DNA from: an uncultured Gammaproteobacteria bacterium
GTDB lineage: Bacteria > Patescibacteriota > Microgenomatia > UBA1406 > GWC2-37-13
DNA: 64,000 nt
NCBI GenBank assembly: GCA_964582715.1
Contig: CAZOSM010000004.1
Coordinates: 57,906 to 121,905 of the forward strand
Direction: 5' to 3'
Below the pieces are notes generated by a model. That model was not told where the DNA came from. It saw only the letters and a program-made list of their open reading frames with translations, and searched no databases. Position 1 is the stretch's first letter. Each line of letters opens with the position of its first letter. Below are positions 1 to 64,000 of the stretch, in pieces. The position numbers and the translations under genes were made by a program.

Positions 1-55
1 GTAGCATAGAACCAACTCCAACAAATACCCCCTAAACCGGTGGTACAATATATTC

Positions 56-799
56 ATGTATCATTACACGCAGAAGGATCTTGCTAAGCATTTACGTAAG
101 GAGCATAAACTTTCACCTTTTTCAACTTACTTGCGTGAAATCGTATATGGAGGAAATGATGGCATTGTAACAACCTTTGCTGTTGTTGCTGGCTTTGCTG
201 GAGCTAATCTTTCTGCTCATAATGGTTTAGGGTATCTTACTGTTCTTCTTTTTGGTCTGGCGAATTTATTTGCTGATGCATCTTCTATGGGCTTAGGTAA
301 TTTACTTTCTATGAGAGCAGAGCAAGATAGATATAAAAAAGAGAGAGAAAAGGAAACCAAAGAGATTTCTCAAAATAGTGAGATTGAAAAAATGGAAACA
401 GAACAACTCCTCATGTCGAAAGGTTTTTCTCAGGAAGATGCAAAAAAATTAGTTACCATTTATTCAAGGAATGAAGATTACTGGGTAGATTTTATGATGA
501 GATATGAGTTTGAAATGAATGATCCTACAAATGAAAATCCGCTCTTAACTGGTGGAGTTACATTCTTATCTTTTATTGTATTTGGTGCTATCCCCCTTAC
601 CCCATATATATTTTTCGGGAGTCATGAACATACTTTTACTTACGCTGTTATTGCAACAATTTTAGCACTTACCCTACTTGGATTACTGCGGTGGCGCGTA
701 ACCCGCGATTCACTCTGGCGCTCTGTTGGAGAAATCCTCCTTATTGGAGGAACCTCAGCTTTTATTGCTTATATAGTCGGAACCTTGTTCCGACTATAA
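56..799 (+). CDS. VIT1/CCC1-family Fe/Mn transporter
   Basis: 247-aa ORF; N-terminal REIVYGGNDGIVTTFAVVAGFAG signature and C-terminal TM helices; TGgTACAAT box ends 6 nt before the ATG. Confidence 0.85.
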   Translation: MYHYTQKDLAKHLRKEHKLSPFSTYLREIVYGGNDGIVTTFAVVAGFAGANLSAHNGLGYLTVLLFGLANLFADASSMGLGNLLSMRAEQDRYKKEREKETKEISQNSEIEKMETEQLLMSKGFSQEDAKKLVTIYSRNEDYWVDFMMRYEFEMNDPTNENPLLTGGVTFLSFIVFGAIPLTPYIFFGSHEHTFTYAVIATILALTLLGLLRWRVTRDSLWRSVGEILLIGGTSAFIAYIVGTLFRL

Positions 800-804
800 G
801 TGTA

Positions 805-1062
805 TTATCGAGCTGGGCCATTAAGCAGTCTCCCAAACCATATCAGTGCGATGGAGCCCAGTCCCACCACCGCTAAGCTGTAGAGGTTGAACTCGCTCAG
901 TCCTGGTTGACCCAAAATGTTTAGCAGTAGGCCTCCGACAATTGCACCCACGATCCCCAGTGTTATATCGGTTATCAGTCCTTGTGTGGCTCGAGTACCG
1001 AGTATGATCGAAGCTATCCATCCTGCTGTTATTCCTAAAAGTATCCATAATAATAGTGTCAT
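805..1062 (-). CDS. GlsB/YeaQ/YmgE (transglycosylase-associated) small stress membrane protein
   Basis: 85-aa, three Gly-rich TM helices (GITAGWIAS, GIVGAIVGGLLLN); strong SD (AGGAGGTGG) upstream. Confidence 0.8.
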   Translation of the reverse strand: MTLLLWILLGITAGWIASIILGTRATQGLITDITLGIVGAIVGGLLLNILGQPGLSEFNLYSLAVVGLGSIALIWFGRLLNGPAR

Positions 1063-1163
1063 TTTTCCACCTCCTAACTGTGGTTTAACTGATGAACTAT
1101 TACTAGTCTACTTATCGTTAGTTAATATGGATTCAAGGTAGAGTTAATAATGAGTAAGACTAT

Positions 1164-1841
1164 TTACTCTTTTAACATATAACCAAACCCTCGGACTGAG
1201 TGTATGATCTTTTTATCAAAACCTTTATCTATTTTTTTCCTTAAATAACCGATATACACATCCACAATTCGAGTTTCAATATCAACAGCAGATAACCAAA
1301 GCCTGTTTAAAATCATATCTCTTGTTAATATACGTCCTTTATTTTGCATCATATACTGTAAGAGTTTTAGTTCTTGTGGTGTGAGAGGTATTTTTTTCTC
1401 ACCACGAGTTACTTCGAGGGTTTTGGTATCTAGTACCAGATCAGCTATCTGTAATTTTGAATCTTCTCCTCCTTTATTACGTAGTCGGGCATTAATACGA
1501 GCCATAAGTACATCTGCAACAAATGGTTTAGTGAGATAATCATCTGCACCTAAATTGAGCCCTTGGATCATATCATGTGGGGTATCACGTGCGGTAAGCA
1601 TAATTACCTGCAGATCGGGCAGATCCTTTTTAATCTGAGCACACACGCTCTCTCCACTCATATCGGGAAGTCCGAGATCAAGTAATACTAAATCGGGAAC
1701 CGATTTTTTGATTATTTTAAGCCCGGATACACCATCCGATGCAGTAAGCACATTATAACCATTATCAAGTAACAATTCCTTTAAATAGGTTTGAATACCT
1801 TCATCATCTTCAATGACAAGGATAGTGTAGATCATCGACAT
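1164..1841 (-). CDS. OmpR/PhoB-family DNA-binding response regulator
   Basis: Receiver domain (VIEDDEGI, LLDLGLPDMSG, TKPF) plus C-terminal winged helix (VDVYIGYLRKKI, VRGFGY). Confidence 0.9.
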   Translation of the reverse strand: MSMIYTILVIEDDEGIQTYLKELLLDNGYNVLTASDGVSGLKIIKKSVPDLVLLDLGLPDMSGESVCAQIKKDLPDLQVIMLTARDTPHDMIQGLNLGADDYLTKPFVADVLMARINARLRNKGGEDSKLQIADLVLDTKTLEVTRGEKKIPLTPQELKLLQYMMQNKGRILTRDMILNRLWLSAVDIETRIVDVYIGYLRKKIDKGFDKKIIHSVRGFGYMLKE

Positions 1842-2110
1842 AGTTTCTTACGTAAATTTAAGTGAATATTTTCTTCTCTTTAATCTCTATTGGATAATAT
1901 ATTGTTATGATTTTACACATATTCACCTTGGGAAAAACAATACATTTTACCAAAGGACTTAATATAAAAGATAAAGACAAAAAATATTCACAAGAACTTA
2001 TAAATATACTTCCTCATATTATTGAGAAAGGGAACATATCTTGACTGCATTAACTATAAAAGTGAACTATGTAAGATTTATAAGAATAGTGTTAAAAACG
2101 TGTAAGAGCA

Positions 2111-2959
2111 TTATCCATTGATAATCTCTCCACCATTTGGATGAATTACCTGACCCGTAATATAAGAAGCGTCATCACTTGCTAAAAATGCAAACGCTGG
2201 GGCAACTTCCACGGGTTGCCCAGGCCTGCCCAGTGCAACATCTGTACCAAACTTTGCTACCTGCTCCTTTGGAAAGGTAGAGGGTATAAGTGGTGTCCAG
2301 ATTGGACCAGGAGCAACTGCATTTACGCGAATCCCTTTGGATGCTAAATTTAACGCAAGAGATCTGGTAAAAGATACAATCGCACCTTTTGTTGAAGAGT
2401 AGTCTACTAAGTGTGCACTTCCTCGATATGCAGTTACTGAGGTTGTATTAATAATGGAATCTCCTTTATTTAAATGGGGAACAGTAGCTAGCGTTATATA
2501 AAACATAGAAAGAATATTGGTTTGAAAGGTTTTCTCTACTTGTTCCGGAGTAATTTGACTAAAATCAGGTTCAGGATGTTGTTCCGCCGCATTATTCACC
2601 AAAATATTAATGGTATTAAATTCCTGTACACACCTTTCAACAAGCTCACGACAAAACTGTTTATCACCAATATCGCCTGGGATAAGGAGATATCGTCTCC
2701 CTTCTTGCTCAATTTGTCTTCGTGTTTCTATAGCATCGGTATCTTCGTTTAGGTAGTTCATAATAATGTCTGCTCCTTCCTGAGCAAATCGAACTGCAAC
2801 AGCACGCCCAATACCACTATCTGCACCGGTAATGAGAGCAACTTTCCCTTCCATACGTTTTTTTGTTATTTCTTTTTCAAAGATGGGCTCGGGATTCATT
2901 TTATATTCTTTACCGGGCTGTTCATTTTGATGTTGTGGAGGTATGTGTGCTTTCTTCAT
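2111..2959 (-). CDS. SDR-family oxidoreductase (YhdF/YghA general-stress type)
   Basis: TGADSGIGRA Rossmann motif, NNAA, Y-x3-K (YSSTKGA); ATG at 2959 preferred over the TTG at 2968. Confidence 0.85.
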   Translation of the reverse strand: MKKAHIPPQHQNEQPGKEYKMNPEPIFEKEITKKRMEGKVALITGADSGIGRAVAVRFAQEGADIIMNYLNEDTDAIETRRQIEQEGRRYLLIPGDIGDKQFCRELVERCVQEFNTINILVNNAAEQHPEPDFSQITPEQVEKTFQTNILSMFYITLATVPHLNKGDSIINTTSVTAYRGSAHLVDYSSTKGAIVSFTRSLALNLASKGIRVNAVAPGPIWTPLIPSTFPKEQVAKFGTDVALGRPGQPVEVAPAFAFLASDDASYITGQVIHPNGGEIING

Positions 2960-3036
2960 ATAGCACAATCATAAAAAGAAGAGTTAAAACACACGTAAGA
3001 ATCAGATATAAAAGTAGTAAATAAAATGAAGAACCT

Positions 3037-3165
3037 TTAGAATCCTTGTGCTTTTGCGATAGTTACTACGATCATGAGAATAGCAATTAGTGTAGCAATA
3101 AAAGCCATCTGACCTACATGATAGAGTACTTCATCACGTTGAGATTTTTTCTTTGATTTAGCCAT
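3037..3165 (-). CDS. 42-aa tail-anchored micro-protein (hypothetical)
   Basis: Below the ORF-track cutoff; MAKSKKKSQRDEVLYHVGQMAFIATLIAILMIVVTIAKAQGF has a basic head and one TM; it has its own canonical promoter directly upstream. Confidence 0.4.
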   Translation of the reverse strand: MAKSKKKSQRDEVLYHVGQMAFIATLIAILMIVVTIAKAQGF

Positions 3166-3171
3166 ATCTAC

Positions 3172-3201
3172 ATAATACGCACTTGTAGAAGTTGTTGTCA
3201 A
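3172..3201 (-). promoter_or_regulatory. sigma70-like promoter TTGACA-N18-TATTAT, -10 box ends 6 nt before ATG 3165
   Basis: Read on minus strand: TTGACA (3201..3196), 18-nt spacer, TATTAT (3177..3172), GTAGAT, ATG. Confidence 0.5.
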
Positions 3202-3204
3202 GAG

Positions 3205-3750
3205 CTAGATAAAAGATTGTAGTTTATTAAAATCTTCCTGGATAAGTTTTTGATACTTAGGAAACCTGAGCCCAGCTGCGGGGTGAAGAGTAAGTAAATA
3301 GGTCCTTTCATCTTTTTTTATAATTTCACCATGGTGCTTGAGAATAGGGAGATCCTCTGCAAGAACAGCATACATTGCAGTTTTACCCAGTAATACAACT
3401 ACTTGAGGATTGATAATATCCATCTGTTTCATAAAGTGTATTCTTGCATGCTCAATTTCTTTTTTTCTGGGAGTACCATGTTTAGGAAGGTATTTAACTG
3501 GGCTTGTGATGTACACATCTTCTTCTTGTAATCCTTGTTCTCGAATAAATTTGCGTAGAAGCTGCCCCGAGCGCCCGATAAACGGTCTGCCGTTTTCTGC
3601 TTCTTGCCTTCCTGGTGCTTCACCTACAAACATAATGTTTGCATTCGGGTTTCCTTCACCAAACACCATCTTCCCGATAGAATCTTTTTTACATTCTTGA
3701 CATGCACTCATCTCCTTTTCAAGCTGTTCTAGTTGTTTTGACTTATCCAT
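3205..3750 (-). CDS. Uracil-DNA glycosylase, family 4
   Basis: GEGNPNANIMFVGEAPG and LHPAAGLR motifs, N-terminal Cys pair (CQEC) typical of Fe-S family-4 UDG. Confidence 0.85.
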   Translation of the reverse strand: MDKSKQLEQLEKEMSACQECKKDSIGKMVFGEGNPNANIMFVGEAPGRQEAENGRPFIGRSGQLLRKFIREQGLQEEDVYITSPVKYLPKHGTPRKKEIEHARIHFMKQMDIINPQVVVLLGKTAMYAVLAEDLPILKHHGEIIKKDERTYLLTLHPAAGLRFPKYQKLIQEDFNKLQSFI

Positions 3751-3777
3751 AGAGCTGGTTACATGATATCATATATC

Positions 3778-5070
3778 ATGCGAATTGGAATCATTGGAGC
3801 TGGTTTTACAGGTCTATCAGCGGCACTAGAACTACAGAAAGATGGTCATGAAGTGCACTTATTTGAAAAAGAAAAGGTCCCAGGAGGGCTCGCCGTAGGA
3901 TTTAGTGAAGAACAATGGGATTGGTCACTCGAGAAACATTACCACCATATCTTTACGACAGATTCTGCCATACGTCATTTAGCAAAAGAAGTAAAACATC
4001 CTTTTGAATTTAGTAGACCCAATACGTCCTCGCTTATTGACGCTGATATCATTCAGCTCGACTCACCAATTAAATTACTTCAGTTCCCCAAACTTTCTCT
4101 TATTGAGCGGCTACGAATGGCAGCAGTTCTTGGCTATTTACGATATCTGGCAGATTGGAAGCAACTCGAAAATTTCAAAGCTCACGACTGGCTTACCAAA
4201 GCAATGGGGAAGAAAGGCTATTCAATGCTCTGGGAACCTCTTCTGAAAGCAAAGTTTGGATCATATTACAAAGATATTTCACTTGCATGGTTTTGGGCTC
4301 GTATTAAGGCAAGATCTACTCAGTTGGGTTACCCAAAGCAGGGTTTCCAGGGATTTGCCGAGCGTCTTGTTGATATTATTCTTGATAATGCAGGTGTTAT
4401 TCATTACCAAACACAGGTTACAAAGCTCGATCAAGTAGATAAAAAAACAGTACTAACCTACCAGACAAAGGGTGTAAAACAACAGGAAATCTTTGACGTT
4501 GTGCTTGTAACTATTCCAAATCTTCAGTTTGCTGGTATAGCGCCAAGTCTCCCAGAAAACTATAAAAAGAAATTACGGGATTTTAAAGGTATTGGTGCGG
4601 TAAATATGGTGCTAGAACTTACCAAGCCGTTTTTGCCAAACAAGGTGTATTGGCTCAGTATCTGTGATACTCAGAATCCTTTTTTGGCGGTTGTTGAGCA
4701 CACCAATTTTATTGATAAAAAATACTACGATAATAAGCATATTGTGTATGTGGGGAACTATTTACCTCATGGTCATACGTATTTCTCTATGAAAAAAGAG
4801 GAGCTGCTTAAAGAATACGATCCTTACCTACAGAAATTACATGCAGGTTATGAAAAACACATTGTGAATAGCTATGTCTTTAAAGAACCATTCGCTCAAC
4901 CGGTTGTGACACCAGGCTTTTCAAAACAAATTCTCGATTTTGAAACTCCTTTATCCCATGTTTTTTTGGCTAATATGCAACAAGTGTACCCTTGGGATCG
5001 CGGAACAAACTTTGCAGTTGCAAAAGGAAAGGAAGTCGCGAGTGTGATTCGTGGTAAAATAAAGGCATGA
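3778..5070 (+). CDS. NAD(P)/FAD-dependent oxidoreductase (amine-oxidase / phytoene-desaturase-like fold)
   Basis: IGIIGAGFTGLSAA...LFEKE..PGGLA dinucleotide motif; TGaTATCAT box 5 nt before ATG 3778 (alternative ATG 3763); stop overlaps next start (ATGA at 5067..5070). Confidence 0.75.
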   Translation: MRIGIIGAGFTGLSAALELQKDGHEVHLFEKEKVPGGLAVGFSEEQWDWSLEKHYHHIFTTDSAIRHLAKEVKHPFEFSRPNTSSLIDADIIQLDSPIKLLQFPKLSLIERLRMAAVLGYLRYLADWKQLENFKAHDWLTKAMGKKGYSMLWEPLLKAKFGSYYKDISLAWFWARIKARSTQLGYPKQGFQGFAERLVDIILDNAGVIHYQTQVTKLDQVDKKTVLTYQTKGVKQQEIFDVVLVTIPNLQFAGIAPSLPENYKKKLRDFKGIGAVNMVLELTKPFLPNKVYWLSICDTQNPFLAVVEHTNFIDKKYYDNKHIVYVGNYLPHGHTYFSMKKEELLKEYDPYLQKLHAGYEKHIVNSYVFKEPFAQPVVTPGFSKQILDFETPLSHVFLANMQQVYPWDRGTNFAVAKGKEVASVIRGKIKA

Positions 5071-6638
5071 AATCTTCCTCACAGACCAGTTCAACAGGAG
5101 AATTGCTTTTATCAATTAGTCTTATTGTGCTGGCCTTTGGAGGTATCTTCGATGCATTTTATTTAACACTTAAACATTATTCAAAAGAGATTCCACCTTG
5201 TGCAACAGGTATTTTTGCAGATTGTGGAACTGTCTTAACAAGCCAGTATGCAACAATCTTCAACATTCCTCTATCTCTTTTGGGGATGGTTCATTATGCA
5301 TTACTTACAACTCTTATCTTGATATCGATTATGTCTGCTAAGCAGTTGTTTATTCGACTTGCTTTTCTTGCTTCTGCCATTGGGTTTGTATTCTCTTTAT
5401 ATCTGGTATTCCTTCAGGTAGTTGTACTCAAGGCTTTGTGCCAGTATTGTATGGTTTCAGCGCTTATTAGCTTTATGTTGTATGTTCTTATTCGCATCAG
5501 ATTCTCTGCAGAGTATCGTAATATGATGCCTAAAAAGGTAGAAATGTTGTACCAGATTTTTGGTAAGCCAGCTTTCTTTTTGTTTAACCCTGAATGGGTA
5601 CACGATAACGCAATGCGTTTTGGAGAATTATTTGGAAAAGTGCCTTTTATCAGATCACTATTCCGTTTCCTTTTCTCATATGAACATCCATCACTCAAGC
5701 AGAAAATAGGTGATATTACCTTTCAGAACCCTGTTGGTTTAGCCGCGGGGTACGATTACGAAGCTGCTTTTACTCAGGTATTGCCATCAATCGGTTTTGG
5801 TTTTGAGACGATCGGAACTATGACAAACAGCCCTAGCGAGGGGAATGAAAAACCACGTTTAGGCCGTCTGATTAAATCTAAATCATTGTTGGTAAATAAA
5901 GGATTTAGAAACCCAGGTGCTCAAAGAGTCGTTAAAAAATTACAAGGACACTCCTTTGAATTCCCTTTAGGAATTAGTGTTGGAGTAACCAATGACCCAA
6001 AAATTGCTACACTCAAAGAAGCTATTAATGATATTATCAGTGCTTTCCAAACCTTTGAAAAAGGAAGACTAAAAAATGCCTATTATGAACTCAACATAAG
6101 TTGTCCGAATTTAAAAACAGCAGTTTCTTTCTATGATCCCAAAGGATTACACCAGCTATTAACTGAGGTGGGAAAGCTAAAACTCAAGAAACCTCTATTC
6201 ATTAAAATGCCAATAGAGAAGTCCAATGAAGACGTAAAAAAGATGCTAGATATTATTGTGAAACATAAGGTTGTAAAAGGAGTTATATTTGGTAATCTGC
6301 AAAAAAATAGGAAGGATAAAACACTCCTTCCAGAAGAGGTGTCAAAAATGGGCAAAGGAAACTTTAGTGGTAAACCTACTTTTAAAAGGTCAAACGAGCT
6401 TATCAGATTGGCTTATAAAGGATATGGAAAGAAGCTTGTTATTATTGGCTGTGGTGGTATCTTTAGTGCCGATGATGCTTATATAAAAATAAAGTTAGGA
6501 GCTTCTCTCGTTCAGCTTATTACGGGTATGATCTTTGTTGGCCCTCAACTCATTACTCAGATTAATAGAGGATTAGTGGAGCGGTTAAAACGTGATGGTT
6601 ATAAAAAACTATCCGATGCAGTTGGAGTTGATGCGTAG
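5067..6638 (+). CDS. VKOR-domain / dihydroorotate-dehydrogenase-like fusion protein
   Basis: N-terminal 4 TM helices with C45-x7-C53 and C125QYC128 (VKOR redox pairs). C-terminal DHODH fold (FNPEWVHDNAMRFG, FQNPVGLAAGYD, GNEKPRLGRL, ELNISCPN, FSGKPT, GCGGI, ASLVQLITGMIFVGPQLI). Confidence 0.8.
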   Translation: MKSSSQTSSTGELLLSISLIVLAFGGIFDAFYLTLKHYSKEIPPCATGIFADCGTVLTSQYATIFNIPLSLLGMVHYALLTTLILISIMSAKQLFIRLAFLASAIGFVFSLYLVFLQVVVLKALCQYCMVSALISFMLYVLIRIRFSAEYRNMMPKKVEMLYQIFGKPAFFLFNPEWVHDNAMRFGELFGKVPFIRSLFRFLFSYEHPSLKQKIGDITFQNPVGLAAGYDYEAAFTQVLPSIGFGFETIGTMTNSPSEGNEKPRLGRLIKSKSLLVNKGFRNPGAQRVVKKLQGHSFEFPLGISVGVTNDPKIATLKEAINDIISAFQTFEKGRLKNAYYELNISCPNLKTAVSFYDPKGLHQLLTEVGKLKLKKPLFIKMPIEKSNEDVKKMLDIIVKHKVVKGVIFGNLQKNRKDKTLLPEEVSKMGKGNFSGKPTFKRSNELIRLAYKGYGKKLVIIGCGGIFSADDAYIKIKLGASLVQLITGMIFVGPQLITQINRGLVERLKRDGYKKLSDAVGVDA

Positions 6639-6639
6639 T

Positions 6640-7671
6640 ATGAAAAAGATACTTATCATTCTTGCTTTATTCCTTTATATCTTTCCAGGTTCTCTTCATG
6701 CTCAAAATAACACTGGTAGGTACGAAGCAGAGGTGACCAATATCCAAAATGGTGATGTTACTGTTATGGTCCTTGAAGAAGATAAAAAAGGTCAAGAGTA
6801 CAAAGTTGAGTTGTTTGATGAAAGACAGCAACTTGAGGAGGGTGATAAAGTAATAGTGTCCATCATAACAGGCGTGGAAAGAGAGCCGTCGGTTATTATA
6901 GAAGATCATATTAGGCGATTTCCGCTCATTGTTCTTTTTGCCATATTTTTACTTATTGTCATTATTGTTGGTCGAATCAAAGGAATCCTTTCATTTATTG
7001 GAATGGTATTTTCTTTTCTTATTATTGGCCAGTTTATAGTACCACAGATTATATTAGGCAATGATCCGCTTCTTATTTCATTATTAGGAGCATTATTTAT
7101 TATTCCATTAACATTCTATATTGGTCATGGAGTCCGTTGGCAAACAACTATAGCAGTGATAAGTACATTTATTGCGCTCTTTATTACAGGTATCCTTGCT
7201 TATATTTTTGTTCCTTTTGCAAAGCTCACTGGGTTTGCTGCAGAGGAAGCAACTTTTATTCAAGCCATACCAGGAACTTCTATTAATATTCAAAGCCTCC
7301 TTCTTGCTGGAATTGTGATTGGTGCTATGGGAGTTCTTGATGACATCACTATTTCTCAAACCTCTATTGTCGATAAACTTGTTAAAGCTAATCCAAAGTA
7401 TTCATTTAAAGAAGTATTTGCAGAAGCCATGGATGTGGGTCGAGATCATATCTCTTCATTAGTCAACACGCTTATTTTGGTTTATGCTGGAGCCTCGCTC
7501 CCTTTATTCGTCTTATTTCATAATTCTCAACTGGGAAGTTATACAGATATTATAAATATGGAGATTGTAGCAACAGAAATTGTGAGGACACTCGTGAGCA
7601 GTATTGGAATTATCTCAGCTGTCCCTATTACAACAGTCCTTGCAAGTTGGTATATAAAGAAAAAGAGTTAA
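6640..7671 (+). CDS. YibE/F-family membrane protein
   Basis: Signal-like N-terminus, about 90-aa soluble domain, then multi-TM body with AMGVLDDITISQ motif; ATG at 6640 is 1 nt after the upstream stop. Confidence 0.7.
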   Translation: MKKILIILALFLYIFPGSLHAQNNTGRYEAEVTNIQNGDVTVMVLEEDKKGQEYKVELFDERQQLEEGDKVIVSIITGVEREPSVIIEDHIRRFPLIVLFAIFLLIVIIVGRIKGILSFIGMVFSFLIIGQFIVPQIILGNDPLLISLLGALFIIPLTFYIGHGVRWQTTIAVISTFIALFITGILAYIFVPFAKLTGFAAEEATFIQAIPGTSINIQSLLLAGIVIGAMGVLDDITISQTSIVDKLVKANPKYSFKEVFAEAMDVGRDHISSLVNTLILVYAGASLPLFVLFHNSQLGSYTDIINMEIVATEIVRTLVSSIGIISAVPITTVLASWYIKKKS

Positions 7672-8243
7672 TTACATGCCTTCCAAAGCCCTCGTTCTTC
7701 TTTACGAGCTGTTTTTTCTGCATCTCGAATGAGCGTGTCATATTTTACATCGGGAGGATAGGTATAAAGTCGTGCATAACCTTGCTCAACAAGGTACTCA
7801 TTAACAAAAATTGCTTCATCGGTAGCTTCTGGATTAATAATATATACATAACGAAGATATCTGTTATACCTATCTGTGTTGGTGACATCTTTTTCCATAA
7901 AAATCTGTTTACCTTCAACCAGCTCAGTATTCTTTTGAGAAGCTTCGCGACCAAAACACTGCACAGGCTTATTGGGGTGTTTTGTTTCTGGCGTGTCGAT
8001 GCCAATATATCGCACAGTTTCACCTGTTTCGAGCTTAATGGTGTCACCATCAACAACCTCTGAAACAACACCTTGTTCCATCTGTCTTATATCCACCTCT
8101 GCAAGAGCATTGGTCTCTTCGGCAAGCGTTTTAAAAGACTTAAATTTATTGATTTCTATTGTTATCTGTTCAAACGAAAGGATGAAGAGGATTATCAGAA
8201 AAGGTAGTAAGTAGAGTTGAGGTAACTTTACTCTAGGTATCAT
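7668..8243 (-). CDS. Membrane-anchored/secreted thermonuclease (SNase family)
   Basis: N-terminal TM anchor; VVDGDTIKL, RYIGIDTPE, FGREA, YNRYLRYVY, RGLWKAC motifs of the staphylococcal nuclease fold. Confidence 0.85.
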   Translation of the reverse strand: MIPRVKLPQLYLLPFLIILFILSFEQITIEINKFKSFKTLAEETNALAEVDIRQMEQGVVSEVVDGDTIKLETGETVRYIGIDTPETKHPNKPVQCFGREASQKNTELVEGKQIFMEKDVTNTDRYNRYLRYVYIINPEATDEAIFVNEYLVEQGYARLYTYPPDVKYDTLIRDAEKTARKEERGLWKACN

Positions 8244-8250
8244 ATAGTAC

Positions 8251-9579
8251 CTATTTTAGGTTCTTTATGATCTGTTTTGTGAGGATAATTTCTTTAAATA
8301 AATCTTTTGCTACAGATAATGCAAGTGTTGCTGCCTCTTTATTGGAAAGCTCGGTTCCATAATTTTTTGTTTTTGCACGCTCCAGAATAGTATCGGAAAC
8401 AGTTTTTCTTTTTGCAATCATGTCTTCTAGAGGTTCAATGAGAGGAAGAGATTTTGCAGGTATACATTGTTTACCCAGTTCGAGTAAACCTTTACAGTAT
8501 TCATAAATCATATTGTCCTGGAGACCTTTGTATGCGGCTTTATACTGTAATTTTTCTCTAACATGTTCTTCTGGTGGAATATAAATGGTGTTTCCAATTT
8601 TTTTGAATGGATATTTAATAGCGTCTTTGGAAACTGCAACCTGGACAAACTTTTCTTGCACATCTCGGGCAATATATTCAATAAGCGTTGCAAGAGCAAT
8701 GATAATCCGTGGATTGTTAATATCAAGTCCTCTATGCTCGAGCGTTCCATGGGAATTGAGCTTTACGGGGTTCCATGCAGTATCTAAAATAGAACCTCTT
8801 TTTAAAAGAGCCTTAATATTAATATCAAACTGGCCAATGATAGATTCCCAATCTTCAAATTTATTTTTAATAACAGCCATTAAATCGGTACTGCTATCTC
8901 TATACTTCTGTAAAGCACCAAACTGAGGATACTTAGCATATAAACCTTGGGGGTAATTGAGTAAATCGCCACCTCGATACACAATCATGCGGGCATCTTT
9001 TCCAAGCTGCTTACCCTGGTAATAAGGAGAACTTTGAGCAAATGTAGTGAGTGCTGGATCCATCGCAATAAACAAGTTATACATGTTGAGCATGCTATCC
9101 TGGTTTTTAGAAGAAATAAGTGTTTTTATAATCTTTTGTTCATAATCAAATACGCCCCATGGGAGTGAGAAATGAAAGTGAAGGCCTATACATCTTTTTG
9201 CAATAGCAAATTTTTGTTTTCCAAAAATTTGTTCCTTTACTTTATATCCATGCTCATCTTGAGTTTCGGGATTATGTTTCCCTGGGTAGGTGCCATATGA
9301 ATAGAGAACAATATCTTCTTTATCTGCGCAAAGGAGGACACTCTCAAAATCTTCAAGAAATGATTCCATGAGTTGTGGGATGTTGGTACTCGGTTTACTA
9401 ATAACTTCAACCATATTTTTACCACATTCACGCTTGATATCGATATGAGGATACATGTTTTTTACTCGTTCTATCAACCTGTCTGCAGCATCAATCATAT
9501 AGCCAGATCGATCAAGGGTAAAAAGTTCTATCTCGATACCGAATTTTAGTTTTTTTAATACTGAATTTTTTTTCGCCAT
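8251..9579 (-). CDS. Glutamate-cysteine ligase family 2 (GCS2/YbdK-like carboxylate-amine ligase)
   Basis: GIEIELF, MVEVISKP, IGLHFHFSLP, GTLEHRGLD motifs spaced as in GCS2 enzymes; 7-nt gap to the nuclease gene. Confidence 0.6.
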   Translation of the reverse strand: MAKKNSVLKKLKFGIEIELFTLDRSGYMIDAADRLIERVKNMYPHIDIKRECGKNMVEVISKPSTNIPQLMESFLEDFESVLLCADKEDIVLYSYGTYPGKHNPETQDEHGYKVKEQIFGKQKFAIAKRCIGLHFHFSLPWGVFDYEQKIIKTLISSKNQDSMLNMYNLFIAMDPALTTFAQSSPYYQGKQLGKDARMIVYRGGDLLNYPQGLYAKYPQFGALQKYRDSSTDLMAVIKNKFEDWESIIGQFDINIKALLKRGSILDTAWNPVKLNSHGTLEHRGLDINNPRIIIALATLIEYIARDVQEKFVQVAVSKDAIKYPFKKIGNTIYIPPEEHVREKLQYKAAYKGLQDNMIYEYCKGLLELGKQCIPAKSLPLIEPLEDMIAKRKTVSDTILERAKTKNYGTELSNKEAATLALSVAKDLFKEIILTKQIIKNLK

Positions 9580-9695
9580 AGAAACAACAAACTATTTTTG
9601 TTTTGGGATAGTATATTATACACGAAATTGTAATATTTAGAGCATATTAACACAATGCATCAGATGCAAAGAACTCCCCACTCTTGAAAGAAATG

Positions 9696-9704
9696 TGATA
9701 AAAT
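9696..9704 (+). promoter_or_regulatory. Extended -10 box TGATAAAAT for tRNA-Pro
   Basis: TGn-TAAAAT ends 12 nt before the mature tRNA 5-prime end; the same element precedes the other two tRNA genes. Confidence 0.5.
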
Positions 9705-9716
9705 TAGTCTCACATT

Positions 9717-9790
9717 CGGGGCGTAGTTCAGATGGCTAGAACGTACGCTTTGGGAGCGTAAGGTCGCGAGTTCAAGTCTCGCCGCCCCGA
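9717..9790 (+). tRNA. tRNA-Pro (anticodon UGG)
   Basis: Manual cloverleaf: acceptor CGGGGCG/CGCCCCG, anticodon arm TACGC-TTTGGGA-GCGTA, T arm GCGAG-TTCAAGT-CTCGC, discriminator A; CCA not encoded. Confidence 0.9.
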
Positions 9791-9834
9791 CATTTGGGCT
9801 TTCGCAGTAATGTATATAGAAGTTGTACTACAAC

Positions 9835-11055
9835 TTAATAACTGATTAATTGTGGATCTACATTTGATAAAGTACTTCGTCGTTGTTGTTTTTCAATTTG
9901 AGCTATGGCAGAGTCGATCCCTTTTATAAATGATCTATTTTGGGATTTTGCAATTATTTTAGCTCCAGCAATCGGACTAAGAATCAGTGATGTATTAAAC
10001 AAAGTACTGCCTCCTGTTGGTGTTTTTGGTTCCTCAAATGTTATTTCTATTTTATCAATTGCAATTTTTTTACTCATCTTTTGACCGAACCTAGCGAGAT
10101 GTTCTTTTCCTTTCTTCACATCATATTCAGAAACATTACTGGTTGGGTTTGTCATAATAAAATTAATTCTTTCCTCAGGTCGTAATGATGCAAATCCAGC
10201 TAGAATATCGTGCATGGATAAAAACCCCACTGGTTTTTTATAATTATCAGTGAGCACAACACTATTATGATCAGATGTCATAAGCTGCTTTATTATCTCT
10301 GTCTGCTCCGTATCATTTGATAATGAATATACCCGATGAGTAGCATAGTTTTTTATTGGGTCATCAGATCTATATTTTTTTTCAATATCAAATGCCCGAT
10401 CTGTCTTTTGTATACCATTTTTTCCAAATCGTTGTCTATCCGTAGGCTTCATATATGCATTCAGCAAATCTTTTCGTGAAACTATACCCGAAAGAATTCC
10501 ATGATTACCAACTAATATAACTCGTGATACACTTTTTTTCTTCATTATTTGGAATATGTCTCCCACAGTAGAATTATTACTAGCAGTGACTGGTATATGT
10601 GGTTTTATAGTAGAGCTTATATACATTAATAAATCTTGATCTTTCAGTAAATTTTGAAATATATATTTACTACTTATCACTCCTATAACTTGTTTATCTT
10701 CATTAAATACTGGAAGGACATACATGCGATTTTCAAGCATATATGAGGCTACATTATACAGTTGAGTTTTTTTTGTAATAAGTGGGGGATTTATTGCAAT
10801 TGATGAAACTTTTGTTGTATAGGGATATCTATGTTTGTAAAGTGCTGTGTATGATGAAATAAGTCCGATAAATTCACCTTTTTCTGTAAAAACAAATAAA
10901 GGTGAATGACTTGAAACAATACGCGGTAATACGGATCCCAAAGTTTCTTCTGCATCGATTTTTAGATTATTATCAAGTGGTGAAATATATGGAACAATTT
11001 GAAATTGTTTTTTTAAATCTCTATCAGAGCCTTTTATATGTATTATGTTATTCAT
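9835..11055 (-). CDS. Four-CBS-motif protein with C-terminal HPF/RaiA (ribosomal S30AE)-like domain
   Basis: Four CBS motifs (res ~40-290). Res ~297-393 match the beta-alpha-beta-beta-beta-alpha pattern of hibernation factors (INFIMTN..., IDKIEITFEE, LFNTSLILS, KIIAKSQN, FIKGIDSAIAQIEKQQRR). Confidence 0.65.
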   Translation of the reverse strand: MNNIIHIKGSDRDLKKQFQIVPYISPLDNNLKIDAEETLGSVLPRIVSSHSPLFVFTEKGEFIGLISSYTALYKHRYPYTTKVSSIAINPPLITKKTQLYNVASYMLENRMYVLPVFNEDKQVIGVISSKYIFQNLLKDQDLLMYISSTIKPHIPVTASNNSTVGDIFQIMKKKSVSRVILVGNHGILSGIVSRKDLLNAYMKPTDRQRFGKNGIQKTDRAFDIEKKYRSDDPIKNYATHRVYSLSNDTEQTEIIKQLMTSDHNSVVLTDNYKKPVGFLSMHDILAGFASLRPEERINFIMTNPTSNVSEYDVKKGKEHLARFGQKMSKKIAIDKIEITFEEPKTPTGGSTLFNTSLILSPIAGAKIIAKSQNRSFIKGIDSAIAQIEKQQRRSTLSNVDPQLISY

Positions 11056-11066
11056 AAGTTTGTTAT

Positions 11067-11369
11067 TTAATGCGTTCTATAATATTCTTCTGCATCGTCC
11101 ATGTTTTTAGCAATATTTAGTTCTTTGGGATGTTCCAAATCCGCATCTATTGCTATACCCATCCTGTGTACGTTTTGAAGCGTATCATCGTCGGACTCTA
11201 AATCTGGTGTAGAGCCACTGACAGAGTTACTTCCTCTCACGCTTGGAGATTGAAGAGATGAATTATCTTCTTGAGCCATTTCTTCCATATCTTGTTTGTA
11301 AGTACCGTTATCAACTGGTTTATCGTAAGAAATTACTGTAGGTTTGTTTGTTTTATTTTTTGTTTTCAT
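11067..11369 (-). CDS. Hypothetical acidic Ser/Asp-rich 100-aa protein
   Basis: ORF 11 nt upstream of the CBS gene on the same strand; no recognisable domain. Confidence 0.5.
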   Translation of the reverse strand: MKTKNKTNKPTVISYDKPVDNGTYKQDMEEMAQEDNSSLQSPSVRGSNSVSGSTPDLESDDDTLQNVHRMGIAIDADLEHPKELNIAKNMDDAEEYYRTH

Positions 11370-11539
11370 AATATAGTATTTTAATATTTAAGGAAAAGTC
11401 TTAATAATGAAAATTTCAAACTAATTTATAAATCGATCTGTTTAACTTATTATAGTTCTTAATCAAGGTAGCAATGTAGTAGTCATGTAAGTAACCGATA
11501 GTGTTTTGCGTAGAAGTTACTTCTATATTAATAAACAAT

Positions 11540-12616
11540 TTATTTTTTAATCGGCAAAGTAAAGTAAAAAGTTGAGCCCTTACCTTCTATACTTTTTACC
11601 CATAATTCTCCACCATGTTGTTTAACAATCTCTGATGAAATAAAAAGTCCGAGTCCAAGCCCAGAAATGGAACTTTCTTTTTTACCTTTCGCTCTAAAAA
11701 ATCTTTCATAAATCCTGCTCTGTTCCTCTTGAGGAATACCCATACCAAAATCTTGTACAGAAACAGTAACTCTACCGATTTCTGGCTTTTGTGAAACTAA
11801 AACTCTCTTTGCTTCAGGTGAGTATTTAATTGCATTCGAAACTAAATTTACGAGTACCTGATGAATTCGTGCTTTATCTGCATAAACTTTTACTTTAGTA
11901 CTATCTGTTCGTTCTACAATATGGGAACTAATTGTGTATTGAAAATTACCTACAACTTCAGCAATCAGTTCCTCTAATTGAAATCGAGTTTTTTTTAATC
12001 GAAGTTGCCCAGTGCGCATTTTATATACATTCATAAATGATGCAACGAGTTCAGTTAATCTATTCATCTGTGAGTCCATTTTAGCAAGCATTGAGGACGC
12101 TTTTTTATCACTCGTGATTAATGGATGTTTTTGCAATAATTGTGTATATGCTTTCATACTCGTGACTGGAGTTTTTAGTTCATGTGATGCAATTGAGATA
12201 AAGTCATCTTTCTGTTGTTCTATATGTTTTTTTTCAGTTATATCTTCCAGAGCCAAAAGTATCATTGGCTCATTGCTGTTTTTCTGAACTACCTTACGTG
12301 CGTTGAGTAGAATAATTCTTTTTCCAATAACCGGAAAATCATGCTCTATTTCAAAATCTTGGAAAAAAGACTTGTTAGGTATGATATCGTTTAGTAAATA
12401 ACGGAGTTTTGGATTGTCCCATTGTCCATTTCCCAACTTATAAATTAACTTTTTTTCTGTTTCTTTTTTAGTAACATGGAAAATTTTATAGAAAGACCTA
12501 TTGGCAGTTAACACTCGGAGTTTTTCATCAAGAATAACGAGCGGTTCTCGTACGGTTTCTACGATCGCTTCTGCATAATCTCGCTCCTGTTCTGTTTTAT
12601 GTAACGATTTTGGCAT
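11540..12616 (-). CDS. Cytoplasmic PAS-domain sensor histidine kinase
   Basis: PAS (ILDEKLRVLTANRSF...), H-box FISIASHELKTPVTS, N/G boxes (NAIKYSP, DFGMGIP, GLGLGLFIS), KGSTFYFTLP tail. Confidence 0.9.
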   Translation of the reverse strand: MPKSLHKTEQERDYAEAIVETVREPLVILDEKLRVLTANRSFYKIFHVTKKETEKKLIYKLGNGQWDNPKLRYLLNDIIPNKSFFQDFEIEHDFPVIGKRIILLNARKVVQKNSNEPMILLALEDITEKKHIEQQKDDFISIASHELKTPVTSMKAYTQLLQKHPLITSDKKASSMLAKMDSQMNRLTELVASFMNVYKMRTGQLRLKKTRFQLEELIAEVVGNFQYTISSHIVERTDSTKVKVYADKARIHQVLVNLVSNAIKYSPEAKRVLVSQKPEIGRVTVSVQDFGMGIPQEEQSRIYERFFRAKGKKESSISGLGLGLFISSEIVKQHGGELWVKSIEGKGSTFYFTLPIKK

Positions 12617-12914
12617 ATATTATCCTTCTAACTAGAAGTTTACTCTTTATTTGGGAATGTACAACTATTTCATACAAATGAACGCTGATAAGCTCAATTT
12701 TATGGAATATTTGTAAGAGAAGACAAAATGTAACAGCGTTAATGTAGAAAATATAGAGTGCTTGTTAAATGAACAGAAATTTAGTAGATATACTTAATAG
12801 CTATTATATTATTTATAGAGTTATAAAAATAATTTTTATCAGTTAGTTGATTATTCCAATATGCCCAAATAGTATTCGCCAGTAGTTCAAGATCAATCTC
12901 TTCTTCTCGACAAG

Positions 12915-13460
12915 TTAGGCCTCTTTTCTAATCTCCTCCATACTTTTTCCACTGACAGCAGAAAAATCGTAGTCATTGGCATCATAGCCTTCTTTTATAT
13001 GTTCATCTTTATGTTTAATAAGAAGCCAGGCATTTGGCCCGCCAAATCCTTTCGTTTTAATAAGAGCAAATGAGCCTTGAATCTTTTTACCGAATAAAGT
13101 GAATTTCAGCTCTCCTTTTTTAAGCCCTTCTTTCACGACTTTTTGTCCTTCATCATAGTCTTTAATAATTTCACGAACACCTTTTGAAACTTCAATCTCT
13201 GGCAGGTAATAACCTTCATCCCAGATCATCACTGGTCCGGCACCATACTTTCCTTCATTAATAACACCTTCAAAATTACGGTATTCCATACTGTGATCTG
13301 TTGTTTGCATAGCAAGTCTTTTCAGGGAGTTATCTAAGGTTGGACCTTTCGGTATTGCCCAAGATGGCATAACTTTTCCAATTTGCAGTCGAAAATCATA
13401 ATGAAGTCTGGTTGCGGCGTGTTTATGTATAACAAAAAGTAATTTTGAAGTTTTTTGCAT
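12915..13460 (-). CDS. Stand-alone LigD-type 3-prime-phosphoesterase (PE) domain protein
   Basis: FVIHKHAATRLHYDFRL, SWAIPKGP, TTDHSMEY..FEG, YGAGPVMIWDEG; TATAAT box 6 nt before ATG 13460. The longer ORF to 13553 is probably non-coding. Confidence 0.8.
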   Translation of the reverse strand: MQKTSKLLFVIHKHAATRLHYDFRLQIGKVMPSWAIPKGPTLDNSLKRLAMQTTDHSMEYRNFEGVINEGKYGAGPVMIWDEGYYLPEIEVSKGVREIIKDYDEGQKVVKEGLKKGELKFTLFGKKIQGSFALIKTKGFGGPNAWLLIKHKDEHIKEGYDANDYDFSAVSGKSMEEIRKEA

Positions 13461-13611
13461 ATGAGAATTATACAAACATAACGTAGGAAAGTAATTATTT
13501 ACAAAAAGAAGGACAATTTCCCCGGACCGACACCTTGTAATATACCAGCACACCGCATTGTGTGGCGTATATGTAGTGAGTATCGATCCAGGGATGAGCT
13601 GTCATCTTCGA

Positions 13612-13737
13612 TCAGAAAGTGGCCTTGCATCGCCAACATTTGTGCAAGCCATAGTTGACTTCAGTTACTAAGTCGTTCTTATGACATAGAGGGCAGTTTG
13701 GTATCACTTTCCCGATACAGCGAATTAGCCATTTCAT
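13612..13737 (-). CDS. 41-aa zinc-ribbon micro-protein (hypothetical)
   Basis: Below ORF-track cutoff; MKWLIRCIGKVIPNCPLCHKNDLVTEVNYGLHKCWRCKATF has CPLC...CWRC; AAAGGAG SD 7 nt upstream; locally GC-richer than its surroundings. Confidence 0.45.
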   Translation of the reverse strand: MKWLIRCIGKVIPNCPLCHKNDLVTEVNYGLHKCWRCKATF

Positions 13738-13820
13738 CCTTACACTCCTTTCTGCTATATACAGCTCATGACTAACTCAAATTATATATAAATGTATCGA
13801 AAATACAATACTATAGGAAA

Positions 13821-14417
13821 TTAGGTATTATCAAGTGAGTTCCACAAGATACGACAAGCATAGGTCCGGTAAGGTTTCCAGTTTTCGCTTATCTCAAGCA
13901 GTTTCTCAACTGTCGGATCCTTAATCTGGTAGAGTTTTTCAATAGCTCGTTTAAGTCCAAGGTCTCCTGTTGAGAATAAGTCTTCTCGACCCAATGAGAA
14001 CATAAGAAACATCTCAGCTGTCCAACGGCCTATGCCTTTTACTTTAGTCAGCTCATCAATCACTTCCTGTTCTGTCATATCTTTTAATGATTCAAGGTGT
14101 ACTTGTTTGGTAATCACCTTATCTGCTAAATCTAAGATATATTTAGCTTTCGCATTAGAGATACCAAGTGCACGAAGTTCTTCCACAGAAAGTGTATGCA
14201 CACGCTCTGGTTCAATGACATCATCTAGTAGTCGTTTAAACCGGTTATAGATTACATCACTTACTTTTACAGAAAGCTGTTGTGAAATGATTAATTCACA
14301 AAGTGAAGCAAAATAGTTGTCAGACTCAGTTTTCACTATTGTTTTCCCATGCTGCATGGCGGCTTTATACAGTATTAGGTCTTTCTTCTTGAAGTGGTTG
14401 AGAATTTGTTTGTTCAT
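13821..14417 (-). CDS. DNA-3-methyladenine glycosylase II-like (AlkA, HhH-GPD superfamily)
   Basis: HhH-GPD core: QQLSVKV, LTKVKGIGRWTAEMFLMF, catalytic-Asp context TGDLGLKRA. Confidence 0.8.
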   Translation of the reverse strand: MNKQILNHFKKKDLILYKAAMQHGKTIVKTESDNYFASLCELIISQQLSVKVSDVIYNRFKRLLDDVIEPERVHTLSVEELRALGISNAKAKYILDLADKVITKQVHLESLKDMTEQEVIDELTKVKGIGRWTAEMFLMFSLGREDLFSTGDLGLKRAIEKLYQIKDPTVEKLLEISENWKPYRTYACRILWNSLDNT

Positions 14418-15084
14418 TTGCGGTTTGAGTACTATTTTTTAAACGAGAAATCCATAATGCTATTCTAAGAACTATCACACTTACTCCTGCTACAAAGACA
14501 AAAATACTGAAAGGTGGGAATAATGAATCTCCTCCACCCAAAAGCCATTCTAACCAATCAGTATAGAGTAGCATTCCAAAATGTAAAATTGAGAGGGCAT
14601 AGGCAATATATCCCAGCCGTAGCAACTGTCTCCAGAGTTTACCTCCTAACTTCTGGACCATAGATTTTCGAGAAATATAAACCATTCCCGCATACATAAT
14701 AATTGCGATCACAGCGCTGAGAAAAGGTATAAGGCGATCTTCCTGAAGGTAATAGATCACATAAGGTTTAGCGCGAGAAGACATAAATAATGCAAAATAG
14801 GTATGAAATAATGCATATATAAACCCAATAACTCCCAGATGTTTACGGTAAATGATAAAGTGATCAGCGAAGTTCCAGAAGTAACATAGGCCGCTTAGTG
14901 CAAACGAGAGGCCAATAAGTAGAATGCTCACATCAGCTGCTACTCTATTTGCTATGAATAAACTAAAAGTACCTCTTTGTACAAAATAGTAAAGAGCAAC
15001 AACTATATAGACAAAAAGACTGTAAATAATCATATTTCGCCAAAGAGATAGCGTTGTATTAGATTGGCTGTTGTCAGGATTCAT
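14365..15084 (-). CDS. Ferric-reductase-like transmembrane domain protein (MsrQ/YedZ-like)
   Basis: Six TM helices with conserved His contexts RKHLGVIGFIYALFH and WRQLLRLGYIAYALSILH; 3-prime end overlaps the AlkA-like ORF by 53 nt. Confidence 0.55.
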   Translation of the reverse strand: MNPDNSQSNTTLSLWRNMIIYSLFVYIVVALYYFVQRGTFSLFIANRVAADVSILLIGLSFALSGLCYFWNFADHFIIYRKHLGVIGFIYALFHTYFALFMSSRAKPYVIYYLQEDRLIPFLSAVIAIIMYAGMVYISRKSMVQKLGGKLWRQLLRLGYIAYALSILHFGMLLYTDWLEWLLGGGDSLFPPFSIFVFVAGVSVIVLRIALWISRLKNSTQTANEQTNSQPLQEERPNTV

Positions 15085-15140
15085 ATATTAGCCCAAGTAT
15101 ATCGAATTTCTGCCATTCTATCTAGTATTATTAAAGTGAC

Positions 15141-15575
15141 ATGAAGAAACAATATCTGATTGGTATAGTTTTGATGATTCTGTTAATTGTACTGGGTGGA
15201 TATGTATATATGCAGAAACAAAGGGTACACACTCAGCCAGAAGATGCACTGTGGGAGAATTATGAAGTAAGAGAGGTGGAAATAGAAGGCAAAGTATATA
15301 AACTGATTGTAGCTGATACTCCAGCAAGATGGCAAAAGGGACTTATGTTTGTCAGAAAACCAGTAACAGGGTTTGATGGCATGATTTTTATTTTTCCTTC
15401 TTACCAGTATCAGCGTTTTTGGAATATGAATACTTTTGAGAATCTCACTTTATATTGGATGAAAGGTGAAGAGGTTGTAGGGAAAAGCCAGCTTCCTTCA
15501 ATTGAAGAGAGTAAAGATATTGTTCGTGTTTCTTCTCCGGAGCCAGTAAATATAGTTGTAGAAATAATTAATTAA
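15141..15575 (+). CDS. DUF192-family protein with N-terminal membrane anchor
   Basis: VADTPARWQKGLMF...GMIFIF...FWMNT-like core typical of DUF192 (COG1430). Confidence 0.7.
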   Translation: MKKQYLIGIVLMILLIVLGGYVYMQKQRVHTQPEDALWENYEVREVEIEGKVYKLIVADTPARWQKGLMFVRKPVTGFDGMIFIFPSYQYQRFWNMNTFENLTLYWMKGEEVVGKSQLPSIEESKDIVRVSSPEPVNIVVEIIN

Positions 15576-15579
15576 AAAA

Positions 15580-15601
15580 CCGAGGTATGACCCTCGGTTT
15601 T
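15580..15601. terminator. Bidirectional intrinsic terminator
   Basis: CCGAGG (15580..15585) - 6-nt loop - CCTCGG (15592..15597), flanked by an A-run upstream and TTTT downstream; lies between convergent genes. Confidence 0.7.
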
Positions 15602-15625
15602 ATGACTCATGTACGGTACTTTAAA

Positions 15626-15901
15626 TCAAAGTGCGATTGATCCATTGTTTTTAAGCTTTTTAGAAGCTTTATCTTGGATGTTATCTTTTGTGTGTTCCGC
15701 TCTACTGCTGAGTAGGTTAAATGAATCCTGTGTTTTTTTCTTAACATCATCTAACCTCTCCATGACTTTCTTTCTATTATCTTTGTTAGATAAGTAAAGA
15801 GTTGCTGCCGATCCAAGTGCAATACCTGCTGCAGCTCCCACAACTCCTGCCACAAAAGGATCTTTCGCTCTTTGTTCTGCTAAATGGTTTTGATCTTGCA
15901 T
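15626..15901 (-). CDS. YtxH-domain general-stress protein
   Basis: Gly/Ala-rich N-terminal helix (VAGVVGAAAGIALGSA) then charged helical tail. Confidence 0.7.
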   Translation of the reverse strand: MQDQNHLAEQRAKDPFVAGVVGAAAGIALGSAATLYLSNKDNRKKVMERLDDVKKKTQDSFNLLSSRAEHTKDNIQDKASKKLKNNGSIAL

Positions 15902-16014
15902 AGATAAATAATAAATTAATAACGTATTCTTATCTTATATTCATAATTACAAAATAGAATAAAGAATATGATAAAGTATCGTAAGAACAGTATTACTAAT
16001 TAATTATTTTATTT

Positions 16015-16488
16015 ATGCCTTTACCAATAGGAATGCAGGCACCAGAATTTAACCTGCCAGATCACAATGGAAAAAATCATAACATTACTCAATACAGAGG
16101 AAGCTGGGTGGTTGTATACTTCTATCCAAAAGATGATACACCTGGTTGTACAAAAGAAGCTTGTTCATTCCGTGATCATTTTGAAGTTCTGAAAGCACAA
16201 GGGATAGTAGTATTGGGAATTTCAAAAGACACACAAGCATCACATAAAAAGTTTACTGAAAAATATAATTTAAATTTTACTCTGTTGAGCGATACGGAAG
16301 GGGAGGTTATTAAAAAGTATGAAGCATGGGGAGAGAAGAAAATGATGGGGAAAACGTATGAAGGAATACTACGTATTACATATATTCTCGATCCACAAGG
16401 CATTATTCGTAAAGTATACGAACAGGTCAAGCCAGATGATCATGCCCAAGAGATACTTACAGATATCAATGCTTTACGACAAGAATAA
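16015..16488 (+). CDS. bcp: Thiol peroxidase Bcp (peroxiredoxin)
   Basis: VVVYFYPKDDTPGCTKEAC peroxidatic-Cys motif, AhpC/TSA fold length. Confidence 0.9.
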   Translation: MPLPIGMQAPEFNLPDHNGKNHNITQYRGSWVVVYFYPKDDTPGCTKEACSFRDHFEVLKAQGIVVLGISKDTQASHKKFTEKYNLNFTLLSDTEGEVIKKYEAWGEKKMMGKTYEGILRITYILDPQGIIRKVYEQVKPDDHAQEILTDINALRQE

Positions 16489-16491
16489 CTA

Positions 16492-17430
16492 TTACTCCTC
16501 TTGGTGATGAGTAATAATATACCTCACAGTGCCTGAGGTTTTCCTCATTGCAACAGATTGAGTTATTATTGTCTCTGGTGTAAAAACAACACCTGGGAGA
16601 AGAGGCCCATCGATAACGCCTGTTGCGGTAAAGGTGAGTAAATCTCCTTTTGCCATATCTTTTGCTGTCAATATTTGTGTATCGTTGAGACCCATTTCCT
16701 GTAGTTTCCTCTTATCCTCTTCGTTTCGAGGTTTAAAGCGACCTAATATCTCACCATCAAGAATACGCAAAGCAACAGCAGCAAGTACTCCTTCCGTGCT
16801 TCCACCACTGCCGATAAGCATATCAATAGGACTTTCTTGTAAACAGGTAGAAACAGCTACAGCAACATCTCCATCTGTTACTAACCGTATACGAGCACCA
16901 GTTGCTCTTACTTCTTTGATTAGGTTTTCGTGTCGGGGTCTATCTAGCATACTTACGGTTAGTTCTTCAATATCTTTTCCGAGAGCTTTAGCAACCTTTG
17001 TAATATTGTCTTTAACCGGCGCATCAAGATCAATAACGCTTTTTGCTTCTTTTGAGACAGCAATTTTATCCATATATGTATCTGGAGCAGAAAGGAGGCT
17101 TCCTTTTGGACCAGTAGTAATAACCGTGAGTGCATTATATCGCCCATATGCCACACTGTCAGTACACTCAAGCGGGTCAACAGCGATATCCATCTCCGGA
17201 CCAGTACCTTTGCCTACTTTCTCACCAGTATATAGTTCGGGCGCTTCATCCTTGCTCCCTTCACCAATTACAATAGTTCCTGAAAAATCTACTTGGTTAA
17301 ATCGAGTCCGCATAGCGTCAACTGCTGCTTTATCTGCTCCTTTTTTATCTCCGCGACCAATCCACTTTGCTGATGCAATTGCTGCAGCTTCGGTAACTCG
17401 TACAAATTCAAGAGCTAAGTTTCTATCCAT
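16492..17430 (-). CDS. glpX: Fructose-1,6-bisphosphatase class II
   Basis: Full-length GlpX-type sequence (LALEFVRVTEAAA, IGEGSKDEAP, DPLECT, GSGGSTEGV). Confidence 0.9.
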   Translation of the reverse strand: MDRNLALEFVRVTEAAAIASAKWIGRGDKKGADKAAVDAMRTRFNQVDFSGTIVIGEGSKDEAPELYTGEKVGKGTGPEMDIAVDPLECTDSVAYGRYNALTVITTGPKGSLLSAPDTYMDKIAVSKEAKSVIDLDAPVKDNITKVAKALGKDIEELTVSMLDRPRHENLIKEVRATGARIRLVTDGDVAVAVSTCLQESPIDMLIGSGGSTEGVLAAVALRILDGEILGRFKPRNEEDKRKLQEMGLNDTQILTAKDMAKGDLLTFTATGVIDGPLLPGVVFTPETIITQSVAMRKTSGTVRYIITHHQEE

Positions 17431-17477
17431 AGGGTTTGAGAGAATAATAATTAATCTTTATAAGAATTAGGTAAAAA

Positions 17478-18698
17478 TTATAAATCTTTATGCTTCTTCT
17501 TATTTTCTATGAGTGCTTCAATACCAGGTAAAGTGCCGTTTTCTATAAACTCAAGCATAGCACCACCACCAGTTGAAATATGGGTGATCTTTTCTATATA
17601 TTCTTTTTTAGCAATTGCAGCAAGCGTATCGCCACCACCAATTACCGATACTGCCTCTGTATTTTCTGTAATTGCATAATAGAGAAAATCGGTGCCGTGT
17701 CTATAGTGCAAATTTTCAAAATACCCAATTGGGCCATTCCAGATAATTGTTTTTGCTTTTGAAATAATAGCACCAATTTTTGCTTGCGTTTCTGGTCCAA
17801 TATCTAATATATTTCCTTTTGCAGGTACTTCTGTCACTTTGCAGATTGTACCTCCATGTTCCAATTCCTGTGGATTCCCAATTACACAATCAAGAGGTAA
17901 AATAAGCGAGCATTTTTCTTTATCAGCCTTTTTCATAAGAGCTTTAGCAATACCTGTTTCTTCTTTTTCAACAAGACTGGTTCCAACAGATAATCCTTTC
18001 GCCAAAAGAAACGTATTTGCAAGTGCCCCTCCAATAATAAGATGATCCGTAAGAAGCATGAGTTTATCTATAATATTTATTTTGGTTGAAATTTTGGATC
18101 CACCAATAATGCCAACAACAGGTTTCGCTGGTTTGTCTGTTACTTTCAAAATCATCTCAATCTCTTTTTTGAGAAGTAGTCCCCCGTATGAAGGAAGAAA
18201 TTTTGTGACACCCACAACCGAGGCATCTGCCCTGTGAGATACGCCAAAGGCATCATTCACAAACACATCAGCCAAGGAAGCAAGTTTTTCTGCAAAATCT
18301 GGATCATTCTTTTTTTCGCCAGGATAAAACCGTGTATTTTCTAACACAATAATCTGCTTTGAAGATTGTTTCGCAATTGTATTACTTTTGTCAGTGATAA
18401 AGTCATCAATAAGTGTAATCGTATTATCGGGAAGGTATTTTTTTAGTTGATTGCATATTATACGCAGAGAATATTTCGGATCAGGTTCGCCTTTTGGTCT
18501 ACCCAGATGGGAGGCAATAATGATCTTATTATTATTTTGGAGAAGAAGTTGGATTGTTGGGATAGCTTGCCTGATACGGGCATCATCTGCAATTGTCAGC
18601 GAATTTGGGTTGAGACTGACATTAAAGTCTACTCTTAAAAGTACCCGCTTATTTTTAGGTTGTCTCTCATCAATAAATCGTATTTGAGATAAGTGCAT
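17478..18698 (-). CDS. pgk: Phosphoglycerate kinase
   Basis: RVDFNV, SHLGRP, DAFGVSHR, STGGGAMLEF motifs; ATG 18698 preferred over TTG 18710. Confidence 0.92.
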   Translation of the reverse strand: MHLSQIRFIDERQPKNKRVLLRVDFNVSLNPNSLTIADDARIRQAIPTIQLLLQNNNKIIIASHLGRPKGEPDPKYSLRIICNQLKKYLPDNTITLIDDFITDKSNTIAKQSSKQIIVLENTRFYPGEKKNDPDFAEKLASLADVFVNDAFGVSHRADASVVGVTKFLPSYGGLLLKKEIEMILKVTDKPAKPVVGIIGGSKISTKINIIDKLMLLTDHLIIGGALANTFLLAKGLSVGTSLVEKEETGIAKALMKKADKEKCSLILPLDCVIGNPQELEHGGTICKVTEVPAKGNILDIGPETQAKIGAIISKAKTIIWNGPIGYFENLHYRHGTDFLYYAITENTEAVSVIGGGDTLAAIAKKEYIEKITHISTGGGAMLEFIENGTLPGIEALIENKKKHKDL

Positions 18699-18710
18699 AT
18701 ATGCTAACAA

Positions 18711-19724
18711 TTAGACATAATCAGATACTTTTTCAACAAGATCGACAAGCCTTGTTGAGTAGCCCCATTCGTTGTCGTACCAACCATATATCTGAACAAA
18801 ATTTCCATTAATTACTTTGGTATAGTTTGCATCAAACGTACATGAGGCAGGTGAGCCAATGTAATCTGAGGAAACTAATGTTTCATTTGTATAGTAAAGA
18901 ATACCTTTCATTGAGTTGTCCGAAGCCTGTTTAAAAAGCTCATTCACTTCTTCAGCAGAGGTTTGTTTCTCGACAACAGCTCCAATAATAGATATCGAAC
19001 CAGTAGGGACCGGAACGCGGATGGAACCCACCTCAATTTTCCCCAGCAATTCAGGGATGGTCTTAGCAACAGCTTTTGCTGCTCCAGATGTTGAAGGAAC
19101 AATATTAAGCATTGCAGAACGAGATCTATCAAAAGATTTACCAGTATCATCAAGCATTGCTTGAGTCATAGTAACAGCATGAACTGTGGTGAGAGTACCA
19201 GAAACTACTTTCAAAGCATCTTGTAATACTTTAAACATAGGACTCGCACAGTTTGTGGTACAAGATGCATTTGAGATTATTTGCTCATTTTGCCAATCAA
19301 TTTTATCGTCATTAACGCCTAAAACGACATGAGTTGTCTCATCATCTTTAGAAGGAGCAGTAAGGATAACTTTTTTCACACTGTCTGTGAGATGTTTTGC
19401 TAAATCAGCTTTTTTAGTGAATGCACCTGTGGCATCTATAACCACATCTACATCATGTTCGCCCCAGGGAATTGCTGTTGGATCATCTGTCTGTGAAGTA
19501 GTAATTAATTTGCCATTAACTTCTATACCCTTTTCTACAGCTTTAACATCTTTATCAAATGTTCGATATACAGAATCATGTTTCAAGACATATGCCAACA
19601 TTTCATTTGCAGTCTTTCGAGTGTTGATATGTACAATTTCATATGTATCGCGCAGAGTAGAAATACGTGTAAATGCTCTCCCGATTCGTCCAAATCCGTT
19701 TAATCCAACTTTAATTCGTTTCAT
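18711..19724 (-). CDS. gap: Glyceraldehyde-3-phosphate dehydrogenase, type I
   Basis: GLNGFGRIGR, active-site SNASCTTN, WYDNEWGYS. Confidence 0.92.
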   Translation of the reverse strand: MKRIKVGLNGFGRIGRAFTRISTLRDTYEIVHINTRKTANEMLAYVLKHDSVYRTFDKDVKAVEKGIEVNGKLITTSQTDDPTAIPWGEHDVDVVIDATGAFTKKADLAKHLTDSVKKVILTAPSKDDETTHVVLGVNDDKIDWQNEQIISNASCTTNCASPMFKVLQDALKVVSGTLTTVHAVTMTQAMLDDTGKSFDRSRSAMLNIVPSTSGAAKAVAKTIPELLGKIEVGSIRVPVPTGSISIIGAVVEKQTSAEEVNELFKQASDNSMKGILYYTNETLVSSDYIGSPASCTFDANYTKVINGNFVQIYGWYDNEWGYSTRLVDLVEKVSDYV

Positions 19725-19781
19725 AGAATATTATGCGTAATTGATAATGAATACATAGTCATTCTTTAGTTAACTATGTGT

Positions 19782-20732
19782 TTAGTCTATATCAGATTTT
19801 CCTTCAGAAAATTCTTGTTTTGTAGCTGCTCCTTCATTATAAATTTTCATAGCTTCTTCAACAGATTTATCCTCTACGGTTACTGCATAAATTGCATTTG
19901 TAAAGCTTACTGCCTCAGCAAGAGGTCGTTGGTGAATGTTTCTGCCTGTTGCATTGCCACTTGCACCACCAACATGTATCTGTTCATATAATCCTTTAAG
20001 AAACTTTTCAGCATCAGTAGAAGATCCACCTGCACACACAACTCGGGTTCTACCTGCTGCGCCAACTGCTTCTTGGAGAAGCTCGGCTGAGTTTTTACCT
20101 TCTTGTTTTGGTGCATTGACTTTTACAAAGTCAGAACCTAAACATGCTGCAACGCCAGCTGCGCCAGCAATAAGATGAGGATCTTTTTCATCTGGAACAG
20201 CTTCACCTCGTGGATAAATCCAGAGCACAGTAATTAATCCAGCAGTATGAGCATCATATATAAGCTGAGCTGCCTCAGAAAGCATCTGTGCTTCAAACTC
20301 ACTTCCTAAGTAAATGGTGTAGCCAATACCTGCAATCTTCAGTCCACTATTTTCACGAAGCTCCATAACATGATCAATACCGTACCAGGCCATACTAAGC
20401 GGGTCTGATTGTTCTGTGTTAACCAAATGAGATTTTGAGTTGAGCTTCACCATATAGGGGATATTTTTGTAATCTGGGCCATACTTTGCGATCATACCAA
20501 GTTGAGTTGCAAAAACGCCAATATTGCCTTTATCTGCAATACGGAAAATATGTTCTGGATCGTTATCTTCTTTGGCAATATCTGGGCCATAGAAATCATC
20601 ATTTAAATGTTCGACCTTTTGGTCTCCTGCAAGAAGCATGAGGCGACCTGTATCGTGAGTTACTAGTCGATAGTTTTCTTCGTATAACTGTTTCATTTCA
20701 GAAGGTATGTAAGCCGGAACGTGGATTTTCAT
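19782..20732 (-). CDS. Class I fructose-bisphosphate aldolase (DhnA/FbaB type)
   Basis: LLAGDQKVEH, MVKLNS, GYTIYLGSE, DFVKVN (Schiff-base Lys context), GRNIHQR. Confidence 0.8.
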   Translation of the reverse strand: MKIHVPAYIPSEMKQLYEENYRLVTHDTGRLMLLAGDQKVEHLNDDFYGPDIAKEDNDPEHIFRIADKGNIGVFATQLGMIAKYGPDYKNIPYMVKLNSKSHLVNTEQSDPLSMAWYGIDHVMELRENSGLKIAGIGYTIYLGSEFEAQMLSEAAQLIYDAHTAGLITVLWIYPRGEAVPDEKDPHLIAGAAGVAACLGSDFVKVNAPKQEGKNSAELLQEAVGAAGRTRVVCAGGSSTDAEKFLKGLYEQIHVGGASGNATGRNIHQRPLAEAVSFTNAIYAVTVEDKSVEEAMKIYNEGAATKQEFSEGKSDID

Positions 20733-20809
20733 ACAAATTATTATGAATTAATAATCATGAAGCTCACCAAATTAATCTCTCATACACCATCATACATTCT
20801 TTAAAAGCA

Positions 20810-20838
20810 TTGTCAATAGTTACATTATAGTGTAATAT
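20810..20838 (+). promoter_or_regulatory. Promoter TTGTCA-N17-TAATAT, -10 box ends 8 nt before ATG 20847
   Basis: TTGTCA 20810..20815, TAATAT 20833..20838, no SD before the HIT gene. Confidence 0.4.
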
Positions 20839-20846
20839 TCAAGTGT

Positions 20847-21242
20847 ATGGAAGAAACATGCATCTTTTGTAAGATTGTAAAGGGAGAAATGCCTAGCTAT
20901 AAAGTATATGAAGATAAATCTTTTTTGGCATTTATGGATGTATTTCCTCGAGCAAAAGGTCATGTACTCGTGATTCCAAAAGAACACTATCGATGGGTGT
21001 ATGATGTCCCAGAATTTGGACGTTATTTTGAAGTTGCAAAGGAAGTTGGACAGAAGCTCCAGAAGGCGCTCGAAGCAGATTTCATAAGCTTTGTTACCGT
21101 AGGAGAGGAAGTTCCACATGCACATATTCATGTTATTCCACAGATGGAAGGACACATTAATGGGTTCAAATTTACAGATGTGAAGGATATTTCAAAAAAA
21201 GAGCTTGCAGAACTTGCAGAAACTGTTAAAAATATTATATAA
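20847..21242 (+). CDS. HIT-family nucleotide hydrolase/transferase
   Basis: CIFCKI...; histidine triad HAHIHVIP. Confidence 0.9.
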   Translation: MEETCIFCKIVKGEMPSYKVYEDKSFLAFMDVFPRAKGHVLVIPKEHYRWVYDVPEFGRYFEVAKEVGQKLQKALEADFISFVTVGEEVPHAHIHVIPQMEGHINGFKFTDVKDISKKELAELAETVKNII

Positions 21243-21281
21243 CCTTATGTAAACTTCTACATTGGCTATTAATAAAAAATT

Positions 21282-22196
21282 ATGATTACTATTTATTATA
21301 GAAACCTCCGCGATAAAACTCTTCAAAAGCTAGATAAATTCCGCATTGGCGCCTGGATTCATGTTGAAGAACCTACTTCCGAAGATTTAAAGCAGATTAA
21401 AGAACAATTTAACCTCGATGAAAGTTTGCTTATTGATGCAACCGATCCGTATGAAGTCCCTCGTATGGAGGTAGAGGAAGGGATTGCATATATTTTTAGC
21501 AGATACCCTTTTACAAAAGAAAAACAGATCACAACCTCCCCAATTTTATTTATCTATGGAAAAGAATGCTTTATAACTATTACGAGAGAGAAGTTTCCTA
21601 TTTTAGAAGGATTTCTAAGAAGTGTTTTCTTTACAACCCAGAAGACTAAATTATTCCTCCAGCTTTTTGGCATTATTAATACTTCATACAGTTCTCATTT
21701 ACATACAATCAGCCGACAGATTAGTAGTAGTGCTCATGAAATTGAAAAGATTAGTAACCAAGATATTGCACAGTTTGTAAGATATGAGCGGGTTTTAAAT
21801 GACTTTCATTTAGCACTCGTACGTACCAATGCAGTACTGAATAACCTACTTTCACATAATTATATTAGGTTGTATGAAGAAGATCGTGACCTTATGGAAG
21901 ACTTATTCCTAAATAACGATCAGCTTATTCAGCTTTCCAAGGAGAACTTAAAGAGCATTGTAAATATCCGTGATGCGTATTCTACGATCATCACCAATAA
22001 CACGAATAGAGTAATCCGTTTTTTTACTTCAGTAACTGTTATTCTCACTATTCCGACTATTGTTGCAAGTATTTACGGTATGAACGTTACCTTGCCATAT
22101 GCAAACAATCTGTATGCCTTTATAGGGATCATGATTTTTATTGGCATCATCTCACTTGGACTGGTCATTATGTTCCTTCACAATGATTGGCTGTAG
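21282..22196 (+). CDS. corA: CorA-family Mg/Co transporter
   Basis: Cytoplasmic funnel domain plus two C-terminal TMs with YGMNV signature. Confidence 0.85.
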   Translation: MITIYYRNLRDKTLQKLDKFRIGAWIHVEEPTSEDLKQIKEQFNLDESLLIDATDPYEVPRMEVEEGIAYIFSRYPFTKEKQITTSPILFIYGKECFITITREKFPILEGFLRSVFFTTQKTKLFLQLFGIINTSYSSHLHTISRQISSSAHEIEKISNQDIAQFVRYERVLNDFHLALVRTNAVLNNLLSHNYIRLYEEDRDLMEDLFLNNDQLIQLSKENLKSIVNIRDAYSTIITNNTNRVIRFFTSVTVILTIPTIVASIYGMNVTLPYANNLYAFIGIMIFIGIISLGLVIMFLHNDWL

Positions 22197-24338
22197 TTAA
22201 TTAGGCTTCTCAACAGATATATCTATTTTTCCTGCTTTATAATCAGCAATAACTTTATCTCCCGGTTTGATATTCCCCTCCACTATCTGTAGTGCAATTT
22301 CATCAACAACCAATTCATTCATTATACGTTTGAGTGGGCGAGCGCCATATACAGGGTCAATTCCAACCTTTTGTAAATGATCTACGAGCCTGTTGGTAGA
22401 CTCAAATCTATAACTTTGCTTTTTTAAGCGTTCTTCAACTTCCTGAAGCTGGATGTTCACGATCTTTTCCATCATCTGTTCGTCAAGAGGGTTATACATC
22501 ACAATAGAATCCAGCCTATTGATAAATTCTGGTTTAAAGTGAGCTTTAACCCGATCCATTATTTGCTCATCTCGTTCTTTGCCGTTTCCAGTTTGGGCAT
22601 AAATCTCACTTCCGATGTTTGAGGTTAAGATAATAATAGTATTTTTAAAGCTTACAGTTCTTCCCTTTGCATCTGTAATACGTCCATCATCGAGAATCTG
22701 AAGGAATGCATTAAAAATTTGTGGATGGGCTTTTTCCACCTCATCTAAAAGAACAACAGAGTATGGTCTTCTCCTTACTGCTTCTGTAAGCTGCCCTCCT
22801 TCTTCATATCCAACATAGCCAGGAGGTGCACCAATAAGTCGGGCAATGGTATGTTGTTCCTGATATTCGCTCATATCTATACGGACCATTGCTTGCTCAT
22901 CATTGAAAAGAGCGAATGCAAGTGCTTTGGCTGTTTCTGTTTTACCTACACCAGTTGGACCCAAAAATAAGAATGATCCAATTGGCCTATTTTCTTCAGA
23001 AAGGCCAGCACGAGAACGGCGTATTGCGTTTGCTACTTTGTGAAGTGCGGCATCCTGGCCGACGACCTGTTTTTTTAGCTCATCTTCCAGATGAACAAGT
23101 TTTTCAGATTCGGTGGCAAGAAGTCGCGTAACGGGGATATTCGTCCACCGGGCAACAATGCGGGCAATATCTTCCTCATCAACCTGTTCTTTGAGCAGAC
23201 GATCTTCTTCTGGGATTTCATTCCATTTTTTCTCAACTTCTTTAATTTCTTTTTCAATTTCAGGAATTTTTCCATATTGAAGCTCAGCTGCTTTGTTTAG
23301 GTCAACATCGCGTTGTGCTCTTTCTAATTCGACTTTCAGTTTATCTAGTTCAACCCGTTTACTTTGAAGTTCCGAGATAAGTTTTTTCTGTTTCTCCCAT
23401 TTTTCTTTTAAATCATCTAGTTTTTTCTGAAGTTCATCTCGTTCATTTTTAAGAGTTTGCTTACGTTCTTCCAGGTCTTTTTCTCGTTTTAGTGCTGCAA
23501 GTTCAATATCAAGCTGCATTATTCTTCTTCTTATTTCATCTAGTTCAGTAGGCATGGAGTCTATCTCAATTTTAGTAGAAGCAGCAGCTTCATCAATCAA
23601 ATCTATTGCTTTGTCGGGTAAATATCTATCGGTGATATATCGAGTAGAAAGGTCTACTGCTGCGATAAGTGCGTCATCTGAGATTTTAATTCCATGATGT
23701 ACTTCATATTTTTCTTTAATTCCTCGTAGAATAGCGAGAGAATCTTCTTTTGAAGGTTCATCGATGAAAACTGGTTGAAAGCGGCGCTCTAAAGCCTGAT
23801 CTTTTTCAATATATTGTCTGTATTCTTTAAGAGTGGTGGCACCAATAGAGCGAAGCTCACCTCGAGCTAAAGCAGGTTTGAGCATATTACTTGCGTCCAC
23901 GGCACCTTGTGCACCACCAGCACCTACTAATGTATGAAGCTCATCGATAAATAAAATATACTTTCCATCACTGTCTGTAATTTTTTTGATTAAGTCTTTC
24001 AGTCTTTGTTCGAACTCACCTCGGAATGCAGCACCAGCCAAAAGACCAGCCAAATCAAGTGAGACCACTTCTTTATTCTTTAAGGTATCAGGAACATCGC
24101 CAGCCACAATTCGTTGTGCTAACCCTTCAATAATTGCCGTTTTCCCCACACCAGGGTCACCCAACAGAACGGGGTTATTCTTAGTGCGCCGAGAAAGAAT
24201 CTGAATAACACGACGTATTTCATTATCACGTCCAATTACCGGATCAAGTTTCCCTTTTCTGGCAGTTTCGGTGAAATTAATTGTATAGAGTTCGAGCGGA
24301 TCACCTTGTGTTTTTGGTGGCTCGTAGTTCATTTGCAT
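22197..24338 (-). CDS. clpB: ClpB disaggregase lacking the N-terminal domain
   Basis: Two AAA+ modules ([18 protein letters not shown]), long coiled-coil M domain, GARPLKR. The ORF begins about 20 aa before the KLDPVIGRD linker, with no N-domain upstream. Confidence 0.9.
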
Positions 24339-24467
24339 AGGTGTATTAGCAATCAAAAATGTTAAGTGCTAATTTTTATTATAGAGCTATGTTTGAAAGA
24401 TTTCAAGTGTATATATCCTTTACCCAAAATTTACTAAATGACATAATTCCTATGTTAAAATGATTAT

Positions 24468-24623
24468 ATGGAAAAAGAAAATAGAAGAAAAAATAAGCCA
24501 GTATTAGAAAAAGCAGGAACAAAATCGTTAGAAGAAGTATTAAAAGTAATAAGGATGGTCCAAAAAGAAATTGAAACTAAGGATTATGAGAGTAAAGTTG
24601 ATCCAAATGTCCGCGTATTATAA
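24468..24623 (+). CDS. 51-aa putative antitoxin-like micro-protein
   Basis: Below ORF-track cutoff; charged helical peptide; TGtTAAAAT box 6 nt upstream; its 3-prime end overlaps the PIN gene start by 17 nt. Confidence 0.4.
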   Translation: MEKENRRKNKPVLEKAGTKSLEEVLKVIRMVQKEIETKDYESKVDPNVRVL

Positions 24624-25161
24624 TCCCCAACTGACTGCGTTAATTAAAGATAAGCAACTAGTGCTAGATACTAATGTATTAATTTCATGCTTTACAAATG
24701 AGGAGTATTTTAAAACATTCTTAAATGTATTCGAAAATAATCCTTTTCTAATTGATTCAATTGTAAAACTCGAATTTATGAGAAATGATTATTTGTCTGA
24801 TGACATGAAAAAGAAGAATATTTTTTTAAACTTTGATAGATTTTATGTAATTACTGAACATCAAGATATTTTCAAAAAAACAATTGAAAATAGCTATGAT
24901 ATATCTCGCATTTACTCTCATAAAGGTAATCCTCGAATTCCATTAGGAGATATCCTTATTATTTCACGATTAAAACAATTTGCTGATAGACAATTATTCC
25001 TTACTCTTGATAAAAGTGATTTTTCAACAATTCTATTTGATCGAATAGGTGTTGTTTCTATAGAAAGAAATTCTAGGAATAATCATAATCTTTTAGAACA
25101 TATAGTTATCCTTCAGTTTAATAGTAAAAAATATACACAATGCATTAACCAACTTCCTTAG
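24607..25161 (+). CDS. PIN-domain protein (putative toxin nuclease)
   Basis: Acidic PIN positions in order: LVLDTNVLI, KLEFMRN, GDILIISRL, LTLDKSDF. Confidence 0.6.
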   Translation: MSAYYNPQLTALIKDKQLVLDTNVLISCFTNEEYFKTFLNVFENNPFLIDSIVKLEFMRNDYLSDDMKKKNIFLNFDRFYVITEHQDIFKKTIENSYDISRIYSHKGNPRIPLGDILIISRLKQFADRQLFLTLDKSDFSTILFDRIGVVSIERNSRNNHNLLEHIVILQFNSKKYTQCINQLP

Positions 25162-25562
25162 TTTCTTTTCTTAAAATTTAACGAAGCAGAATTAATACAG
25201 TATCTTTGGCCTCCTTTATCTGTTGGTCCATCGGGGAAGACATGCCCTAAATGAGAGCCACAATTTCCACAAGTCACCTCAATACGTCTCATTCCAAAGC
25301 TGTTATCTGCATTATATTTGAGGGCGTCTTTAGAAACTGGATCCCAAAATGCTGGCCAACCACAGCCTGAGTCGTATTTTGTATCCGAAGTAAAGAGATC
25401 AACTCCACAGACTTTGCAGTAGTACATTCCTTTTTTAAAGTGATGGTCATACTTATTAGTAAAAGGAGCTTCAGTACCTTTTTCCTGGGTAATACGATAG
25501 GTTTCGGGGTCAAGTTCTTGCTTAAGTTGTTCTTTTGTTTTGGAGAATTGAGGAGATGTCAT
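25158..25562 (-). CDS. msrB: Peptide-methionine (R)-S-oxide reductase
   Basis: CKVCG...CGNCGSHLGHVF zinc pairs, GCGWPAF, catalytic RYCINS; ATG 25562 preferred over TTG 25610. Confidence 0.9.
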   Translation of the reverse strand: MTSPQFSKTKEQLKQELDPETYRITQEKGTEAPFTNKYDHHFKKGMYYCKVCGVDLFTSDTKYDSGCGWPAFWDPVSKDALKYNADNSFGMRRIEVTCGNCGSHLGHVFPDGPTDKGGQRYCINSASLNFKKRN

Positions 25563-25584
25563 ACTTTTATTATACTCCTGTGTG

Positions 25585-25830
25585 TCAAGTGGATTCTGGA
25601 ACCGGGTCAAAACCGCCTTTGCTCCATGGATTACATCGCAGTATTCTTTTTAATCCAAGATAACTTCCTTTTAAAGCTCCATACTTGTCGACTGCTTCAT
25701 AAGTATATCTCGAGCAAGTTGGTGTAAATCTGCAACCGGCATTGGTATTAAACAGAAATTTAAACACGCCTTCATATATAAATGAAGTGTTCTGATAGAT
25801 TGTGATGAGGTTAAGAATTATTTTTTTCAT
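25585..25830 (-). CDS. yidD: Membrane protein insertion efficiency factor YidD
   Basis: [15 protein letters not shown]...[11 protein letters not shown] signature. Confidence 0.85.
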
Positions 25831-25914
25831 ACGATATCATACTTATCTGTAATTCATACATATTTTTTACAAGTTATATCTTTTATACAAGCCAATATAT
25901 TGTAAAATGGAACT

Positions 25915-26679
25915 ATGAAAATATCTATCATAACCCTCTTTCCAAACATGGTAAAAACTTTTTTTGATGAAAGTATTATCAAAAGAGCACAGGAAAAGGG
26001 GTCGGTAGAAATTGAGATTATTAACCTTCGTGATTTTGCAATCGATAAACATGGCACAGTAGATGACAGACCATATGGCGGCGGAGCAGGGATGGTACTT
26101 CGTCCCGAGCCACTTGCAGCTGCAATCAGAAAAGCTAAAGAGTCAGATAATAAAAGAGAAAATGCCTCTACTTTATTGACTTCACCTAAAGGTACAACTT
26201 ATACACAAAAAAAAGCATTAGAACTAGCTGAACTAGATCATCTTATAATTGTCTGTGGACATTATGAAGGTGTAGATGAACGTATACGGGATGATGTAGA
26301 TGAAGAGATTTCTATTGGTGATTATGTCCTCACAGGTGGAGAAATTCCTGCTGCAGCTATTGTAGATTCTATAGTACGCTTGCAGCCTGGGGTATTAAAA
26401 AAAGAAAAGGCAACTATAGAAGAAAGTTTCTTTGAAGTACCATTAAAAGAAATCATTGATCTGGTCGGACCTACTGAAGTGTTACTCGCCTTAGAAGATA
26501 AACATGTTACTACAGTACAGATGCTTGAGTATCCTCACTACACGAGGCCAGAAGAATTTGAAGGAAAAGTGATACCAGAAATACTCACACATGGAAATCA
26601 TGAAGCAATTCGTAGATGGAGGATACAGGAAGCCTATAATCAGACTGTTGAAAAACGTCCAGACCTTCTTAAAAAGTGA
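25915..26679 (+). CDS. trmD: tRNA (guanine37-N1)-methyltransferase
   Basis: ITLFPNM, VDDRPYGGGAGMV, CGHYEGVDERI, GDYVLTGGE, GNHEAIRRWR. Confidence 0.92.
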   Translation: MKISIITLFPNMVKTFFDESIIKRAQEKGSVEIEIINLRDFAIDKHGTVDDRPYGGGAGMVLRPEPLAAAIRKAKESDNKRENASTLLTSPKGTTYTQKKALELAELDHLIIVCGHYEGVDERIRDDVDEEISIGDYVLTGGEIPAAAIVDSIVRLQPGVLKKEKATIEESFFEVPLKEIIDLVGPTEVLLALEDKHVTTVQMLEYPHYTRPEEFEGKVIPEILTHGNHEAIRRWRIQEAYNQTVEKRPDLLKK

Positions 26680-26765
26680 GCTCAATTTTACTTGACAAAT
26701 GTTTTCTACAATGCTTAAATGTCATATCCAAGTTAATATTCTTTCTATGAAAAAAATCTATTGTT

Positions 26766-27608
26766 GTGGAGGAGGATGCCAATGTGGAGAAGAATGCGGA
26801 TGTGATTCAGAATAAGTTTGAGTACAATGAACCTATGATCTCTTTGACATCTGTCACCAAACAATTTAAAACAAAAACTGCAGTAAACGATATATCTTTT
26901 ACTGCAAAAAAAGGTGAAATAATTGGTTTTCTTGGACCAAATGGTGCAGGGAAGACTACAACCATGCGCCTTATTCTTGGTCTCATCAAACCCACAAAAG
27001 GAGAAGTAACAGTCAATGGAAAAGATCCAATTACAGATAGACTTAAGGTTCTGGATGATATAGGTTATCTTCCAGAAAATAATCCTTTATACGGTGAAAT
27101 GAAAGTACGAGAGTACCTCCGGTTTATGACAGAAATAAAAGAAGTGCAAGATAAGGAAACGGTCAATAAGATTGCAGAAGATGTGAATGTGTCAGATGTC
27201 CTTGATACTAAAATAGAAGAGCTTTCTCGAGGATACAAACAACGTGTTGGACTCGCTGCAGCTCTGCTTGGATCTCCAGATATACTCATCCTTGATGAAC
27301 CAACCTCCGGCCTTGATCCTTTGGAACAGGATAAAATTAAAGACCTTATTAAACAGATTGCTAAAGAAAAAACAGTTATTTTTTCTACACATATTTTGTC
27401 TGAAGTAGAAGATATTGCGACGCGACTTGTTATTATTAAAGAGGGTGCGGTAGTATACGATGGTAAAAAACCAACTGGAAAAGGAGAAGTCGAAAAGCTC
27501 TTTAAGAACCTGATGAGTCCTACTGTATTAGTCAAAAAGGCAGCAACAGAAGAAGAAAAGCCTAAAAAAAAGCGCCTATCAAAAAAAGCGCCAAAAATTT
27601 TAAAGTAA
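26766..27608 (+). CDS. ABC transporter ATP-binding protein (GldA/ABC-2 type)
   Basis: Walker A GPNGAGKTT, signature LSRGYKQR, Walker B ILILDEPTSGLD; GTG at 26766, first in-frame ATG at 26835; Lys-rich tail. Confidence 0.85.
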   Translation: MEEDANVEKNADVIQNKFEYNEPMISLTSVTKQFKTKTAVNDISFTAKKGEIIGFLGPNGAGKTTTMRLILGLIKPTKGEVTVNGKDPITDRLKVLDDIGYLPENNPLYGEMKVREYLRFMTEIKEVQDKETVNKIAEDVNVSDVLDTKIEELSRGYKQRVGLAAALLGSPDILILDEPTSGLDPLEQDKIKDLIKQIAKEKTVIFSTHILSEVEDIATRLVIIKEGAVVYDGKKPTGKGEVEKLFKNLMSPTVLVKKAATEEEKPKKKRLSKKAPKILK

Positions 27609-27609
27609 T

Positions 27610-28326
27610 ATGAAAGCGTTATATAAAAAAGAAATACAATTTTATCTCAATAACCCAATTGGTTATATTGTCATTACACTATTTGCCGTATTTGCAAACT
27701 TTCTGTTTGTAAAAGATATTTTTGTCGCTGGATCTGCCTCTTTGAGACCTTTTTTTGATATCATCCCATGGCTGATGATGATTTTTATACCAGCCTTAAC
27801 CATGCGATCAATTGCTGAAGAGAAGAAGAATAATACACTGGAAGTATTGCTGAGCTTACGAGTTTCTGAAACACAGATTGTTGTTTCAAAATTTTTAGCT
27901 TTACTTACTTTGGTTGCAATTGGATTGCTCCTTACTGTAAGTTTGCCTTTTTCGCTTCATTTCTTAACTTCAAATGCTGGATCTAAAGTATATATCCCAG
28001 AATTCTTAACAGGATACTTAGGAGAACTCTTAGTTGCATCGGCATTTATAGCTATTTCGTTATTCTTTTCCTCACAAACAAAGAATCAGGTAGTTGCTTT
28101 TTTGGCATCTGTTATAACACTTTTCTTTTTAATTGTGGTTTCAGCTGATTTTGTTGCAGGCATCTTTCCTTCATTCATTCACGATTTTATTGTATATATA
28201 AGTCCTATAACGCAGGTCAATAGCTTTTTGAAAGGAGTAATAGATTTACGTAGTATCTATTATTTCCTTAGTTTTACAGCAATATTTTTATTGCTTACAA
28301 TTATTGATTTAGAACGAAGATCATAA
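27610..28326 (+). CDS. ABC-2-type permease (GldF-like)
   Basis: Six TM helices, starts 1 nt after the ATPase stop. Confidence 0.7.
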   Translation: MKALYKKEIQFYLNNPIGYIVITLFAVFANFLFVKDIFVAGSASLRPFFDIIPWLMMIFIPALTMRSIAEEKKNNTLEVLLSLRVSETQIVVSKFLALLTLVAIGLLLTVSLPFSLHFLTSNAGSKVYIPEFLTGYLGELLVASAFIAISLFFSSQTKNQVVAFLASVITLFFLIVVSADFVAGIFPSFIHDFIVYISPITQVNSFLKGVIDLRSIYYFLSFTAIFLLLTIIDLERRS

Positions 28327-28327
28327 C

Positions 28328-29917
28328 ATGGAACGTACTAAGATCCCTTTTACAAAGAAAATTGTTGAAGCCCTACGCAAGGTCCATATCATGAGATGGT
28401 TAGGGTTGGACCGCTTTAAAATGCAACTTGTTATTGTAGGTGCTCTGGCTCTTTTTGTCGTGACCAATATCCTTCTTGCACCAGTGTCTTTGAGGCTGGA
28501 CCTTTCAAAAGGAAAAGCATACACACTTTCTAGTTCTACAAAAAAGATTATTAACAACCTGGATAATACAGTTACAATAACTTTCTTTGTTTCGGGCGAT
28601 TTACCAACTCGACTACAATCGCTACGTCGAGATGTTGTAGATTTACTGCAAGAGTACGACCGAACAAGTGGCAGAATTGAGATACAAATCCTGGACCCCA
28701 AAACAGATACTGATGCTGCTCAAAAAGCACAATCAGCAGGAATTCAGGAACTCCAGTTTTCTCAATTGCAACAAGATAGTTATGCTTTAAGCACTTTTTA
28801 TTTTGGTATATTAGTAAGTCAGGGTGAAAATCAGGAATCATTACCACAAGCTACTGACTTGGGTAGTTTGGAGTACAATATTACCTCAGCAATTTATAAA
28901 CTAACTCAAGATTCGTTACCACGTGTAGCAATTATCGGACAACAGCCTCAAATTATTCCACAGCTCCCCAGTGCATTAAGTACATTTCAAGCAATAGCTG
29001 AAAGACAGTTTACCATTGAGTATATTTCTCCGCCAGAACAGCCCCCGGCAGAAGAAGGAGTTCCAACACCAACACCGGTTCCACTAAATCTTACAACTGA
29101 CTTTAAAACGGCACTTATTTTTGACAAAGATGGAGGAGACTATTCAGATCAAGAAGTCCAAACGATAAAAGAGTATATCGCAAATAAAGGAAATGCCATT
29201 TTCTTTGTAAACGGTGTACAAGTTGATCCAAGGCAACTTACAGCTTCGGCTGGACAAAGCAAACTTGTTTCTTTGTTAAAAGAGTACGGTCTTGATGTAC
29301 AAAGTAATTTAGTCTTATCACAAAATTCTGAGCTTATTAATATGGGAAATCAATCACTAGGATTGAATGTTTTCCTTCCATACCCATTATGGCTTACTAC
29401 AAGTAATTACAATTCAGAGGCAAGTTACTTTTCTAATATAAATCAGCTTTCTTACCTTTGGGCATCTTCTATTAATCTTACAGAAGGAGATAATATAAGA
29501 GCTTTGGTAAGCTCGACTCCAAATTCCTGGACCCAGTCCAATAATTTCACATTAAACCCACAACAGATCCCTGAACCAACACAAAATCAATTTAAGGAGT
29601 CTATTGTTACCGCCGAATCAACTTCAGATACAAGAGGAGATGTGATGGCAATTGCTTCTTCACAATTTATTAACGATGCATACCAATCACGCTCTTCAAA
29701 TAACCTGGAGTTTGTTTTGAACGTCCTTAATGATTACGCTTCAGAAGGAGCGCTGAGCGGTATCCGTCAACGACAGGTAGATGTCTATCCACTTCCAGAA
29801 ATCCCTGAAAATATGAAGCAGATATTTAAATATGGGAATATGGCATTATTACCTGGCCTTTTTGCTCTTTATGGCGCATATAGACTCACAAAAAGGAGTA
29901 GAAAAAATATCTCTTAA
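28328..29917 (+). CDS. GldG-like ABC-transport auxiliary protein
   Basis: N- and C-terminal TM anchors around a large external domain; DLSKGKAYTLS start typical of GldG/ABC_transp_aux; third gene of the operon. Confidence 0.65.
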   Translation: MERTKIPFTKKIVEALRKVHIMRWLGLDRFKMQLVIVGALALFVVTNILLAPVSLRLDLSKGKAYTLSSSTKKIINNLDNTVTITFFVSGDLPTRLQSLRRDVVDLLQEYDRTSGRIEIQILDPKTDTDAAQKAQSAGIQELQFSQLQQDSYALSTFYFGILVSQGENQESLPQATDLGSLEYNITSAIYKLTQDSLPRVAIIGQQPQIIPQLPSALSTFQAIAERQFTIEYISPPEQPPAEEGVPTPTPVPLNLTTDFKTALIFDKDGGDYSDQEVQTIKEYIANKGNAIFFVNGVQVDPRQLTASAGQSKLVSLLKEYGLDVQSNLVLSQNSELINMGNQSLGLNVFLPYPLWLTTSNYNSEASYFSNINQLSYLWASSINLTEGDNIRALVSSTPNSWTQSNNFTLNPQQIPEPTQNQFKESIVTAESTSDTRGDVMAIASSQFINDAYQSRSSNNLEFVLNVLNDYASEGALSGIRQRQVDVYPLPEIPENMKQIFKYGNMALLPGLFALYGAYRLTKRSRKNIS

Positions 29918-30441
29918 GCTTCTGGAACAACACGAGTTTGATATGACCTCAATAGTTGTTTAATAGAGTCAAAAGCTATCTTTCTAAAATCAATATCTTT
30001 TGGTTTTACAAACTTCACTTCTGCAACATCATCTCCTATGTTGATCTGAGTATCTGTATGTAGTTTAGCTGTAAACACAGAACAAATAGTGTGGTAATTG
30101 AGTCCTTTATACTCATATCTATCGGGAACAGAGGTCAGATACTGTATATGTTCTAAAGAAATTCCTAACTCTTCTTTTATCTCGCGAACGACAGATTCTT
30201 CAATTGATTCATTAATATCAACAAAGCCACCTGGTAAGTCCCAAAAGCCTTTTTGCGGATCGTATTTTCGCTTCACGAGGAGCACTTCACCTTTTTCATT
30301 TGTAATAATTACTGTATTACAGGCTTTTGGATTTATATAGTAATGCAAATCACAGTTGGTACAGACAAGTAAATTTGCTTCTTTTAACTCCATTTTCCCA
30401 CTACACTTTGGACAAAAAGAAAAATCGTGTTCAGCTATCAT
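29914..30441 (-). CDS. NUDIX hydrolase with N-terminal zinc ribbon (NudC-like)
   Basis: CPKC...CTNC ribbon; Nudix box GGFVDINESIEESVVREIKEELG; ATG 30441 preferred over 30558. Confidence 0.8.
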   Translation of the reverse strand: MIAEHDFSFCPKCSGKMELKEANLLVCTNCDLHYYINPKACNTVIITNEKGEVLLVKRKYDPQKGFWDLPGGFVDINESIEESVVREIKEELGISLEHIQYLTSVPDRYEYKGLNYHTICSVFTAKLHTDTQINIGDDVAEVKFVKPKDIDFRKIAFDSIKQLLRSYQTRVVPEA

Positions 30442-30510
30442 GGCTCCATTATAAACCACGTATGTTGAATTGAAATGAAGATTTGAGAAGAACTTTGTAT
30501 AATAGAGCAC

Positions 30511-31905
30511 ATGATAAGAACACGTATCGCTCCATCTCCAACAGGGCAGGATATACATATTGGTAATTTATACACTGCGTATATTAACTGGGTATTTGCC
30601 AGAAAGCACAAAGGTAAATTTATTATTCGTATCGAAGATACTGATCGTACCCGCTATGTAGAAGGAGCAGAACAAAAGATTTTAGATTCATTTAAAGCAT
30701 ATGGTTTAGACTATGACGAAAGCGTAGATAAAAAAGGTCCCTTTACGCCATATCGCCAGTCAGAGCGACTGGATATTTACAAAAAACATGCAGAGGAGCT
30801 TATTGATAAAGGAAAAGCATATTATTGTATCTGTACTAAAGAGCGATTAGACGAAGTACGAAAAGGCATGATTGCAGAAAAGAAAGTTCCTAAATATGAT
30901 AAACATTGCCTATCGCGACAAGAGGAAGTAAAGAAGGAAATAGAAAAAGGTACAGCATATGTGATTCGTTTAAATGTGCCAGAAGATTATGAAGTAGTAT
31001 TCCAGGACTTAATTCGTGGTGAAATTAAAATCAATACCAATAATATTGATGACCAGGTTCTTATGAAGTCTGATGGCTTCCCTACATATCATCTGGCTGT
31101 TGTAATAGATGATCATCTTATGGAAATCTCACATGTTATACGAGCAGAGGAATGGATCTCTTCCACCCCAAAGCACATTTTATTGTATGAGTCATTTGAG
31201 TGGGAACTACCGATCTTTGCTCATTTACCTATTCTGAGAAACCCCGATAAAACCAAGTTATCTAAACGTAAAAACCCGGTTTGGGCATCATGGTATCTGG
31301 AGCAGGGGTATTTACCAGAAGCAATACTTAATTACTTGGCTCTTATGGGATGGTCTCACCCAGAAGAAAAAGAGATTTTTGATAAAGATGAATTTATTAA
31401 AGTCTTTACCTTGGAGAGAATTTCTCCAGTTGGCCCAGCTTTTGATCCTCGCAAACTAGAATGGATGAATGGACAATATATTATGAAGCTTTCCGATGAA
31501 GAGCTTACTGAAAAGCTTATGTCTTTTTATAAAGAGAAAAAGTTGAGTGAATCTTTTGTTAGTAAAACGGTTCCACTTATTAAAGAACGAATTAAAACAC
31601 TTGCTGATTATTATCCACTTATTTCATTTTTACTCAATCGACCTAAAGAGTACGAAGTAGATCTTTCTGAATCAAAGGAGTTCCTTTCACAGGTGGTAAC
31701 TAGGATGGAAGCTATTTCTGAATGGAAGGCAGAGACTATCGGTGCAGAGATGATAGCTCTGGCCAAAGAACTTGGTATTCCAAACAGTAAATTTTTTATG
31801 GCTCTCCGCGTTGCAATTTCTGGAAAGAAAATTACTCCACCACTCAATGAATCGATAGAGTTGCTGGGTAAAGAAGAATCTATCGCAAGGCTGCAAGCAG
31901 TTTAA
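30511..31905 (+). CDS. gltX: Glutamate--tRNA ligase
   Basis: RIAPSPTGQDIHIGN (HIGH) and KLSKRK (KMSKS) class-I motifs, full GluRS length. Confidence 0.92.
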   Translation: MIRTRIAPSPTGQDIHIGNLYTAYINWVFARKHKGKFIIRIEDTDRTRYVEGAEQKILDSFKAYGLDYDESVDKKGPFTPYRQSERLDIYKKHAEELIDKGKAYYCICTKERLDEVRKGMIAEKKVPKYDKHCLSRQEEVKKEIEKGTAYVIRLNVPEDYEVVFQDLIRGEIKINTNNIDDQVLMKSDGFPTYHLAVVIDDHLMEISHVIRAEEWISSTPKHILLYESFEWELPIFAHLPILRNPDKTKLSKRKNPVWASWYLEQGYLPEAILNYLALMGWSHPEEKEIFDKDEFIKVFTLERISPVGPAFDPRKLEWMNGQYIMKLSDEELTEKLMSFYKEKKLSESFVSKTVPLIKERIKTLADYYPLISFLLNRPKEYEVDLSESKEFLSQVVTRMEAISEWKAETIGAEMIALAKELGIPNSKFFMALRVAISGKKITPPLNESIELLGKEESIARLQAV

Positions 31906-32435
31906 GAAGTAATTAGTGCCTTTTCTAACTCTTTCAAGCGTTCCATTTGAGGTTTGGTTGGTTTAATAAATGGTCGTATCTGTTTAACGAGCATAAATGC
32001 ATCTTCAAGGAGCATGCCTGTACTGATAAGATAGGCTATGGCCATAGTCGGTCCGCGTCCTTCACCCCAATGACAATGCACATATACTTTGCCTCCTTTA
32101 CCTATTTCCTGTTGAATAAATGCTATTCCAGTTTTTAGATCTTCTAAAGAAGGTGCATGTAAATCTTTAGTGGGGAGGTGCAAGTGATGTATTTCTTCCA
32201 TACCTTTTTGATTTTTTATACTATGTTCTCTCATATTTACAATTCCTGTTATACCAATCCTTTTTAAAGTGTTAATTCCTCGTCTATAATACTGCCCTCC
32301 TAAATAGAGATGTGGAGTAATTTCACTTCTTTTCATTGTTGGAGCACCTGTTAACCTCCTCAAACTGTGATCCCAAAGACGAATGAGAGCAATATAACAA
32401 TATGTAATGACACTTTTAATTTTTGTTAACAACAT
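31902..32435 (-). CDS. Dual-specificity (PTPMT1-like) phosphatase
   Basis: Cys-x5-Arg P-loop VHCHWGEGRG, general-acid region PTKDLHAP, hydrophobic N-terminal helix; starts 1 nt after the lipid-kinase stop. Confidence 0.75.
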   Translation of the reverse strand: MLLTKIKSVITYCYIALIRLWDHSLRRLTGAPTMKRSEITPHLYLGGQYYRRGINTLKRIGITGIVNMREHSIKNQKGMEEIHHLHLPTKDLHAPSLEDLKTGIAFIQQEIGKGGKVYVHCHWGEGRGPTMAIAYLISTGMLLEDAFMLVKQIRPFIKPTKPQMERLKELEKALITS

Positions 32436-32436
32436 A

Positions 32437-33315
32437 CTAAGTCTGTGGTATAAGAACTTTTAGTGCTTGAGGTAATATGTGTGCCGTAAATGTTTGTGGC
32501 TTAAAAGATGTATCATCAAATATTGCAGATTGATTAGGAGTAATGGTCACATTAATGTGTTTCCCCTGGTAATGAATTAAGGGAGAAGTGGATTTGTCTA
32601 TGATTGCTTCCTTAAGAACTGATGTGATATATCCCAAGTCAGACATCTTCAGAATAAAAATATCAAATAAGCCATCATCTATAGTAATTGTTGGTAAGAA
32701 AGAAAAACCAGCAAAGCCAAGATTGCCAGAGTTTGCAATAATAAGTGAGATGCCTTGTTCTTCGATGTGTTTTCCATCTATTGTAAGTGAATATGTAACT
32801 TTGGGAGAGTTTTGTAATTCCTGAATCATACTAACACCATAGGCAATCTGACCAACAGTTTGTTTTAGATTTTGATTTGCATTGAGGATCATATCGGCCA
32901 AAGGTCCAGTACTAATTCTGAGCATAAATGGAATATTGTTTGCTACTCCAACATCAACTTTTTTTAATATAGTTTCAGAGCTCGTAATGGCTTTAACTGC
33001 CCCTTCCATATTTTCTGGAATTTGTAACTCTTTTGCTAAGATATTGGCAGTTCCCCCAGGCAGAATAATGAGTGGAATATTCTTATTATACAGATGGCCA
33101 GCAATACTAGTTACAGTGCCGTCACCACCATATACAGCAATGCGTTTGTATGTATCTATAGAAGGATCGTTAAAGATAGTCTGTATATCTTTTGGTTTGG
33201 TTAGTACTTTAATATCAATTGGACTATGAGCAAGGTCAATATGCTGTTGTAAAAAATGTAGTATCGAGAAATTTTGTCCTGCTGCCGGGTTAATAAGAAT
33301 TAAAGTTTTTTCCAT
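32437..33315 (-). CDS. Diacylglycerol/lipid kinase family protein (YegS/DagK/BmrU)
   Basis: LINPAAG, VYGGDGTV, LPGGTANI catalytic-domain motifs. Confidence 0.85.
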   Translation of the reverse strand: MEKTLILINPAAGQNFSILHFLQQHIDLAHSPIDIKVLTKPKDIQTIFNDPSIDTYKRIAVYGGDGTVTSIAGHLYNKNIPLIILPGGTANILAKELQIPENMEGAVKAITSSETILKKVDVGVANNIPFMLRISTGPLADMILNANQNLKQTVGQIAYGVSMIQELQNSPKVTYSLTIDGKHIEEQGISLIIANSGNLGFAGFSFLPTITIDDGLFDIFILKMSDLGYITSVLKEAIIDKSTSPLIHYQGKHINVTITPNQSAIFDDTSFKPQTFTAHILPQALKVLIPQT

Positions 33316-33360
33316 TTATGCTGCACTTATGGTAAAGAAAAAAGATGAAGATTGTGTAAA

Positions 33361-34065
33361 TCATTTTTTCCCAGTTATAAGTTTCTTTCGTGTTTCACGT
33401 ACCGCAATCTTTGGAAGTGAGCTTGCATACTGATCAAGAAATCTACTTACTTCCTCACGATTTTGCTTAGTCATCTCTCGTAAAAGCCAGGAAATGGCTT
33501 TAGTAATGAGAACTTCTTTTTCTGACTTTAAAAGGTTAATATGCGTAAAGGCAGTTTGTACTAATCGTTTATCTCTGGAGTTTCTTAGAGGTTTAACAAG
33601 AAGCACCAAACTTGCTCTTCTTTTATGAATATTTTTATTTTGCACTAATGTGGAAAATAAAGTATTCCAAGTATCCCAATCTGCCAGGAAAAAAGTACTA
33701 TCAAAAGAAGACTGGCACAACGAATCAACTTCTGCCCATCCTTCTACCTGTTCAAGCCAATGATCAAGATGTGAAGGTTGTATCTGTTTTAGATATTTAG
33801 GATATCGGGCGAGTAAAGCTGGCCCTAACACTTTTTCTTCAAACGATGAGCCTTTATACAATGAATCAATGACTTCAATAAGTTCTTTAAATGATATTGA
33901 AGGATGCGTTTTTTTAAATTCTGAAGATACAGTCTTAATTTGTGCTGAGGTTAACCCCAGAAATGGGTGTGTTGTACCCAGATATTTTTGGATATCAAAG
34001 AACCCAATCTTTTTTTTATCCAGGCTGTGTATTTTAGTAAGAATTTCCTTATGAAGTGAATTCAT
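33361..34065 (-). CDS. DNA alkylation repair (AlkD/AlkC-like HEAT-repeat) protein
   Basis: All-helical 234 aa with W..W.D.W and KAISWLLREM motifs of the DNA_alkylation family; TATAAT 6 nt before ATG. Confidence 0.65.
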   Translation of the reverse strand: MNSLHKEILTKIHSLDKKKIGFFDIQKYLGTTHPFLGLTSAQIKTVSSEFKKTHPSISFKELIEVIDSLYKGSSFEEKVLGPALLARYPKYLKQIQPSHLDHWLEQVEGWAEVDSLCQSSFDSTFFLADWDTWNTLFSTLVQNKNIHKRRASLVLLVKPLRNSRDKRLVQTAFTHINLLKSEKEVLITKAISWLLREMTKQNREEVSRFLDQYASSLPKIAVRETRKKLITGKK

Positions 34066-34095
34066 GCCCTTATTATAATTGGCCTTTGTGTCAAA

Positions 34096-34455
34096 TTAGT
34101 TCGTAAGTTGTTTTTCTACCCTAGTGAGCAGATCATCTATATCAAAAGGTTTTGGAATAAAATCATCAGCACCTGATTCTTTAATGGTTTCTTTAGCTTT
34201 GGGATGAGCAGAAACAAGTATTACCGGAATGTTTTTTGTACCCATTTCTGATTTTAGTTTTTTACATAGTACACGGCCATCGCTACCGGAAAGAAGTATA
34301 TCCAGAATAATAACGTCTGGTTGAAATGAACTGACTTCCTTAAATAGTTCTTCCCCTCTCGGATTTGTTTTGGTTTCAAAGCCTTCCATTTGGAGTGTGA
34401 GTTGTAAGACTTCTAAAATATCAGGGTCATCATCAATTATGAGAATTTTAGCCAT
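34096..34455 (-). CDS. Single-domain response regulator (CheY-like)
   Basis: ILIIDDDPD, ILDILLSGSDG, PKPF receiver motifs, no output domain. Confidence 0.85.
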   Translation of the reverse strand: MAKILIIDDDPDILEVLQLTLQMEGFETKTNPRGEELFKEVSSFQPDVIILDILLSGSDGRVLCKKLKSEMGTKNIPVILVSAHPKAKETIKESGADDFIPKPFDIDDLLTRVEKQLTN

Positions 34456-34498
34456 ACTGGTCTATTGTAACTATCAATTGTAAAGATTCTGCAATAAA

Positions 34499-35965
34499 TT
34501 ATTGTATAGGTAATGAAAAAGAAAAGGTTGAACCTTTTCCTTTGGTGCTATCTACCCACATCTTACCTCCCAAAAGCTTTACTATTTCATGCGAGATAAA
34601 AAGCCCCATTCCAAGCCCAGGAAAAGTTTGTTCAACCAATTCATTTGCTCTAAAGAAACGTTGGAATAATTTTTTTTGATTTTCTTTATCTATGCCAATA
34701 CCAAAGTCTTGGACCGATATGACAAGTTTGTGATCGTCTTCCTTCATGATAATATATATGTTTTTTTCTTTTGATGAGTATTTGATAGCATTGGTGAGAA
34801 GATTAGTAATAACTTGACTTACACGTTCTTTATCTGTGTGGATAAGACGATCTAAAGATTCTTTCAATACTATCATATGTGATGTTGTTTGTTGAATTTC
34901 TTCTATCGTATCACGGACAATATCTTTCATATTATATTTTTCCTTATTTAATACAAGTCTCCCACCCTGGATTTTAGAAGCATCTAATAGGTCGTTTACG
35001 AGCCTAGCTAGTTTATCTGTCTGATCACCAATTTTTTTAATATATCTTTTATATTGAAAATCATTATTTTTATCTATCATTTGTTCAAGAAGTTGAATAA
35101 AGGCACGTTGGCTGGTAAGAGGAGTTTTCAACTCATGACTTGTGGCGGTTATAAAATCTTCTTTTCTCTGTTCAAGCTCTTTTCGTTCTGTAATATCATG
35201 AAACTCTAGTACAGCCCCTTTTATTGCATTATGATGAAGCAAAAGAGAGATTGCATATGAGACAGGGAATACATTACCATTTTTTTTTGTAAACCAGGCT
35301 TCACCTTTCATATCCTTTTTTTTGCTGTATGCCATTTTCAAAGGACATTCAGAATTTGCATAGGGACTTCCTGGATAATATTTTTGAATAAAGTTATATA
35401 AAGGTTTGTTATTAATTTCTTTAAAAGTAAATCCGGTTAGATCTTCTGCTGCCGGGTTCATAAATGTTGTTATACCCTTTTCATCTAGCATGAAAAGAGA
35501 AGAAGCTGCATTGTCTGTTACGATCTTTAATCGTTCTTTCATGCTTTGTAAATCAAGCTCAAATTTTTTTCGTTCAATTGAGTACTGAATCGTACGCACA
35601 AGCAGTTCTGTATCAAATTTACCCTTAATAAGATAATCCTGAGCACCACTTCTTATTGCCCCCATAGCTAAATTTTCTTCAGATGAAGTAATATAAATAA
35701 TTGGCTTAGTAAACTTGATCCTTTTGAGGAGTTCAAATGTAGGTTTATTCCCAGTAAAGAATACATCAGATAATATAACGTCAATATTGTCGTTATTCTT
35801 GAAAAATTCTATTCCAGTATGTAGATCTGTACAATAATCTATAGAATACATATATTTACCTTCTGATTGTTGGAGCATTGAGATTATGCGTTTTGCGTCT
35901 TTAGGTTGGTCTTCAATCAACAGGACTCGTACAAGTTCTTTTGGATTCATGGAAAAATAATTCAA
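34499..35965 (-). CDS. Hybrid receiver-PAS-histidine kinase
   Basis: N-terminal receiver-like domain, PAS (MLDEKGITTFMNPAAEDLTG), H-box FITATSHELKTPLTS, HATPase (NAIKYS, DFGIGI, GLGMGLFIS). Confidence 0.85.
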   Translation of the reverse strand: MNYFSMNPKELVRVLLIEDQPKDAKRIISMLQQSEGKYMYSIDYCTDLHTGIEFFKNNDNIDVILSDVFFTGNKPTFELLKRIKFTKPIIYITSSEENLAMGAIRSGAQDYLIKGKFDTELLVRTIQYSIERKKFELDLQSMKERLKIVTDNAASSLFMLDEKGITTFMNPAAEDLTGFTFKEINNKPLYNFIQKYYPGSPYANSECPLKMAYSKKKDMKGEAWFTKKNGNVFPVSYAISLLLHHNAIKGAVLEFHDITERKELEQRKEDFITATSHELKTPLTSQRAFIQLLEQMIDKNNDFQYKRYIKKIGDQTDKLARLVNDLLDASKIQGGRLVLNKEKYNMKDIVRDTIEEIQQTTSHMIVLKESLDRLIHTDKERVSQVITNLLTNAIKYSSKEKNIYIIMKEDDHKLVISVQDFGIGIDKENQKKLFQRFFRANELVEQTFPGLGMGLFISHEIVKLLGGKMWVDSTKGKGSTFSFSLPIQ

Positions 35966-36061
35966 TATGAGGAATTGATAATATAAATTGAATATGACTT
36001 CGTGATTTCATTTATAACAAATCAGTGTAAGACTTTAATAAGAATTCGTTATATAGCTCCG

Positions 36062-36090
36062 TTGACAGCACCTGTTTTTCTCAATACAAT
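36062..36090 (+). promoter_or_regulatory. Promoter TTGACA-N17-TACAAT, -10 box ends 5 nt before ATG 36096
   Basis: Consensus -35 at 36062..36067, TACAAT at 36085..36090, no SD. Confidence 0.55.
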
Positions 36091-36095
36091 CAAAG

Positions 36096-36365
36096 ATGAT
36101 GGACATTTTACAAGACATTACATCTTTAAAAGAACAAGGCCTACCTGATGATAAAGTAATCGATCTCCTTGTATTGAAGGGGGCAAAAAAAGAACAAATT
36201 GAAGATCGTTTAAAAGTATATTATTTAAATCTGCATTCAACGGAAGTCTCCTCTAAGCAGGGAAGTCAGGTACCAGTTTTACTTATCGCGATAAGTATTA
36301 TACTTCTGCTTATTGCACTCGGACTAGGGTGGGTAATATATTCAAGTAGTCTGCAAATTCTTTAG
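36096..36365 (+). CDS. Hypothetical single-pass membrane protein with ~45-aa N-terminal helical module
   Basis: N-terminus (DILQDITSLKEQGLPDDKVIDLLVLKGAKKEQIEDRLKVYY) is paralogous to the N-terminus of ORF 37259; followed by one TM. Confidence 0.5.
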   Translation: MMDILQDITSLKEQGLPDDKVIDLLVLKGAKKEQIEDRLKVYYLNLHSTEVSSKQGSQVPVLLIAISIILLLIALGLGWVIYSSSLQIL

Positions 36366-36910
36366 TTTGGATCAAGAAGCTTCCAATTTTTTGATACATA
36401 GGGTTCGCTACATAGACTTCGATTAAAACAGCAAGGTCGCCTCATTCCTTTGTTAAGTTTATCAAGCATAACATCTAGATGTTTCTGGCGAGTTTCTTGA
36501 GTCTTAACAGCTCGGATCCATCGAATCCAGTCCCAACGGGCAATAGGAGTAATATCTTTCCAGATCTCTTTTGCTTTAGGTGAAGATTCTAGTGTTTTTT
36601 TAACATCTTCAGGGATTTCTGGTTCAATCCATTCTTTTGTAGGCTCAATGGTAACTTTGACAGTATCTCCTGCTTTTGCGGAAGCTTTCTTTAGTAATTC
36701 TTGATCAGGTTTAAACCAATGGCTTGGTTTCGTATCAGACAGATATCTGCCATCTGGCTCAAGTACAGCTTTAAAAGGAACTCCATTCATTGTGCCAGCA
36801 ACCATTGTCATGCCGCGAGAGGGGAGTTTTTCACTTGCACTTTGTGGTAGGTGGAGAATGGTCCAGTCTTTAATTTGTACCAGTTTTGTTTCAAATTGAA
36901 TTGGGGACAT
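36362..36910 (-). CDS. DUF1905 + YdeI/OmpD-associated family protein
   Basis: N-terminal DUF1905-like beta domain (LPSRGMTMVAGTMNGVPFKAVLEPDG), C-terminal W..W..W helical YdeI module; TGgTATCAT 7 nt before ATG. Confidence 0.65.
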   Translation of the reverse strand: MSPIQFETKLVQIKDWTILHLPQSASEKLPSRGMTMVAGTMNGVPFKAVLEPDGRYLSDTKPSHWFKPDQELLKKASAKAGDTVKVTIEPTKEWIEPEIPEDVKKTLESSPKAKEIWKDITPIARWDWIRWIRAVKTQETRQKHLDVMLDKLNKGMRRPCCFNRSLCSEPYVSKNWKLLDPN

Positions 36911-36970
36911 ATAAAGTATGATACCAGATCTGGCTTATTTGTCGAATTTAGATGAAGATGTCTTAAAATG

Positions 36971-37044
36971 GGTGACCGACGGGGATCGAACCCGCGACAA
37001 CATGCTCCACAGGCATGTGCTCTACCAACTGAGCTACGGCCACC
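36971..37044 (-). tRNA. tRNA-His (anticodon GUG) with encoded G-1
   Basis: Manual cloverleaf on minus strand: G-1 + GTGGCCG/CGGTCAC acceptor, CATGC-CTGTGGA-GCATG anticodon arm, GCGGG-TTCGATC-CCCGT T arm, C73. Confidence 0.9.
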
Positions 37045-37054
37045 AGTGAAGGTA

Positions 37055-37084
37055 ATTATATCAAAAAGAAGCTGCTATTGTAAG
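37055..37084 (-). promoter_or_regulatory. Promoter CTTACA-N18-(TGa)TATAAT for tRNA-His
   Basis: Minus strand: CTTACA (37084..37079), TGATATAAT (37063..37055), -10 box ends 10 nt before G-1. Confidence 0.5.
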
Positions 37085-37258
37085 CTCACGGTTAATCAGA
37101 TAAATCTTGATTAATGGAAATTAAACCATATCTTTGCAAAAGAAACATGGCGTATTTGGGGTTTATAATGAATAATATCTTCAGTATGGCATATTTCAAG
37201 ATGTGGAGCTATTTTACGTTTCCTAAACAATTCTATTTATGAGTATAATGAAATTTAG

Positions 37259-38761
37259 ATGGATATAAATGCTCTTATATCGCAACTAAAGCAGAATGGT
37301 GAATCGGATGAAATGATTATGGTCCGATTGCAACAACAAGGATATGCTCCTGACCAGATAAAGGCAGGTATTGATATGTATTATCAACATAACTCAACTT
37401 CCATTCAAGTAAAGCCGGATAATTTTAAAAGGATTTTAATTATTGTAGGAGCTCTTTCAATTTTTTTAACTGTAGCTATATTTTTTGTCGTTAAGACATT
37501 TTATTTGAATTCACAATCGCAAGATGCAGATGCAAAATTCAATGAATCTACAACTTCTAGGCCCTCTCAACAGAACTTGCAAACTGAGACAAATACCCCC
37601 GATGCAAAAAAACATAGTACGAATAATATAATTGTATATGTAACCACCTCCGAACAAGAAGATACCCTCCATTTTTTTGATTCAACCACTAAAAGCGAAA
37701 TTACATCTTTTCAAAAACCATCTTTAAAGGAAGGTGTCACACTTTTATCTACGTGGTCACCCGAGGGAACATATTTACCGATCCTTTTTTTACAAACAGT
37801 AGGTACTCGTGATTCAACTCTCTATTTGTATAATCATGCATCAAAAAAAATTGCATCCATTTACACTGCAACTGATGCTGAAGCAGAAGTAGGACTACGA
37901 GATACTGCTTTCCCATATTCTTCAGGGTGGATAGATAATGAAAAATTCTATTTTTCAAAAGATCTAAGAGGAGATAAAAACATCATGAAATATATAACAA
38001 CAAGTGGAGTAATGGGAAGTGAAGAACGAGGAAATGTGACCGGGTTTTTTAATAACCGTTTAAAGTATACCTATGAAGTTTTAGGGACTTCCATAAAATC
38101 TACATTAGAAGTTGATGGAAAAGTACTGCCTATCGCAGAAGGAACATCTATATTTGCTATGCGAAAGGATCTGATATATGGATTACAGCTTGAACAAGAA
38201 AATGTATTGGAGAAAACTGAAGCATTTATGAAAGCTAATGAAGAGCGATTTAAATCAATGTCTGAACAAGATCAACAGAAAGAAATTCAGGCTTTTATGT
38301 CAAAACCCAGTGGTGCATCTATTCAAATTATTGATGCTAAAACAGGAGCTATTAGTAAAACAATTAATCTAGCAGATGAAAATTGGCAAGTTGTATCTGC
38401 TCAACTGCATCCAACTAAAGAAACGCTAGTTATTCACCAAAATAATGGGTTATTCCTTTCTACAGAAGACCGATTTCTATTAATAGATATCACGACAGGA
38501 GAAACAAGAGAGTGGTTTATTCAAAAAAGAGATGCAGGAGAGGATAGAAATGCATTTAATCTTTTACAATTTGGTAAAAGTTTTTTTGTTACTGATAATG
38601 GTGAATGGCTGGTTCTATATAGACAAATACCTAATACTAATCCTGAGGCAGTATCAATTATTATGAAAAACTTTAATACAAATGAAGAGTTTACCGTATG
38701 TAATGAAAATTGTGATGAATTCCGTGTTTATAATTCGAGCTATCTACAACCCATTTATTAA
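37259..38761 (+). CDS. Hypothetical membrane-anchored protein with external beta-rich (propeller-like) domain
   Basis: N-terminal module paralogous to ORF 36096, one TM, Gln/Thr-rich spacer, about 390-aa beta-rich domain; no confident family. Confidence 0.55.
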   Translation: MDINALISQLKQNGESDEMIMVRLQQQGYAPDQIKAGIDMYYQHNSTSIQVKPDNFKRILIIVGALSIFLTVAIFFVVKTFYLNSQSQDADAKFNESTTSRPSQQNLQTETNTPDAKKHSTNNIIVYVTTSEQEDTLHFFDSTTKSEITSFQKPSLKEGVTLLSTWSPEGTYLPILFLQTVGTRDSTLYLYNHASKKIASIYTATDAEAEVGLRDTAFPYSSGWIDNEKFYFSKDLRGDKNIMKYITTSGVMGSEERGNVTGFFNNRLKYTYEVLGTSIKSTLEVDGKVLPIAEGTSIFAMRKDLIYGLQLEQENVLEKTEAFMKANEERFKSMSEQDQQKEIQAFMSKPSGASIQIIDAKTGAISKTINLADENWQVVSAQLHPTKETLVIHQNNGLFLSTEDRFLLIDITTGETREWFIQKRDAGEDRNAFNLLQFGKSFFVTDNGEWLVLYRQIPNTNPEAVSIIMKNFNTNEEFTVCNENCDEFRVYNSSYLQPIY

Positions 38762-39624
38762 CTATAAATAGTATCTTGCCAGTTTTCATCAACTTCTACT
38801 GTAAGATCAAGGAATACTTTTTTACCAGTGGCAAGCGCAATCTCTTTTCGAGCATAGCTGCCCATTTCTTTAATTTTACGACCACCTTTACCAATAAGCA
38901 TACTTTTGTAGCGGTCATGAGTTGTAAGGATGCGAGATTTGATATACAGCATGCCGTTTTCACGTTCTGCGATTTCGTCCACTACTACTGTTATGGTATA
39001 TGGGATTTCTTCACCCATCATAATAAATATCTTTTCGCGAATGAGCTCGGCAATAAAGGTTTTACTATCCATATTTAAGATTGGATGAACTAATCCTTCC
39101 AAATGCAGTGAGGATTCTTCTACTTCTGGAAGAAGTTCAAAAATACGTTTCATAAGGGGAGCAATATGCTTTTGTTCTATAGCTGAAATATGAAATACAT
39201 CCGCAAATTCTTCTTCTAGATATTTATATTGGGCCATATACTTAGGATTCAAGTCTGCTTTATTAAAAACTAGTATTACAGGTGCTTTCATTTGGCGGGC
39301 TAAGCCGAGTACTCTTGCTTCTTCAAAGTCACGCTTACGAGTAGGGTCAACCATATACAACACAACATCAACTTTTTGATTGACAGTGTGTAAAGTCTGT
39401 TCATTAATATTTCGAGCTAAGGAATCAGATGCTTTTTGGAAGATACCTGGTGTATCAGTAAAAATGATATTTCCTCGCTCATCAGAATAAAGCCCTTGAA
39501 TAGGGAAACGGGTAGTTTGCGGTTTTGGTGAAGTAATAGCTACTTTTTGGCCAACAATATTATTTACAAATGTAGATTTACCTACATTTGGGCGGCCAAG
39601 TAAGAGCACAATACCTTCTTTCAT
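38758..39624 (-). CDS. era: GTPase Era
   Basis: GRPNVGKST, DTPG, NKAD G-motifs and C-terminal KH domain (IGKGGRKIKE); ATG 39624 preferred over 39687. Confidence 0.9.
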   Translation of the reverse strand: MKEGIVLLLGRPNVGKSTFVNNIVGQKVAITSPKPQTTRFPIQGLYSDERGNIIFTDTPGIFQKASDSLARNINEQTLHTVNQKVDVVLYMVDPTRKRDFEEARVLGLARQMKAPVILVFNKADLNPKYMAQYKYLEEEFADVFHISAIEQKHIAPLMKRIFELLPEVEESSLHLEGLVHPILNMDSKTFIAELIREKIFIMMGEEIPYTITVVVDEIAERENGMLYIKSRILTTHDRYKSMLIGKGGRKIKEMGSYARKEIALATGKKVFLDLTVEVDENWQDTIYS

Positions 39625-39661
39625 GAGGTAATTGTACCATAAAAGAGGGCTTTCTGTTAAG

Positions 39662-40120
39662 TTATTCTGTAACAATAAGTGAACCAACCATACCTTGCTC
39701 TCTATGATTCATTACCGAACAGTAGTACTCAAATGTTCCTACCTCATCGGCAACAAATTCAACGGTGGTAGTTTCACCAGTATCGACAACTTCTGAATGA
39801 ACATTCAATTCATCTATATTAAAGTCATGTGTGCCATTCACACTGGAGAAAGTTATAGTTACTCTATCACCCTTTTTAACATTCAGCTGTTGGACATCAT
39901 AAGAAAAGCTTGTCCCGTTAATGGTAAATTCTTTAGCACCATCTTCTTCCACTGTTACATCACCTTCTATAAAGCCAGTTAAGTTTCTCTGTGGAGCCGT
40001 TTGCTCTTGTGTATTTTCAGTAGGAGACATGGTATCTCTATTCATATTTCTCATAAGTAAGAATATAGCAAGGGCAACAAGAATAATCCCAATGACTGCA
40101 ATAAGTATTTTATTATTCAT
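39662..40120 (-). CDS. Membrane-anchored cupredoxin (type-1 blue copper) domain protein
   Basis: N-terminal TM. Ligand pattern H (GTHDF) ... YYCSVMNHREQGM (Cys-x4-His-x4-Met) as in plastocyanin/azurin-family proteins. Confidence 0.7.
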   Translation of the reverse strand: MNNKILIAVIGIILVALAIFLLMRNMNRDTMSPTENTQEQTAPQRNLTGFIEGDVTVEEDGAKEFTINGTSFSYDVQQLNVKKGDRVTITFSSVNGTHDFNIDELNVHSEVVDTGETTTVEFVADEVGTFEYYCSVMNHREQGMVGSLIVTE

Positions 40121-40215
40121 AATAATTTGGAATGGGTAATATACTTAAGGTACCTTATTTCTTCCTTCCATGTCAATATCTTTTACAGATTTAAGGTGTA
40201 TTTTAGCCTTACATT

Positions 40216-40224
40216 TGATAAAAT
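40216..40224 (+). promoter_or_regulatory. Extended -10 box TGATAAAAT for tRNA-Gln
   Basis: Ends 10 nt before the mature tRNA 5-prime end. Confidence 0.5.
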
Positions 40225-40234
40225 AGTGTCTACC

Positions 40235-40305
40235 TGCGGGATCGTCTAATGGTAGGACAACGGACTTTGGATCCGTTTATCTAGGTTCGAATCCTAGTCC
40301 CGCAG
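40235..40305 (+). tRNA. tRNA-Gln (anticodon UUG)
   Basis: Manual cloverleaf: TGCGGGA/TCCCGCA acceptor, ACGGA-CTTTGGA-TCCGT anticodon arm, CTAGG-TTCGAAT-CCTAG T arm, discriminator G. Confidence 0.9.
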
Positions 40306-40522
40306 CAAAACTGGATTCGGACGGGAGTGACAGTAAAGATCAGACTATTACAGTAAGCTATAGTCAAAACACTTCCATAATTTTCTTCATCGGTTCTAGA
40401 CTTATCGGAATACTTCAATGTTTATATTTATGCTGATAATACAGTCTAAATTAGAATAAACTAACCCAGTTAGGATTCGAACCGTTTAGACCTATAGTGA
40501 CAAGTCTTAAACTCTTCATCAC

Positions 40523-40531
40523 TGATATAAT
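40523..40531 (+). promoter_or_regulatory. Extended -10 box TGATATAAT, ends 6 nt before ATG 40538
   Basis: Perfect TGn-TATAAT; no SD. Confidence 0.5.
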
Positions 40532-40537
40532 AATGTA

Positions 40538-40960
40538 ATGAAATTTAATTCAATTCTTCCAGAATTATATGTAACAGATTTTAAAAAAAGTCTTCATTTT
40601 TATGTAGATATTATTGGATTTAAACTTGAGTATGATCGTCAAAATCCAAATTTTGCATTTCTTTCATTAAATGGAAGTCAAATAATGATTCAGGAATTAG
40701 AACCAAACGAAAGTGGCGAATATGTCACGGGAGTATTTGAATATCCATTTGGGAGAGGAATAAATTTTCAAATGAAAGTCACCGATGTAAATAAAATTGT
40801 ACAATCACTTAAAAATAATAATTACCCATTAAGAAAAGATATATTTGAAAGTTGGTACAAAGTAAATAATATATTAAAAGGAAACAGAGAAATATTAGTG
40901 CAAGATCCTGATGGCTATTTATTCAGATTTTCTCAAGATATTGGAACTAAATCACTATAA
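40538..40960 (+). CDS. VOC-superfamily protein (glyoxalase / bleomycin-resistance type)
   Basis: ELYVTDFKKSLHFYVDIIGFKLEY start and VQDPDGYLFRF end, typical paired beta-alpha-beta-beta-beta modules. Confidence 0.75.
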   Translation: MKFNSILPELYVTDFKKSLHFYVDIIGFKLEYDRQNPNFAFLSLNGSQIMIQELEPNESGEYVTGVFEYPFGRGINFQMKVTDVNKIVQSLKNNNYPLRKDIFESWYKVNNILKGNREILVQDPDGYLFRFSQDIGTKSL

Positions 40961-40993
40961 ATATTTTTAACAGATTGAGGACATTTTATACTT

Positions 40994-41354
40994 TTATTGG
41001 CTAGATAGAAAAGTAGATAATTTTGCTGAGAAATGACGAGGAGAATTTTTTATTGCTAATGCTACATATTCTTCCAGATACTGTTCTTTTCCATACCTTT
41101 TTAGTAATCTAATAGAAAATTTAGTATGCCCAGCACCACCTAATCCATTTAGGTAATGAATAACAAATCCCATCTTTTCTAGTGCATTAAACCATTGTTT
41201 TTGCAGCAATCTCTGCCATCTGATAATACATCATGAATCTATCTTCGCCTTTTATTTTTACTAATCCTTCATTCGCTAATACCCAAGCATCATTATATTG
41301 TTTAGATTTTATTAAAGATTGGATCTTATCTAGATATTGTATAAATTGATTCAT
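40994..41354 (-). pseudogene. Frameshift-split small helical (TPR-like) gene
   Basis: 55-codon ORF (41354..41187, MNQFIQYLDKIQ...YYQMAEIAAKTMV*) overlaps a 71-codon ORF in the +1 frame (41209..40994). The frame switch lies at or near an A5 run (GCAAAAACA). Confidence 0.35.
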
Positions 41355-41455
41355 ATTCGAGGTAAGTATAACATGTATTAATTATCATTTAGAGCATCCT
41401 GTAGAAGTTCGAGTCGCACCTTTGCAGCACTCATCTTCTTTGCTATCATAACTGT

Positions 41456-41650
41456 ATGAGTAAAACAGTTATCATTAATATTCTTATCAATACAGTAATA
41501 ACTTCAGTGTTTGTTTTGCACCAAATGTGGGCATTGCAAAATAGCTTAGAAGAAACTTTTATCTCTTTTGCTATTTTATATGGAATCGTAGTAGTTATTG
41601 TGAATGCTTTTTATTTGGCTTTGAATAGTAACCTCAGACCTGCCAAATGA
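41456..41650 (+). CDS. Hypothetical 64-aa two-TM protein
   Basis: Two hydrophobic helices; TGcTATCAT box ends 6 nt before the ATG. Confidence 0.45.
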   Translation: MSKTVIINILINTVITSVFVLHQMWALQNSLEETFISFAILYGIVVVIVNAFYLALNSNLRPAK

Positions 41651-41799
41651 TCTGGAAGTTGTAATAGCAGATTCAATGATTTTTGAGTATATACGATGAT
41701 GCATACGTAAAATACCATAAAGAGAATATAACCAATAGCGGCACAAGCTATCTTGAATATCACACCATCATTATCCGGGAGGCGGAAGAGAATCAACAT
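41611..41799 (-). CDS. Hypothetical ~62-aa membrane protein
   Basis: ORF directly downstream of the DUF2200 gene, one clear TM (IACAAIGYILFMVFYVCIIVY); weak support. Confidence 0.3.
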   Translation of the reverse strand: MLILFRLPDNDGVIFKIACAAIGYILFMVFYVCIIVYTQKSLNLLLQLPDHLAGLRLLFKAK

Positions 41800-41817
41800 T
41801 ATTTTAATTCTCAATAC

Positions 41818-42183
41818 TTATTTGCGTAAGATTTTTTCCATAGCCTTTCCTTTCGCCAATTCATCAATTAATTTGTCTAGGTAGCGGATATTTTGCATAA
41901 GTGGATGACTGATTTCTTCAACTCGCACGCCGCAGATCACACCTGTTATTAATGACCGTGCAGGGTTAAGTTTTGGAGCTTCTGCAAAAAAAGTTTCAAA
42001 GTTAGTTTCGTTTTCAAGGACAGTTTCTAATTCTTTTTGAGAATATCCAGTTAACCAGCAAATAATTTTATCAACTTCTGCTTTGGTACGTCCTTTTTTT
42101 TCTGCTTTTTGTACATAAAAAGGATAGACACTAGCTACAGACATTTTATAAATCCGGTGATTCTCTAAATTATCTTGTTTCAT
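41818..42183 (-). CDS. DUF2200-family protein
   Basis: [28 protein letters not shown] signature of DUF2200. Confidence 0.75.
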
Positions 42184-42224
42184 GATTGTAATACTATCTA
42201 TTAGTTACTTCATATCACAATTTT

Positions 42225-42857
42225 TTAACCTTGGTATTCTGGGCATAGATCATCGAGAGGACAGTCTTCACACTCATGAGGACGGGCTACACATTTATGT
42301 CTGCCATGTAGTGTGAGCATACTGCCAAAGTGAATCCATTTGTCTTGTGGGAGTAGTTCCATAAGGTCTTGTTCTATTTTTTCTGGTTTTTTTTGATCAG
42401 ATAGTCCAAGTTTATTCGAAAGACGGATACCATGAGTATCGATAACAATTCCTGAAGGTATTCCATATGCATGACCAAGAACTACATTTGCTGTTTTTCT
42501 GGCAACACCAGGTAGAGCGTCGAGTTCTTCCATAGACTTTGGGACTTCGCCACCATGCTTTTCCATAATAATTTGTGCACATGCTTTAATATTTTTTGCT
42601 TTATTTTGAGAAAAAGTTACTTTGCTAATAAGTGCTGCAATGTCTTCTATTTTTGCTCCAGCCATATCCTTGATTGTTGGATACTTTTTAAAAAGTGCCG
42701 GAGTAAGCGTATTAACTACAACATCGCGAGATTGGGCAGCCATAATGGTTGCGACAAGGAGTTGAAAAGGAGACTTATAATCAAGTTCTACAACGATATC
42801 GGGATATACTTTTGAAAGACGTTTATAGATTTCTAAAGCTTTTTCTTTTTTATCCAT
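42225..42857 (-). CDS. nth: Endonuclease III
   Basis: HhH LPGVARKTANVV, catalytic-Lys region, C-x6-C-x2-C-x5-C Fe-S cluster (CVARPHECEDCPLDDLC); ATG 42857 preferred over TTG 42872. Confidence 0.9.
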   Translation of the reverse strand: MDKKEKALEIYKRLSKVYPDIVVELDYKSPFQLLVATIMAAQSRDVVVNTLTPALFKKYPTIKDMAGAKIEDIAALISKVTFSQNKAKNIKACAQIIMEKHGGEVPKSMEELDALPGVARKTANVVLGHAYGIPSGIVIDTHGIRLSNKLGLSDQKKPEKIEQDLMELLPQDKWIHFGSMLTLHGRHKCVARPHECEDCPLDDLCPEYQG

Positions 42858-43039
42858 GAGCAAAGAATACAATATTAGGCGTTAAAAATCATCCATAGAA
42901 AGTATCTTCAACACTTTTAAAAGTGGCAATATATATATTGATTATCTATAAAGCATATTATTACTCAACAATTATTTATTGAAAATCGATAAATGAAATG
43001 TTACAATAGATCATCAACTTATTAATTGAATTTCATTAT

Positions 43040-43516
43040 ATGAAACAAAAATCAGCATTATTTTTGAAGTTTGTTCTTATATCAATTGCACTTGGAGCAG
43101 CAGCTCTTATGATCTGGTTACCTCAAACAGAAGGGAGAGCTACAAATTTAAATCTCATTCAAATTTATAGTGATCCATTTGTTCTGTATTGTTATATCGC
43201 GACAATTCCCTTCTTTGCAGCACTGTATCATGCATTTAGACTGCTAGGGTATATAGAGAAAAATAAGGTGTTTTCACCCGTTGCTGTACAAATGCTAAGC
43301 AATATAAAAAATTGTGCGCTTGCTATTATCGGATTTTTGGTTGGAGCAATACTATATATACGATTTGTGCTTCAAGGGGATGATCCGACAGGACCAATAA
43401 TGTTGGGTATGGTTGCTATTTTTGCGACAACTGTCATTGCAACTGGAGTGGCTGTTGCAGAAAAAATGTTACAAACAGCAGTTGATATAAAATCTGAAAA
43501 CGATTTAACAGTTTAA
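43040..43516 (+). CDS. DUF2975-family membrane protein
   Basis: Four TM helices; precedes a YozG-type HTH gene, the usual DUF2975 partner. Confidence 0.6.
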   Translation: MKQKSALFLKFVLISIALGAAALMIWLPQTEGRATNLNLIQIYSDPFVLYCYIATIPFFAALYHAFRLLGYIEKNKVFSPVAVQMLSNIKNCALAIIGFLVGAILYIRFVLQGDDPTGPIMLGMVAIFATTVIATGVAVAEKMLQTAVDIKSENDLTV

Positions 43517-43526
43517 AAAGAGATTT

Positions 43527-43742
43527 ATGGGAATAATAGTCAACATTGACGTGATGCTTGCAAAACGAAAAATGAGCGTTACTGAGCTTACAGAAAAAGT
43601 GGGGATTACTATGGCTAATTTGTCTATTTTGAAAAATGGTAAGGCAAAAGCTATACGGTTTTCAACTCTTGAGGCAATCTGTAAAGCGCTAAATTGCCAA
43701 CCCGGTGATATTTTGGAATATAAAGAAGATGAAGAAAAGTGA
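43527..43742 (+). CDS. XRE/Cro-type HTH regulator (YozG-like)
   Basis: NIDVMLAKRKMSVTELTEKVGITMANLSILKNGKAKAIRFSTLEAICKALNCQPGDIL is a complete small HTH_26-type protein. Confidence 0.8.
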   Translation: MGIIVNIDVMLAKRKMSVTELTEKVGITMANLSILKNGKAKAIRFSTLEAICKALNCQPGDILEYKEDEEK

Positions 43743-43773
43743 GAATTTTTTTATAAAGAAAGGTGGTGATTTT

Positions 43774-44055
43774 ATGAAAACAAAAGATATTAGCATGCAA
43801 CAAAGTATATTAAGAATCACAGTGGGAACAGTATTATTGTTACTGATCCCTCTTATTGCGCAATGGCCATGGAGTACCAGTGATTTTGTTGTGATGGCTG
43901 TTCTTATTTTTATAGCTGGCTTAGGCATTGATCTGTTCTTGAGAAACAAATCTTCTCAAAAACAAAAAGCTCTTGTTGGCCTCGCAATTGTTGTGGGAAT
44001 ACTCTGGTTATATGTGGAACTTGCTGTGGGCTTGTTTACTAACTGGGGAAGTTAA
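43774..44055 (+). CDS. Hypothetical 93-aa three-TM protein
   Basis: AGGTGGTGA SD 4 nt upstream of ATG 43774; hydrophobic helices. Confidence 0.5.
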   Translation: MKTKDISMQQSILRITVGTVLLLLIPLIAQWPWSTSDFVVMAVLIFIAGLGIDLFLRNKSSQKQKALVGLAIVVGILWLYVELAVGLFTNWGS

Positions 44056-44069
44056 CACATGATACGAAT

Positions 44070-44107
44070 ATGCTGTCGGAATGAGCGTACGTAGTTCTCG
44101 ACAGCAT
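44070..44107. other. Perfect 9-bp stem hairpin (ATGCTGTCG - 20 nt - CGACAGCAT)
   Basis: Inverted repeat 44070..44078 / 44099..44107 in an otherwise AT-rich spacer; no U-tract. Confidence 0.4.
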
Positions 44108-44142
44108 GACCGCTTAGCTTATAATCTGAATAGAATTCAATG

Positions 44143-44171
44143 TTGTAATTGTGTAAATTTGTCCTTACAAT
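44143..44171 (+). promoter_or_regulatory. Promoter TTGTAA-N17-TACAAT, -10 box ends 6 nt before ATG 44178
   Basis: TTGTAA 44143..44148, TACAAT 44166..44171. Confidence 0.45.
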
Positions 44172-44177
44172 GACAGT

Positions 44178-46913
44178 ATGTTTTCATTTTTACGTCCATT
44201 ATCTGTTTATTTCATAGCTATTTTTGTACTATTCAGCTTCTTATTTATAGCACCTATTGTTAAAGCAGAAACACTTCTTGAAGGGTCAAATAGTAATTTA
44301 TCTGGAGATGATAATTATGTGGGATCGATAGGTATTGGCTTTAATTTTGATTTTTATGGTAATTCTTACTCGCAGTCATCCATCAATATCAATGGTATGT
44401 TAAATTTTGGATCAGGATCGTCTGCATATAGTAACACTGGTATTCCAAATGCAAGCTCTCCAAACAATTTTATAGCTCCATTCTGGGATGACATAATTAC
44501 GCAGGATTTTAGTAAAGAGACTATTTACTATACTACAACTGGTTCTGCTCCTAATCGTAAATTTATAGTGCAATGGACGAATATGTACTTTTATAACAAT
44601 CCAACTCTCCAGATGGGTACATTTCAAGTAATTTTATATGAAGGGTCTAATAACATCCAAGTGCGCTATCTTGATTTGTATGGTAATGCACAGGCCTTTG
44701 GTAACAGTGCTTCAATTGGAGTAGAAAATAGCAATGGTAGTTCTGGAGTACAATATTCATTAAATACTGCGTCCTTAACAAGTGGACAATGTTTGTTATT
44801 CTCACCGAGTGATGGTACTTATTCTATTGATGATGATGCAACCTGTGACGAATATAGATTATTTGATCCGAATGCTCCTTCTGCACCGACATTGACTGCT
44901 CCGGATGATGGTGTTAATGAAGAAGCTTTAATTCCAACTTTTATGTGGGATGAAGCCAATAATACTGATAGCTACACAATTTTAATTGCTACAGACGCTA
45001 ATTTTGCAAATATTACCTATAATCAAACTGGAATAACTTCAACTAGTTATACACCTCCCAACCCCCTATTAAGTGATACGTTATTTTATTGGCGAGTACA
45101 ATCGGTGAATGAAACAACAACGGCGTTATCTGAAGTCAGGACATTTACAACAAGACATGCACCTCGACTTTCCACATTTGGCCCATCGGCTATGGTAAAC
45201 GGGAGTTATACAACCAATGCTAGTCCGGGTGTGACCTTTAACATTACAGATAGTGTTGATGGACATTCAGTTCAATACAGGATTCAAATAGATAATAATA
45301 GCAATTTTGGAAGCCCCGAGGTCGATTATACTTCCGGACTTGCTAGCACTGGTTCTACATCTTTTACAGTTGGACAAGATGCTGGTTCTGGAAGTTATAC
45401 AGTGGGCAGTGCAGGTCAACAATTGTCTAATGCCAATTATTATTGGAGAGTTATGGCAATAGATTCAATTGGAGAAGAGTCTCCATACACAACAGCAAAT
45501 AGTGGAAGCATCGCTTTTCGTGTGCTAGCTGGATCTCCCGAAATATCTGATATGAATGCTATAGCTAATAATACTACAGCCACAATCACGTGGACAACAG
45601 CCCAGGAATCATCTTCTAAAGTTGAATATGGACGAGTTACTACCTATGGGTTTACAACAACTGAAACCAATACTTCACCTCGAGTGACCAGTCATTCAGT
45701 GAATCTTACCGATTTAACACCATGTAGTCGCTACTTTTATCGTGTGAGATCTAAAAATGCTGCAAGTAGTGAAAAGGTGAGCACACAAGGAACTTTCTCT
45801 ACAACAGGCTGTGTGACTACCATTGTTGAAGGTTCGGAGGAAACTATTGTTCCGGCCAGTGGTGGATCTGTTACATATACAAATAATAACGCAACAATTG
45901 GTATTACAGCGCCAAGTAATTTTGTAAACGAGTCTAGTACGACTATTCAAATTAACAGGTTAGAAACGAATTCTGTACCAGTAGCACCACCATCTGTGAG
46001 CTTAGTAAAGGATAATCTATATAGTTTTACAGTTGTAACAGATGGCAGTGAAACTATAACGGAGTTTGATGAGCCAGTTATTGTTGTTTTTACATATGGA
46101 ACAGATATAGAAGCACAATATAAAGAATCAACTTTAGACTTATATAAATATCTTGAAGATAATGATGAGTGGGAGTCTAAATCTTGTATTGTGGATACAA
46201 ATGCAAATACAGTGACATGTACTCTTTCATCTTTTTCGACATATGGAATAATGGGTGAAGAAAATACACAACAATCCTCTGGAAATCGTCCTTCAAGCTC
46301 TCAACCTGGAATTTCGACAAAAACATGTAGTAATGATCGTCCAGAAGGGAGTATTGATTTATTCCAAATCGATATGATAGATACAAAAGCTACCTTGCAT
46401 TTTACACCTATTAATAACAATATCAGTGAATACTTTATAAGTTATTCTTTAAATAAAGATGAATATATGTATGGAGTAGTCTTGCCACATGGTCCTTCAT
46501 CTGGTGCAATAAATTACACCATTAATGAGCTGACACCCAATACAACATATTACTTTCAAGTCCGCGCTGGAAATGGATGTATGCCAGGTGAGTGGAGCAA
46601 TCAGATGGAAGTTAAAACGACGGTAAAAAATGGAGAACAGAAAGTGTATTATAAAAATTTTGTGGCTAAAATATTATCAGTGTTACCCAACACACAGAGA
46701 GTATTAGGAAAAACTACCACAAAACCTGTAAAGCAACAAAAAAATACTAATACCAAAACTTGTTCATACACAATTGCTCCGAATGATACATTATGGAATA
46801 TTGCAGAAGCAAAGTTGAACAATGGAGCACGCTATAAAGAAATCATGGATCTAAATAATATGGATTCAACAATACTTACTCCTGGAGAAACAATTAAAAT
46901 AGCTTGCTCATAA
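44178..46913 (+). CDS. 911-aa secreted surface protein: NIDO-like N-domain, FN3-like repeats, C-terminal FN3-linker-LysM cassette
   Basis: Signal peptide. FNFDFYG...NGMLNF...IAPFWDD...TFQVILYE (NIDO-like). At least three FN3-like units (YYWRV, YFYRVRS). C-terminal LysM (CSYTIAPNDTLWNIAEAKL...TPGETIKIAC). Confidence 0.8.
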   Translation: MFSFLRPLSVYFIAIFVLFSFLFIAPIVKAETLLEGSNSNLSGDDNYVGSIGIGFNFDFYGNSYSQSSININGMLNFGSGSSAYSNTGIPNASSPNNFIAPFWDDIITQDFSKETIYYTTTGSAPNRKFIVQWTNMYFYNNPTLQMGTFQVILYEGSNNIQVRYLDLYGNAQAFGNSASIGVENSNGSSGVQYSLNTASLTSGQCLLFSPSDGTYSIDDDATCDEYRLFDPNAPSAPTLTAPDDGVNEEALIPTFMWDEANNTDSYTILIATDANFANITYNQTGITSTSYTPPNPLLSDTLFYWRVQSVNETTTALSEVRTFTTRHAPRLSTFGPSAMVNGSYTTNASPGVTFNITDSVDGHSVQYRIQIDNNSNFGSPEVDYTSGLASTGSTSFTVGQDAGSGSYTVGSAGQQLSNANYYWRVMAIDSIGEESPYTTANSGSIAFRVLAGSPEISDMNAIANNTTATITWTTAQESSSKVEYGRVTTYGFTTTETNTSPRVTSHSVNLTDLTPCSRYFYRVRSKNAASSEKVSTQGTFSTTGCVTTIVEGSEETIVPASGGSVTYTNNNATIGITAPSNFVNESSTTIQINRLETNSVPVAPPSVSLVKDNLYSFTVVTDGSETITEFDEPVIVVFTYGTDIEAQYKESTLDLYKYLEDNDEWESKSCIVDTNANTVTCTLSSFSTYGIMGEENTQQSSGNRPSSSQPGISTKTCSNDRPEGSIDLFQIDMIDTKATLHFTPINNNISEYFISYSLNKDEYMYGVVLPHGPSSGAINYTINELTPNTTYYFQVRAGNGCMPGEWSNQMEVKTTVKNGEQKVYYKNFVAKILSVLPNTQRVLGKTTTKPVKQQKNTNTKTCSYTIAPNDTLWNIAEAKLNNGARYKEIMDLNNMDSTILTPGETIKIACS

Positions 46914-47013
46914 TTTATTTATCTGTATCAAATCTTCTTTAAAGATGGAAAATTAACTATGATATATAAAAAGCATATTAAACTGATATAGTCTCTAAAT
47001 TATGCAATTTTTG

Positions 47014-47640
47014 TTATAGTCTATGTGTAGCAGATTCTGCTTGATCTCGATGATATATATATGTTGGCCATATAACTTTTTTCACTTTAAATGTATCAAT
47101 TGCTCTTTCAATAAAATCAGAATCTGAAGCATAAGCCATTTTTTTAAATCCATTTAAGGTATGAAAAACACGTTGTTTAGCAAAAATGGTACCTCCAACA
47201 TAAACAGTTGGGTCGTATAAGCTGATCTTTTTTGTGATATCTCTTTTATCTGGTACAAATTCATCACCAATGATTAATAAACCTCCATGCAGCATATCAG
47301 TATCAGGATTTCTTTCTAATTCTTCTACACGCAGTTTCAAATGTTCTACAGAATATTCATCATCAGAACCCAGTAATGTTATGTATGTCCCTTTTGCAGC
47401 AGATATCCCATCATTGGTGGCCTTAGCTTCACCCGCATGACTATTCAAGATAAGTCTAAAACGTGCGTCTTGTTTTACAAATTTTGAAGCAACACGTGCC
47501 GTATTATCTGTACTTCCATCATCTACAATTATACATTCCCAGTCATGAAAGGACTGTTTTTCAACAGAAATAAGAGCACGTTCCAAAAATTGTGGGCGAT
47601 TATAGACAGGAATAACAATAGAAACAGTTGGATTAGACAT
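47014..47640 (-). CDS. Family-2 glycosyltransferase
   Basis: VSIVIPVYNRPQ, IIVDDGSTD, LGSDDE (DxD) motifs. Confidence 0.85.
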   Translation of the reverse strand: MSNPTVSIVIPVYNRPQFLERALISVEKQSFHDWECIIVDDGSTDNTARVASKFVKQDARFRLILNSHAGEAKATNDGISAAKGTYITLLGSDDEYSVEHLKLRVEELERNPDTDMLHGGLLIIGDEFVPDKRDITKKISLYDPTVYVGGTIFAKQRVFHTLNGFKKMAYASDSDFIERAIDTFKVKKVIWPTYIYHRDQAESATHRL

Positions 47641-47641
47641 A

Positions 47642-48328
47642 TTAATATTGAGGATATCCAGGAAACCAATCCTGTTTAATATTGTTTTCAGAAATACCCA
47701 TTTCTTTTAGAGTATTCCCCAAACTCTCCACCATTGGTTCAGGTCCTGAAACATAAAAAAGAGGTTTCTGAATATCTGGAATCAGTTCTTTGATCTTGTT
47801 CTCATCAATATGTTCTGGTGAAAATATATAGTGAATTTTAAAGTTTGGGTTTTCTTTTACAAATGCTTCAAGTTCTTCTTTATACACAATGTTTTGATCA
47901 CGGTTAGCGTATAAAAGGGTGATATTAAGTAGTTTTCCTTCATGATTGAGCTGTTTAAGAATTGATCTAAATGGAGTAATGCCGATTCCTCCCGCTATAA
48001 ACACATATTCCTTGGAATAGTCTTCAATAACAAAATCTCCTTCCACCACAGAAATTTCAATAGATTTTCCAATTTTGAGATTCTTCAGTTTATTTTTAAA
48101 AGAACTACTTCTTTCGTTATTAAATCTGGTTGTCAGCATGATATTACCTTCTATAGGGGCAGCTGCATTAGTAAACCATCTATCAGAACCTCGATCATCT
48201 GTTGGTTCATGATGCAAGACATAATGGAGAAACTGTCCTGGTTTCCAAGTAATCTTTTCCGATGGTTCAAAGATAAATGATTCTACATCGGTTGTTTCAG
48301 ATTTTTTTTCAATGAGTTTTAATTTCAT
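47642..48328 (-). CDS. FNR-like FAD/NAD(P)-binding oxidoreductase
   Basis: RWFT (RxYS-type FAD motif), GGIGITPF NAD(P) motif, beta-barrel plus Rossmann length. Confidence 0.75.
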   Translation of the reverse strand: MKLKLIEKKSETTDVESFIFEPSEKITWKPGQFLHYVLHHEPTDDRGSDRWFTNAAAPIEGNIMLTTRFNNERSSSFKNKLKNLKIGKSIEISVVEGDFVIEDYSKEYVFIAGGIGITPFRSILKQLNHEGKLLNITLLYANRDQNIVYKEELEAFVKENPNFKIHYIFSPEHIDENKIKELIPDIQKPLFYVSGPEPMVESLGNTLKEMGISENNIKQDWFPGYPQY

Positions 48329-48330
48329 AT

Positions 48331-48606
48331 TTATTTTGAAAATAATAATTTTTTTAAGTCAATTCCATGTTCCTCCAAAAACTGCCTGTTTAAACTATAA
48401 AACCAGAGGACACCTTCCTTTCTGTTAGTGATAACGCCTGCATCAACTAATTTATTAAAGTGATGAGAGAGAGTAGGTTGCGTGAGAGAAAATTCTTTCA
48501 TTAACTCCTGACAAGCCATTTCTTCTGTATGTATAAGTCTTTTAAGCATAGCAAGGCGGGTTTCGTCTGCGAGTGCTTTAAAAAGTTTGACTGTTTTTTT
48601 ATCCAT
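48331..48606 (-). CDS. ArsR/SmtB-family transcriptional regulator
   Basis: LFKALADETRLAMLKRL...LTQPTLSHHFNKLVDAGV winged-HTH; ATG 48606. Confidence 0.85.
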   Translation of the reverse strand: MDKKTVKLFKALADETRLAMLKRLIHTEEMACQELMKEFSLTQPTLSHHFNKLVDAGVITNRKEGVLWFYSLNRQFLEEHGIDLKKLLFSK

Positions 48607-48630
48607 ATATTTAATTATTGAAATGTTTCT

Positions 48631-48659
48631 ATAATATACCCTTGTCAACAATTTGTCAA
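48631..48659 (-). promoter_or_regulatory. arsR-like gene promoter with tandem TTGACAA repeats
   Basis: Minus strand TTGACA (48659..48654)-N17-TATTAT (48636..48631). TTGTCAA occurs twice 11 bp apart on the plus strand (48642..48648, 48653..48659) in the divergent spacer. Confidence 0.4.
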
Positions 48660-48679
48660 TAAAGCGATATACTATTTAT

Positions 48680-49024
48680 ATGCTAAAACTCAAACGGATA
48701 TATGATTCATACCATAAAGAAGATGGATATAGGATATTAGTTGATAGACTTTGGCCGCGTGGTGTATCTAAGGAAGATGCTCATATTGATCTCTGGATGA
48801 AAGATATAGCGCCAAGTGACGAGCTGCGTAAATGGTTCCATCATGAAGAAGCTAAGTGGGATGAGTTTAAGAAAAGATATAGTAAAGAATTACAGAATAA
48901 TTCGCAACATATTAAAGAACTTAAAGATCTTGTAAAGCGACATAGAGTTATTACACTGCTGTATGGTGCAAAAGATACGGAACATAATCAGGCAGTCGTA
49001 CTTAAAGAATTTCTAGAACATTAA
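48680..49024 (+). CDS. DUF488-family protein
   Basis: RILVDRLWPRGVSKE...DLWMKDIAPS..LRKWF signature; TATACT 6 nt before ATG 48680. Confidence 0.8.
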   Translation: MLKLKRIYDSYHKEDGYRILVDRLWPRGVSKEDAHIDLWMKDIAPSDELRKWFHHEEAKWDEFKKRYSKELQNNSQHIKELKDLVKRHRVITLLYGAKDTEHNQAVVLKEFLEH

Positions 49025-49062
49025 GAAATAATGAGAGTTTATTGTTGATATAATCAATGTAT

Positions 49063-49656
49063 ATGAGAAAAATAATTGTACTTACTTTTTTATCTTTAGA
49101 CGGTGTTATGCAAGCTCCAGGAGGTCCGGAAGAAGATCCTTCAGGAGATTTTACATATGGTGGCTGGACTGTTCCATACTTTGATGAAGAATTAGGTAAA
49201 GCAATGGGTTCACAAATGGGACCTGCTGACCTCCTTTTGGGAAGAAAGACGTTTGAGATATTTGCTGGCTACTGGCCCGAGCATGAGAACGACTGGCCTG
49301 GTATTAATAAGGTAGCAAAGTATGTTGTTTCTACCACTCTAAAAGAACATAGCTGGAGTAACTCCGTTTTTATAAATAGCAATGTAGTTGAAGAAATTAA
49401 AAAACTTAAATCTCAAGAAGGTTTAGACTTACAAGTTCATGGAAGTGGCAATCTGATTCAAACATTATTAGAGCACGATCTCGTAGATGAGTTTTGGCTA
49501 AAAATATTCCCTGTTACGTTAGGAAGAGGGAAGAGATTATTTGATGAAGGAACTCTACCTGCAGCTTTTACATTAATTGATTCAAAATCAACTCCTTCTG
49601 GTGTTATTCTCGCAAAGTATAAGCGTGCAGGAGAAGTAAAGACAGGTTCATTTTAA
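49063..49656 (+). CDS. Dihydrofolate-reductase-family protein (RibD C-terminal-like)
   Basis: SLDGVMQAPGGPEED, LLLGRKTFE, LQVHGSGNLIQTLL, FPVTLGRGKRLF; TGATATAAT 8 nt before ATG 49063 (ATG 49057 also in frame). Confidence 0.8.
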   Translation: MRKIIVLTFLSLDGVMQAPGGPEEDPSGDFTYGGWTVPYFDEELGKAMGSQMGPADLLLGRKTFEIFAGYWPEHENDWPGINKVAKYVVSTTLKEHSWSNSVFINSNVVEEIKKLKSQEGLDLQVHGSGNLIQTLLEHDLVDEFWLKIFPVTLGRGKRLFDEGTLPAAFTLIDSKSTPSGVILAKYKRAGEVKTGSF

Positions 49657-49663
49657 AGAGGTG

Positions 49664-51343
49664 CTAACACTTCATCTTAAGTCTCTGTCCAGGATGAATA
49701 AGGGTAGAAGGGAGGTTATTTCCCTGCATTAATTCTGTATATTTTGATCCTTCTCCCAATGTAGTCTTGGATATATTCCATAAGTTATCTCCTGATTTTA
49801 CAGTATACTCGCATGAGTTAGTATCTGGGGTTCCTGTAGTATCTGGTGCAGTAGGTGGTATGTGCGTTATCTGAGTTGGGAATACGGCAAGAATACGTGA
49901 GACAAAGTTTTTATAGTATGAAATATAACTTGCGGTTGAATTGGTCGTTTTAATAGTCATTTTGTTACTCCAGTCACCTGACATGCACCCGTTACCTCCA
50001 CGGATCGTAAATGTATAGGTGGTATTGGGGGTAAGCATATTAATTGTATAGGAAATTGCCCCAGTAGGCTTTCCTGTTTCAAACTCGACACCATACTGGT
50101 GTGTGTTTTCATCCAATCCATAACTTACGAAATACTTGTGAGCACCTGTAGCTGGTGCGAAGTATAGTACTGCCTGAGTATTACTTACATCAATCTGAAA
50201 TAGGTTGGGCGCTTCTGAAGGCTTAGAATCGGAACAGGATGGAGGATGTGAAGTTACTGAGGAAGTGTTGGTATTCTTAGTGGGTTTTGGTGTTGAGGTT
50301 GGTGCATCTGTAGGAGCAGGAGTATTGGTTGGCGTTGGTGTAGGAGTAGGTGTGTTGGTTGGTGTTGGTGTATTTGTTGGGGTAGGCTCAACATCTAAAA
50401 ATACCTGTACACGATCGTTTCCTGTATCTACAACCCAGATTGTACCTGCATTGTCCATTGCTATACTGAAAGGATTATTTAATTGACCGTCTCCAATTCC
50501 AGAGCTTTGGTATGTTTCAATAAGTGAGCCGGTTAACGTATATTTATTTATTTTATGATCATCAGGACACGCAGCATATACGTTTCCATCGTTATCTACT
50601 TTTACATCCCGAATACTTGAGCAAGCAGACCATCTTCTAATAAAATTGCCATCAGTATCAAATACTTGAATCCTGTTATTTAAGGTTTCGGCAGCAAAAA
50701 TATATCCTGTTCCTTCATGGTAAAATACACTGTTTACACCTCCTATATTTTCACCTCCAAGACCTACCCAGTTAGTAATAAAGTTACCACTACTATCAAA
50801 TTTAGAAATGCGATGATTAGTTGATTCTGCAACATAAATATTGCCTTCGCTGTCAACTGTCGCAGAATATGGTGTTTGTAACTGTCCATCACCTGTACCG
50901 CCTGTTCCAAACTTCATAATAAAATTACCATTGTTATCAAATTTTTGAATACGATTATTCGCAGAATCTGCCACATAAATATTATCATCTGAATCTATGC
51001 CAAGCTTTCTTGGCCCGGAAAACTGACCGTCTCCAGAACCAGTTGTGCCCCATTTCAAAATAAAATCACCATTGGAACTGAATTTCTGTACATTATTACC
51101 TGCTGTATCTATTACAAATAGGTTTCCATTGGAATCGCGTACAATACCCTGTGGACTTTGAAACTGGCCGTCTCCAGAACCGCTGCTTCCAAACTGTGAC
51201 TGATATATAAGAACAGCATAAATGGGAGATGCAAAAGAGCTAACAAAAACAAACAATATCAAAAAAAATACTACAATCGAGTAAATAAGCTTAACTGGTT
51301 TCACATATCTACTATAGCAAATAATAGAGAATTTGTTTTCCAT
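49664..51343 (-). CDS. Secreted NHL-repeat beta-propeller protein with Pro/Thr linker and C-terminal FN3-linker-LysM cassette
   Basis: Signal/TM; six NHL-type blades (GDGQF..P.GI..D..GN..V.D..N.R.Q.F); PTPTNTPTPT linker. Tail is paralogous to the ORF 44178 tail and ends in LysM (CEYTVKSGDNLWNISK...HPGQRLKMKC). Confidence 0.8.
   Translation of the reverse strand: MENKFSIICYSRYVKPVKLIYSIVVFFLILFVFVSSFASPIYAVLIYQSQFGSSGSGDGQFQSPQGIVRDSNGNLFVIDTAGNNVQKFSSNGDFILKWGTTGSGDGQFSGPRKLGIDSDDNIYVADSANNRIQKFDNNGNFIMKFGTGGTGDGQLQTPYSATVDSEGNIYVAESTNHRISKFDSSGNFITNWVGLGGENIGGVNSVFYHEGTGYIFAAETLNNRIQVFDTDGNFIRRWSACSSIRDVKVDNDGNVYAACPDDHKINKYTLTGSLIETYQSSGIGDGQLNNPFSIAMDNAGTIWVVDTGNDRVQVFLDVEPTPTNTPTPTNTPTPTPTPTNTPAPTDAPTSTPKPTKNTNTSSVTSHPPSCSDSKPSEAPNLFQIDVSNTQAVLYFAPATGAHKYFVSYGLDENTHQYGVEFETGKPTGAISYTINMLTPNTTYTFTIRGGNGCMSGDWSNKMTIKTTNSTASYISYYKNFVSRILAVFPTQITHIPPTAPDTTGTPDTNSCEYTVKSGDNLWNISKTTLGEGSKYTELMQGNNLPSTLIHPGQRLKMKC
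50279..50396 (-). repeat. Degenerate tandem ACN-CCN repeat encoding a Pro/Thr-rich linker
   Basis: Encodes PTPTNTPTPTNTPTPTPTPTNTPAPTDAPTSTPKPT inside ORF 49664..51343. Confidence 0.85.
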
Positions 51344-51421
51344 ATAAGAAAATACTTGAAGTGAATTAGGGAACAATAGACTATTGTAGATAGAAAATGC
51401 TTGATCTGGTACACTAAACGT

Positions 51422-51607
51422 ATGGAAATATTTTTATGGGGATTATGGAATGGACTAACTGCTTGGATTGTACTTATTGCTCATGTATTTGGAGCCTTAC
51501 AACAGTATCCAGTTTATAATACTGCACTTGATGGAGGATGGTACCAGTTTGGATTCTTGCTGGGTGCGGGATCTCCACTACTTGGATTATTTGGAAAAAA
51601 ACATTAA
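51422..51607 (+). CDS. Hypothetical 61-aa two-TM protein
   Basis: TGgTACACT box 6 nt before ATG 51422; two hydrophobic helices. Confidence 0.4.
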   Translation: MEIFLWGLWNGLTAWIVLIAHVFGALQQYPVYNTALDGGWYQFGFLLGAGSPLLGLFGKKH

Positions 51608-52473
51608 TTTTCTTTCAATAATTCTGTTCGTAATTGTTCGGAAAAATCAGGTTCTGCGTAGTATTTTTTCACTAAATCGGAAATATAATAGTTATTCTTA
51701 ACTTCTTCAAAAGAAATATCATTTTGGATAAAACCCAACTCGTATAACATCTCATCAGAATACCCAGGAAAAATCCAGGCTGCATGATAGGGAATTGTGC
51801 CTGGTTTACTTGCATTCGCATTTTTAGCGAGCTCATTGGTACAGTTACTGGTTAGACTATTATAAAAACGGGGAGTGGTTTCCAGACTTTGTGTGGTTTT
51901 GGCAAGCTGTAGAAACAATCGCCGTCCTTGTTCTTTAGAAATAGTGAGAGGATACATGTATACACTATTATCTTCAATAAGAATTCTTCGTTGTGTTAAG
52001 TCTTCTTCTGTGCCCCAAACGTACATGATTTCAAAACTATTCAGCATGCCTTTTAATAACCCAAACTGTTCTTCTTTTTCGCGGCGAGCTTCTACAGAAA
52101 CAACTATTGGTTTTTCATCTTCAAAATCAAAAACAAAATAGGTGTGCGCAATCCCGCCAAATTTGATGATCGGAAATCCTTCGAATGGCTCAACTAAAAA
52201 CCACACACGCTCCAGTTTAGAAATATTAACTTCACGATCTATATACCCGGCAGAAATAAATTTCCCAGGCGCATATCGATAATCACGCAGATTTGTAATA
52301 CCTACAATATCATCATTAATTTCAATTTGTGGTAAGGTTTCAAAACCAACTTCCCAGTCTCTATCATTATTTGGCTTCATAACAAAGAAGACGTAAATCA
52401 GATAAGCAACTATAATGGTTAAAATAGTTACTAAAAAATATGATTTACCGTGTCTCAGTTTTTGTATATTCAT
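51604..52473 (-). CDS. DUF4105 (Lnb N-terminal-like) domain protein
   Basis: N-terminal TM; NLRDYRY, GHTYFVFDF, YNSLTSNCTNE motifs of DUF4105; TATAAT 6 nt before ATG. Confidence 0.75.
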   Translation of the reverse strand: MNIQKLRHGKSYFLVTILTIIVAYLIYVFFVMKPNNDRDWEVGFETLPQIEINDDIVGITNLRDYRYAPGKFISAGYIDREVNISKLERVWFLVEPFEGFPIIKFGGIAHTYFVFDFEDEKPIVVSVEARREKEEQFGLLKGMLNSFEIMYVWGTEEDLTQRRILIEDNSVYMYPLTISKEQGRRLFLQLAKTTQSLETTPRFYNSLTSNCTNELAKNANASKPGTIPYHAAWIFPGYSDEMLYELGFIQNDISFEEVKNNYYISDLVKKYYAEPDFSEQLRTELLKEN

Positions 52474-52551
52474 AGCATTATTATAATTGCTTTTCCATTT
52501 CTTCCATAACTTTTACGTTTCTTTTTTTTAAAGGAGTTATACTATTGAGAT

Positions 52552-53718
52552 ATGCCGAGGAACCAGAACAAGAATCCTGCTATGCAAAATAAATATATGC
52601 TTATACAACAACCTAATTTAAAAAAAAACGTAAGTCACATCATTAATCCAAGTGTTACAACGAATGAACTAAGCAGTTATGAGAAACTGCTTTACTGGGC
52701 TGCAATTATTGAATCATCAGATGATGCAATAATTAGTAAATCCCCAGAGGGTATTATTACCAGTTGGAATAAAGGAGCAGAAAAATTATATGGTTATACT
52801 GCTCAAGAAGTAATTGGGAAACCAGTATCTATTATTATGCCTAAAGGAAAGGAAAGTGATTTCTCTTATATGATGTCACAATTTTTAGCTGGTAAACGTA
52901 TTGATCATTATGCAACTCAAAGGCAAAGAAAAGATGGTCGTATAATTGATGTTTCTATAACAGTTTCTCCAATTAAAGATGCAACTGGAAAAATTATTGG
53001 GGCTTCAAAAATTGCACGTGATATCACAGCCCAGGTGGAAGAAGAGAGAAGAAAAGAAGATTTTATAAGTACTGCAAGCCATGAGCTGAAAACTCCCCTT
53101 ACAAGCCAACAGGTATATGGCAAACTTCTCGAACGATTAATAGAAAAAAATGATGACTCAGAATATCTTCCTTTAATTCAAAAAATGAATAAACAAACAA
53201 AAAAATTAATTAAACTTACAGAAGATCTCATAGAGTTGTCACGCACAGAAAAAGGTAAATTAGAGATGGATATGGAGCCTTTTGATTTTGATGATCTGGT
53301 ACAAGAAATTGTTGAGAATTCACGGATGATTTCAAACCATAAAATTGAAATAACTAGCACTGTAAATCAGTCTATTGTAGGAGACAGAGAACGTATAGGT
53401 CAGGTTCTCACTAATTTAATTCTGAATGCGGTAAAGTATTCTCCCCGTGCAGAACAAGTTATTGTGAATACTAATGTCATTGATAATGAGCTGCAGGTAT
53501 CAATTAGAGATTTCGGAATTGGTATACCAAAAGAGTATCATGAGAAAATTTTTGAAAGATTTTTTAGAGTATATGGTGAAGATGAAAAGACCTTTCCTGG
53601 TATGGGAATAGGTCTCTATTTAAGTAAGGAAATCGTAACCAGACATGGAGGCACTATCTGGCTCGAAAGTGATAGTAATAAAGGATCCACTTTTACTTTC
53701 TCTTTACCTCTAGGGTAG
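52552..53718 (+). CDS. Cytoplasmic PAS-domain sensor histidine kinase
   Basis: PAS (SDDAIISKSPEGIITSWNKGAEKLYGY), H-box FISTASHELKTPLTS, NAVKYSP, DFGIGIP, GMGIGLYLS, KGSTFTFSLP. Confidence 0.9.
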   Translation: MPRNQNKNPAMQNKYMLIQQPNLKKNVSHIINPSVTTNELSSYEKLLYWAAIIESSDDAIISKSPEGIITSWNKGAEKLYGYTAQEVIGKPVSIIMPKGKESDFSYMMSQFLAGKRIDHYATQRQRKDGRIIDVSITVSPIKDATGKIIGASKIARDITAQVEEERRKEDFISTASHELKTPLTSQQVYGKLLERLIEKNDDSEYLPLIQKMNKQTKKLIKLTEDLIELSRTEKGKLEMDMEPFDFDDLVQEIVENSRMISNHKIEITSTVNQSIVGDRERIGQVLTNLILNAVKYSPRAEQVIVNTNVIDNELQVSIRDFGIGIPKEYHEKIFERFFRVYGEDEKTFPGMGIGLYLSKEIVTRHGGTIWLESDSNKGSTFTFSLPLG

Positions 53719-53931
53719 TTATTGCCCACCTTCCCCTTGGTTTACATTCACATCGACTTCGTCAGGTACATTAATTTGTGGAGTAGAAGTAGATTGTTGG
53801 ATCATAGGCAAACCATAATATATAAATAAGAATACAAAGACACCTAAAACAATAATTCCAAGAAGAAATCCCATCCCATTACTATCTGAATTTCCATTGC
53901 CTGGGTTATTAACAATTACTGGTTCTGCCAT
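53719..53931 (-). CDS. Hypothetical 70-aa single-TM protein
   Basis: ATG-initiated ORF, central TM (FLLGIIVLGVFVFLFIYYGL), between the two convergent kinase genes. Confidence 0.4.
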   Translation of the reverse strand: MAEPVIVNNPGNGNSDSNGMGFLLGIIVLGVFVFLFIYYGLPMIQQSTSTPQINVPDEVDVNVNQGEGGQ

Positions 53932-54011
53932 AAGAATATTAACAAATTAATAATATAGAGACATAATACAAATGAACGTTTAAGAATGAGTGTGAGAAGT
54001 GTAAAAATTTG

Positions 54012-55490
54012 TTAAGAAGATGTCGAGGTTTTCTTTAAGGGAAGACTAAAACTGAATGTTGAACCTTTAGCTTTTTTACTTTCAACCCAGATCCTCCCAC
54101 GATGTCTGTTAATAATTTCTTTAGCAATATAAAGCCCCATTCCAAATCCAGGAAATGTATTATCCTTATTATCTTTGATCTGATATAAACGCTCAAAGAT
54201 ACGCTTTTGTTGATCTTTTTCAATACCGATACCTTGATCTTTTACATGAACTTCAATCATATTTCCTTTTTTACTCATGCTAACTGTTACTGGCTGACCA
54301 TTGCGGGAATACTTCATAGCATTGGTAATGAGGTTTGTTATAACCTGATAAATTCTAAAGCGATCTGCATACACTTCATCAGATATTTTTTTTGTAAAGG
54401 TTATTTTGTGTTTAGAAGAAGAAGCCTGAAATATCTCTACAGTTTCTTCTACTACTTCTCTTAATGAAAAAATTTCTTTATTAAAACTCAACTTACCTGT
54501 TTGTAAACGAGAAACATCTAGTAAATCATTAATGAGCTTCTGTAACCTGTTCGTTTGTTTATGTATGTTTTGCACTGACTTTATTACTTTTTCATCTTTA
54601 TACGTATGCATGAGCTTCATGAGTACATCGATATAGAGTTTCATACTGGTTAGCGGGGTTTTAAGCTCATGGGAGGCCATATTTACAAAATCATCTTTAC
54701 GTTCTTCAAGTTCTTTTTGAGCTGTAATATCATCTACTACACATACGCATGCAATTACTTCATTTTTTCTGTTATGAATTGGAGTTGCACTGACAAGTAA
54801 AATAACTTTCTTTTTATCCTTGCGGATGATATTTATTTCAAGCCCAACAGTCGATTTGCCTTGTGTGAGTGCTGTAATAATTGGTCCTTGACTAGTTGAT
54901 AAAGGTTTACCATTATGTGTCGTAGGTAGGAGAGGTCTATTTTTGCCTACTTTAAAACCAATGGGAATAGGTACTCCTATTATTTCATTTGTTCTTTTAT
55001 TGATGTTGGTTACATAACCATCTTTATCTGTTATGATGACACCCACCGGCATTTCCTGAATAATACTTTGCAGTCTTTTTTTCTCATCAGTTTCTCGAAG
55101 AATGAGTCTATCAATAGTTTCTTTTAGCCAACCTATAACTCCGGCAAGAAGGAAATAAATGATAGCTAATATCATTGTTGTTTCTATCCCTGATTCAAGA
55201 TGTTCCCCTTTGTAATTTCTGGAGTAAATAATATATAAATAATAGCCAATAGTAATAAACGTAGTAGTTACACCTCCTAATATTCCTTCACGGAAAGAGA
55301 AATAAATAATAAATGTTAAAAAAAGAAAGATAGCAAAGGGGGCAACCAGGTCTGGATTATGTATGATCTGATTGGCATACAATTCAAGGAAAACTGCAGT
55401 AATTAAAGTAGTAAAAAAAGGAAAGAAAAAAGAATATTTATTATCTCCCAGATGAGCAATTGGGTTGAGATACGTGTATATTCTTTTCAT
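54012..55490 (-). CDS. Membrane-bound PAS-domain sensor histidine kinase
   Basis: Four to five N-terminal TM helices, PAS, H-box FVNMASHELKTPLTS, NAMKYS, DQGIGI, GFGMGLYIA, KGSTFSFSLP. Confidence 0.9.
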   Translation of the reverse strand: MKRIYTYLNPIAHLGDNKYSFFFPFFTTLITAVFLELYANQIIHNPDLVAPFAIFLFLTFIIYFSFREGILGGVTTTFITIGYYLYIIYSRNYKGEHLESGIETTMILAIIYFLLAGVIGWLKETIDRLILRETDEKKRLQSIIQEMPVGVIITDKDGYVTNINKRTNEIIGVPIPIGFKVGKNRPLLPTTHNGKPLSTSQGPIITALTQGKSTVGLEINIIRKDKKKVILLVSATPIHNRKNEVIACVCVVDDITAQKELEERKDDFVNMASHELKTPLTSMKLYIDVLMKLMHTYKDEKVIKSVQNIHKQTNRLQKLINDLLDVSRLQTGKLSFNKEIFSLREVVEETVEIFQASSSKHKITFTKKISDEVYADRFRIYQVITNLITNAMKYSRNGQPVTVSMSKKGNMIEVHVKDQGIGIEKDQQKRIFERLYQIKDNKDNTFPGFGMGLYIAKEIINRHRGRIWVESKKAKGSTFSFSLPLKKTSTSS

Positions 55491-55545
55491 AGACGAATTT
55501 TATATTGTATCATGGGAACCTTATACTAATTTGTAAGTAACCTGT

Positions 55546-56637
55546 ATGATTTCTGTGCAACCTATCCACATAAAACAGTATATAGCTCAAGATAGAAAGC
55601 AGTATACAAAGTCTTTGCCATACAAATTTTATATCTCCTGGGAAGATGCGTTATGGGATATTATTAATTCTTTTGGTATTCCTAAGGGTAGTAAGATTTT
55701 AGTCCCTTCTTTTTTTTGTACCGATGTCATGAATAATATGAAGGATCATGGACTTTCTCCACTCTATTATAAAGTGGATGAAAACCTACAGCCAGATCCT
55801 CAAGAGGTGAGAAAGCTTGTCAAAACGTATAATCCTTCATTTCTTGTGCTGTTTCATGCAGTTGGGATCCAGAATGATTGTATGAATAGCCAGTTTATTA
55901 ATACATTACCGTCGGAGCTGATTATTATTGAAGATGGTGTGCATCGTATAGTGAACCCTAGTGAAGTAAAACTATATGCACCACATCATATAGTTATTAA
56001 CAGCTTTAGAAAAGTAGTTCCGTTACAGGGAAGTTTCCTTTTTGGACAAGCAGCCTTTATTAATAAACTAAAAGGAGCAGCTACTTCTACTTTTTTTTAC
56101 TCATGGTCGATTATCTTTTTTTGGTGGTTGATGCAGATATTTTTTACATTACAAAAATATACTCCAGTTCTACCTATATCTTTGCTTTTGGGGAGGTTAG
56201 GTGAGATCTGTATGTTACGACGATATGATATTATCGGTGATGAAAAGGCTGCAGGTTTTTGTCCTGCATTTTTTAAAAAGATGTATTTTCGATTAGACTT
56301 TAAAAGAATTAAAGAACATAAAAGAAAACAAGTATTGGAATATGAAACATACCTTAATAGCTCCGCAGTATATAGAGTTCCTGGTTACTCTCATGATGAT
56401 AGAGGAGAACTGAGAGGATATCCAATTATTGCAAAAAGAGACATGGCAAAAGCAATAATCTCTTTTTGTCGAGAACATGGATTACTCATACGAGCTGAGC
56501 TTGATGATTCAAAATGGGCAAAAAAAAGAAGTATTATGTACCTACCGCTTGGACCACACGTCGAAATAGAGGATATTAAAATAATCTCAACTATATTCAA
56601 TAGAGCAGTAAGCTCGGTACATAATACTTCCCCCTAA
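55546..56637 (+). CDS. Divergent DegT/DnrJ/EryC1-like (fold-type I PLP) protein
   Basis: Order of blocks ALWDII..GIPKGSKILVPSF, LFHAVG, IIEDGVH, INSFRK resembles sugar aminotransferases; unusual internal hydrophobic segment; tentative. Confidence 0.4.
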   Translation: MISVQPIHIKQYIAQDRKQYTKSLPYKFYISWEDALWDIINSFGIPKGSKILVPSFFCTDVMNNMKDHGLSPLYYKVDENLQPDPQEVRKLVKTYNPSFLVLFHAVGIQNDCMNSQFINTLPSELIIIEDGVHRIVNPSEVKLYAPHHIVINSFRKVVPLQGSFLFGQAAFINKLKGAATSTFFYSWSIIFFWWLMQIFFTLQKYTPVLPISLLLGRLGEICMLRRYDIIGDEKAAGFCPAFFKKMYFRLDFKRIKEHKRKQVLEYETYLNSSAVYRVPGYSHDDRGELRGYPIIAKRDMAKAIISFCREHGLLIRAELDDSKWAKKRSIMYLPLGPHVEIEDIKIISTIFNRAVSSVHNTSP

Positions 56638-56640
56638 TTA

Positions 56641-57120
56641 TTAAATTTCTGTTTGCTCGCTTTCGGCGATCTCTGTTAGTTTTTCGTTAGTTTCTTTTTC
56701 TTCCTGTAACGTTTCTAGGAGTAAATCGAGGACTTCATCATATCCTAGCAGCTTTGCATACGTTGCCGCGCAACCGTAACCGGCAATTTCATAGTGCTCA
56801 ACACGTTGAGCTGCACCAATCAGGGCTTGATCTAAAAACTCATTAGCATCTTCTTCTAATAATTTTTTACCTTCTTTTATAAGTCCTTCCATTCCTTCAC
56901 ATTTTTCTCCTTCGAGTGTAACTTCTAGTTTTTCAGCAATCTGTTGTAATCTTTTAATCTGTCCTTTAGTTTGTTCGAGATGTTCATTAAACCCGTCTTT
57001 CAATTCCTGATTTGTTGCCTTTTCGGCCATTTTAGGTAATGCTTGAGTAATTTGATTTTCTGCAGAATATAAATCTTGTAGTTCATGCAGTAATAGATCA
57101 TCATGTGATGTAAATTTCAT
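56641..57120 (-). CDS. DUF892 (YciE/YciF) ferritin-like stress protein
   Basis: LLHELQDLYSAENQITQALPKMAEKA..., HLEQTKGQIKRL, VEHYEIAGY. Confidence 0.85.
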   Translation of the reverse strand: MKFTSHDDLLLHELQDLYSAENQITQALPKMAEKATNQELKDGFNEHLEQTKGQIKRLQQIAEKLEVTLEGEKCEGMEGLIKEGKKLLEEDANEFLDQALIGAAQRVEHYEIAGYGCAATYAKLLGYDEVLDLLLETLQEEKETNEKLTEIAESEQTEI

Positions 57121-57214
57121 ATGTAAAATCGAAATTAATAATTTCCTTAATCATAGAAGTAGAAATTCAATAATTACGTTATAAAGAGGTAATAATTACG
57201 TAAGAGGAAGCAGG

Positions 57215-57802
57215 TTAAATATCTTGAATGTAGTACCTTATTTCTTCTTTTGTGGGATTCAAAAGATTATATAAGTATGTTATATCCTCATCGGTGTGGC
57301 GAATACACCCAGAACTACCTTCATTTTCTGTGGAAAGTTTGCTTGGATCACCTGCCACGCCATGTAATCCAAAGTAACCAGGAAGTTCCCAGTTACATTG
57401 ACCATCACATTCCAGGTAAGGTGAAGGTCCATATGGTTCTTCATCTCCAACTGGGACATCAAGGGTTAAAAAGTAGGGTGCTGTTTCCGGGTTATCAAAT
57501 GCTTCTTCTTTACCAACAAGTAGCCAGTACTCTCTTCCAACGAGTGAAGGTAATGGAGTGGGTTTTTTACCTGGTACACCTGTTTTGACATAAAACGTTT
57601 TGATCAAAGAACTATTAGATGTATTTCCCGGCTCACCATAGTACAGCATCTCTACCTGAGATTTACGATGAAGCATAAACCAATATTGTTTAGGTGGCTC
57701 TTGAACTCCAGCAATATCACCTTCTTGGGTTTTTTGACCTGATAGGTAAAAAATACCTCCAAGAATGACGAAAAAGATGGTAAGAAAAGCAATTTTTTTC
57801 AT
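57215..57802 (-). CDS. L,D-transpeptidase (YkuD) domain protein
   Basis: N-terminal TM; FGLHGV...GSSGCIRH active-site motif; ATG 57802 preferred over GTG 57817. Confidence 0.8.
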   Translation of the reverse strand: MKKIAFLTIFFVILGGIFYLSGQKTQEGDIAGVQEPPKQYWFMLHRKSQVEMLYYGEPGNTSNSSLIKTFYVKTGVPGKKPTPLPSLVGREYWLLVGKEEAFDNPETAPYFLTLDVPVGDEEPYGPSPYLECDGQCNWELPGYFGLHGVAGDPSKLSTENEGSSGCIRHTDEDITYLYNLLNPTKEEIRYYIQDI

Positions 57803-57835
57803 AAATATGATATACACATGGTAAAATAGAAAGCC

Positions 57836-58939
57836 ATGCGTACGATAATATTAGCAGTCAGCATCACTATTATACTGTTTTCAGGATATCTATTTTTAGG
57901 TTCTGAAAAAGGCGAGGATATTATTGAAAGAGTTCAAGTTACCCAAAAGGTAACTATTACAGTAACTCCATCTCCTACTATGGCAATTATTTCGCCACCA
58001 CCGACCTATATTATTCCACAAGAACTGCAAGTATTCCAGTCATTTAATAATTGTGGGCCTGCAAGCTTATCGATGCTTCTATCGTATCATGATGTGAATG
58101 TATCGCAGGATGTTGTTGGAGGAAAACTAAGACCTTATCAGAATGCAATTGGAGATAACGATGATAAGTCTGTAACCCTGCCAGAACTGGCAAAAGAAGC
58201 AGAAACTCATAATCTTATAGCGTACCACCGACCAAATGGGAGTATAGATCTTGCCAAAAAGTTTATTTCAAAGGATATTCCTTTTATCGTGAGGACCTGG
58301 CTGAACCCTCAAGAAGATATTGGACATTACAGAGTAGTTCGAGGATACGATGATACGACGCAGGAATTTATTCAGGATGACTCCTATCAAGGAGGGAATC
58401 TCCGCTACTCATATGACCAGTTTATGGATATGTGGCAACCTTTTAATTATGAATTTCTTGTACTTATACCTCCAGAGAAGGAAGATGTAGTACGGACCAT
58501 ATTAGCTGAAAATGCAGAATGGGAAATTGCTTGGCAGAACGCATTGAAAAAAGCACAAGAAGAACAACAAGAGAATCCCCAAAATCCATATCCGGTTTTT
58601 AACCAAAGTGTTGCATATTATCATTTGGGTAATTACCATGCCTCAGTCGAAACCTATGAGAAGGTGGCTTCTCAATTACCTGGGAGAATGTTGTGGTATC
58701 AGATTGAGCCGATTAAATCGTACGTTGAAGTTGGACAGTATGAAACAGTTTTTAATCTTACCAGTAATATACTCAATAATCAAAATAGAGGCTTTAGTGA
58801 ATTGTATATATTAAGAGGGAAAGCCTACGAGGCTCAAGGCAATAAAGACATGGCAAGACAAGAATATCAGCAGGCTGTCTTTTACAATCAATACTTGGAA
58901 GAAGCGCAGCAAGCTCTATCTCGAATTAATTCTACCTAA
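57836..58939 (+). CDS. C39-like cysteine-peptidase domain + TPR-repeat protein
   Basis: N-terminal TM; QSFNNCGPASLSMLL (C39_2-type Cys), HYRVVRGYD (His); C-terminal TPR units; TGgTAAAAT 8 nt before ATG. Confidence 0.7.
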   Translation: MRTIILAVSITIILFSGYLFLGSEKGEDIIERVQVTQKVTITVTPSPTMAIISPPPTYIIPQELQVFQSFNNCGPASLSMLLSYHDVNVSQDVVGGKLRPYQNAIGDNDDKSVTLPELAKEAETHNLIAYHRPNGSIDLAKKFISKDIPFIVRTWLNPQEDIGHYRVVRGYDDTTQEFIQDDSYQGGNLRYSYDQFMDMWQPFNYEFLVLIPPEKEDVVRTILAENAEWEIAWQNALKKAQEEQQENPQNPYPVFNQSVAYYHLGNYHASVETYEKVASQLPGRMLWYQIEPIKSYVEVGQYETVFNLTSNILNNQNRGFSELYILRGKAYEAQGNKDMARQEYQQAVFYNQYLEEAQQALSRINST

Positions 58940-59387
58940 TATATAAATAAATATCCTCAATTTGCCTAACTGGCTTCCAGTTAGGAAACATCCAGTGATG
59001 TGAAACAATATATGCGTCTTCCTTAAGTTCTTTTTGTAATTTTTGTTCTAATTTATCCATGACAGTATGGAACTGAAACGTAAATACTTTATTAAATTGT
59101 GATAAATCTTGTTTCCAAAAATCTGCCTGGTAAACAATTGCTGTTTTAGATAGGTTTTCTGCTACTATTTTTTCTATAGACTCTTGAACCAGCCAGTCAT
59201 GGAGTTCATACCCATATGCAACTGCTCCTCTTTTAGCCATTTCAATGACAATTCTTCCGTCACCAGAACCCAAATCTACAGCCCTATCTTTCGGTTTTAT
59301 ATCAAGAAGTTGAAATATGATTTCCATCTCTTTTTTCCCTGAAGGCTCGTAATGTGCTCCTAATAAAAGGTCGTGCATTTTATCCAT
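58932..59387 (-). CDS. Small class I SAM-dependent methyltransferase
   Basis: Motif I AVDLGSGDGRIVIEMA, acidic motif II YELHD. Confidence 0.7.
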   Translation of the reverse strand: MDKMHDLLLGAHYEPSGKKEMEIIFQLLDIKPKDRAVDLGSGDGRIVIEMAKRGAVAYGYELHDWLVQESIEKIVAENLSKTAIVYQADFWKQDLSQFNKVFTFQFHTVMDKLEQKLQKELKEDAYIVSHHWMFPNWKPVRQIEDIYLYIR

Positions 59388-59432
59388 AGGTATGTTACAT
59401 TCGTACTACTAGTATATATTATTACATTACAT

Positions 59433-59963
59433 ATGAATCATTTGGATCATGTATCACTTTTGAAAGAAGCAGATATAAAACCAGGTACAGTTTGGGCCGA
59501 TTTTGGATCAGGAGAAGGTGCATTCACTTTGGCTTTACGAGATATAGCCGGTCCTAATAGTGAAATTTATTCGATAGATAAAGATGCAAAAAGTTTAGAG
59601 AAACAAAAACGGGCTTTTGATGCTCAATTCCCTGGAAGCAACATACATTATATGACCAAAAACTTTACTGAAGAAATTGTGCTACCCGAACTTGATGGGA
59701 TTATTATGGCCAACTCGCTTCATTATGTACGAGATAAAAAATCACTTCTTGTTACATTATTATCACATCTTCGTGAAGGAGGCAGTTTTATACTTGTTGA
59801 GTACAACGTAGACAAAGGTAACTTCTGGGTACCATTTCCTATTTCTTTTAAGTCGTTTCAAAAACTTGCAGCATCTACTGATCTTGCAGAGCCAAAATTA
59901 TTGGGAAAAATTCCTTCCACTTTTTTGAAAGAGATTTACTCTTCTATCACGTATAAAAAGTGA
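59433..59963 (+). CDS. Class I SAM-dependent methyltransferase
   Basis: Motif I VWADFGSGEGAFTLAL, SIDKD, IIMANSLHY; ATG 59433 preferred over 59373. Confidence 0.75.
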   Translation: MNHLDHVSLLKEADIKPGTVWADFGSGEGAFTLALRDIAGPNSEIYSIDKDAKSLEKQKRAFDAQFPGSNIHYMTKNFTEEIVLPELDGIIMANSLHYVRDKKSLLVTLLSHLREGGSFILVEYNVDKGNFWVPFPISFKSFQKLAASTDLAEPKLLGKIPSTFLKEIYSSITYKK

Positions 59964-59966
59964 TGA

Positions 59967-60815
59967 CTAATTTTTAATAGTCACGCCAGAACCATGATGT
60001 TTTGCATACATGTAAGTAAAAGCACAACCAAAGAGGAAAATAAGAGAGGTGTAGTATACCCATAATAGAAAGGCTAATACTGTTCCTGCAGTCCCGTACA
60101 AAGTGCCAAAGGCGATATGTGCTAATACATAGCTGATAATATTTTTTCCTATTACAAAAAGGAAACCAGTAAAAAATGACCCCAATAAAATATCTGGCCA
60201 GGCAAGAGTAGCATCTGGTAAATAACGAAGTAATAAAGCAAAAAGTATCGAGACGGTAAACAGAGAAATAAACTGGTTAATAATGAGAAGAATGAAAGGA
60301 TCGTATCCAATATAAGCCGATAGATACTGCCCAATTGAACTGAGTAATGTATTAATAATGAATGAAATGAATAATAGTAGTCCTAAAATGACAAGAAAGA
60401 TAAAAGAGATAAGTCGTTTACGAAACCGTTGGGATACTGAGAGAGAATTTGGTTTAATTTCCCACATAACATTAATGATTTTTTGAAGCTCTCTTACTAT
60501 GGTGGTTGAACTAATAAGTAATATTATGATACTGATTGTTCCTGTTATGTTATTGGGTGAAGGATAATCTGCTATATGAATAATGATATTTTGGATAACT
60601 TCTACGATTTCTGGTGAAAAAAGCGAATATGCTTCTGATATGATGGCATTCTGAGTTTGGGTGTTGGAGAGAAACAATTCTAATACAGAAAAAAGGATAA
60701 GAAGTACGGGAGCAATTGCAAAAAGAGAATAATAAGAGAGAGCTGCAGCCATCTGAGAACTATTTTTACTATTAAAATGGCTGAGTGTGCTTTTTAAAAA
60801 GGAAATAGTCCTCAT
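59967..60815 (-). CDS. YihY/BrkB-family membrane protein
   Basis: MAAALSYYSLFAIAPVLLIL start and six TM helices; alternative upstream ATG at 60854. Confidence 0.8.
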   Translation of the reverse strand: MRTISFLKSTLSHFNSKNSSQMAAALSYYSLFAIAPVLLILFSVLELFLSNTQTQNAIISEAYSLFSPEIVEVIQNIIIHIADYPSPNNITGTISIIILLISSTTIVRELQKIINVMWEIKPNSLSVSQRFRKRLISFIFLVILGLLLFISFIINTLLSSIGQYLSAYIGYDPFILLIINQFISLFTVSILFALLLRYLPDATLAWPDILLGSFFTGFLFVIGKNIISYVLAHIAFGTLYGTAGTVLAFLLWVYYTSLIFLFGCAFTYMYAKHHGSGVTIKN

Positions 60816-60879
60816 GGGAAAATTATACAGCCTTATAAGGTTATGTGGTATCATAACCGTAGACTAATTTATTTACTAA

Positions 60880-62409
60880 ATGAATAAACTTAACTTACGT
60901 CTTATCAACGATATTGATCCAGAACGTAAAGAAGCCTTTCTCAATACTATTCATGATCATACACAGTTTTCAATCAGCTATATTAGTCTCCTTGTTGTTT
61001 CTACCATTATTAGTACTCTTGGTTTATTAATCAATTCACCAGCAACAATTATTGGAGGAATGATTATATCTCCGCTCATGTGGCCACTCGTCAAAATATC
61101 AACGGGCATTAGCCTAGCGAGAAAATCATATTTACTCGAAACTTTATATTTACTATTTGGTTCTCTGGCATTAATTGTTATAACCGCCTCAATGATTACA
61201 TTGATTTCTCCTTTAAAAGGTCTTAATGCAGAGATATTAACGAGATCTCAGCCCACACTACTGGATTTAATTATTGCATTAGCTGCTGGGGCTATCGCAG
61301 CCATGGCACTTATACATAAGCGTATTTCTTCAAGCCTGGCAGGGGTTGCTATTGCTACTTCTTTATTGCCTCCATTGTGTGTTACCGGTATTGGTTTAGC
61401 ATTAACTAATTTCTCTATTGCATCTGGAAGTTTCCTTTTGTTTGCGGCCAATGCAGTATCTATCATTTTTATATCAATATTTGTATTCCAGTTTGCAGGC
61501 ATTACAAACCATAGTCATGAAGAATTTAGGAAGGAAAGTATTTTATTTGTAGCTATAATGCTTGCGATAACTGCATTACCATTATTTATTTTTTTGCGAG
61601 AATATTCGTTTAAAACGCAGGTATTCCAGAAAACTGAGCAGGTCTTAGAAGAAACGTTTAATGAAGTATCTCCTGAGATTGTGATTAATAACATTTCAAC
61701 AAAAGTTTCAAATCAGAAAAATAATATTCAAATTTCGGCAGATATTCTTGTTCCAGAAGGAATTACCTTAAGTATTGAACAGAAGGAGCAAATCATAGCT
61801 CAACTGGAGAAAATACTAGATAGAACAGTTCAACTTAACTTACTTGTTCAGCAGACTATTGCTTTAGAAAGTGAAACTGATCTTATAACTGAAGAACGTA
61901 GGAACAAGTTGAGAGATAGTTTAATCGGAATGATAGGAAGTATATCTGAATCATTGGCAATTGATGCTATCAATATCTCGTATAATCAAGAGAAAGCCAG
62001 CTGGGATATTCATACTGTTATGAGAGCAGATCCATCGATAGTCTTGACAGAAGAGCAAAGAAAAGAGCTGCAATCTATGCTTTCAGCACAAATTGAGCAA
62101 CCTGTCTCACTTGCTATAGAAATCATTCCACGAATTCAACTACAAGAAGGGCAGAATGCTGTTTATCAAAGTATAGAACAAGATATCTCTGCATACCTAA
62201 CGGCTCTGAATGAAGATATCGAGACTGTTTCTTTCTCAATGAATGAGGAACAGAGTCAAACAGTTATTAATCTTGAGATCCAATCTCCTCAATCTTTTAC
62301 TCTTACCCGTCCACAGATGAACACACTGATTTCTCAATTAGAAAATACATACGATACTACAATAGAACTTCATATTTCTGATATAAAAAGAGATATCTAT
62401 ACTTTTTAA
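60880..62409 (+). CDS. DUF389-family membrane protein with three tandem C-terminal soluble repeats
   Basis: DUF389-like TM core (GGMIISPLMWP, AIATSLLPPLCVTG), then three ~65-aa units each ending in an I/L-rich strand (LNLLVQQ, LAIEIIP, IELHISD). Confidence 0.7.
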   Translation: MNKLNLRLINDIDPERKEAFLNTIHDHTQFSISYISLLVVSTIISTLGLLINSPATIIGGMIISPLMWPLVKISTGISLARKSYLLETLYLLFGSLALIVITASMITLISPLKGLNAEILTRSQPTLLDLIIALAAGAIAAMALIHKRISSSLAGVAIATSLLPPLCVTGIGLALTNFSIASGSFLLFAANAVSIIFISIFVFQFAGITNHSHEEFRKESILFVAIMLAITALPLFIFLREYSFKTQVFQKTEQVLEETFNEVSPEIVINNISTKVSNQKNNIQISADILVPEGITLSIEQKEQIIAQLEKILDRTVQLNLLVQQTIALESETDLITEERRNKLRDSLIGMIGSISESLAIDAINISYNQEKASWDIHTVMRADPSIVLTEEQRKELQSMLSAQIEQPVSLAIEIIPRIQLQEGQNAVYQSIEQDISAYLTALNEDIETVSFSMNEEQSQTVINLEIQSPQSFTLTRPQMNTLISQLENTYDTTIELHISDIKRDIYTF

Positions 62410-62475
62410 ATCCTTCTTACCAAACTTTTATTGAAGATACACATTGTCTTTTCAATTGATTCTTATCATAACTAC

Positions 62476-62703
62476 ATGCCATATAATCATAACTCTGATT
62501 TACCAGAGAGCGTAACAGATAATTTGCCCGATCATGCACAAGACATTTATCGTGAGGCATACAATTCTGCTTGGGATCAATATGATAAGCCAGAAGAAAG
62601 AAGAGATGAGGCTTCCCGAGAAGAGACAGCGCATAAAGTAGCTTGGAATGCAGTAAAGAAAAGTTATGAAAAGAATGAATATGGCCAGTGGGTTAAAAAG
62701 TAA
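62476..62703 (+). CDS. ChaB-family protein
   Basis: LPESVTDNLPDHAQDIYREAYNSAW...AHKVAWNAVKKSYEK; TATCAT 6 nt before ATG 62476. Confidence 0.8.
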   Translation: MPYNHNSDLPESVTDNLPDHAQDIYREAYNSAWDQYDKPEERRDEASREETAHKVAWNAVKKSYEKNEYGQWVKK

Positions 62704-62715
62704 TTTAATGAACTT

Positions 62716-62901
62716 ATGAGTTTTACTTCAGACGAAAGTCCAAAACGAGAAAAATTAGGAACTCCAGATGGGAGATACGATACTTCACTTGATACTAATA
62801 ATGATGTGCAAGAGGAAATTGAGCGAGTAAATACGAAAGATAGTGAAATTAATAGCCATGATTTACACAGTAAGTCAGATGATTATATAGTTAAAGAATA
62901 A
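62716..62901 (+). CDS. Hypothetical acidic 61-aa protein
   Basis: ATG ORF 12 nt after the ChaB-like gene, Asp/Glu/Ser-rich, no domain. Confidence 0.4.
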   Translation: MSFTSDESPKREKLGTPDGRYDTSLDTNNDVQEEIERVNTKDSEINSHDLHSKSDDYIVKE

Positions 62902-62915
62902 AGGAGGTGATAGAT

Positions 62916-63053
62916 ATGGATCCACACATCGATAAATGGAAAGCAAAAATCCAGGAACTTGAAGCTAATATGAAAGAAGCTTCGGCTGATGCCCGGATTG
63001 AGATAGAAAATCAAATAAATGATTTAAAGCGAAAAATTAATGAGAAAACTTAA
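62916..63053 (+). CDS. 45-aa coiled-coil micro-protein (hypothetical)
   Basis: Below ORF-track cutoff; MDPHIDKWKAKIQELEANMKEASADARIEIENQINDLKRKINEKT; near-perfect SD AAGGAGGTGA 5 nt upstream. Confidence 0.5.
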   Translation: MDPHIDKWKAKIQELEANMKEASADARIEIENQINDLKRKINEKT

Positions 63054-63133
63054 AGAGTATGTACTGGCTGGCCAGCCATAAAGGAGTGAATATTCTTTAA
63101 TTTATATAGATATGGTAAAATATAGGCTTACGT

Positions 63134-63727
63134 ATGTGGTTATGGAAGAAAAGAGCATATGCGTTATGCCTTCTCTTTTCGCTATACATAATAAGTGGAG
63201 CAAGAACTGTATCGGCCGATATGAAAGGAATCCCAAGAACCGACGAAAATTTAATTTGTTCAGCTGTAGGAGCTGAAAAGCCATCACCAGCCAAGGTGAA
63301 AGCAGCAGCAACTGTTTTGCTAACCGTTGAACCTACAGCAACAACTTCTGTCCCTTCTACGGCCGAAAAACCCCCTTCTTTAAACTCAGATCTCCTTCTT
63401 GAAATGATTAACAACCACAGATCTACTATCGGTAAACCAGCATATCAAAAAGAGGATAAGTTATGCTCTCTTGCCCAGGAGAGAGGTCCGGAATTATATG
63501 ATGAGGTGTTTAACACAGGGAATGTACACGGTGGATTATATGCAAGAAACCTCCCTTACTGGATTACTGAAAATATGAAACATGGACCAAATGAAAGCGA
63601 TGTCTTTAACTGGTGGATGGGCTCTTCGATTCATAGAAAAGCAATAGAAGGCGATTTTACCTATAGCTGTGGAGAGTGTTATGGTAATACCTGTGCTCAA
63701 CTTTTTACTAGCTACCAACCAAAATGA
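63134..63727 (+). CDS. Secreted CAP/SCP (YkwD-like) domain protein
   Basis: Signal peptide, Ala/Thr/Pro spacer, then NNHR..., ENM..., WMGSSIHRKAI..., Cys-containing tail in CAP order. Confidence 0.6.
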   Translation: MWLWKKRAYALCLLFSLYIISGARTVSADMKGIPRTDENLICSAVGAEKPSPAKVKAAATVLLTVEPTATTSVPSTAEKPPSLNSDLLLEMINNHRSTIGKPAYQKEDKLCSLAQERGPELYDEVFNTGNVHGGLYARNLPYWITENMKHGPNESDVFNWWMGSSIHRKAIEGDFTYSCGECYGNTCAQLFTSYQPK

Positions 63728-63979
63728 TTATCTCCATTTTACTCCCCTAAAGATATAGGCAATAATACCAATAATAAGTGCTAAGACTACAATATTAGAA
63801 AAGCCTGATATCACGATAATTCCAAAAAAAGCAAGAAGCCATAATACAAGTAAAACCATTGCAAGGCCTCTAAATGGCCAGGGCAATAATTCTATAACCC
63901 ACAAAATGATAATGAATATAAGTAAATCATATAATGTAATGGCTTTACCAAATAGGTTAAATAAGATTGTGTTGTGCAA
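63728..63979 (-). CDS. Hypothetical 83-aa three-TM protein
   Basis: Strongly hydrophobic ORF, apparent TTG start; weak support. Confidence 0.3.
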   Translation of the reverse strand: MHNTILFNLFGKAITLYDLLIFIIILWVIELLPWPFRGLAMVLLVLWLLAFFGIIVISGFSNIVVLALIIGIIAYIFRGVKWR

Positions 63980-64000
63980 AGGAAGAGCAGGTATATCTAT

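Follow-up and report, generated by a model that had tools for sequence, protein, structure and literature searches.

A genuine, widespread fusion of VKOR and a class-2-type dihydroorotate dehydrogenase in ultra-small (CPR/Microgenomates) bacteria

VKOR and class-2 dihydroorotate dehydrogenase (DHODH) both normally give their electrons to a membrane quinone, and the VKOR of M. tuberculosis or Actinomyces works with DsbA or MdbA. These VKOR proteins and the Synechococcus VKOR-thioredoxin fusion (PDB 3KP9/4NV2) have a four-helix core with a loop cysteine pair and a CxxC motif in TM4, while class-2 DHODHs, such as E. coli PyrD (1F76), the M. tuberculosis enzyme (8OFW) and human DHODH, are anchored by amphipathic helices or a single TM. 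In the 64-kb stretch of DNA analysed here (hereafter, the window), the two are joined in one gene (Table 1). The encoded protein shares with bacterial VKOR the core, both cysteine motifs, a conserved Ser that follows the loop pair, and the Pfam family, and with class-2 DHODH the fold, the tunnel domain with its His and Arg, and the pyrimidine-binding Asn residues. In Synechococcus VKOR, however, a periplasmic thioredoxin-like domain follows a fifth TM, whereas here a predicted cytoplasmic flavoenzyme follows TM4, giving an even TM count, and a thioredoxin-fold partner is neither part of the chain nor regularly encoded next to it. The DHODH half differs from class-2 enzymes in having a polytopic redox enzyme as its anchor, in a Ser to Cys and a GFDK Lys to Tyr replacement, and in an N-x-G-F loop that is one residue shorter than N-R-M-G-F.

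Table 1. Features of the fusion locus, in window coordinates.
Feature	Position	Strand	Details and basis
FAD-dependent amine-oxidase-like oxidoreductase (PRK07233 family)	3763..5070	+	NF005560, 406 bits vs cut-off 252
VKOR-DHODH fusion gene	5067..6638	+	523 aa; ORF, Pfam and NCBIfam matches, AlphaFold2 model
VKOR domain (aa 19-141)	5121..5489	+	PF07884; aligns to Synechococcus VKOR 4nv2/3kp9
Extracytoplasmic loop Cys pair	5199..5225	+	Cys45 5199..5201, Cys53 5223..5225; aligns with Synechococcus VKOR loop cysteines
CxxC (C125-Q-Y-C128), outer end of TM4	5439..5450	+	aligns with CMYC of Synechococcus VKOR
Post-TM4 helix (aa 147-170) into class-2 N-terminal quinone-tunnel domain (aa ~160-205)	5505..5681	+	model secondary structure
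DHODH (beta/alpha)8 FMN barrel (aa 210-507)	5694..6587	+	PF01180; Foldseek to 8ofw
Tyr231, replacing Lys of GLAAGFDK motif	5757..5759	+	alignment to 8ofw
Arg267 of GNEKPRLGRL, class-2 quinone-site Arg equivalent	5865..5867	+	121/121 relatives; alignment
Cys346, catalytic base/acid position (ELNISCPN)	6102..6104	+	aligns to class-2 catalytic Ser
YibE/F-family membrane protein	6640..7671	+	PF07907, E 2e-68; GGAG at 6624..6627

The fusion gene is genuine, unstudied and widespread among ultra-small (CPR/Microgenomates) bacteria. Its ORF is uninterrupted, and the product consists of a four-helix VKOR at the N-terminus followed by a class-2-type DHODH. The original prediction of a covalent fusion in one chain was confirmed by the HMM searches it had proposed, both of which matched the protein (VKOR PF07884, aa 19-141, E 4e-26, 92.1 bits against a cut-off of 27.5; DHO_dh PF01180, aa 210-507, E 2e-50), and the AlphaFold2 model reached a pLDDT of 94.5 and a pTM of 0.89. 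The prediction had also raised the concern of an artefact at the junction. That a sequencing error merged two adjacent genes, in assembly or in gene calling, has a negligible probability: we found no point in its support, and it is refuted by the architecture shared among all 120 best database matches, by the presence of both domains in a single ORF at 89 of the 93 loci fetched from independent assemblies, and by a junction confidently modelled as a continuous helix. Counted without redundancy, at least 72 lineages carry the fusion, and each of them is CPR/Microgenomates-like. Thus, of the suspicion that the architecture might prove common and already characterised, the first half held, but our literature search returned no publication on it.

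The VKOR half was modelled as TM1 (aa 10-39), TM2 (aa 69-90), TM3 (aa 93-121) and TM4 (aa 126-145), with the motifs C45-x7-C53, LTSQY and C125-Q-Y-C128. Both redox pairs expected from the original prediction were recovered in alignment with Synechococcus VKOR, and Cys45, Cys53, Cys125 and Cys128 were kept in 120/120 full-length relatives, far above chance; Ser59, the conserved Ser after the loop pair, was present in 119/120. Because the four cysteines are retained throughout, the VKOR domain is unlikely to be a dead anchor. Lys plus Arg residues were counted across 121 relatives. On the cytoplasmic side, the segment after TM4 had 4.75 in 27 aa and the TM2-3 loop 1.5 in 6 aa, whereas on the outer side the Cys loop had 1.39 in 30 aa and the TM3-4 loop 0.43 in 6 aa. 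By the positive-inside rule, an N-in/C-in topology is predicted, with the VKOR active site facing the extracytoplasmic side, in agreement with the earlier argument that an even TM count places the flavoenzyme in the cytoplasm; one relative had two extra TMs next to VKOR, and its count was still even.

Related DHODHs are anchored by other means, including PAP2, a single TM and an unknown 5-TM domain, and since such anchors are non-redox, part of the architecture is accounted for by anchoring in itself. These enzymes, together with unfused relatives that function without VKOR, are consistent with a co-option of VKOR as a mere membrane anchor for PyrD after loss of its thiol chemistry. Yet we consider such a loss very improbable, given that the four cysteines, Ser59 and the active-site-proximal conserved residues are kept in 120 relatives at 51-83% identity, which is unexpected of a passive anchor. 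In CPR genomes, VKOR occurs together with MdbA-like oxidoreductases (PMC6744442). Among the 72 fusion lineages, a DsbA/MdbA-like partner gene was not adjacent to the fusion except in one (L087).

The second half of the protein has the fold of M. tuberculosis class-2 DHODH (Foldseek to 8ofw, TM 0.94, rmsd 1.7 A) and passed the class-2 NCBIfam models TIGR01036 (232.4, cut-off 200) and NF003652 (277.8, cut-off 267); the remaining eight PRK05286 sub-models scored under their cut-offs. Its motifs are FNPEWVH, GNEKPRLGRL and ELNISCPN. The N-terminal extension forms the quinone-tunnel helices aa 147-170, 175-191 and 193-203 in the AlphaFold2 model, with invariant Y162, F171 and H179 (5601..5603; H179 in 121/121 relatives), and residue 2 of E. 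coli PyrD aligns to residue 162. Arg267 presumably corresponds to E. coli Arg102 and human Arg136. The pyrimidine-binding Asn residues N260, N343, N348 and N410 and a second Lys, K380, were also invariant among the 121 relatives. The models passed, the retained tunnel His and Arg and the match to 8ofw bear out the description of a complete class-2-type DHODH.

Class-1A enzymes (L. lactis PyrDa, trypanosomatid DHODH; fumarate-dependent) resemble the fusion in the Cys base of ELN[IL]SCPN, but they are soluble and without the N-terminal quinone domain. We rejected a class-1A identity because only the Cys base is shared, the N-terminal extension is present, and the class-1A models scored far under their cut-offs (NF002702, 61.7 versus 301; TIGR01037, 78.6 versus 270). 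A class-1B (PyrD-PyrK) identity was rejected as well: NF005574 scored 74 against a cut-off of 269, and PyrK was absent beside the fusion in the 72 lineages, versus present at 53 of 60 control class-1 loci.

Within the class-2 scaffold, Cys346, which the original prediction had singled out as the catalytic base, took the position of the catalytic Ser in alignments with 8ofw, 6b8s and 4xq6, which include the class-2 DHODHs of M. tuberculosis and H. pylori. The class-2 Ser base (N-I-S-S-P-N) was replaced by Cys in 120 of 121 fused relatives, again far above chance. The GFDK Lys, an FMN and orotate contact in class 2, was absent, with Tyr231 in its place in 121/121 fused relatives, while more distant Cys-type relatives retained FDK. 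As two canonical class-2 positions are changed, substrate or acceptor may differ.

The mixed class-1/class-2 character noted earlier is real but not specific to the fusion, given that the Cys base was present in 128 of the 140 nearest 50%-identity representatives, most of them unfused. This character belongs to a large subfamily of class-2-like DHODHs in which fusion is the exception. Close relatives that are unfused, with identities of up to 54%, had an identical active site. The Cys base is a trait of this subfamily as a whole, which is found in non-respiring lineages. One unfused Cys-type relative came from Peribacteraceae, and complete nucleotide synthesis has been reported for closed genomes of the class of this family (PMC4736985). 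The fungal SjUra9, DbUra9 and ArUra9 likewise combine a class-2 scaffold with a Cys base in hosts living without respiration, and such Cys-type class-II enzymes support pyrimidine synthesis under anaerobiosis (PMC8520639). By analogy, the Cys base may mark respiration-independent operation. Some of the fungal enzymes keep the quinone-site residues, as the fusion does; however, they are eukaryotic, of independent origin and without a VKOR fusion, the Lys to Tyr replacement is not reported for them, and ArUra9 has lost the N-terminal domain that the fusion DHODH retains (PMC8520639).

Gene neighbourhoods varied among lineages, with a Nudix gene as the commonest neighbour. The proposed translational coupling to the upstream FAD oxidoreductase stood in part: the ATGA overlap (5067..5070) is present, but in this window only, and the oxidoreductase was nearby in 9/72 lineages, with an orthologue less than 6 kb from the fusion in L086 and L006. 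As described earlier, the YibE/F gene starts (ATG at 6640) one base past the fusion stop codon (TAG, 6636..6638), and YibE/F is directly downstream in L003, L086 and L087 as well; overall, it was nearby in 6/72 lineages. An aspartase/fumarase-like gene was located directly upstream of the fusion in L005 and also near the unfused L016, and the fusion-bearing L087 encoded a protein of the DsbD_2 family, which we take to include the reductive-pathway protein CcdA. We found pyrB, pyrC, pyrE, pyrF and carAB neither in the window nor in the non-redundant flanks of the 72 lineages, 905 kb in total, a search in which positive controls worked, and the window showed no gene for respiration or quinol oxidation.

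With a confidence slightly below even, we favour a bifunctional membrane protein, coupled to quinone, in a CPR (Microgenomates-type) bacterium that does not respire. Both modules of the protein would work on one scavenged quinone, and VKOR would also be the anchor. The VKOR module would oxidise an exported MdbA/DsbA-like thiol oxidoreductase and reduce the membrane quinone, while the DHODH module would oxidise dihydroorotate (DHO) with Cys346 as the base and reduce the same quinone. VKOR would permanently anchor the peripheral DHODH, a task that falls to a single TM or PAP2 in sister enzymes, and two quinone-dependent housekeeping reactions would be kept on the same scarce quinone, which is probably scavenged. 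The DHODH quinone-tunnel helices start right after TM4, whose outer end is the CxxC, without a flexible linker, and the pTM of 0.89 implies a fixed arrangement of the two domains in the model. Because TM4 and the tunnel helices are continuous in sequence, the modules may share quinone, and a private quinone shuttled between the two sites, as originally suggested, is compatible with the data. Quinone biosynthesis genes are absent from CPR genomes sampled from soil (PMC8407418). More generally, CPR hosts are reported to be without quinone synthesis and without respiration, though both fused modules are normally quinone reducers. Against the bifunctional reading, fusing two quinone reducers leaves the missing quinol oxidiser unsolved, no DsbA/MdbA-like partner is adjacent outside L087, and given that no pyr genes were found in the window or the flanks, a pyrimidine-synthesis role in fusion genomes is only putative.

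If both modules drew on a closed quinone that had no other sink, the sole downhill net direction would be from DHO (orotate/DHO, ~-250 mV) to disulfide (DsbA-type thiols, ~-120 mV). Electrons would then flow from DHO via FMN and quinone to the VKOR cysteines and an extracytoplasmic disulfide, a direction we judge improbable even though the residues of both sites are all conserved. In such a flow, VKOR would be the electron outlet of pyrimidine synthesis or part of a DsbD-like reductive pathway, roles that seem just as doubtful: the step from quinol to disulfide is uphill for menaquinone (~-74 mV), we know of no VKOR or DsbB that operates physiologically in reverse, at least one fusion-bearing genome, L087, already encodes a DsbD_2-family protein, and anoxic habitats offer few oxidised disulfides.

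The opposite flow, from thiols via FMN to orotate or fumarate, had been put forward in the original prediction. Since thiols at ~-120 mV would have to reduce orotate at ~-250 mV, the orotate version is uphill and orotate is thermodynamically disfavoured as the sink, whereas the fumarate version is thermodynamically reasonable and possible. In this form, the DHODH-like half would not be a pyrimidine enzyme but would serve VKOR as its own electron outlet in the cytoplasm, a proposal that we regard as rather unlikely. It would be the terminal reductase of a self-contained, one-chain disulfide-forming machine with one bound quinone and no respiratory chain, again a role with a low but appreciable chance. 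Along this route, which carries the same reservation, electrons of exported thiols would first reach the VKOR cysteines, then the bound quinone, FMN and finally fumarate or another cytoplasmic acceptor, with Cys346 as an acid as in class 1A. Such an outlet accounts for the joining of a quinone reducer and a flavoenzyme in organisms that do not respire. Enzymes in which this site reduces C=C bonds, namely class 1A with fumarate, typically have a Cys base, and FUM1 mutations improved a Cys-type class-II enzyme in anaerobiosis (PMC8520639). The retained quinone tunnel, the 72 lineages without nearby pyr genes and the aspartase/fumarase-like genes of L005 and L016 also fit. In E. coli, a disulfide relay from DsbB via menaquinone to fumarate reductase ends in fumarate. 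In yeast, the fumarate reductase Osm1 receives electrons from Erv1 (PMC5638582). The two relays are conceptual precedents for anaerobic disulfide formation ending in a fumarate-reducing flavoenzyme. However, both relays consist of separate proteins from unrelated families, while the link in the fusion is hypothesised.

The energetics argue against the fumarate route, given that the step from quinol to FMN is steeply uphill from menaquinone at ~-74 mV. The potential of FMN in DHOD is given as -242 to -330 mV (PMC8520639), and losing the flavin-proximal Lys should not raise this potential. Moreover, the identical active site is present in many unfused, PAP2-anchored and single-TM-anchored relatives, a fumarate-making neighbour was found in only one of the 72 fused lineages, and ArUra9, assayed in extracts, did not use fumarate (PMC8520639). 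Nevertheless, if the DHODH half were the outlet of VKOR, this would explain how VKOR is re-oxidised in quinone-less, non-respiring bacteria.

The fusion gene was found to be an open reading frame on translation of the window, encoding a single chain with Pfam matches to both VKOR and DHO_dh (see the table). Alignment of the N-terminal domain matched Cys45 and Cys53 to the loop cysteines of the Synechococcus VKOR and C125-Q-Y-C128 to its CMYC motif, so that the covalent VKOR/DHODH fusion with both redox pairs, as put forward in the original prediction, was borne out. So was a class-2-type DHODH with Cys346 as the catalytic base: the C-terminal 360 residues scored above the cut-offs of two NCBIfam class-2 equivalog models, TIGR01036 (quinone-dependent; 232 vs. 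200) and NF003652 (278 vs. 267), every class-1 DHODH model in NCBIfam stayed far under its curated cut-off on these residues, and Cys346 of ELNISCPN aligned with the catalytic Ser of N-[VL]-S-S-P-N in the solved class-2 enzymes of M. tuberculosis and H. pylori. The YibE/F gene starts 1 base past the fusion stop, as had been noted. The protein is a bona fide VKOR joined to an atypical (Cys, Lys-to-Tyr) class-2-type DHODH.

Assembly artefact was excluded as an origin of the VKOR/DHODH junction, since both domains lay in a single ORF in 89 of 93 fetched loci, the exceptions being one contig end and three apparent frameshifts. Both Pfam domains were present in 120/120 of the best matches in a 90%-clustered protein collection (51–83% identity, about 510–525 aa), for which named sources included Roizmanbacteria, Woesebacteria, Levybacteria and 'Patescibacteria' and the database label was plain 'quinone-dependent dihydroorotate dehydrogenase'. 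An alignment of VKOR plus linker gave 221 matching stretches on metagenome contigs; the scan with the full alignment was dominated by class-1 enzymes sharing the ELNISCPN motif and returned just five fused loci. The fetched fused loci formed 72 groups at 90% identity (hereafter lineages), and the fusion accounts for about a dozen full-length clusters among the 1.84 billion representatives of a library clustered at 50%. Closed or nearly closed genomes bearing the fusion include ERZ25039515 contig_30883 (1.23 Mb), Ga0558116_00023 (1.24 Mb), Ga0484947_000013, GCA_026415975.1, GCA_021789995.1 and MGGJ01. Of the concern that the architecture might prove both common and already characterised, only the first half held: it is common, given the 89/93 loci and 72 groups, but none of the papers covered, a dedicated VKOR family survey included, described a VKOR-DHODH protein, and those listed as mentioning both enzymes were ferroptosis reviews. 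As far as could be found, this is a conserved domain architecture under a generic database name, neither described nor tested so far. The CPR-type gene also occurs in MAGs titled 'uncultured Gammaproteobacteria', 'Pseudomonadales' and 'Weeksellaceae' (L007, L009, L011, L017; P0045), which are probably taxonomic mislabels or mis-binned contigs.

Table. Coordinates of the fusion protein's domains and of genes in the window and in fetched loci (L-numbers).
Locus	Coordinates	Strand	Feature	Detail
Window	5067..6638	+	VKOR-DHODH fusion gene	523 aa
Fusion protein	residues 19-141		VKOR, PF07884	Pfam, E 4e-26
Fusion protein	residues 210-507		DHO_dh, PF01180	Pfam, E 2e-50
Fusion protein	residues 10-39, 69-90, 93-121, 126-145		TM helices	AlphaFold2 model
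Fusion protein	residues 147-170		helix directly after TM4, leading into class-2 N-terminal domain	AlphaFold2 secondary structure
Window	8251-9579	-	GCS2 family (YbdK-like glutamate-cysteine ligase family 2)	two genes downstream of fusion; 1/72 lineages
Window; L086	14365-16488; 18578-20675		conserved trio: Ferric_reduct-type heme-b membrane protein, DUF192, Bcp/AhpC peroxiredoxin	
Window	25158-25610		MsrB	
Window	39662-40120		cupredoxin-like	
Window	44178-46913, 49664-51376		two large proteins	LysM domains at end
Window	47642-48328		FNR-like NAD_binding_1	
L005 (GCA_026415975.1)	5734-9996	same as fusion	aspartase/fumarase-like, pyruvate formate-lyase and activase	directly upstream of fusion
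L085	370-1047		PF00215 protein	225 aa; matches P0271-P0390
L087	3496-9948, 19737-21530		carotenoid-type cluster, divergent from fusion gene, and DsbA, BdbC/DsbB-type and DsbD_2 genes about 9 kb downstream	746-kb CPR contig
L132	12336-12830		example of downstream neighbour	within 4 kb; from L089-L168 and earlier fused loci
L148	2423-3106		example of downstream neighbour	within 4 kb; from L089-L168 and earlier fused loci
L169	4701-6104		UbiB/ABC1-family gene	4 kb upstream of unfused Cys-type DHODH; 1.38-Mb Peribacteraceae contig

In an alignment of 121 relatives, no full-length member lacked any of the four VKOR cysteines, and 120 of the 121 had Cys346. Invariant in the same set were H179 of the D-P-E-x-V-H motif (the quinone-tunnel His, which we take to be E. 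coli His19), R267, the Arg of F/G-R-L (presumably E. coli Arg102 and human Arg136; both assignments draw on the alignment to solved class-2 enzymes), Asn260, Asn343, Asn348, Asn410 and Lys380. A VKOR domain serving as a mere anchor would be at odds with this cysteine conservation, and we give that reading hardly any credence. An AlphaFold2 model from the relatives' alignment (pLDDT 94.5, pTM 0.89) placed the barrel on full-length M. tuberculosis DHODH with a TM-score of 0.94 and an rmsd of 1.7 A. Given that residue 162 pairs with E. coli PyrD residue 2, a flexible linker is essentially absent. Family-wide Lys and Arg counts fit the positive-inside rule with an N-in/C-in topology, which predicts an outer location for the cysteines and an inner one for the flavoenzyme; a relative carrying VKOR and two extra TM segments still has an even TM count. 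Both observations agree with the cytoplasmic flavoenzyme expected from the even TM count. These data show two intact catalytic modules, predicted to lie on opposite membrane faces and joined through TM4, the outer end of which carries the CxxC while the inner end runs on into the DHODH quinone-tunnel helices.

The 'mixed class-1/class-2' character, by contrast, could not be upheld as a property of the fusion. Cys occupied the catalytic-base position in 128 of the 140 nearest 50%-identity representatives with an aligned motif, most of them unfused proteins of 350–400 aa with a normal class-2 amphipathic N-terminus, and Ser appeared in the most distant representatives only. The Cys base is therefore a subfamily trait, not a fusion-specific hybrid, and the 'mixed' character is the signature of a large class-2-like DHODH branch, for which a crude neighbour-joining tree without support values mixes fused members with unfused ones. 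The fused family also reads GLAAG[FY]D-Y vs. GLAAGFD-K in class 2: Tyr231 replaces Lys in 121/121 fused relatives and in the closest unfused ones, while distant Cys-type relatives retain Lys. In DHODHs generally, of whatever class, the lysine lost here (E. coli Lys66, L. lactis Lys43) touches both FMN and the carboxylate group of orotate. Other arrangements within the Cys-type branch (P0146, P0145, P0222, P0130) comprised a PAP2 phosphatase domain or an unassigned five-TM domain ahead of DHODH, a C-terminal cytidylyltransferase-like domain on one DHODH, and a further fusion type of VKOR, two extra TMs and DHODH; a single TM precedes DHODH in other branch members. Near one unfused member lies a UbiB/ABC1 gene (L169), of a family linked to quinone handling.

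VKOR and DsbB require oxidised quinone, and class-2 DHODH is likewise quinone-dependent. Our preferred reading, held tentatively and at slightly less than even odds, is a bifunctional enzyme with each module working in its canonical direction. At the outer face, the VKOR module would pass electrons from thiols to quinone; at the inner face, the DHODH module would pass them from dihydroorotate via FMN to quinone, and both would use one common quinone. The fusion would anchor the DHODH and confine the two reactions to a quinone in short supply, probably one that is scavenged. This bifunctional reading is weak in that it names no oxidiser for the quinol and presumes a pyrimidine-pathway context. 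The original prediction had alternatively routed VKOR electrons through FMN to orotate or fumarate. Orotate is thermodynamically disfavoured as acceptor, but with fumarate, in what is the main rival reading, the flavoenzyme would be the electron outlet of VKOR, an elegant account of why the fusion exists, which the Cys acid/base fits and which has eukaryotic precedents. Rare fungal Cys-type class-II DHODs support anaerobic, respiration-independent pyrimidine synthesis, one performing better after fumarase mutations and another using free flavins, not fumarate (PMC8520639). However, the quinol-to-FMN step is steeply uphill, and the same active site in unfused and PAP2-anchored relatives is left unexplained; we consider such an outlet unlikely. 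If the two modules formed a closed system, reverse flow, with dihydroorotate pushing electrons outward through VKOR, would be the sole net reaction to run downhill, but it has no known biological precedent and seems more doubtful still. Overall, the original observation stands, and its interpretation does so in part only.

The gene content of the window is typical of CPR (glycolysis, stress and repair enzymes, many two-component systems), and its 64 kb lacked genes for the pyr pathway, quinone biosynthesis and respiration as well as any DsbA-like gene. The window and L086, another fused locus, share the order VIT1, response regulator, SDR, UDG, FAD oxidoreductase, fusion, YibE/F and SNase, followed farther along by Ferric_reduct, DUF192, AhpC and FBPase; in L086, four genes lie between the FAD oxidoreductase and the fusion. 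The translational coupling to this oxidoreductase (ATGA overlap) was confirmed for the window but is no general feature, as the overlap occurs here only and the gene neighbours the fusion in 9/72 lineages, which rules it out as a conserved operon partner. Most frequent were an Ap4A-hydrolase-like Nudix hydrolase downstream, within 4 kb and on the same strand (28/72; closest solved relative Aquifex Ap4A hydrolase 3i7u), an unannotated hydrophobic protein of ~190 aa downstream (23/72) and a second Nudix family upstream (16/72). PNPOx-like proteins (15/72), SNase and class I/II aminotransferase (12/72 each), PEP carboxylase (8/72), YibE/F (6/72), and aspartase-like and DsbA/DsbB genes (1/72 each) followed, and no consistent DsbA/MdbA, fumarase or quinone-biosynthesis neighbour was found in the 72 lineages.

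Some single loci had distinctive surroundings. L005 has a Crp/Fnr regulator downstream of the fusion in addition to its upstream genes, and in L016 an aspartase-like gene lies about 5 kb from an unfused DHODH. The L087 cluster comprises two CrtI-like amine oxidases (of another family than the window's FAD oxidoreductase), SQS_PSY, a polyprenyl synthase, a UbiA prenyltransferase (PRK12875, above cut-off) and Caroten_synth, a set resembling C50 carotenoid (bacterioruberin-type) clusters. Some 9 kb downstream, this genome also encodes a thioredoxin-like DsbA, a BdbC/DsbB-type oxidoreductase and DsbD_2, and therefore has a second quinone-dependent disulfide system. In the window, the GCS2 gene could bear on low-molecular-weight thiol metabolism, and the Ferric_reduct trio, MsrB, cupredoxin-like and FNR-like proteins may be membrane or redox components of an organism that is reportedly non-respiring. 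The two LysM proteins, one with fn3 and purple-acid-phosphatase-N repeats and the other with NHL beta-propeller repeats, are probably secreted and may have a surface or attachment role.

No pyrC, pyrE, pyrF, pyrK, carA or carB was detected in 905 kb of non-redundant flanks of fused loci, while identical probes were readily positive in 60 control loci. About five matches would be expected if six pyr-type genes were randomly placed in 1-Mb genomes, but this absence is only suggestive because shared synteny leaves the samples non-independent. The lone PyrB-like match, near the fused locus L010, was ArgF in an ArgH/ArgE (arginine synthesis) setting, and an 'OMPdecase'/PyrF near L085 was hexulose-6-phosphate-synthase-like instead. 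The latter protein is widespread in Microgenomates, and in some NCBI records it is entered as 'orotidine 5'-phosphate decarboxylase', whereas its NCBIfam matches are hexulose-6-phosphate synthase models only; this label is apparently a misannotation, one that could make CPR pyrimidine pathways seem more complete than they are.

According to the literature, CPR bacteria live by fermentation, lack respiratory chains and in many cases lack nucleotide synthesis too (PMC7143001), and quinone biosynthesis genes are absent from CPR genomes sampled from soil (PMC8407418). MdbA-like thiol-disulfide oxidoreductases are enriched in CPR, which also have VKOR (PMC6744442). Nucleotide synthesis is essentially complete in the closed genomes of Peribacteria (PMC4736985), and Peribacteraceae are the source of one unfused Cys-type relative. 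How VKOR is re-oxidised in anaerobes without quinone synthesis was raised for Clostridia in 2025, with scavenged quinones suggested (PMC12453122). Non-respiring bacteria that lack quinone synthesis, such as CPR, pose the same puzzle for quinone-dependent VKOR/DsbB. The Cys-type (and Lys-to-Tyr) class-2 branch delimited here is large and uncharacterised, and carries the databases' 'quinone-dependent DHODH' label without evidence. A conserved VKOR/DHODH fusion in a lineage reported without respiration or nucleotide synthesis is a natural experiment in quinone-linked redox handling. Its main interest is that it opens to experiment how bacteria without respiration or quinone synthesis manage disulfide formation and pyrimidine synthesis that depend on quinone.

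Follow-up and report, generated by a model that had tools for sequence, protein, structure and literature searches.

Ribosome hibernation factors in which a CBS tetrad is joined to an HPF domain were described in archaea in 2025-2026 by cryo-EM and genetics (Nat Commun 2026; bioRxiv 2026). They comprise HibA (P. abyssi PAB0961, T. kodakarensis TK1186 and the T. barophilus protein; PDB 9SR9-9SRF and 9T7H) and AHA (Hfx. volcanii HVO_2384). It has been demonstrated, for the archaeal proteins only, that these factors bind the 70S ribosome, block tRNA and mRNA sites and preserve ribosomes in stationary phase. In both HibA and AHA, AMP or ATP sits at the CBS3/CBS4 junction, and the model proposed for these AMP-binding archaeal proteins is that of an adenylate sensor and a ribosome silencer in one polypeptide. 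HibA homologs have also been reported from bacteria: 146 sequences, found "predominantly in Patescibacteriota, class Microgenomatia", nest within HibA in one published tree (PMC13454478), and in another the bacterial clade falls among the archaeal AHA proteins (PMC12934967). Other archaeal CBS-tetrad ribosome hibernation factors, namely SriA-D, Dri and ARC, lack an HPF domain. Canonical HPF/RaiA proteins (YfiA, pY; PF02482, Ribosomal_S30AE) are either stand-alone proteins of ~95-115 aa or long HPFs.

We analyzed a 64-kb stretch of DNA (hereafter the window), in which one minus-strand ORF encodes a basic protein of 406 aa; the coordinates of this gene, its domains and its upstream neighbor are collected in Table 1. 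The ORF is a real gene and not a chance reading frame, and a homolog search returned 29 proteins with 36-100% identity, all with the full CBS and HPF architecture; relatives at 65-71% identity are among those known. The nearest relatives come from Roizmanbacteria, Daviesbacteria, Shapirobacteria, WWE3 and Patescibacteria MAGs and fall in the Microgenomates group, and JGI names one homolog 'CBS domain-containing protein/ribosome-associated translation inhibitor RaiA'. A wider search with a 52-sequence alignment recovered the same Patescibacteria and Thermococcales sets only, and all five sampled genomic contexts of this wider family were bacterial. The bacterial set comprised 64 full-length representatives and 29 short ones. 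Because its C-terminal fold matches HPF/pY/RaiA and the family profile matches P. abyssi HibA from end to end, the 406-aa protein is, with high probability, a bacterial member of the HibA/AHA two-module ribosome hibernation factors from a Patescibacteria/CPR host of the Microgenomates group. Since factors of this kind have already been published, we make no claim of discovery.

Table 1. Coordinates of the hibA/AHA-like gene, its encoded domains and motifs, and the adjacent ORF within the window
Feature	Coordinates	Strand	Basis or properties
hibA/AHA-like gene	9835..11055	-	406 aa; pI 9.57; ATG at 11055; stop codon 9835-9837
CBS tetrad (residues ~28-290)	10186..10974	-	PF00571, AF2 model, Foldseek
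CBS1 28-78, CBS2 85-140, CBS3 150-200, CBS4 236-290 (approximate residues)			AlphaFold model
CBS3 ribose-phosphate motif G190-I-V-S-R-K-D196	10468..10488	-	Conservation in wide alignment
Basic CBS3-CBS4 loop (residues ~201-235), equivalent in position to the 'PTC loop' of HibA/AHA	10351..10455	-	Conservation and alignment
CBS4 motif G277-F-L-S-M-H-D283	10207..10227	-	Conservation in close homologs
HPF-like domain (residues 297-393, exactly these positions)	9877..10167	-	AF2, Foldseek, PF02482, transitive profiles
HibA-type β2-β3 loop insertion EPKTPTGGSTL (residues 342-352)	10000..10032	-	Alignment
100-aa acidic ORF, possibly co-transcribed	11067..11369	-	pI 4.59; 11-nt gap to hibA

When the family profile was compared with the PDB, the top match was P. 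abyssi HibA (9sr9_H, E = 1.5e-22; query residues 37-402, chain residues 22-380), the structure identified as HibA in the HibA paper (9SR9). This alignment was colinear across both modules and the loop, and ranked ahead of those of all other CBS tetrads. Similarly, pairwise BLASTP between the 406-aa protein and HibA gave a colinear alignment with 19% identity (E = 4e-14). The wide (52-sequence) profile recovered Thermococcales HibA at ~1e-76, a value obtained with a profile that itself includes two HibA sequences. The protein is thus comparable to HibA in length (406 versus 392 aa) and in colinear organization, although identity is only ~19-20%, and it lacks the ~15-residue longer C-terminal tail of the Thermococcales proteins. 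The initial annotation had described four CBS domains followed, in one protein, by an HPF/RaiA-like ribosome-binding domain, a description borne out by the Pfam CBS matches, the C-terminal fold and this full-length alignment.

In the N-terminal module, PF00571 matched four stretches of the 406-aa protein (E = 5.6e-26, 91 bits versus a cut-off of 24). The AF2 model of this module consists of four β-α-β-β-α units with pLDDT mostly 80-95; their placement at residues ~28-290 agrees with the position of the CBS domains first estimated at residues ~40-290. The best Foldseek match of the tetrad was SriA on the M. acetivorans 70S ribosome (9znf_4, 1.4e-15), followed by AMP-bound SSO3205, Dri and AMPK γ; SriA, Dri and AMPK γ are also given as structural neighbors of AHA in the AHA preprint. 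Dri also has a long CBS3-CBS4 loop but contains two tetrads, whereas AMPK γ lacks an HPF domain and acts within a kinase heterotrimer, not on ribosomes. The NCBIfam assignments PrdR, CcpN, DS11 anti-phage CBS protein, IMPDH, SpxR, HhpR and CbpB were rejected because they reflect generic CBS similarity far below the cut-offs.

Nucleotide-type motifs of the form G-h-h-S/T-x-x-D were intact in CBS3 and CBS4 and degenerate in CBS1 in the wide alignment. Motifs of this type bind the ribose and phosphate of adenosine. Within the CBS3 motif, G190 was found in 46, R194 in 45 and D196 in 48 of the 52 sequences. For CBS4, every one of the 27 close homologs has G277 and D283; across the wide alignment, D283 was present in 28/52 and replaced by N in another 8. 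The protein thus keeps the CBS3 and CBS4 motifs that are hallmarks of HibA, and the CBS3/CBS4 pair would most likely bind AMP, ADP or ATP.

A long insertion of the HibA type is present between CBS3 and CBS4, as indicated by its presence and position in both the alignment and the model. This loop comprises ~35 residues with a pI of 9.77 and aligns with HibA residues ~186-214, which span the PTC loop of HibA (residues 190-207, likewise between CBS3 and CBS4). Residues 204-226 are unstructured in the AF2 model (pLDDT < 50), though strongly conserved: P204, R209, E225 and R229 of the loop are invariant in 27 sequences. E225 is kept in 49/52 sequences, Thermococcales included, and together with Q390 in the last helix is conserved in both the bacterial and the archaeal groups. 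Unlike these shared features, the length of the loop differs, the loop of the 406-aa protein being 9 residues longer than that of P. abyssi.

We examined the C-terminal region, which had been proposed from the sequence to be a ~97-aa domain with β-α-β-β-β-α order. The six segments named for it match the strands and helices of the prediction (E298-301, H310-328, E333-341, E353-361, E367-373 and H376-393). The AF2 model of the domain alone had a pLDDT of 83 and a pTM of 0.74, and in the fold comparison the top 20 Foldseek matches in the PDB were all HPF/pY/RaiA hibernation factors (E = 1.8e-5 to 8e-3, TM 0.6-0.77), including chloroplast pY and the proteins of Borrelia, Lactococcus, Mycobacterium, Vibrio and E. 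coli; dsRBD and LptE folds appeared only at E > 8e-3. The likeness to canonical HPF/RaiA thus extends to fold and topology, and also to the (K/R)-Q signature in the last helix, and the target site on the 30S subunit is presumably identical. The domain differs in being C-terminal to a CBS tetrad, and the protein lacks the dimerization domain of long HPF, no other Pfam domain being found in it.

The sequence signal of the domain by itself was weak, and we therefore relied on fold, full-length and transitive evidence. In the Pfam comparison anticipated by the initial annotation, PF00571 was found as expected, while PF02482 (S30AE) remained below the gathering threshold for the 406-aa protein alone (15.5 versus 23.7 bits, E = 0.03), yet matched independently in 11 of 22 homolog C-termini (best E = 2.2e-4). 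Searched against PDB sequences, the C-terminal 110 aa gave only a chance match to PsbO (E = 1.6), and the C-terminal family profile gave nothing at E ≤ 10, HibA included. The HPF-domain profile retrieved stand-alone proteins, three of which exceed the Pfam S30AE threshold, and these provide a transitive hhalign link: the C-terminal profile matched the stand-alone relatives at 99.6%, and the stand-alone relatives matched E. coli HPF at 88.5%. Direct hhalign comparison of the C-terminal profile with E. coli HPF or with the C-terminal domain of Thermococcales HibA gave ~4%, a test of little power because the profiles were shallow and the positive control (HibA C-terminal domain versus E. coli HPF, 0.6%) was equally weak.

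Compared with canonical bacterial HPF in a MAFFT alignment, the domain carries two insertions, of ~4 residues between β1 and α1 and of ~7 residues between β2 and β3. Both are common to the P. abyssi, T. barophilus and haloarchaeal (9l96_a) proteins and absent from the canonical reference, which consisted of three HPFs only (E. coli, V. cholerae and one further PDB chain, u172881). The β2-β3 insertion exceeds the E. coli and V. cholerae loops and equals in length those of the P. abyssi, T. barophilus and haloarchaeal HibA/AHA proteins; the HPF-domain loops of the 406-aa protein and HibA align without gaps. In this region K344 is invariant, and E341, E342, P343 and G348 are ≥90% conserved. In HibA, a second 'archaeal-specific insertion' sits between β2 and β3 as well, and one HPF-domain insertion contacts the uS19 tail specific to archaea and eukaryotes (HibA paper). 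That contact has no obvious bacterial counterpart and is not to be assumed in bacteria.

Three other explanations were considered. Since homologs are named 'predicted transcriptional regulator', 'IMP dehydrogenase' or 'CBS anti-phage protein' in databases, NCBIfam models for PrdR, CcpN, DS11 anti-phage, IMPDH and HhpR are matched, and PF02482 stays below threshold, the protein might be a generic CBS regulator whose C-terminal α/β domain is merely HPF-like. We regard this as very improbable: the NCBIfam matches span CBS motifs only and score far below the cut-offs (e.g. 37 versus 260 bits and 45 versus 795), catalytic and DNA-binding domains are absent, the 20 best Foldseek matches of the C-terminal domain are hibernation factors only, and the homology to HibA is full-length. 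An independent bacterial fusion, in which a CBS tetrad and a bacterial HPF were joined separately to give a protein HibA-like in action and not a HibA ortholog, would agree with the exclusively bacterial contexts sampled for the wider family. Moreover, this HPF-domain type also occurs in stand-alone proteins, at least one of which is encoded beside a three-domain bacterial EF-P, so that a bacterial pool of that domain is available. Such an origin is nevertheless unlikely, given the colinear full-length alignment to HibA that includes the CBS3-CBS4 loop and the gap-free HPF-domain loops, the rank of HibA as the best PDB match ahead of every other CBS tetrad, and published trees in which the bacterial sequences nest within HibA (PMC13454478) and within archaeal AHA (PMC12934967).

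It is likewise improbable that the protein is a HibA homolog with a role other than stress hibernation in episymbionts, such as routine gating of translation during the life cycle or binding to one subunit. In support of such a role, S. epibionticum (Patescibacteria) needs RaiA and other translation regulators for growth, so that translation control in Patescibacteria may be unusual (PMC11665869), and the PTC-type loop, besides being longer than its P. abyssi counterpart, shows very strong conservation. However, the protein keeps every structural determinant of binding to both subunits, and its sequence gives no sign of another activity.

[quoted passage not shown] Together, both modules and the loop may keep an empty 70S ribosome locked, inactive and shielded from nucleases when cells starve or lie dormant. 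The host is bacterial, and the ribosome bound by the 406-aa protein would therefore be a bacterial one. To our knowledge, no bacterial hibernation factor is known to insert a loop into the PTC. As a tentative broader reading, which we hold to be possible but somewhat doubtful as a whole, the Microgenomatia HibA-type protein would bind both subunits with its loop in the PTC, may have displaced HPF/RaiA, and would be sequestered by the acidic protein encoded upstream. Among these parts, two-subunit action with the lengthened loop entering the PTC of a bacterial ribosome is reasonably likely, whereas the displacement of HPF/RaiA in these genomes and the sequestering role of a co-transcribed acidic partner are speculative. 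A search of the window and of 144 kb from related loci turned up no second HPF-type ORF.

A direct link between energy charge and ribosome silencing had also been suggested for this protein. The idea of a combined sensor and silencer is not new, having already been published for archaeal HibA/AHA. Homology to these AMP-binding proteins favors the suggestion, but AMP and ATP had no clear effect on ribosome binding by HibA in vitro, and control of silencing by energy charge is for this reason still a hypothesis.

The bacterial HibA clade, known from sequence, offers a natural test of the portability of hibernation factors between domains of life: bacterial ribosomes are presumably the target here of an archaeal-type factor that carries "archaeal-specific" insertions, in organisms that depend on a host and whose ribosomes are unusual and reduced. 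The origin of the archaeal HPF domain is debated, with early transfer from bacteria (HibA paper) or an age reaching back to LUCA (AHA preprint) having been proposed, and the fused and stand-alone bacterial proteins of this HPF-domain type bear on that debate. In addition, a HibA-like annotation can now be given to Patescibacteria and Kuenenia proteins that carry only the names "CBS domain-containing protein" or "IMP dehydrogenase".

The genes around hibA are not conserved across related loci, and the neighborhood therefore does not help to support a function. In the window, a promoter scan yielded 9 promoter-like sites versus 17 expected from shuffles, and a terminator scan 3 sites versus 1.3 expected; no terminator-like site lies downstream of hibA, and one near the 3΄ end of a kinase gene falls within the kinase coding sequence. 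The Rfam matches in the window were three tRNAs only. The ORF upstream of hibA contains 20 D+E and 11 K+R residues and matched no Pfam or NCBIfam family. Homologs with 61-71% identity lie directly upstream of hibA in two related loci (L001 and L002), a homolog lies 5 kb from hibA in another (L005), and none was found beside hibA in L003, L004, L006 or L007. The acidic character and close spacing described in the initial annotation were thus confirmed, whereas the suggested role as a partner is weakly supported, since just 2 of 7 related loci have the ORF beside hibA. The ORF is itself a real, conserved gene that adjoins hibA only in the closest relatives.

The initial annotation had read one ORF as two CBS pairs followed by an HPF/RaiA-like ribosome-binding domain, with an acidic ORF lying 11 nt upstream, and its descriptive statements were all borne out. 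The ORF is genuine and its product (hereafter the window protein) is basic (pI 9.57); the Pfam check gave four PF00571 (CBS) stretches (E = 5.6e-26), and the claimed C-terminal region and the spacing and acidity of the upstream ORF were confirmed. The predicted structure of the full-length protein (pLDDT 79.7) contains four CBS units and an HPF domain, with one low-confidence segment at residues 204-226. The coordinates are summarized in the table.

Features of the hibA/AHA-like locus and of related GTDB loci (L001, L002 and L005)
Feature	Coordinates	Strand	Remark
hibA/AHA-like gene	9835..11055	(-)	ORF, 406 aa
HPF-like domain, residues 297-393	9877..10167	(-)	domain model pLDDT 83, pTM 0.74
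Acidic ORF, 100 aa	11067..11369	(-)	pI 4.59
PAS-HisKA-HATPase kinase	11540..12616	(-)	directly upstream of the acidic ORF/hibA pair
Acidic-protein gene, L001	5645..5950		conserved homolog of 11067..11369
Acidic-protein gene, L002	2584..2889		conserved homolog of 11067..11369
Acidic-protein gene, L005	~10282..10536		conserved homolog of 11067..11369

Taken alone, the sequence signal of the C-terminal domain is weak. PF02482 (Ribosomal_S30AE) reached 15.5 bits (E = 0.03) in the window protein, below the threshold of 23.7 bits; neither the single C-terminal sequence nor a 22-sequence domain profile found an HPF among PDB sequences. Nevertheless, four independent lines converge on an HPF-like identity and support the fusion as interpreted. 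PF02482 was matched separately by 11 of the 22 homologous C-termini (Pfam scan, best E = 2.2e-4), and no other family recurred in more than three of them. When 1.84 billion representatives were searched exhaustively (HMMER) with the domain profile, 102 proteins were retrieved at E <= 1e-3, 64 with the full-length architecture of the window protein and 29 shorter than 200 aa; among 20 short relatives scanned, 12 matched PF02482 and three (the stand-alone proteins P0071, P0106 and P0122) exceeded Pfam's S30AE threshold. In hhalign, the domain profile was connected to the short proteins at 99.6%, and these to E. coli HPF at 88.5% (E = 2.7e-6). In the structural comparison, the top 20 Foldseek matches of the domain model in the PDB were hibernation factors only (probability 1.00, TM-scores 0.6-0.77), namely chloroplast pY and HPF/RaiA of Borrelia, Lactococcus, Mycobacterium, Acinetobacter, Staphylococcus, Coxiella, Vibrio, Listeria, E. 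coli, Thermus and Bacillus. Finally, the best PDB match of the full-length family profile was the P. abyssi HibA chain 9sr9_H (E = 1.5e-22), colinear from residue 37 to 402 with the C-terminal domain included; 9SR9 is HibA according to the data-availability statement of the HibA paper (PMC13324472).

Experiments of 2025-2026 first revealed this CBS plus HPF architecture, in archaea (PMC13324472; PMC12934967). In HibA (Madru et al., Nat Commun 2026, PMC13324472), a CBS module is fused to a C-terminal domain of the HPF/RaiA-like type. This domain lies within the mRNA/tRNA channel of the 30S, the CBS module takes three positions on the 50S, and in the peptidyl transferase centre (PTC) a loop between CBS3 and CBS4 (residues 190-207) mimics the CCA ends of tRNA. 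AHA of Haloferax (Souza et al., bioRxiv 2026, PMC12934967) belongs to the same family, binds two AMP molecules at the CBS3/CBS4 junction, and its deletion leads to stationary-phase ribosome loss. A 406-aa 'CBS domain-containing protein' chain in the PDB (9l96_a; also 9l98, 9l9c, 9l9v), which looks haloarchaeal in composition, is a second solved archaeal protein of this type; it matches P. abyssi HibA across both modules (E = 2.3e-32), and its CBS3-CBS4 loop is longer still.

We compared the window protein with three authentic HibA sequences: those of P. abyssi (P0130) and T. barophilus (P0147), and TK1186 (P0192). BLASTP against P. abyssi HibA aligned 367 colinear residues (E = 4e-14, 19% identity). 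The basic CBS3-CBS4 segment (pI 9.77) aligns with the PTC loop of HibA and is nine residues longer. Outside the domain cores, no stretch is more conserved than residues 204-226; P204, R209, E225 and R229 do not vary across 27 sequences, and E225 is present in 49 of 52 aligned sequences, Thermococcales included. The G-h-h-S/T-x-x-D motif, whose aspartate we take to be ribose-binding, is kept in CBS3 (G190-I-V-S-R-K-D196) and CBS4 (G277-F-L-S-M-H-D283), and CBS1 lacks the aspartate; this pattern fits putative nucleotide sites at CBS3/CBS4, as in HibA and AHA. In the joint alignment of the HPF domains, the beta2-beta3 connection is longer by about seven residues (EEPKxxxGG, K344 invariant) and beta1-alpha1 by about four in the window protein, the Kuenenia homolog, the other bacterial fusions, the two archaeal lineages and the short stand-alone proteins. 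Three canonical references (the HPFs of E. coli and V. cholerae and one more HPF) lack both. The two differences match the "archaeal-specific insertions" described for HibA. The nearest structures to the full-length model (Foldseek) were SriA on the M. acetivorans 70S, AMP-bound SSO3205, Dri and AMPK gamma, the same neighbours as both papers give for the CBS module of HibA/AHA (PMC13324472; PMC12934967).

We assign the window protein to the published HibA/AHA family and, within it, to the reported bacterial clade. Its homologs occur in MAGs of Patescibacteria, Roizmanbacteria (placed under the Microgenomates group in NCBI), Daviesbacteria, Shapirobacteria and WWE3, and the window is AT-rich (GC ~36%). 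The system is not of a new kind, and bacterial homologs had been recorded in two 2026 papers (PMC13454478; PMC12934967). The bacterial family looks bigger than "a small number": 64 full-length representative clusters (50% identity) score far higher against the window protein (23-57% identity each, BLASTP) than against Thermococcales HibA. All five genomic contexts sampled from the wider family were bacterial, with bS16/TrmD/NusB/RNase III, two-component systems, sortase, TatAC/BacA and CPR-typical DUFs as markers. The clade is not restricted to Patescibacteria, because the anammox planctomycete Candidatus Kuenenia stuttgartiensis carries a full-length HibA-like protein (P0025, 46% identical, on 133 contigs), misleadingly annotated as 'inosine 5-monophosphate dehydrogenase'. 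The "archaeal-type" HPF domain also occurs unfused in bacteria, as stand-alone proteins of ~100-110 aa with the beta2-beta3 insertion (P0071 at 1440..1772 of locus L017, P0063, P0106 and P0122); at least one of them, P0071, adjoins a three-domain bacterial EF-P. The window protein clearly merits re-annotation and would be a sensible choice for the first experiments on a bacterial HibA.

Homology predicts that the HPF domain enters the decoding centre/mRNA channel of the 30S, that the CBS disk fills the A/P-tRNA space on the 50S and that the CBS3-CBS4 loop reaches the PTC; such bridging would keep empty 70S ribosomes together with their active sites shielded. Action on a bacterial ribosome is plausible, because the rRNA elements contacted by archaeal HibA/AHA are universally conserved (PMC13324472; PMC12934967). 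Protein contacts may differ: the uS19 tail contacted by HibA is archaeal/eukaryotic-specific (PMC13324472), and uL16, uS12, uL5 and uL1 are further contacts to take into account. Even in archaea it is a hypothesis that adenylate binding links energy charge to ribosome silencing; the affinity of HibA is higher for AMP than for ADP or ATP (Kd 12, 65 and 113 uM, respectively), and AMP or ATP caused no clear change in its ribosome binding or on-ribosome conformations (PMC13324472).

No second HPF-type ORF was found within the window or 144 kb of related loci; other Patescibacteria do carry canonical RaiA, an essential protein of S. epibionticum (PMC11665869). In the window, hibA is flanked upstream by the acidic ORF and the kinase and downstream by a convergent tRNA-Pro, and the neighbourhood is not conserved across seven GTDB loci and another five contexts. 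The acidic ORF is a real gene, conserved at 61-71% identity in three relatives, which lies beside hibA only in L001 and L002, 5 kb off in L005, and is absent next to hibA in L003, L004, L006 and L007. Its product matched no Pfam or NCBIfam family and carries PxDNGT(F/Y)xQD near the N-terminus and SDDDxLQxxHxMGIA...ELNIAK in a conserved C-terminal half; the family is so far limited to close Patescibacteria relatives. A role as hibA partner is possible, on thin evidence; a sequestering partner for HibA is speculation by the HibA authors (PMC13324472). The kinase has no response regulator alongside; in locus L010, a PAS-HisKA kinase with a response regulator (4757..6301) lies ~1.7 kb from the hibA-like gene, and this shared proximity may be coincidence.

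Two genes upstream of the hibA region (12915..13553 (-) and 13821..14417 (-)) encode a LigD 3'-phosphoesterase domain as a separate protein and an HhH-GPD glycosylase, and in locus L011 an HhH-GPD gene (774..1391) is directly upstream of the hibA-like gene. Elsewhere in the window, a 523-aa ORF (5067..6638 (+)) joins a VKOR domain (PF07884, residues 19-141) to dihydroorotate dehydrogenase (PF01180, residues 210-507); this union of a membrane quinone-handling VKOR with DHODH looks an unusual fusion for a reduced genome. Locus L005 (CAYUGO010000029.1), labelled 'uncultured Gammaproteobacteria bacterium', has a Patescibacteria-type hibA at 60% identity together with the acidic ORF, and is therefore probably a mis-binned or mislabelled MAG contig.

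What the first reader, a model, noticed from the sequence alone, without database searches (positions are those of the whole stretch)
44178..51343. Two inverted giant surface-protein genes share an FN3-linker-LysM tail cassette and bracket a five-gene accessory block
ORF 44178..46913 (plus strand) has a NIDO-like head plus FN3 repeats. ORF 49664..51343 (minus strand) has a six-blade NHL propeller plus a Pro/Thr linker. The heads are unrelated, but the last ~200 residues are clearly paralogous (about 46290..46913 versus 49664..50245).
Shared blocks, in order:
- LFQID
- YF(I/V)SY
- GAI(N/S)YTIN(E/M)LTPNTTY
- GNGCM(P/S)G(E/D)WSN
- YYKNFV..IL.V.P
- a Cys-flanked LysM: C(S/E)YT...(D/G)(T/N)LWNI...PG...(I/L)K..C
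The cassette looks like a portable module of fibronectin domain, spacer and peptidoglycan-binding anchor, onto which different binding heads are grafted.
The two genes converge on a 2.7-kb block:
- GT2 glycosyltransferase
- FNR-like reductase
- ArsR regulator
- DUF488 protein
- DHFR-family protein
For a putative episymbiont, a LysM tail could bind either its own wall or the host wall.
Basis: partly seen in the sequence, partly recalled or inferred. Interest (0 to 1): 0.62.

Follow-up and report, generated by a model that had tools for sequence, protein, structure and literature searches.

The report
Swappable wall-anchor tail on surface proteins
Two secreted proteins of an ultra-small (Patescibacteria) bacterium carry unrelated binding heads on the same tail of a disulfide-stapled fibronectin domain plus a LysM wall-binding domain; this tail is a widespread, undescribed mix-and-match scaffold in these bacteria, while the five genes lying between the two genes are unrelated neighbours.

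Summary
ORF 44178..46913 (+, 911 aa) and ORF 49664..51343 (-, 559 aa) have unrelated heads (NIDO-like plus FN3/Ig repeats; six-blade NHL propeller). Their last ~195 residues are 45% identical (E 8e-51): FN3, a conserved YYKNF..ILS.FP segment, a linker and a LysM, with four invariant Cys.

The tail is family-wide. 194 representative clusters match at E<=1e-30, about 60 of the best 150 carry the whole cassette, and 101 sampled proteins have 55 head classes.

My refinement:
- The constant part is the Cys-stapled FN3.
- The slot behind it holds interchangeable anchors: LysM, LysM+TM helix, LPXTG sortase signal, amphipathic helix, a KKxCFLWWCW end, or nothing.
- This argues that the LysM holds the protein on the cell's own wall.
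- Orthologs of the 911-aa protein (64-65% identical over residues 1-826) stop just before the LysM piece.

The "bracketed five-gene block" has no support:
- The block does not recur in 94 related loci.
- Paired cassette genes are rare (2 of 34 loci of 10 kb or more).
- The closest strain keeps the block and the NHL gene but lacks the 911-aa gene.
- The genes are not "giant".

Verdict: a new variant of a known kind (a LysM-anchored modular surface protein). No paper in the held library was found to describe it, but other notes of this scan have seen it.

The parts
44178..46913 (+). P0001, a 911-aa secreted modular surface protein. In order: signal peptide, NIDO-like head, FN3/Ig repeats, stalk domain, Cys-FN3 core, YYKNF segment, linker, LysM.
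   Evidence: ORF; translation; Pfam. A TACAAT box lies 6 nt before the ATG.
44178..44267 (+). N-terminal signal peptide of P0001: MFSFLRPLSVYFIAIFVLFSFLFIAPIVKA, with the putative cleavage site before ETLL.
   Evidence: Read from the sequence: a basic n-region, a 21-residue hydrophobic core and a VKA site. No signal-peptide predictor was available, so this is an inference.
44268..44867 (+). NIDO-like head domain of P0001 (aa 31-230).
   Evidence: PF06119 NIDO, E 6.3e-9, 36.5 bits against a cutoff of 25 when the head is scanned alone. It is 63-73% identical in the orthologs. The head is widespread outside CPR on other anchors.
44868..45809 (+). FN3/Ig-like repeats of P0001 (aa 231-544).
   Evidence: Ig_Rha78A_N at aa 345-440 and Pur_ac_phosph_N at aa 464-537. 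60-69% identical in the orthologs.
45810..46268 (+). Stalk domain of P0001 (aa 545-697), ending TCTLSSFSTYGIMG. It has no Pfam family.
   Evidence: No Pfam hit. P0001 aa ~452-697, which includes this domain, is 45-53% identical to the pre-cassette region of P0176, P0098, P0094 and P0129. The domain is 54-56% identical in the orthologs.
46323..46646 (+). Cys-stapled FN3 core of P0001 (aa 716-823), with invariant Cys717 and Cys801 (GNGC).
   Evidence: fn3 PF00041 over aa 735-812. AF2 model pLDDT 82-93. Foldseek matches NCAM, BOC and CDO FN3 domains at TM about 0.75. The Cys are invariant in 12 and in 39 aligned tails.
46647..46688 (+). Conserved segment YYKNFVAKILSVLP of P0001 (aa 824-837).
   Evidence: Coordinates. 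Conserved across the family. The first residues form an extra edge strand on the FN3 and the rest is modelled with low confidence. The orthologs stop here.
46761..46907 (+). Cys-flanked LysM of P0001 (aa 862-910, Cys862...Cys910).
   Evidence: PF01476, 33.6 bits against a cutoff of 20.9. The model shows a beta-alpha-alpha-beta fold with pLDDT 77-85.
47014..47640 (-). GT2 glycosyltransferase. An intervening gene, not part of the system.
   Evidence: PF00535, E 1.9e-31. It does not recur beside cassette genes.
47642..48328 (-). FNR-like oxidoreductase. An intervening gene, not part of the system.
   Evidence: PF00175, E 1.2e-13. 0 of 94 loci carry it.
48331..48651 (-). ArsR-type HTH regulator. 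An intervening gene; together with the FNR-like and GT2 genes it forms a tightly packed minus-strand trio.
   Evidence: PF12840 and PF01022. Gene spacing.
48653..49024 (+). DUF488 protein. An intervening gene.
   Evidence: PF22752 and PF04343. Copies 64% and 58% identical lie beside the P0003 and P0006 genes only.
49057..49656 (+). RibD_C (DHFR-like) protein. An intervening gene.
   Evidence: PF01872, E 3.3e-23. 0 of 94 loci carry it.
49664..51343 (-). P0002, a 559-aa secreted modular surface protein. In order: signal peptide, six-blade NHL propeller, Pro/Thr linker, Cys-FN3 core, YYKNF segment, linker, LysM.
   Evidence: ORF; translation; Pfam.
50354..51196 (-). Six-blade NHL beta-propeller head of P0002 (aa ~50-330).
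   Evidence: NHL PF01436, 102 bits, 4 stretches. Six ~47-aa repeats can be read in the sequence. Direct DNA repeats have a 141-nt period.
50240..50353 (-). Pro/Thr-rich linker of P0002 (aa 331-368).
   Evidence: Sequence TPTNTPTPTNTPTPTPTPTNTPAPT....
49919..50239 (-). Cys-stapled FN3 core of P0002 (aa 369-475), with Cys370 and Cys453.
   Evidence: fn3, 25.5 bits against a cutoff of 25. AF2 with 39 sequences gives pLDDT 86-96. 61% identical to the core of P0003. The X4 strain shows 13 synonymous to 6 non-synonymous changes here.
49877..49918 (-). Conserved segment YYKNFVSRILAVFP of P0002 (aa 476-489).
   Evidence: Coordinates. 'ISYY' is modelled as an extra strand and the rest has pLDDT 40-60.
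49667..49813 (-). Cys-flanked LysM of P0002 (aa 511-559, Cys511...Cys559, the last residue).
   Evidence: PF01476, 39.7 bits against a cutoff of 20.9. Model pLDDT is above 90.

Best explanation
Both genes encode Sec-exported, cell-surface display proteins of a Patescibacteria (Microgenomates-type) bacterium.

Each protein is built as: distal ligand-binding head, then linker or stalk, then a disulfide-stapled FN3 'core', then the YYKNF..ILS.FP segment, then a flexible linker, then a C-terminal LysM closed by its own disulfide.

Proposed mechanism:
- The LysM binds the glycan strands of the cell's OWN peptidoglycan non-covalently.
- The FN3 core acts as the wall-proximal spacer.
- The head is held outwards, where it binds a ligand, plausibly a host or substrate glycan or protein.

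The FN3 core is a lineage-specific hub. Evolution has repeatedly joined different heads in front of it and different envelope anchors behind it.

The two window genes are old paralogs from different core clades. The five genes between them are unrelated neighbours.

Shown: the domain architecture, family-wide modularity, alternative anchors, folds, and the lack of recurrence of the block.

Inferred: export, the two disulfides, peptidoglycan binding, own-wall orientation, and the head functions.
For: 1. Tail homology: 45% identity over 195 aa, E 8e-51. Pfam finds fn3 and LysM in both tails.

2. Family:
- The profile of the two tails gives 194 clusters at E<=1e-30.
- About 60 of the best 150 carry the full cassette as one stretch, mostly at the very C-terminus.
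- Heads are diverse, with 55 classes among 101 proteins.
- The 100*-supported clade P0092/P0118/P0110 has NHL, GLUG and BNR heads on near-identical cores.

3. Anchor slot. After the core, homologs carry one of:
- LysM
- LysM + CarboxypepD_reg + TM helix + K/R tail
- an LPNTG/LPNAG sortase signal (TIGR01167, 16.9 bits against a cutoff of 15.9)
- a strongly amphipathic end (muH 0.6, p<=0.003)
- KKxCFLWWCW
- nothing

TM helices and LPXTG signals are unambiguous cell-proximal anchors. In the LysM+TM class the LysM lies between the core and the cell's own membrane.

4. Orthologs:
- P0187, P0188 and P0191 match P0001 at 64-65% identity over aa 1-826 and stop at ..YFK. No LysM remnant is found downstream.
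- P0190 keeps the head and stalk but has another core and an amphipathic end.

5. Folds:
- The AF2 models have mean pLDDT 75.7 and 84.9.
- They show a confident FN3 with an extra edge strand, a confident LysM, and a low-confidence tether between them.
- Foldseek matches canonical FN3 domains.

6. Disulfides:
- Four Cys are invariant. The first pair is kept in LysM-less members.
- A VKOR disulfide-forming enzyme is encoded in the same window.

7. Constraint: in the X4 strain the tail shows 17 synonymous to 12 non-synonymous changes.
Against: - There is no experimental evidence for export, wall binding or orientation.
- The N-terminal hydrophobic segments are long (about 20 residues) and could be uncleaved signal-anchors. 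That would put the LysM at the distal tip.
- The LysM-ended class has no second anchor, so the own-wall orientation rests on analogy with the TM and LPXTG classes.
- The role of the conserved YYKNF..FP segment is unresolved. It is only weakly amphipathic (muH 0.41-0.50, shuffle p 0.06-0.12) and is modelled with low confidence.
- Cys-Cys distances could not be measured, because model coordinates are not exposed.
- The taxonomic range rests on few named MAGs: Levybacteria, Shapirobacteria and 'Patescibacteria group'. Two core-bearing MAGs are labelled Gammaproteobacteria.
Confidence: 0.72

Rival explanations
1. Host-wall grapple. The proteins stay tethered to the episymbiont by an uncleaved N-terminal signal-anchor, or they are released. 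The C-terminal LysM is then the distal, functional tip that binds the HOST's peptidoglycan (or chitin), and the 'heads' act near the symbiont surface.
For: - LysM binds GlcNAc-containing glycans whatever their source (established knowledge of PF01476).
- Shaiber et al. 2020 (bioRxiv 10.1101/2020.04.29.069278) proposed LysM proteins as a means for TM7 to attach to Gram-positive hosts.
- The N-terminal hydrophobic cores are about 20 residues long, which is long enough for a membrane anchor.
- The LysM-ended class has no other C-terminal anchor.
Against: - The same position behind the FN3 core is filled in homologs by TM helices with a cytoplasmic K/R tail and by LPXTG sortase signals. These place the C-terminus at the producer's own envelope.
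- In 14 representative proteins the LysM sits between the core and the producer's own TM helix.
- The N-terminal domains are the diversified part (55 classes), as expected for the distal, ligand-facing end.
- Orthologs of P0001 do without LysM altogether.
Confidence: 0.15
2. Functional island. The two convergent cassette genes and the five genes between them form one co-selected surface-modification unit. For example, the GT2 might glycosylate the wall or the Pro/Thr linkers, under ArsR control.
For: - The genes are physically adjacent, and a GT2 lies between two surface-protein genes.
- A DUF488 gene 58-64% identical to the window's lies next to the cassette genes with the nearest tails, P0003 and P0006.
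- L120 also has two convergent core genes.
Against: - Block genes are essentially absent beside cassette genes elsewhere: GT2 1, ArsR 2, FNR 0 and RibD_C 0 in 94 loci covering 758 kb.
- Only 2 of 34 loci of 10 kb or more have a second core gene, which is what chance adjacency gives for a small multi-copy family.
- The nearest strain (X4, about 90% nt identity) keeps the block and P0002 but has no coverage of P0001.
- P0001 orthologs lie next to unrelated genes such as a Mur ligase and HxlR.
- There is no inverted DNA repeat that could drive inversion.
Confidence: 0.05
3. The FN3-YYKNF core is a recognition handle for a dedicated partner, such as an S-layer or wall-associated receptor or a sorting enzyme. 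The partner does the real anchoring or assembly, and the LysM and other endings are only auxiliary.
For: - The core and the YYKNF..ILS.FP segment are more conserved than the LysM.
- Many members end right after the core with no recognisable anchor: 19 of 101 representative proteins and 15 of 80 metagenome loci, including P0001's own orthologs on long contigs.
- The YYKNF segment is modelled as unstructured on its own, as is typical of a docking peptide.
Against: - No candidate partner gene is consistently adjacent.
- LPXTG members lack the YYKNF segment altogether.
- No known sorting-signal model matches.
Confidence: 0.08

Closest known systems
LysM-anchored cell-wall proteins of monoderm bacteria (for example Lactococcus lactis AcmA, Listeria p60/IspC, Staphylococcus Sle1). 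Named from my own knowledge and from Buist et al. 2008, as cited.
   Same: A secreted protein with a functional N-terminal part and C-terminal LysM that holds it non-covalently on peptidoglycan. The Pfam LysM match is above the gathering score.
   Different: - Here there is a single LysM, closed by a Cys pair. It always follows a specific Cys-stapled FN3 and a conserved YYKNF..FP segment.
- The heads are binding domains (NHL, NIDO), not wall hydrolases.
- The LysM is interchangeable with other anchors within one family.
Sortase-anchored LPXTG surface adhesins (MSCRAMM-type) of Gram-positive bacteria.
   Same: Same logic: signal peptide, variable binding head, Ig/FN3-like stalk, C-terminal wall anchor. 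Some family members do carry an LPNTG or LPNAG signal after the same FN3 core.
   Different: The two window proteins have no LPXTG, no C-terminal TM helix and no charged tail. Their anchoring would be non-covalent.
'Choice-of-anchor' domains of NCBIfam: domains defined by sitting next to different C-terminal sorting signals. Recalled from my own knowledge; one homolog of the NIDO head is annotated 'choice-of-anchor D'.
   Same: The Cys-FN3 core behaves in just this way. One conserved domain is followed by LysM, TM helix, LPXTG, amphipathic helix or the Cys-Trp tail.
   Different: No choice-of-anchor model, nor any other NCBIfam model, matches the core. So it is not a member of the described families.
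Disulfide-stabilised LysM domains of plant receptors and fungal effectors (CERK1, Ecp6). Named from my own knowledge.
   Same: Cys residues flank the LysM, which suggests an extracellular, disulfide-locked domain.
   Different: These are bacterial proteins with a single LysM and one Cys immediately before beta-1 and one after beta-2. No sequence relationship beyond the LysM fold was tested.
LysM proteins of oral Saccharibacteria (TM7), proposed as host-attachment factors (Shaiber et al. 2020, 10.1101/2020.04.29.069278).
   Same: Patescibacteria LysM proteins discussed as surface or attachment factors.
   Different: Those are MepM-type peptidases and COG1388 proteins, some in T4SS operons. The FN3-YYKNF-LysM cassette is not described there.

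Membership tests
LysM domain (PF01476) | Profile match above Pfam's gathering score. | tested here: met
   P0001 scores 33.6 bits and P0002 39.7 bits against a cutoff of 20.9.
LysM domain (PF01476) | Beta-alpha-alpha-beta fold. | tested here: met
   The AF2 models show E146-150, H157-165, H168-177, E190-194 and E145-149, H156-164, H167-176, E189-193 with pLDDT above 90.
LysM domain (PF01476) | Binds peptidoglycan or chitin glycan. | not testable with these tools
   Needs a pull-down with the recombinant tail.
Fibronectin type III (PF00041) | Profile match above the gathering score. | tested here: met
   P0001 scores 55.2 bits, with its best stretch at 735-812. P0002 scores 25.5 bits against a cutoff of 25, which is marginal.
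Fibronectin type III (PF00041) | Seven-strand beta-sandwich fold. | tested here: met
   Foldseek matches NCAM1, BOC and CDO FN3 domains with probability 1.00 and TM about 0.75. The models add an eighth edge strand.
NHL-repeat six-blade propeller (PF01436) | Repeated NHL motifs forming six blades. | tested here: met
   102 bits against a cutoff of 20. Six ~47-aa repeats can be read in aa 50-330. Direct DNA repeats have a 141-nt period. The fold itself was not modelled.
NIDO domain (PF06119) | Profile match above the gathering score. | tested here: met
   36.5 bits against a cutoff of 25 when the head alone is scanned. It was not reported for the whole protein at E<=0.1. The match is partial, covering profile positions 4-110 of 186.
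Sortase substrates (LPXTG anchor, TIGR01167) | C-terminal LPXTG, then a hydrophobic stretch, then a basic tail. | tested here: not met
   Absent from P0001 and P0002. Present in homologs L133, L144 and L157.
NCBIfam choice-of-anchor domain families and other C-terminal sorting domains | A match to any described model. | tested here: not met
   No such hit for the proteins, the isolated core, or the homologs' Cys-Trp and amphipathic ends.
Co-functional gene island (two cassette genes plus the five-gene block) | The arrangement recurs in related genomes. | tested here: not met
   The closest strain lacks P0001 but keeps the block.

The most novel reading that the evidence does not exclude
The Cys-stapled FN3 core, with its YYKNF..ILS.FP segment, is the hub of a Patescibacteria-specific, combinatorial surface-display system. 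A single conserved 'adaptor' domain is recognised by an as yet unknown envelope partner. Evolution plugs dozens of host-contact heads in front of it and at least five kinds of anchor behind it, including the undescribed KKxCFLWWCW end. Strain-level gain and loss of whole genes (P0001 is absent from the nearest strain) and of anchor pieces (LysM is absent from P0001's orthologs) would then tune host range and attachment strength in these episymbionts.
Probability: 0.2. Interest if true: 0.7.

Novelty: new variant of a known kind. Interest (0 to 1): 0.45.

Why it matters
Patescibacteria are a large share of bacterial diversity, and most are thought to live attached to other cells. How they hold proteins on their surface, and which proteins touch the host, is largely unknown.

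This locus gives an entry point:
- a recognisable C-terminal signature (C..P..LFQID ... GNGCMPG.WSN ... YYKNF..ILS.FP ... C.YTV..GD.LW.IA ... C) that flags candidate surface-displayed proteins in Microgenomates-type genomes;
- a list of alternative anchors that shows which end faces the cell;
- a set of heads (NHL, NIDO, BNR, GLUG, ice-binding-like, lectin-like) to test as host-contact domains.

It is still a variation on the familiar theme of modular, LysM- or sortase-anchored surface proteins, and similar arrays have been noted elsewhere in this scan. So the surprise for a specialist is moderate.

Tried and rejected
Copy number in this genome therefore remains unknown.
- Recombination or inversion between the two tails: no DNA-level inverted repeat was found. 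The cores fall in different clades and are only 45% identical. Rejected.
- Genome-contig scan with the full tail: swamped by the generic LysM pattern, and only 6-7 relevant loci came back. Repeated on metagenomes with core-specific patterns.
- Viral origin or phage receptor-binding protein: no relative on viral contigs. Rejected.
- Single-linkage clustering of whole heads over-merged, because many proteins share stalk domains. Redone on the distal 280 aa.
- DUF488 linkage: found beside only the nearest relatives' genes, in varying orientation. Treated as local micro-synteny or chance.
- An X1 contig 'joint' skipping 43522..51818 at 80% likeness with a 45-nt side: judged to be a cross-match from another organism's HTH gene, and not used.
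- Partial holders of P0001 (X16-X19): only low-coverage fragments of the same strain at 100% identity. No information on module exchange.
- Amphipathic-helix reading of YYKNF..FP: only weakly supported. Left open.
- Faster head evolution: not seen. P0001's head is 63-73% identical in its orthologs, against 63-65% for the core. In P0002 against X4, the tail shows 17 synonymous to 12 non-synonymous changes and the head 3 to 7, but the head list is partial.
- Literature: no paper combines LysM, FN3 and CPR. Only generic LysM mentions were found for Saccharibacteria.

Full report
**1. Observation**

The region holds seven genes.
- P0001 runs 44178..46913 on the plus strand and is 911 aa.
- P0002 runs 49664..51343 on the minus strand and is 559 aa from the ATG. 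A TTG at 51376 would add 11 codons.
- The two genes converge. Between them lie five genes:
  - GT2 (47014..47640, minus)
  - an FNR-like NAD-binding oxidoreductase (47642..48328, minus)
  - an ArsR-type regulator (48331..48651, minus)
  - DUF488 (48653..49024, plus)
  - a RibD_C/DHFR-like protein (49057..49656, plus)

BLASTP of the two large proteins gives one significant alignment.
- P0001 716-910 aligns with P0002 369-559, with 87 of 195 residues identical (45%) and E 8e-51.
- Everything else is noise.
- Pfam calls fn3 and LysM in both tails. It calls NHL (102 bits) in P0002's head. It calls NIDO (36.5 bits against a cutoff of 25) in P0001's head when that is scanned alone.
- Six NHL-type repeats can be read in P0002.

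- The proteins are not 'giant'.
- The window has only these two copies.
- The tails share no DNA-level inverted repeat.

**2. The tail is a family-wide module**

A profile of the two tails was searched against 1.84 billion representative proteins.
- It gave 194 clusters at E<=1e-30.
- About 60 of the best 150 match the whole profile (positions 1-198) as one stretch.
- These proteins are 233-1835 aa long, and the match is mostly at the very C-terminus.

A word-based search found 38 more relatives.

Pfam over 65 full-length members shows many head types in front of the tail:

| Head family | Members |
|---|---|
| Laminin_G_3 | 12 |
| Sortilin/BNR | 6 |
| DUF2341 | 6 |
| GLUG | 4 |
| Beta_helix | 3 |
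| Ice_binding | 2 |
| NHL | 2 |
| Big_13, Big_5 and others | a few each |

Further points:
- Clustering the distal 280 residues of 101 representatives gives 55 head classes.
- In a tree of the 125-residue core, the two window proteins fall in different clades. P0002 is nearest to P0003 (61% identity). P0001 is nearest to P0056 (53%) and sits loosely with the LysM+TM group.
- Well-supported clades mix heads. The 100* clade P0092/P0118/P0110 has NHL, GLUG and BNR heads.
- Named genomes with the full cassette or the core are Candidatus Levybacteria, Shapirobacteria and 'Patescibacteria group' MAGs. Two MAGs labelled Gammaproteobacteria look mis-binned.
- No viral contig encodes the core.
- An earlier agent's placement of this genome in CPR/Microgenomates is consistent with this.

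**3. The cassette is composite, and the slot behind the FN3 holds interchangeable anchors**

Four Cys are invariant.
- Two sit in the FN3: one before strand A and one in the GNGC turn.
- Two flank the LysM.
- LysM-less members keep the first pair.

The table lists what follows the core in the 101 representatives and in 80 metagenome loci found with core-specific patterns.

| Ending | 101 representatives | 80 metagenome loci |
|---|---|---|
| (a) LysM as the last domain (both window genes) | 47 | 12 |
| (b) LysM + CarboxypepD_reg + TM helix + K/R tail | 14 | 2 |
| (c) P/T/Q linker + KKxCF(L/F)WWCW-COOH | 9, plus 1 with LysM | 15 |
| (d) Linker + strongly amphipathic end (SWWQRLTEFFGSLFK type) | 2 classed, plus a few among 'other' | 12 or more |
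| (e) LPNTG/LPNAG + hydrophobic stretch + basic tail (sortase signal) | not seen | 4 loci, 3 distinct proteins |
| (f) Another Cys-flanked domain | 4 | not counted |
| (g) Stop right after the YYK(NF..FP) segment | 19 | 15 |

Notes on the table:
- Type (d) ends have muH 0.6 and shuffle p<=0.003.
- The type (e) signal passes TIGR01167 at 16.9 bits against a cutoff of 15.9.
- In the metagenome set, 18 endings fell in a residual 'other' class (which holds some type (d) and the four type (e) loci), 3 ORFs ran off their contig, 2 had a TM helix without LysM, and 1 had LysM followed by another domain.

Each head class with several members pairs with two or more endings. No NCBIfam model covers the core, type (c) or type (d).

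**4. Orthologs of P0001 show anchor exchange on a constant head**

The NIDO-like head is widespread. Outside CPR it sits on T9SS C-terminal domains, PG_binding_1, CarboxypepD_reg and other endings.

The closest homologs are P0187, P0188 and P0191.
- They are collinear with P0001 at 64-65% identity over residues 1-826.
- They then stop at ..SYFK, ..TFYK or ..SFFRYTE.
- They lie on contigs of 100-160 kb.
- In L169 the stop abuts a convergent Mur-ligase gene.
- No LysM remnant exists in any frame.

So the last ~85 residues of P0001 (NFVAKILSVLP, linker and LysM) are a separately acquired or lost piece.

P0190 keeps the head, repeats and stalk (45-63% identity) but has a different core (26%) and an amphipathic end.

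Per-domain identity of P0001 to its three collinear orthologs:

| Domain | Identity |
|---|---|
| NIDO head | 63-73% |
| FN3/Ig repeats | 63-69% |
| Stalk domain | 54-56% |
| Cys-FN3 core | 63-65% |

There is no sign that heads evolve faster by point substitution. Diversity arises by exchanging modules at the linkers.

P0001 residues ~452-697 are also 45-53% identical to the pre-cassette region of LysM+TM proteins. So the part of P0001 shared with the family is about 460 residues, not 200.

**5. Structure**

- AF2 of P0001's tail with 12 sequences gave mean pLDDT 75.7. AF2 of P0002's tail with 39 sequences gave 84.9. The two models agree.
- The FN3 sandwich is confident (pLDDT up to 96).
- The residues just before and at 'YY' add an extra edge strand to the FN3.
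- The rest of YYKNF..FP and the linker are low-confidence.
- The LysM is a confident beta-alpha-alpha-beta domain.
- pTM is about 0.58, so the two domains are tethered and not fused rigidly.
- Foldseek finds canonical FN3 domains at TM about 0.75.
- As a helix, the YYKNF segment is only weakly amphipathic. Its role is open.
- A VKOR domain is encoded in the same window (ORF 5067..6638). That provides a plausible route to extracytoplasmic disulfides.

**6. The five-gene block and the pairing**

- Neighbourhoods of nine other cassette genes share nothing with the window. The exception is a DUF488 gene (58-64% identical) next to the two nearest relatives of P0002's tail.
- In 94 loci covering 758 kb, homologs of the block genes occur as follows: GT2 1, ArsR 2, DUF488 3 (two of them the same organism), FNR 0, RibD_C 0.
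- Only L083 and L120, of 34 loci of 10 kb or more, carry two core genes. A few copies scattered in a ~1-Mb genome would give about that by chance.

Public runs place the organism in a bioreactor metagenome.
- A relative at about 90% nt identity in a manure metagenome (X4) covers 43000-43735 and 47008-53000.
- X4 has zero depth over 44336-47007, and it is not among the holders of P0001.
- So the block and P0002 are retained while P0001 is strain-variable.

The 'bracket' is therefore a coincidence of position.

**7. Mechanism and rivals**

My best reading (0.72):
- Both are Sec-exported display proteins.
- The LysM holds the C-terminus on the producer's own peptidoglycan.
- The Cys-FN3 is the wall-proximal spacer or hub.
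- The heads face outwards.

The main argument is positional equivalence. The same slot carries TM helices and LPXTG signals in homologs, and in the LysM+TM class the LysM lies between the core and the cell's own membrane.

Rivals:
- The LysM is a distal grapple for the host wall (0.15). This idea exists in the literature for TM7.
- The core is a handle for an unknown partner (0.08).
- The seven genes form one functional island (0.05).

In X4, P0002's tail shows 17 synonymous to 12 non-synonymous changes (13 to 6 in the FN3 core). That is consistent with purifying selection.

**8. Novelty**

- FN3, LysM, LysM anchoring and modular surface proteins are all known.
- The specific Cys-stapled FN3/YYKNF hub with interchangeable anchors has no Pfam or NCBIfam model.
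- I found no paper describing it.
- Earlier, unchecked notes of this scan report similar arrays in other Patescibacteria genomes, including 'FN3 stalk with swappable anchors, LysM or KKxCFLWWCW'. My family-level analysis reached the same conclusion independently and adds LPXTG, TM and amphipathic endings and the ortholog evidence.
- I rate it a new variant of a known kind, of moderate interest.

**Limits**

- No signal-peptide predictor and no model coordinates were available.
- No RNA data were found.

Noticed in passing
Homologs P0103, P0104, P0138, P0141, P0142, P0159, P0175, P0179, P0180 and P0075; loci L097, L102, L117, L121, L129, L130, L141: An ultrashort C-terminal motif, KKxCF(L/F)WWCW-COOH, ends many proteins that carry the same Cys-FN3 core. 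No NCBIfam model matches it. Earlier scan notes describe the same tail as a possible new anchoring signal.
   Followed up: partly
Loci L104, L106, L115, L118, L123, L139, L153; L003:4978-6519; P0190: Another recurrent ending after the core is a linker followed by a strongly amphipathic C-terminal helix (SWWQRLTEFFGSLFK or FWGWLRNLFP type; muH about 0.6, shuffle p<=0.003). It may be an in-plane membrane anchor.
   Followed up: partly
L133:669-1940, L144:2-1096 (same protein as L143), L157:2-613: Ice-binding-like heads on the same Cys-FN3 core, followed directly by an LPNTG or LPNAG sortase signal. A sortase gene lies about 4 kb from the P0006 gene in L082.
   Followed up: partly
P0091, P0099, P0101, P0109 (C-terminal ~70 aa): A different Cys-flanked domain (..ALxNFGxFSVFQxF...LTExGCSSHT) replaces LysM behind the YYKNF..FP segment. 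It has no family assignment.
   Followed up: no
window 43736-47007: The closest public strain (manure metagenome X4, about 90% nt identity) covers both flanks but not this 3.3-kb stretch (ORF 43705..44055 plus P0001). Its contigs diverge after 43735. What replaces the stretch is unknown.
   Followed up: partly
window 45810-46268 (P0001 aa 545-697): A ~150-aa stalk domain ending ..TCTLSSFSTYGIMG has no Pfam hit. It is 54-56% identical in the orthologs, and it lies within P0001 aa ~452-697, which is 45-53% identical to the pre-cassette region of LysM+TM family members.
   Followed up: partly
window 48653-49024; L001:8409-8759; L082:8741-9085: DUF488 genes 58-64% identical to the window's lie within 1.5 kb of the cassette genes whose tails are closest to P0002's. 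Their orientation differs, and they are absent from the other loci.
   Followed up: partly
P0003, P0007, P0070 (heads): These heads are built of ~46-aa repeats with the motif F(V/A)QCTNADCS. They have no Pfam match and may form a Cys-rich propeller.
   Followed up: no
L003, L004 (MAGs labelled uncultured Gammaproteobacteria): These contigs carry a core gene (LTD head, Cys-FN3, amphipathic end) and Pro/Thr-linker proteins typical of CPR. The taxonomic label is probably a binning or labelling error.
   Followed up: no
window 48606-48700: As listed, the ArsR and DUF488 ORFs start 1 nt apart on opposite strands, both at TTG. Internal ATGs (MDKKTVKLF.. and MLKLKRIYD..) are the likelier starts and would leave a ~75-nt divergent promoter region.
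   Followed up: no
window 5067-6638: A VKOR domain fused to a DHODH domain (Pfam VKOR E 4.3e-26, DHO_dh E 2.4e-50), already reported by another agent. It is relevant here only as possible extracytoplasmic disulfide-forming machinery.
   Followed up: partly
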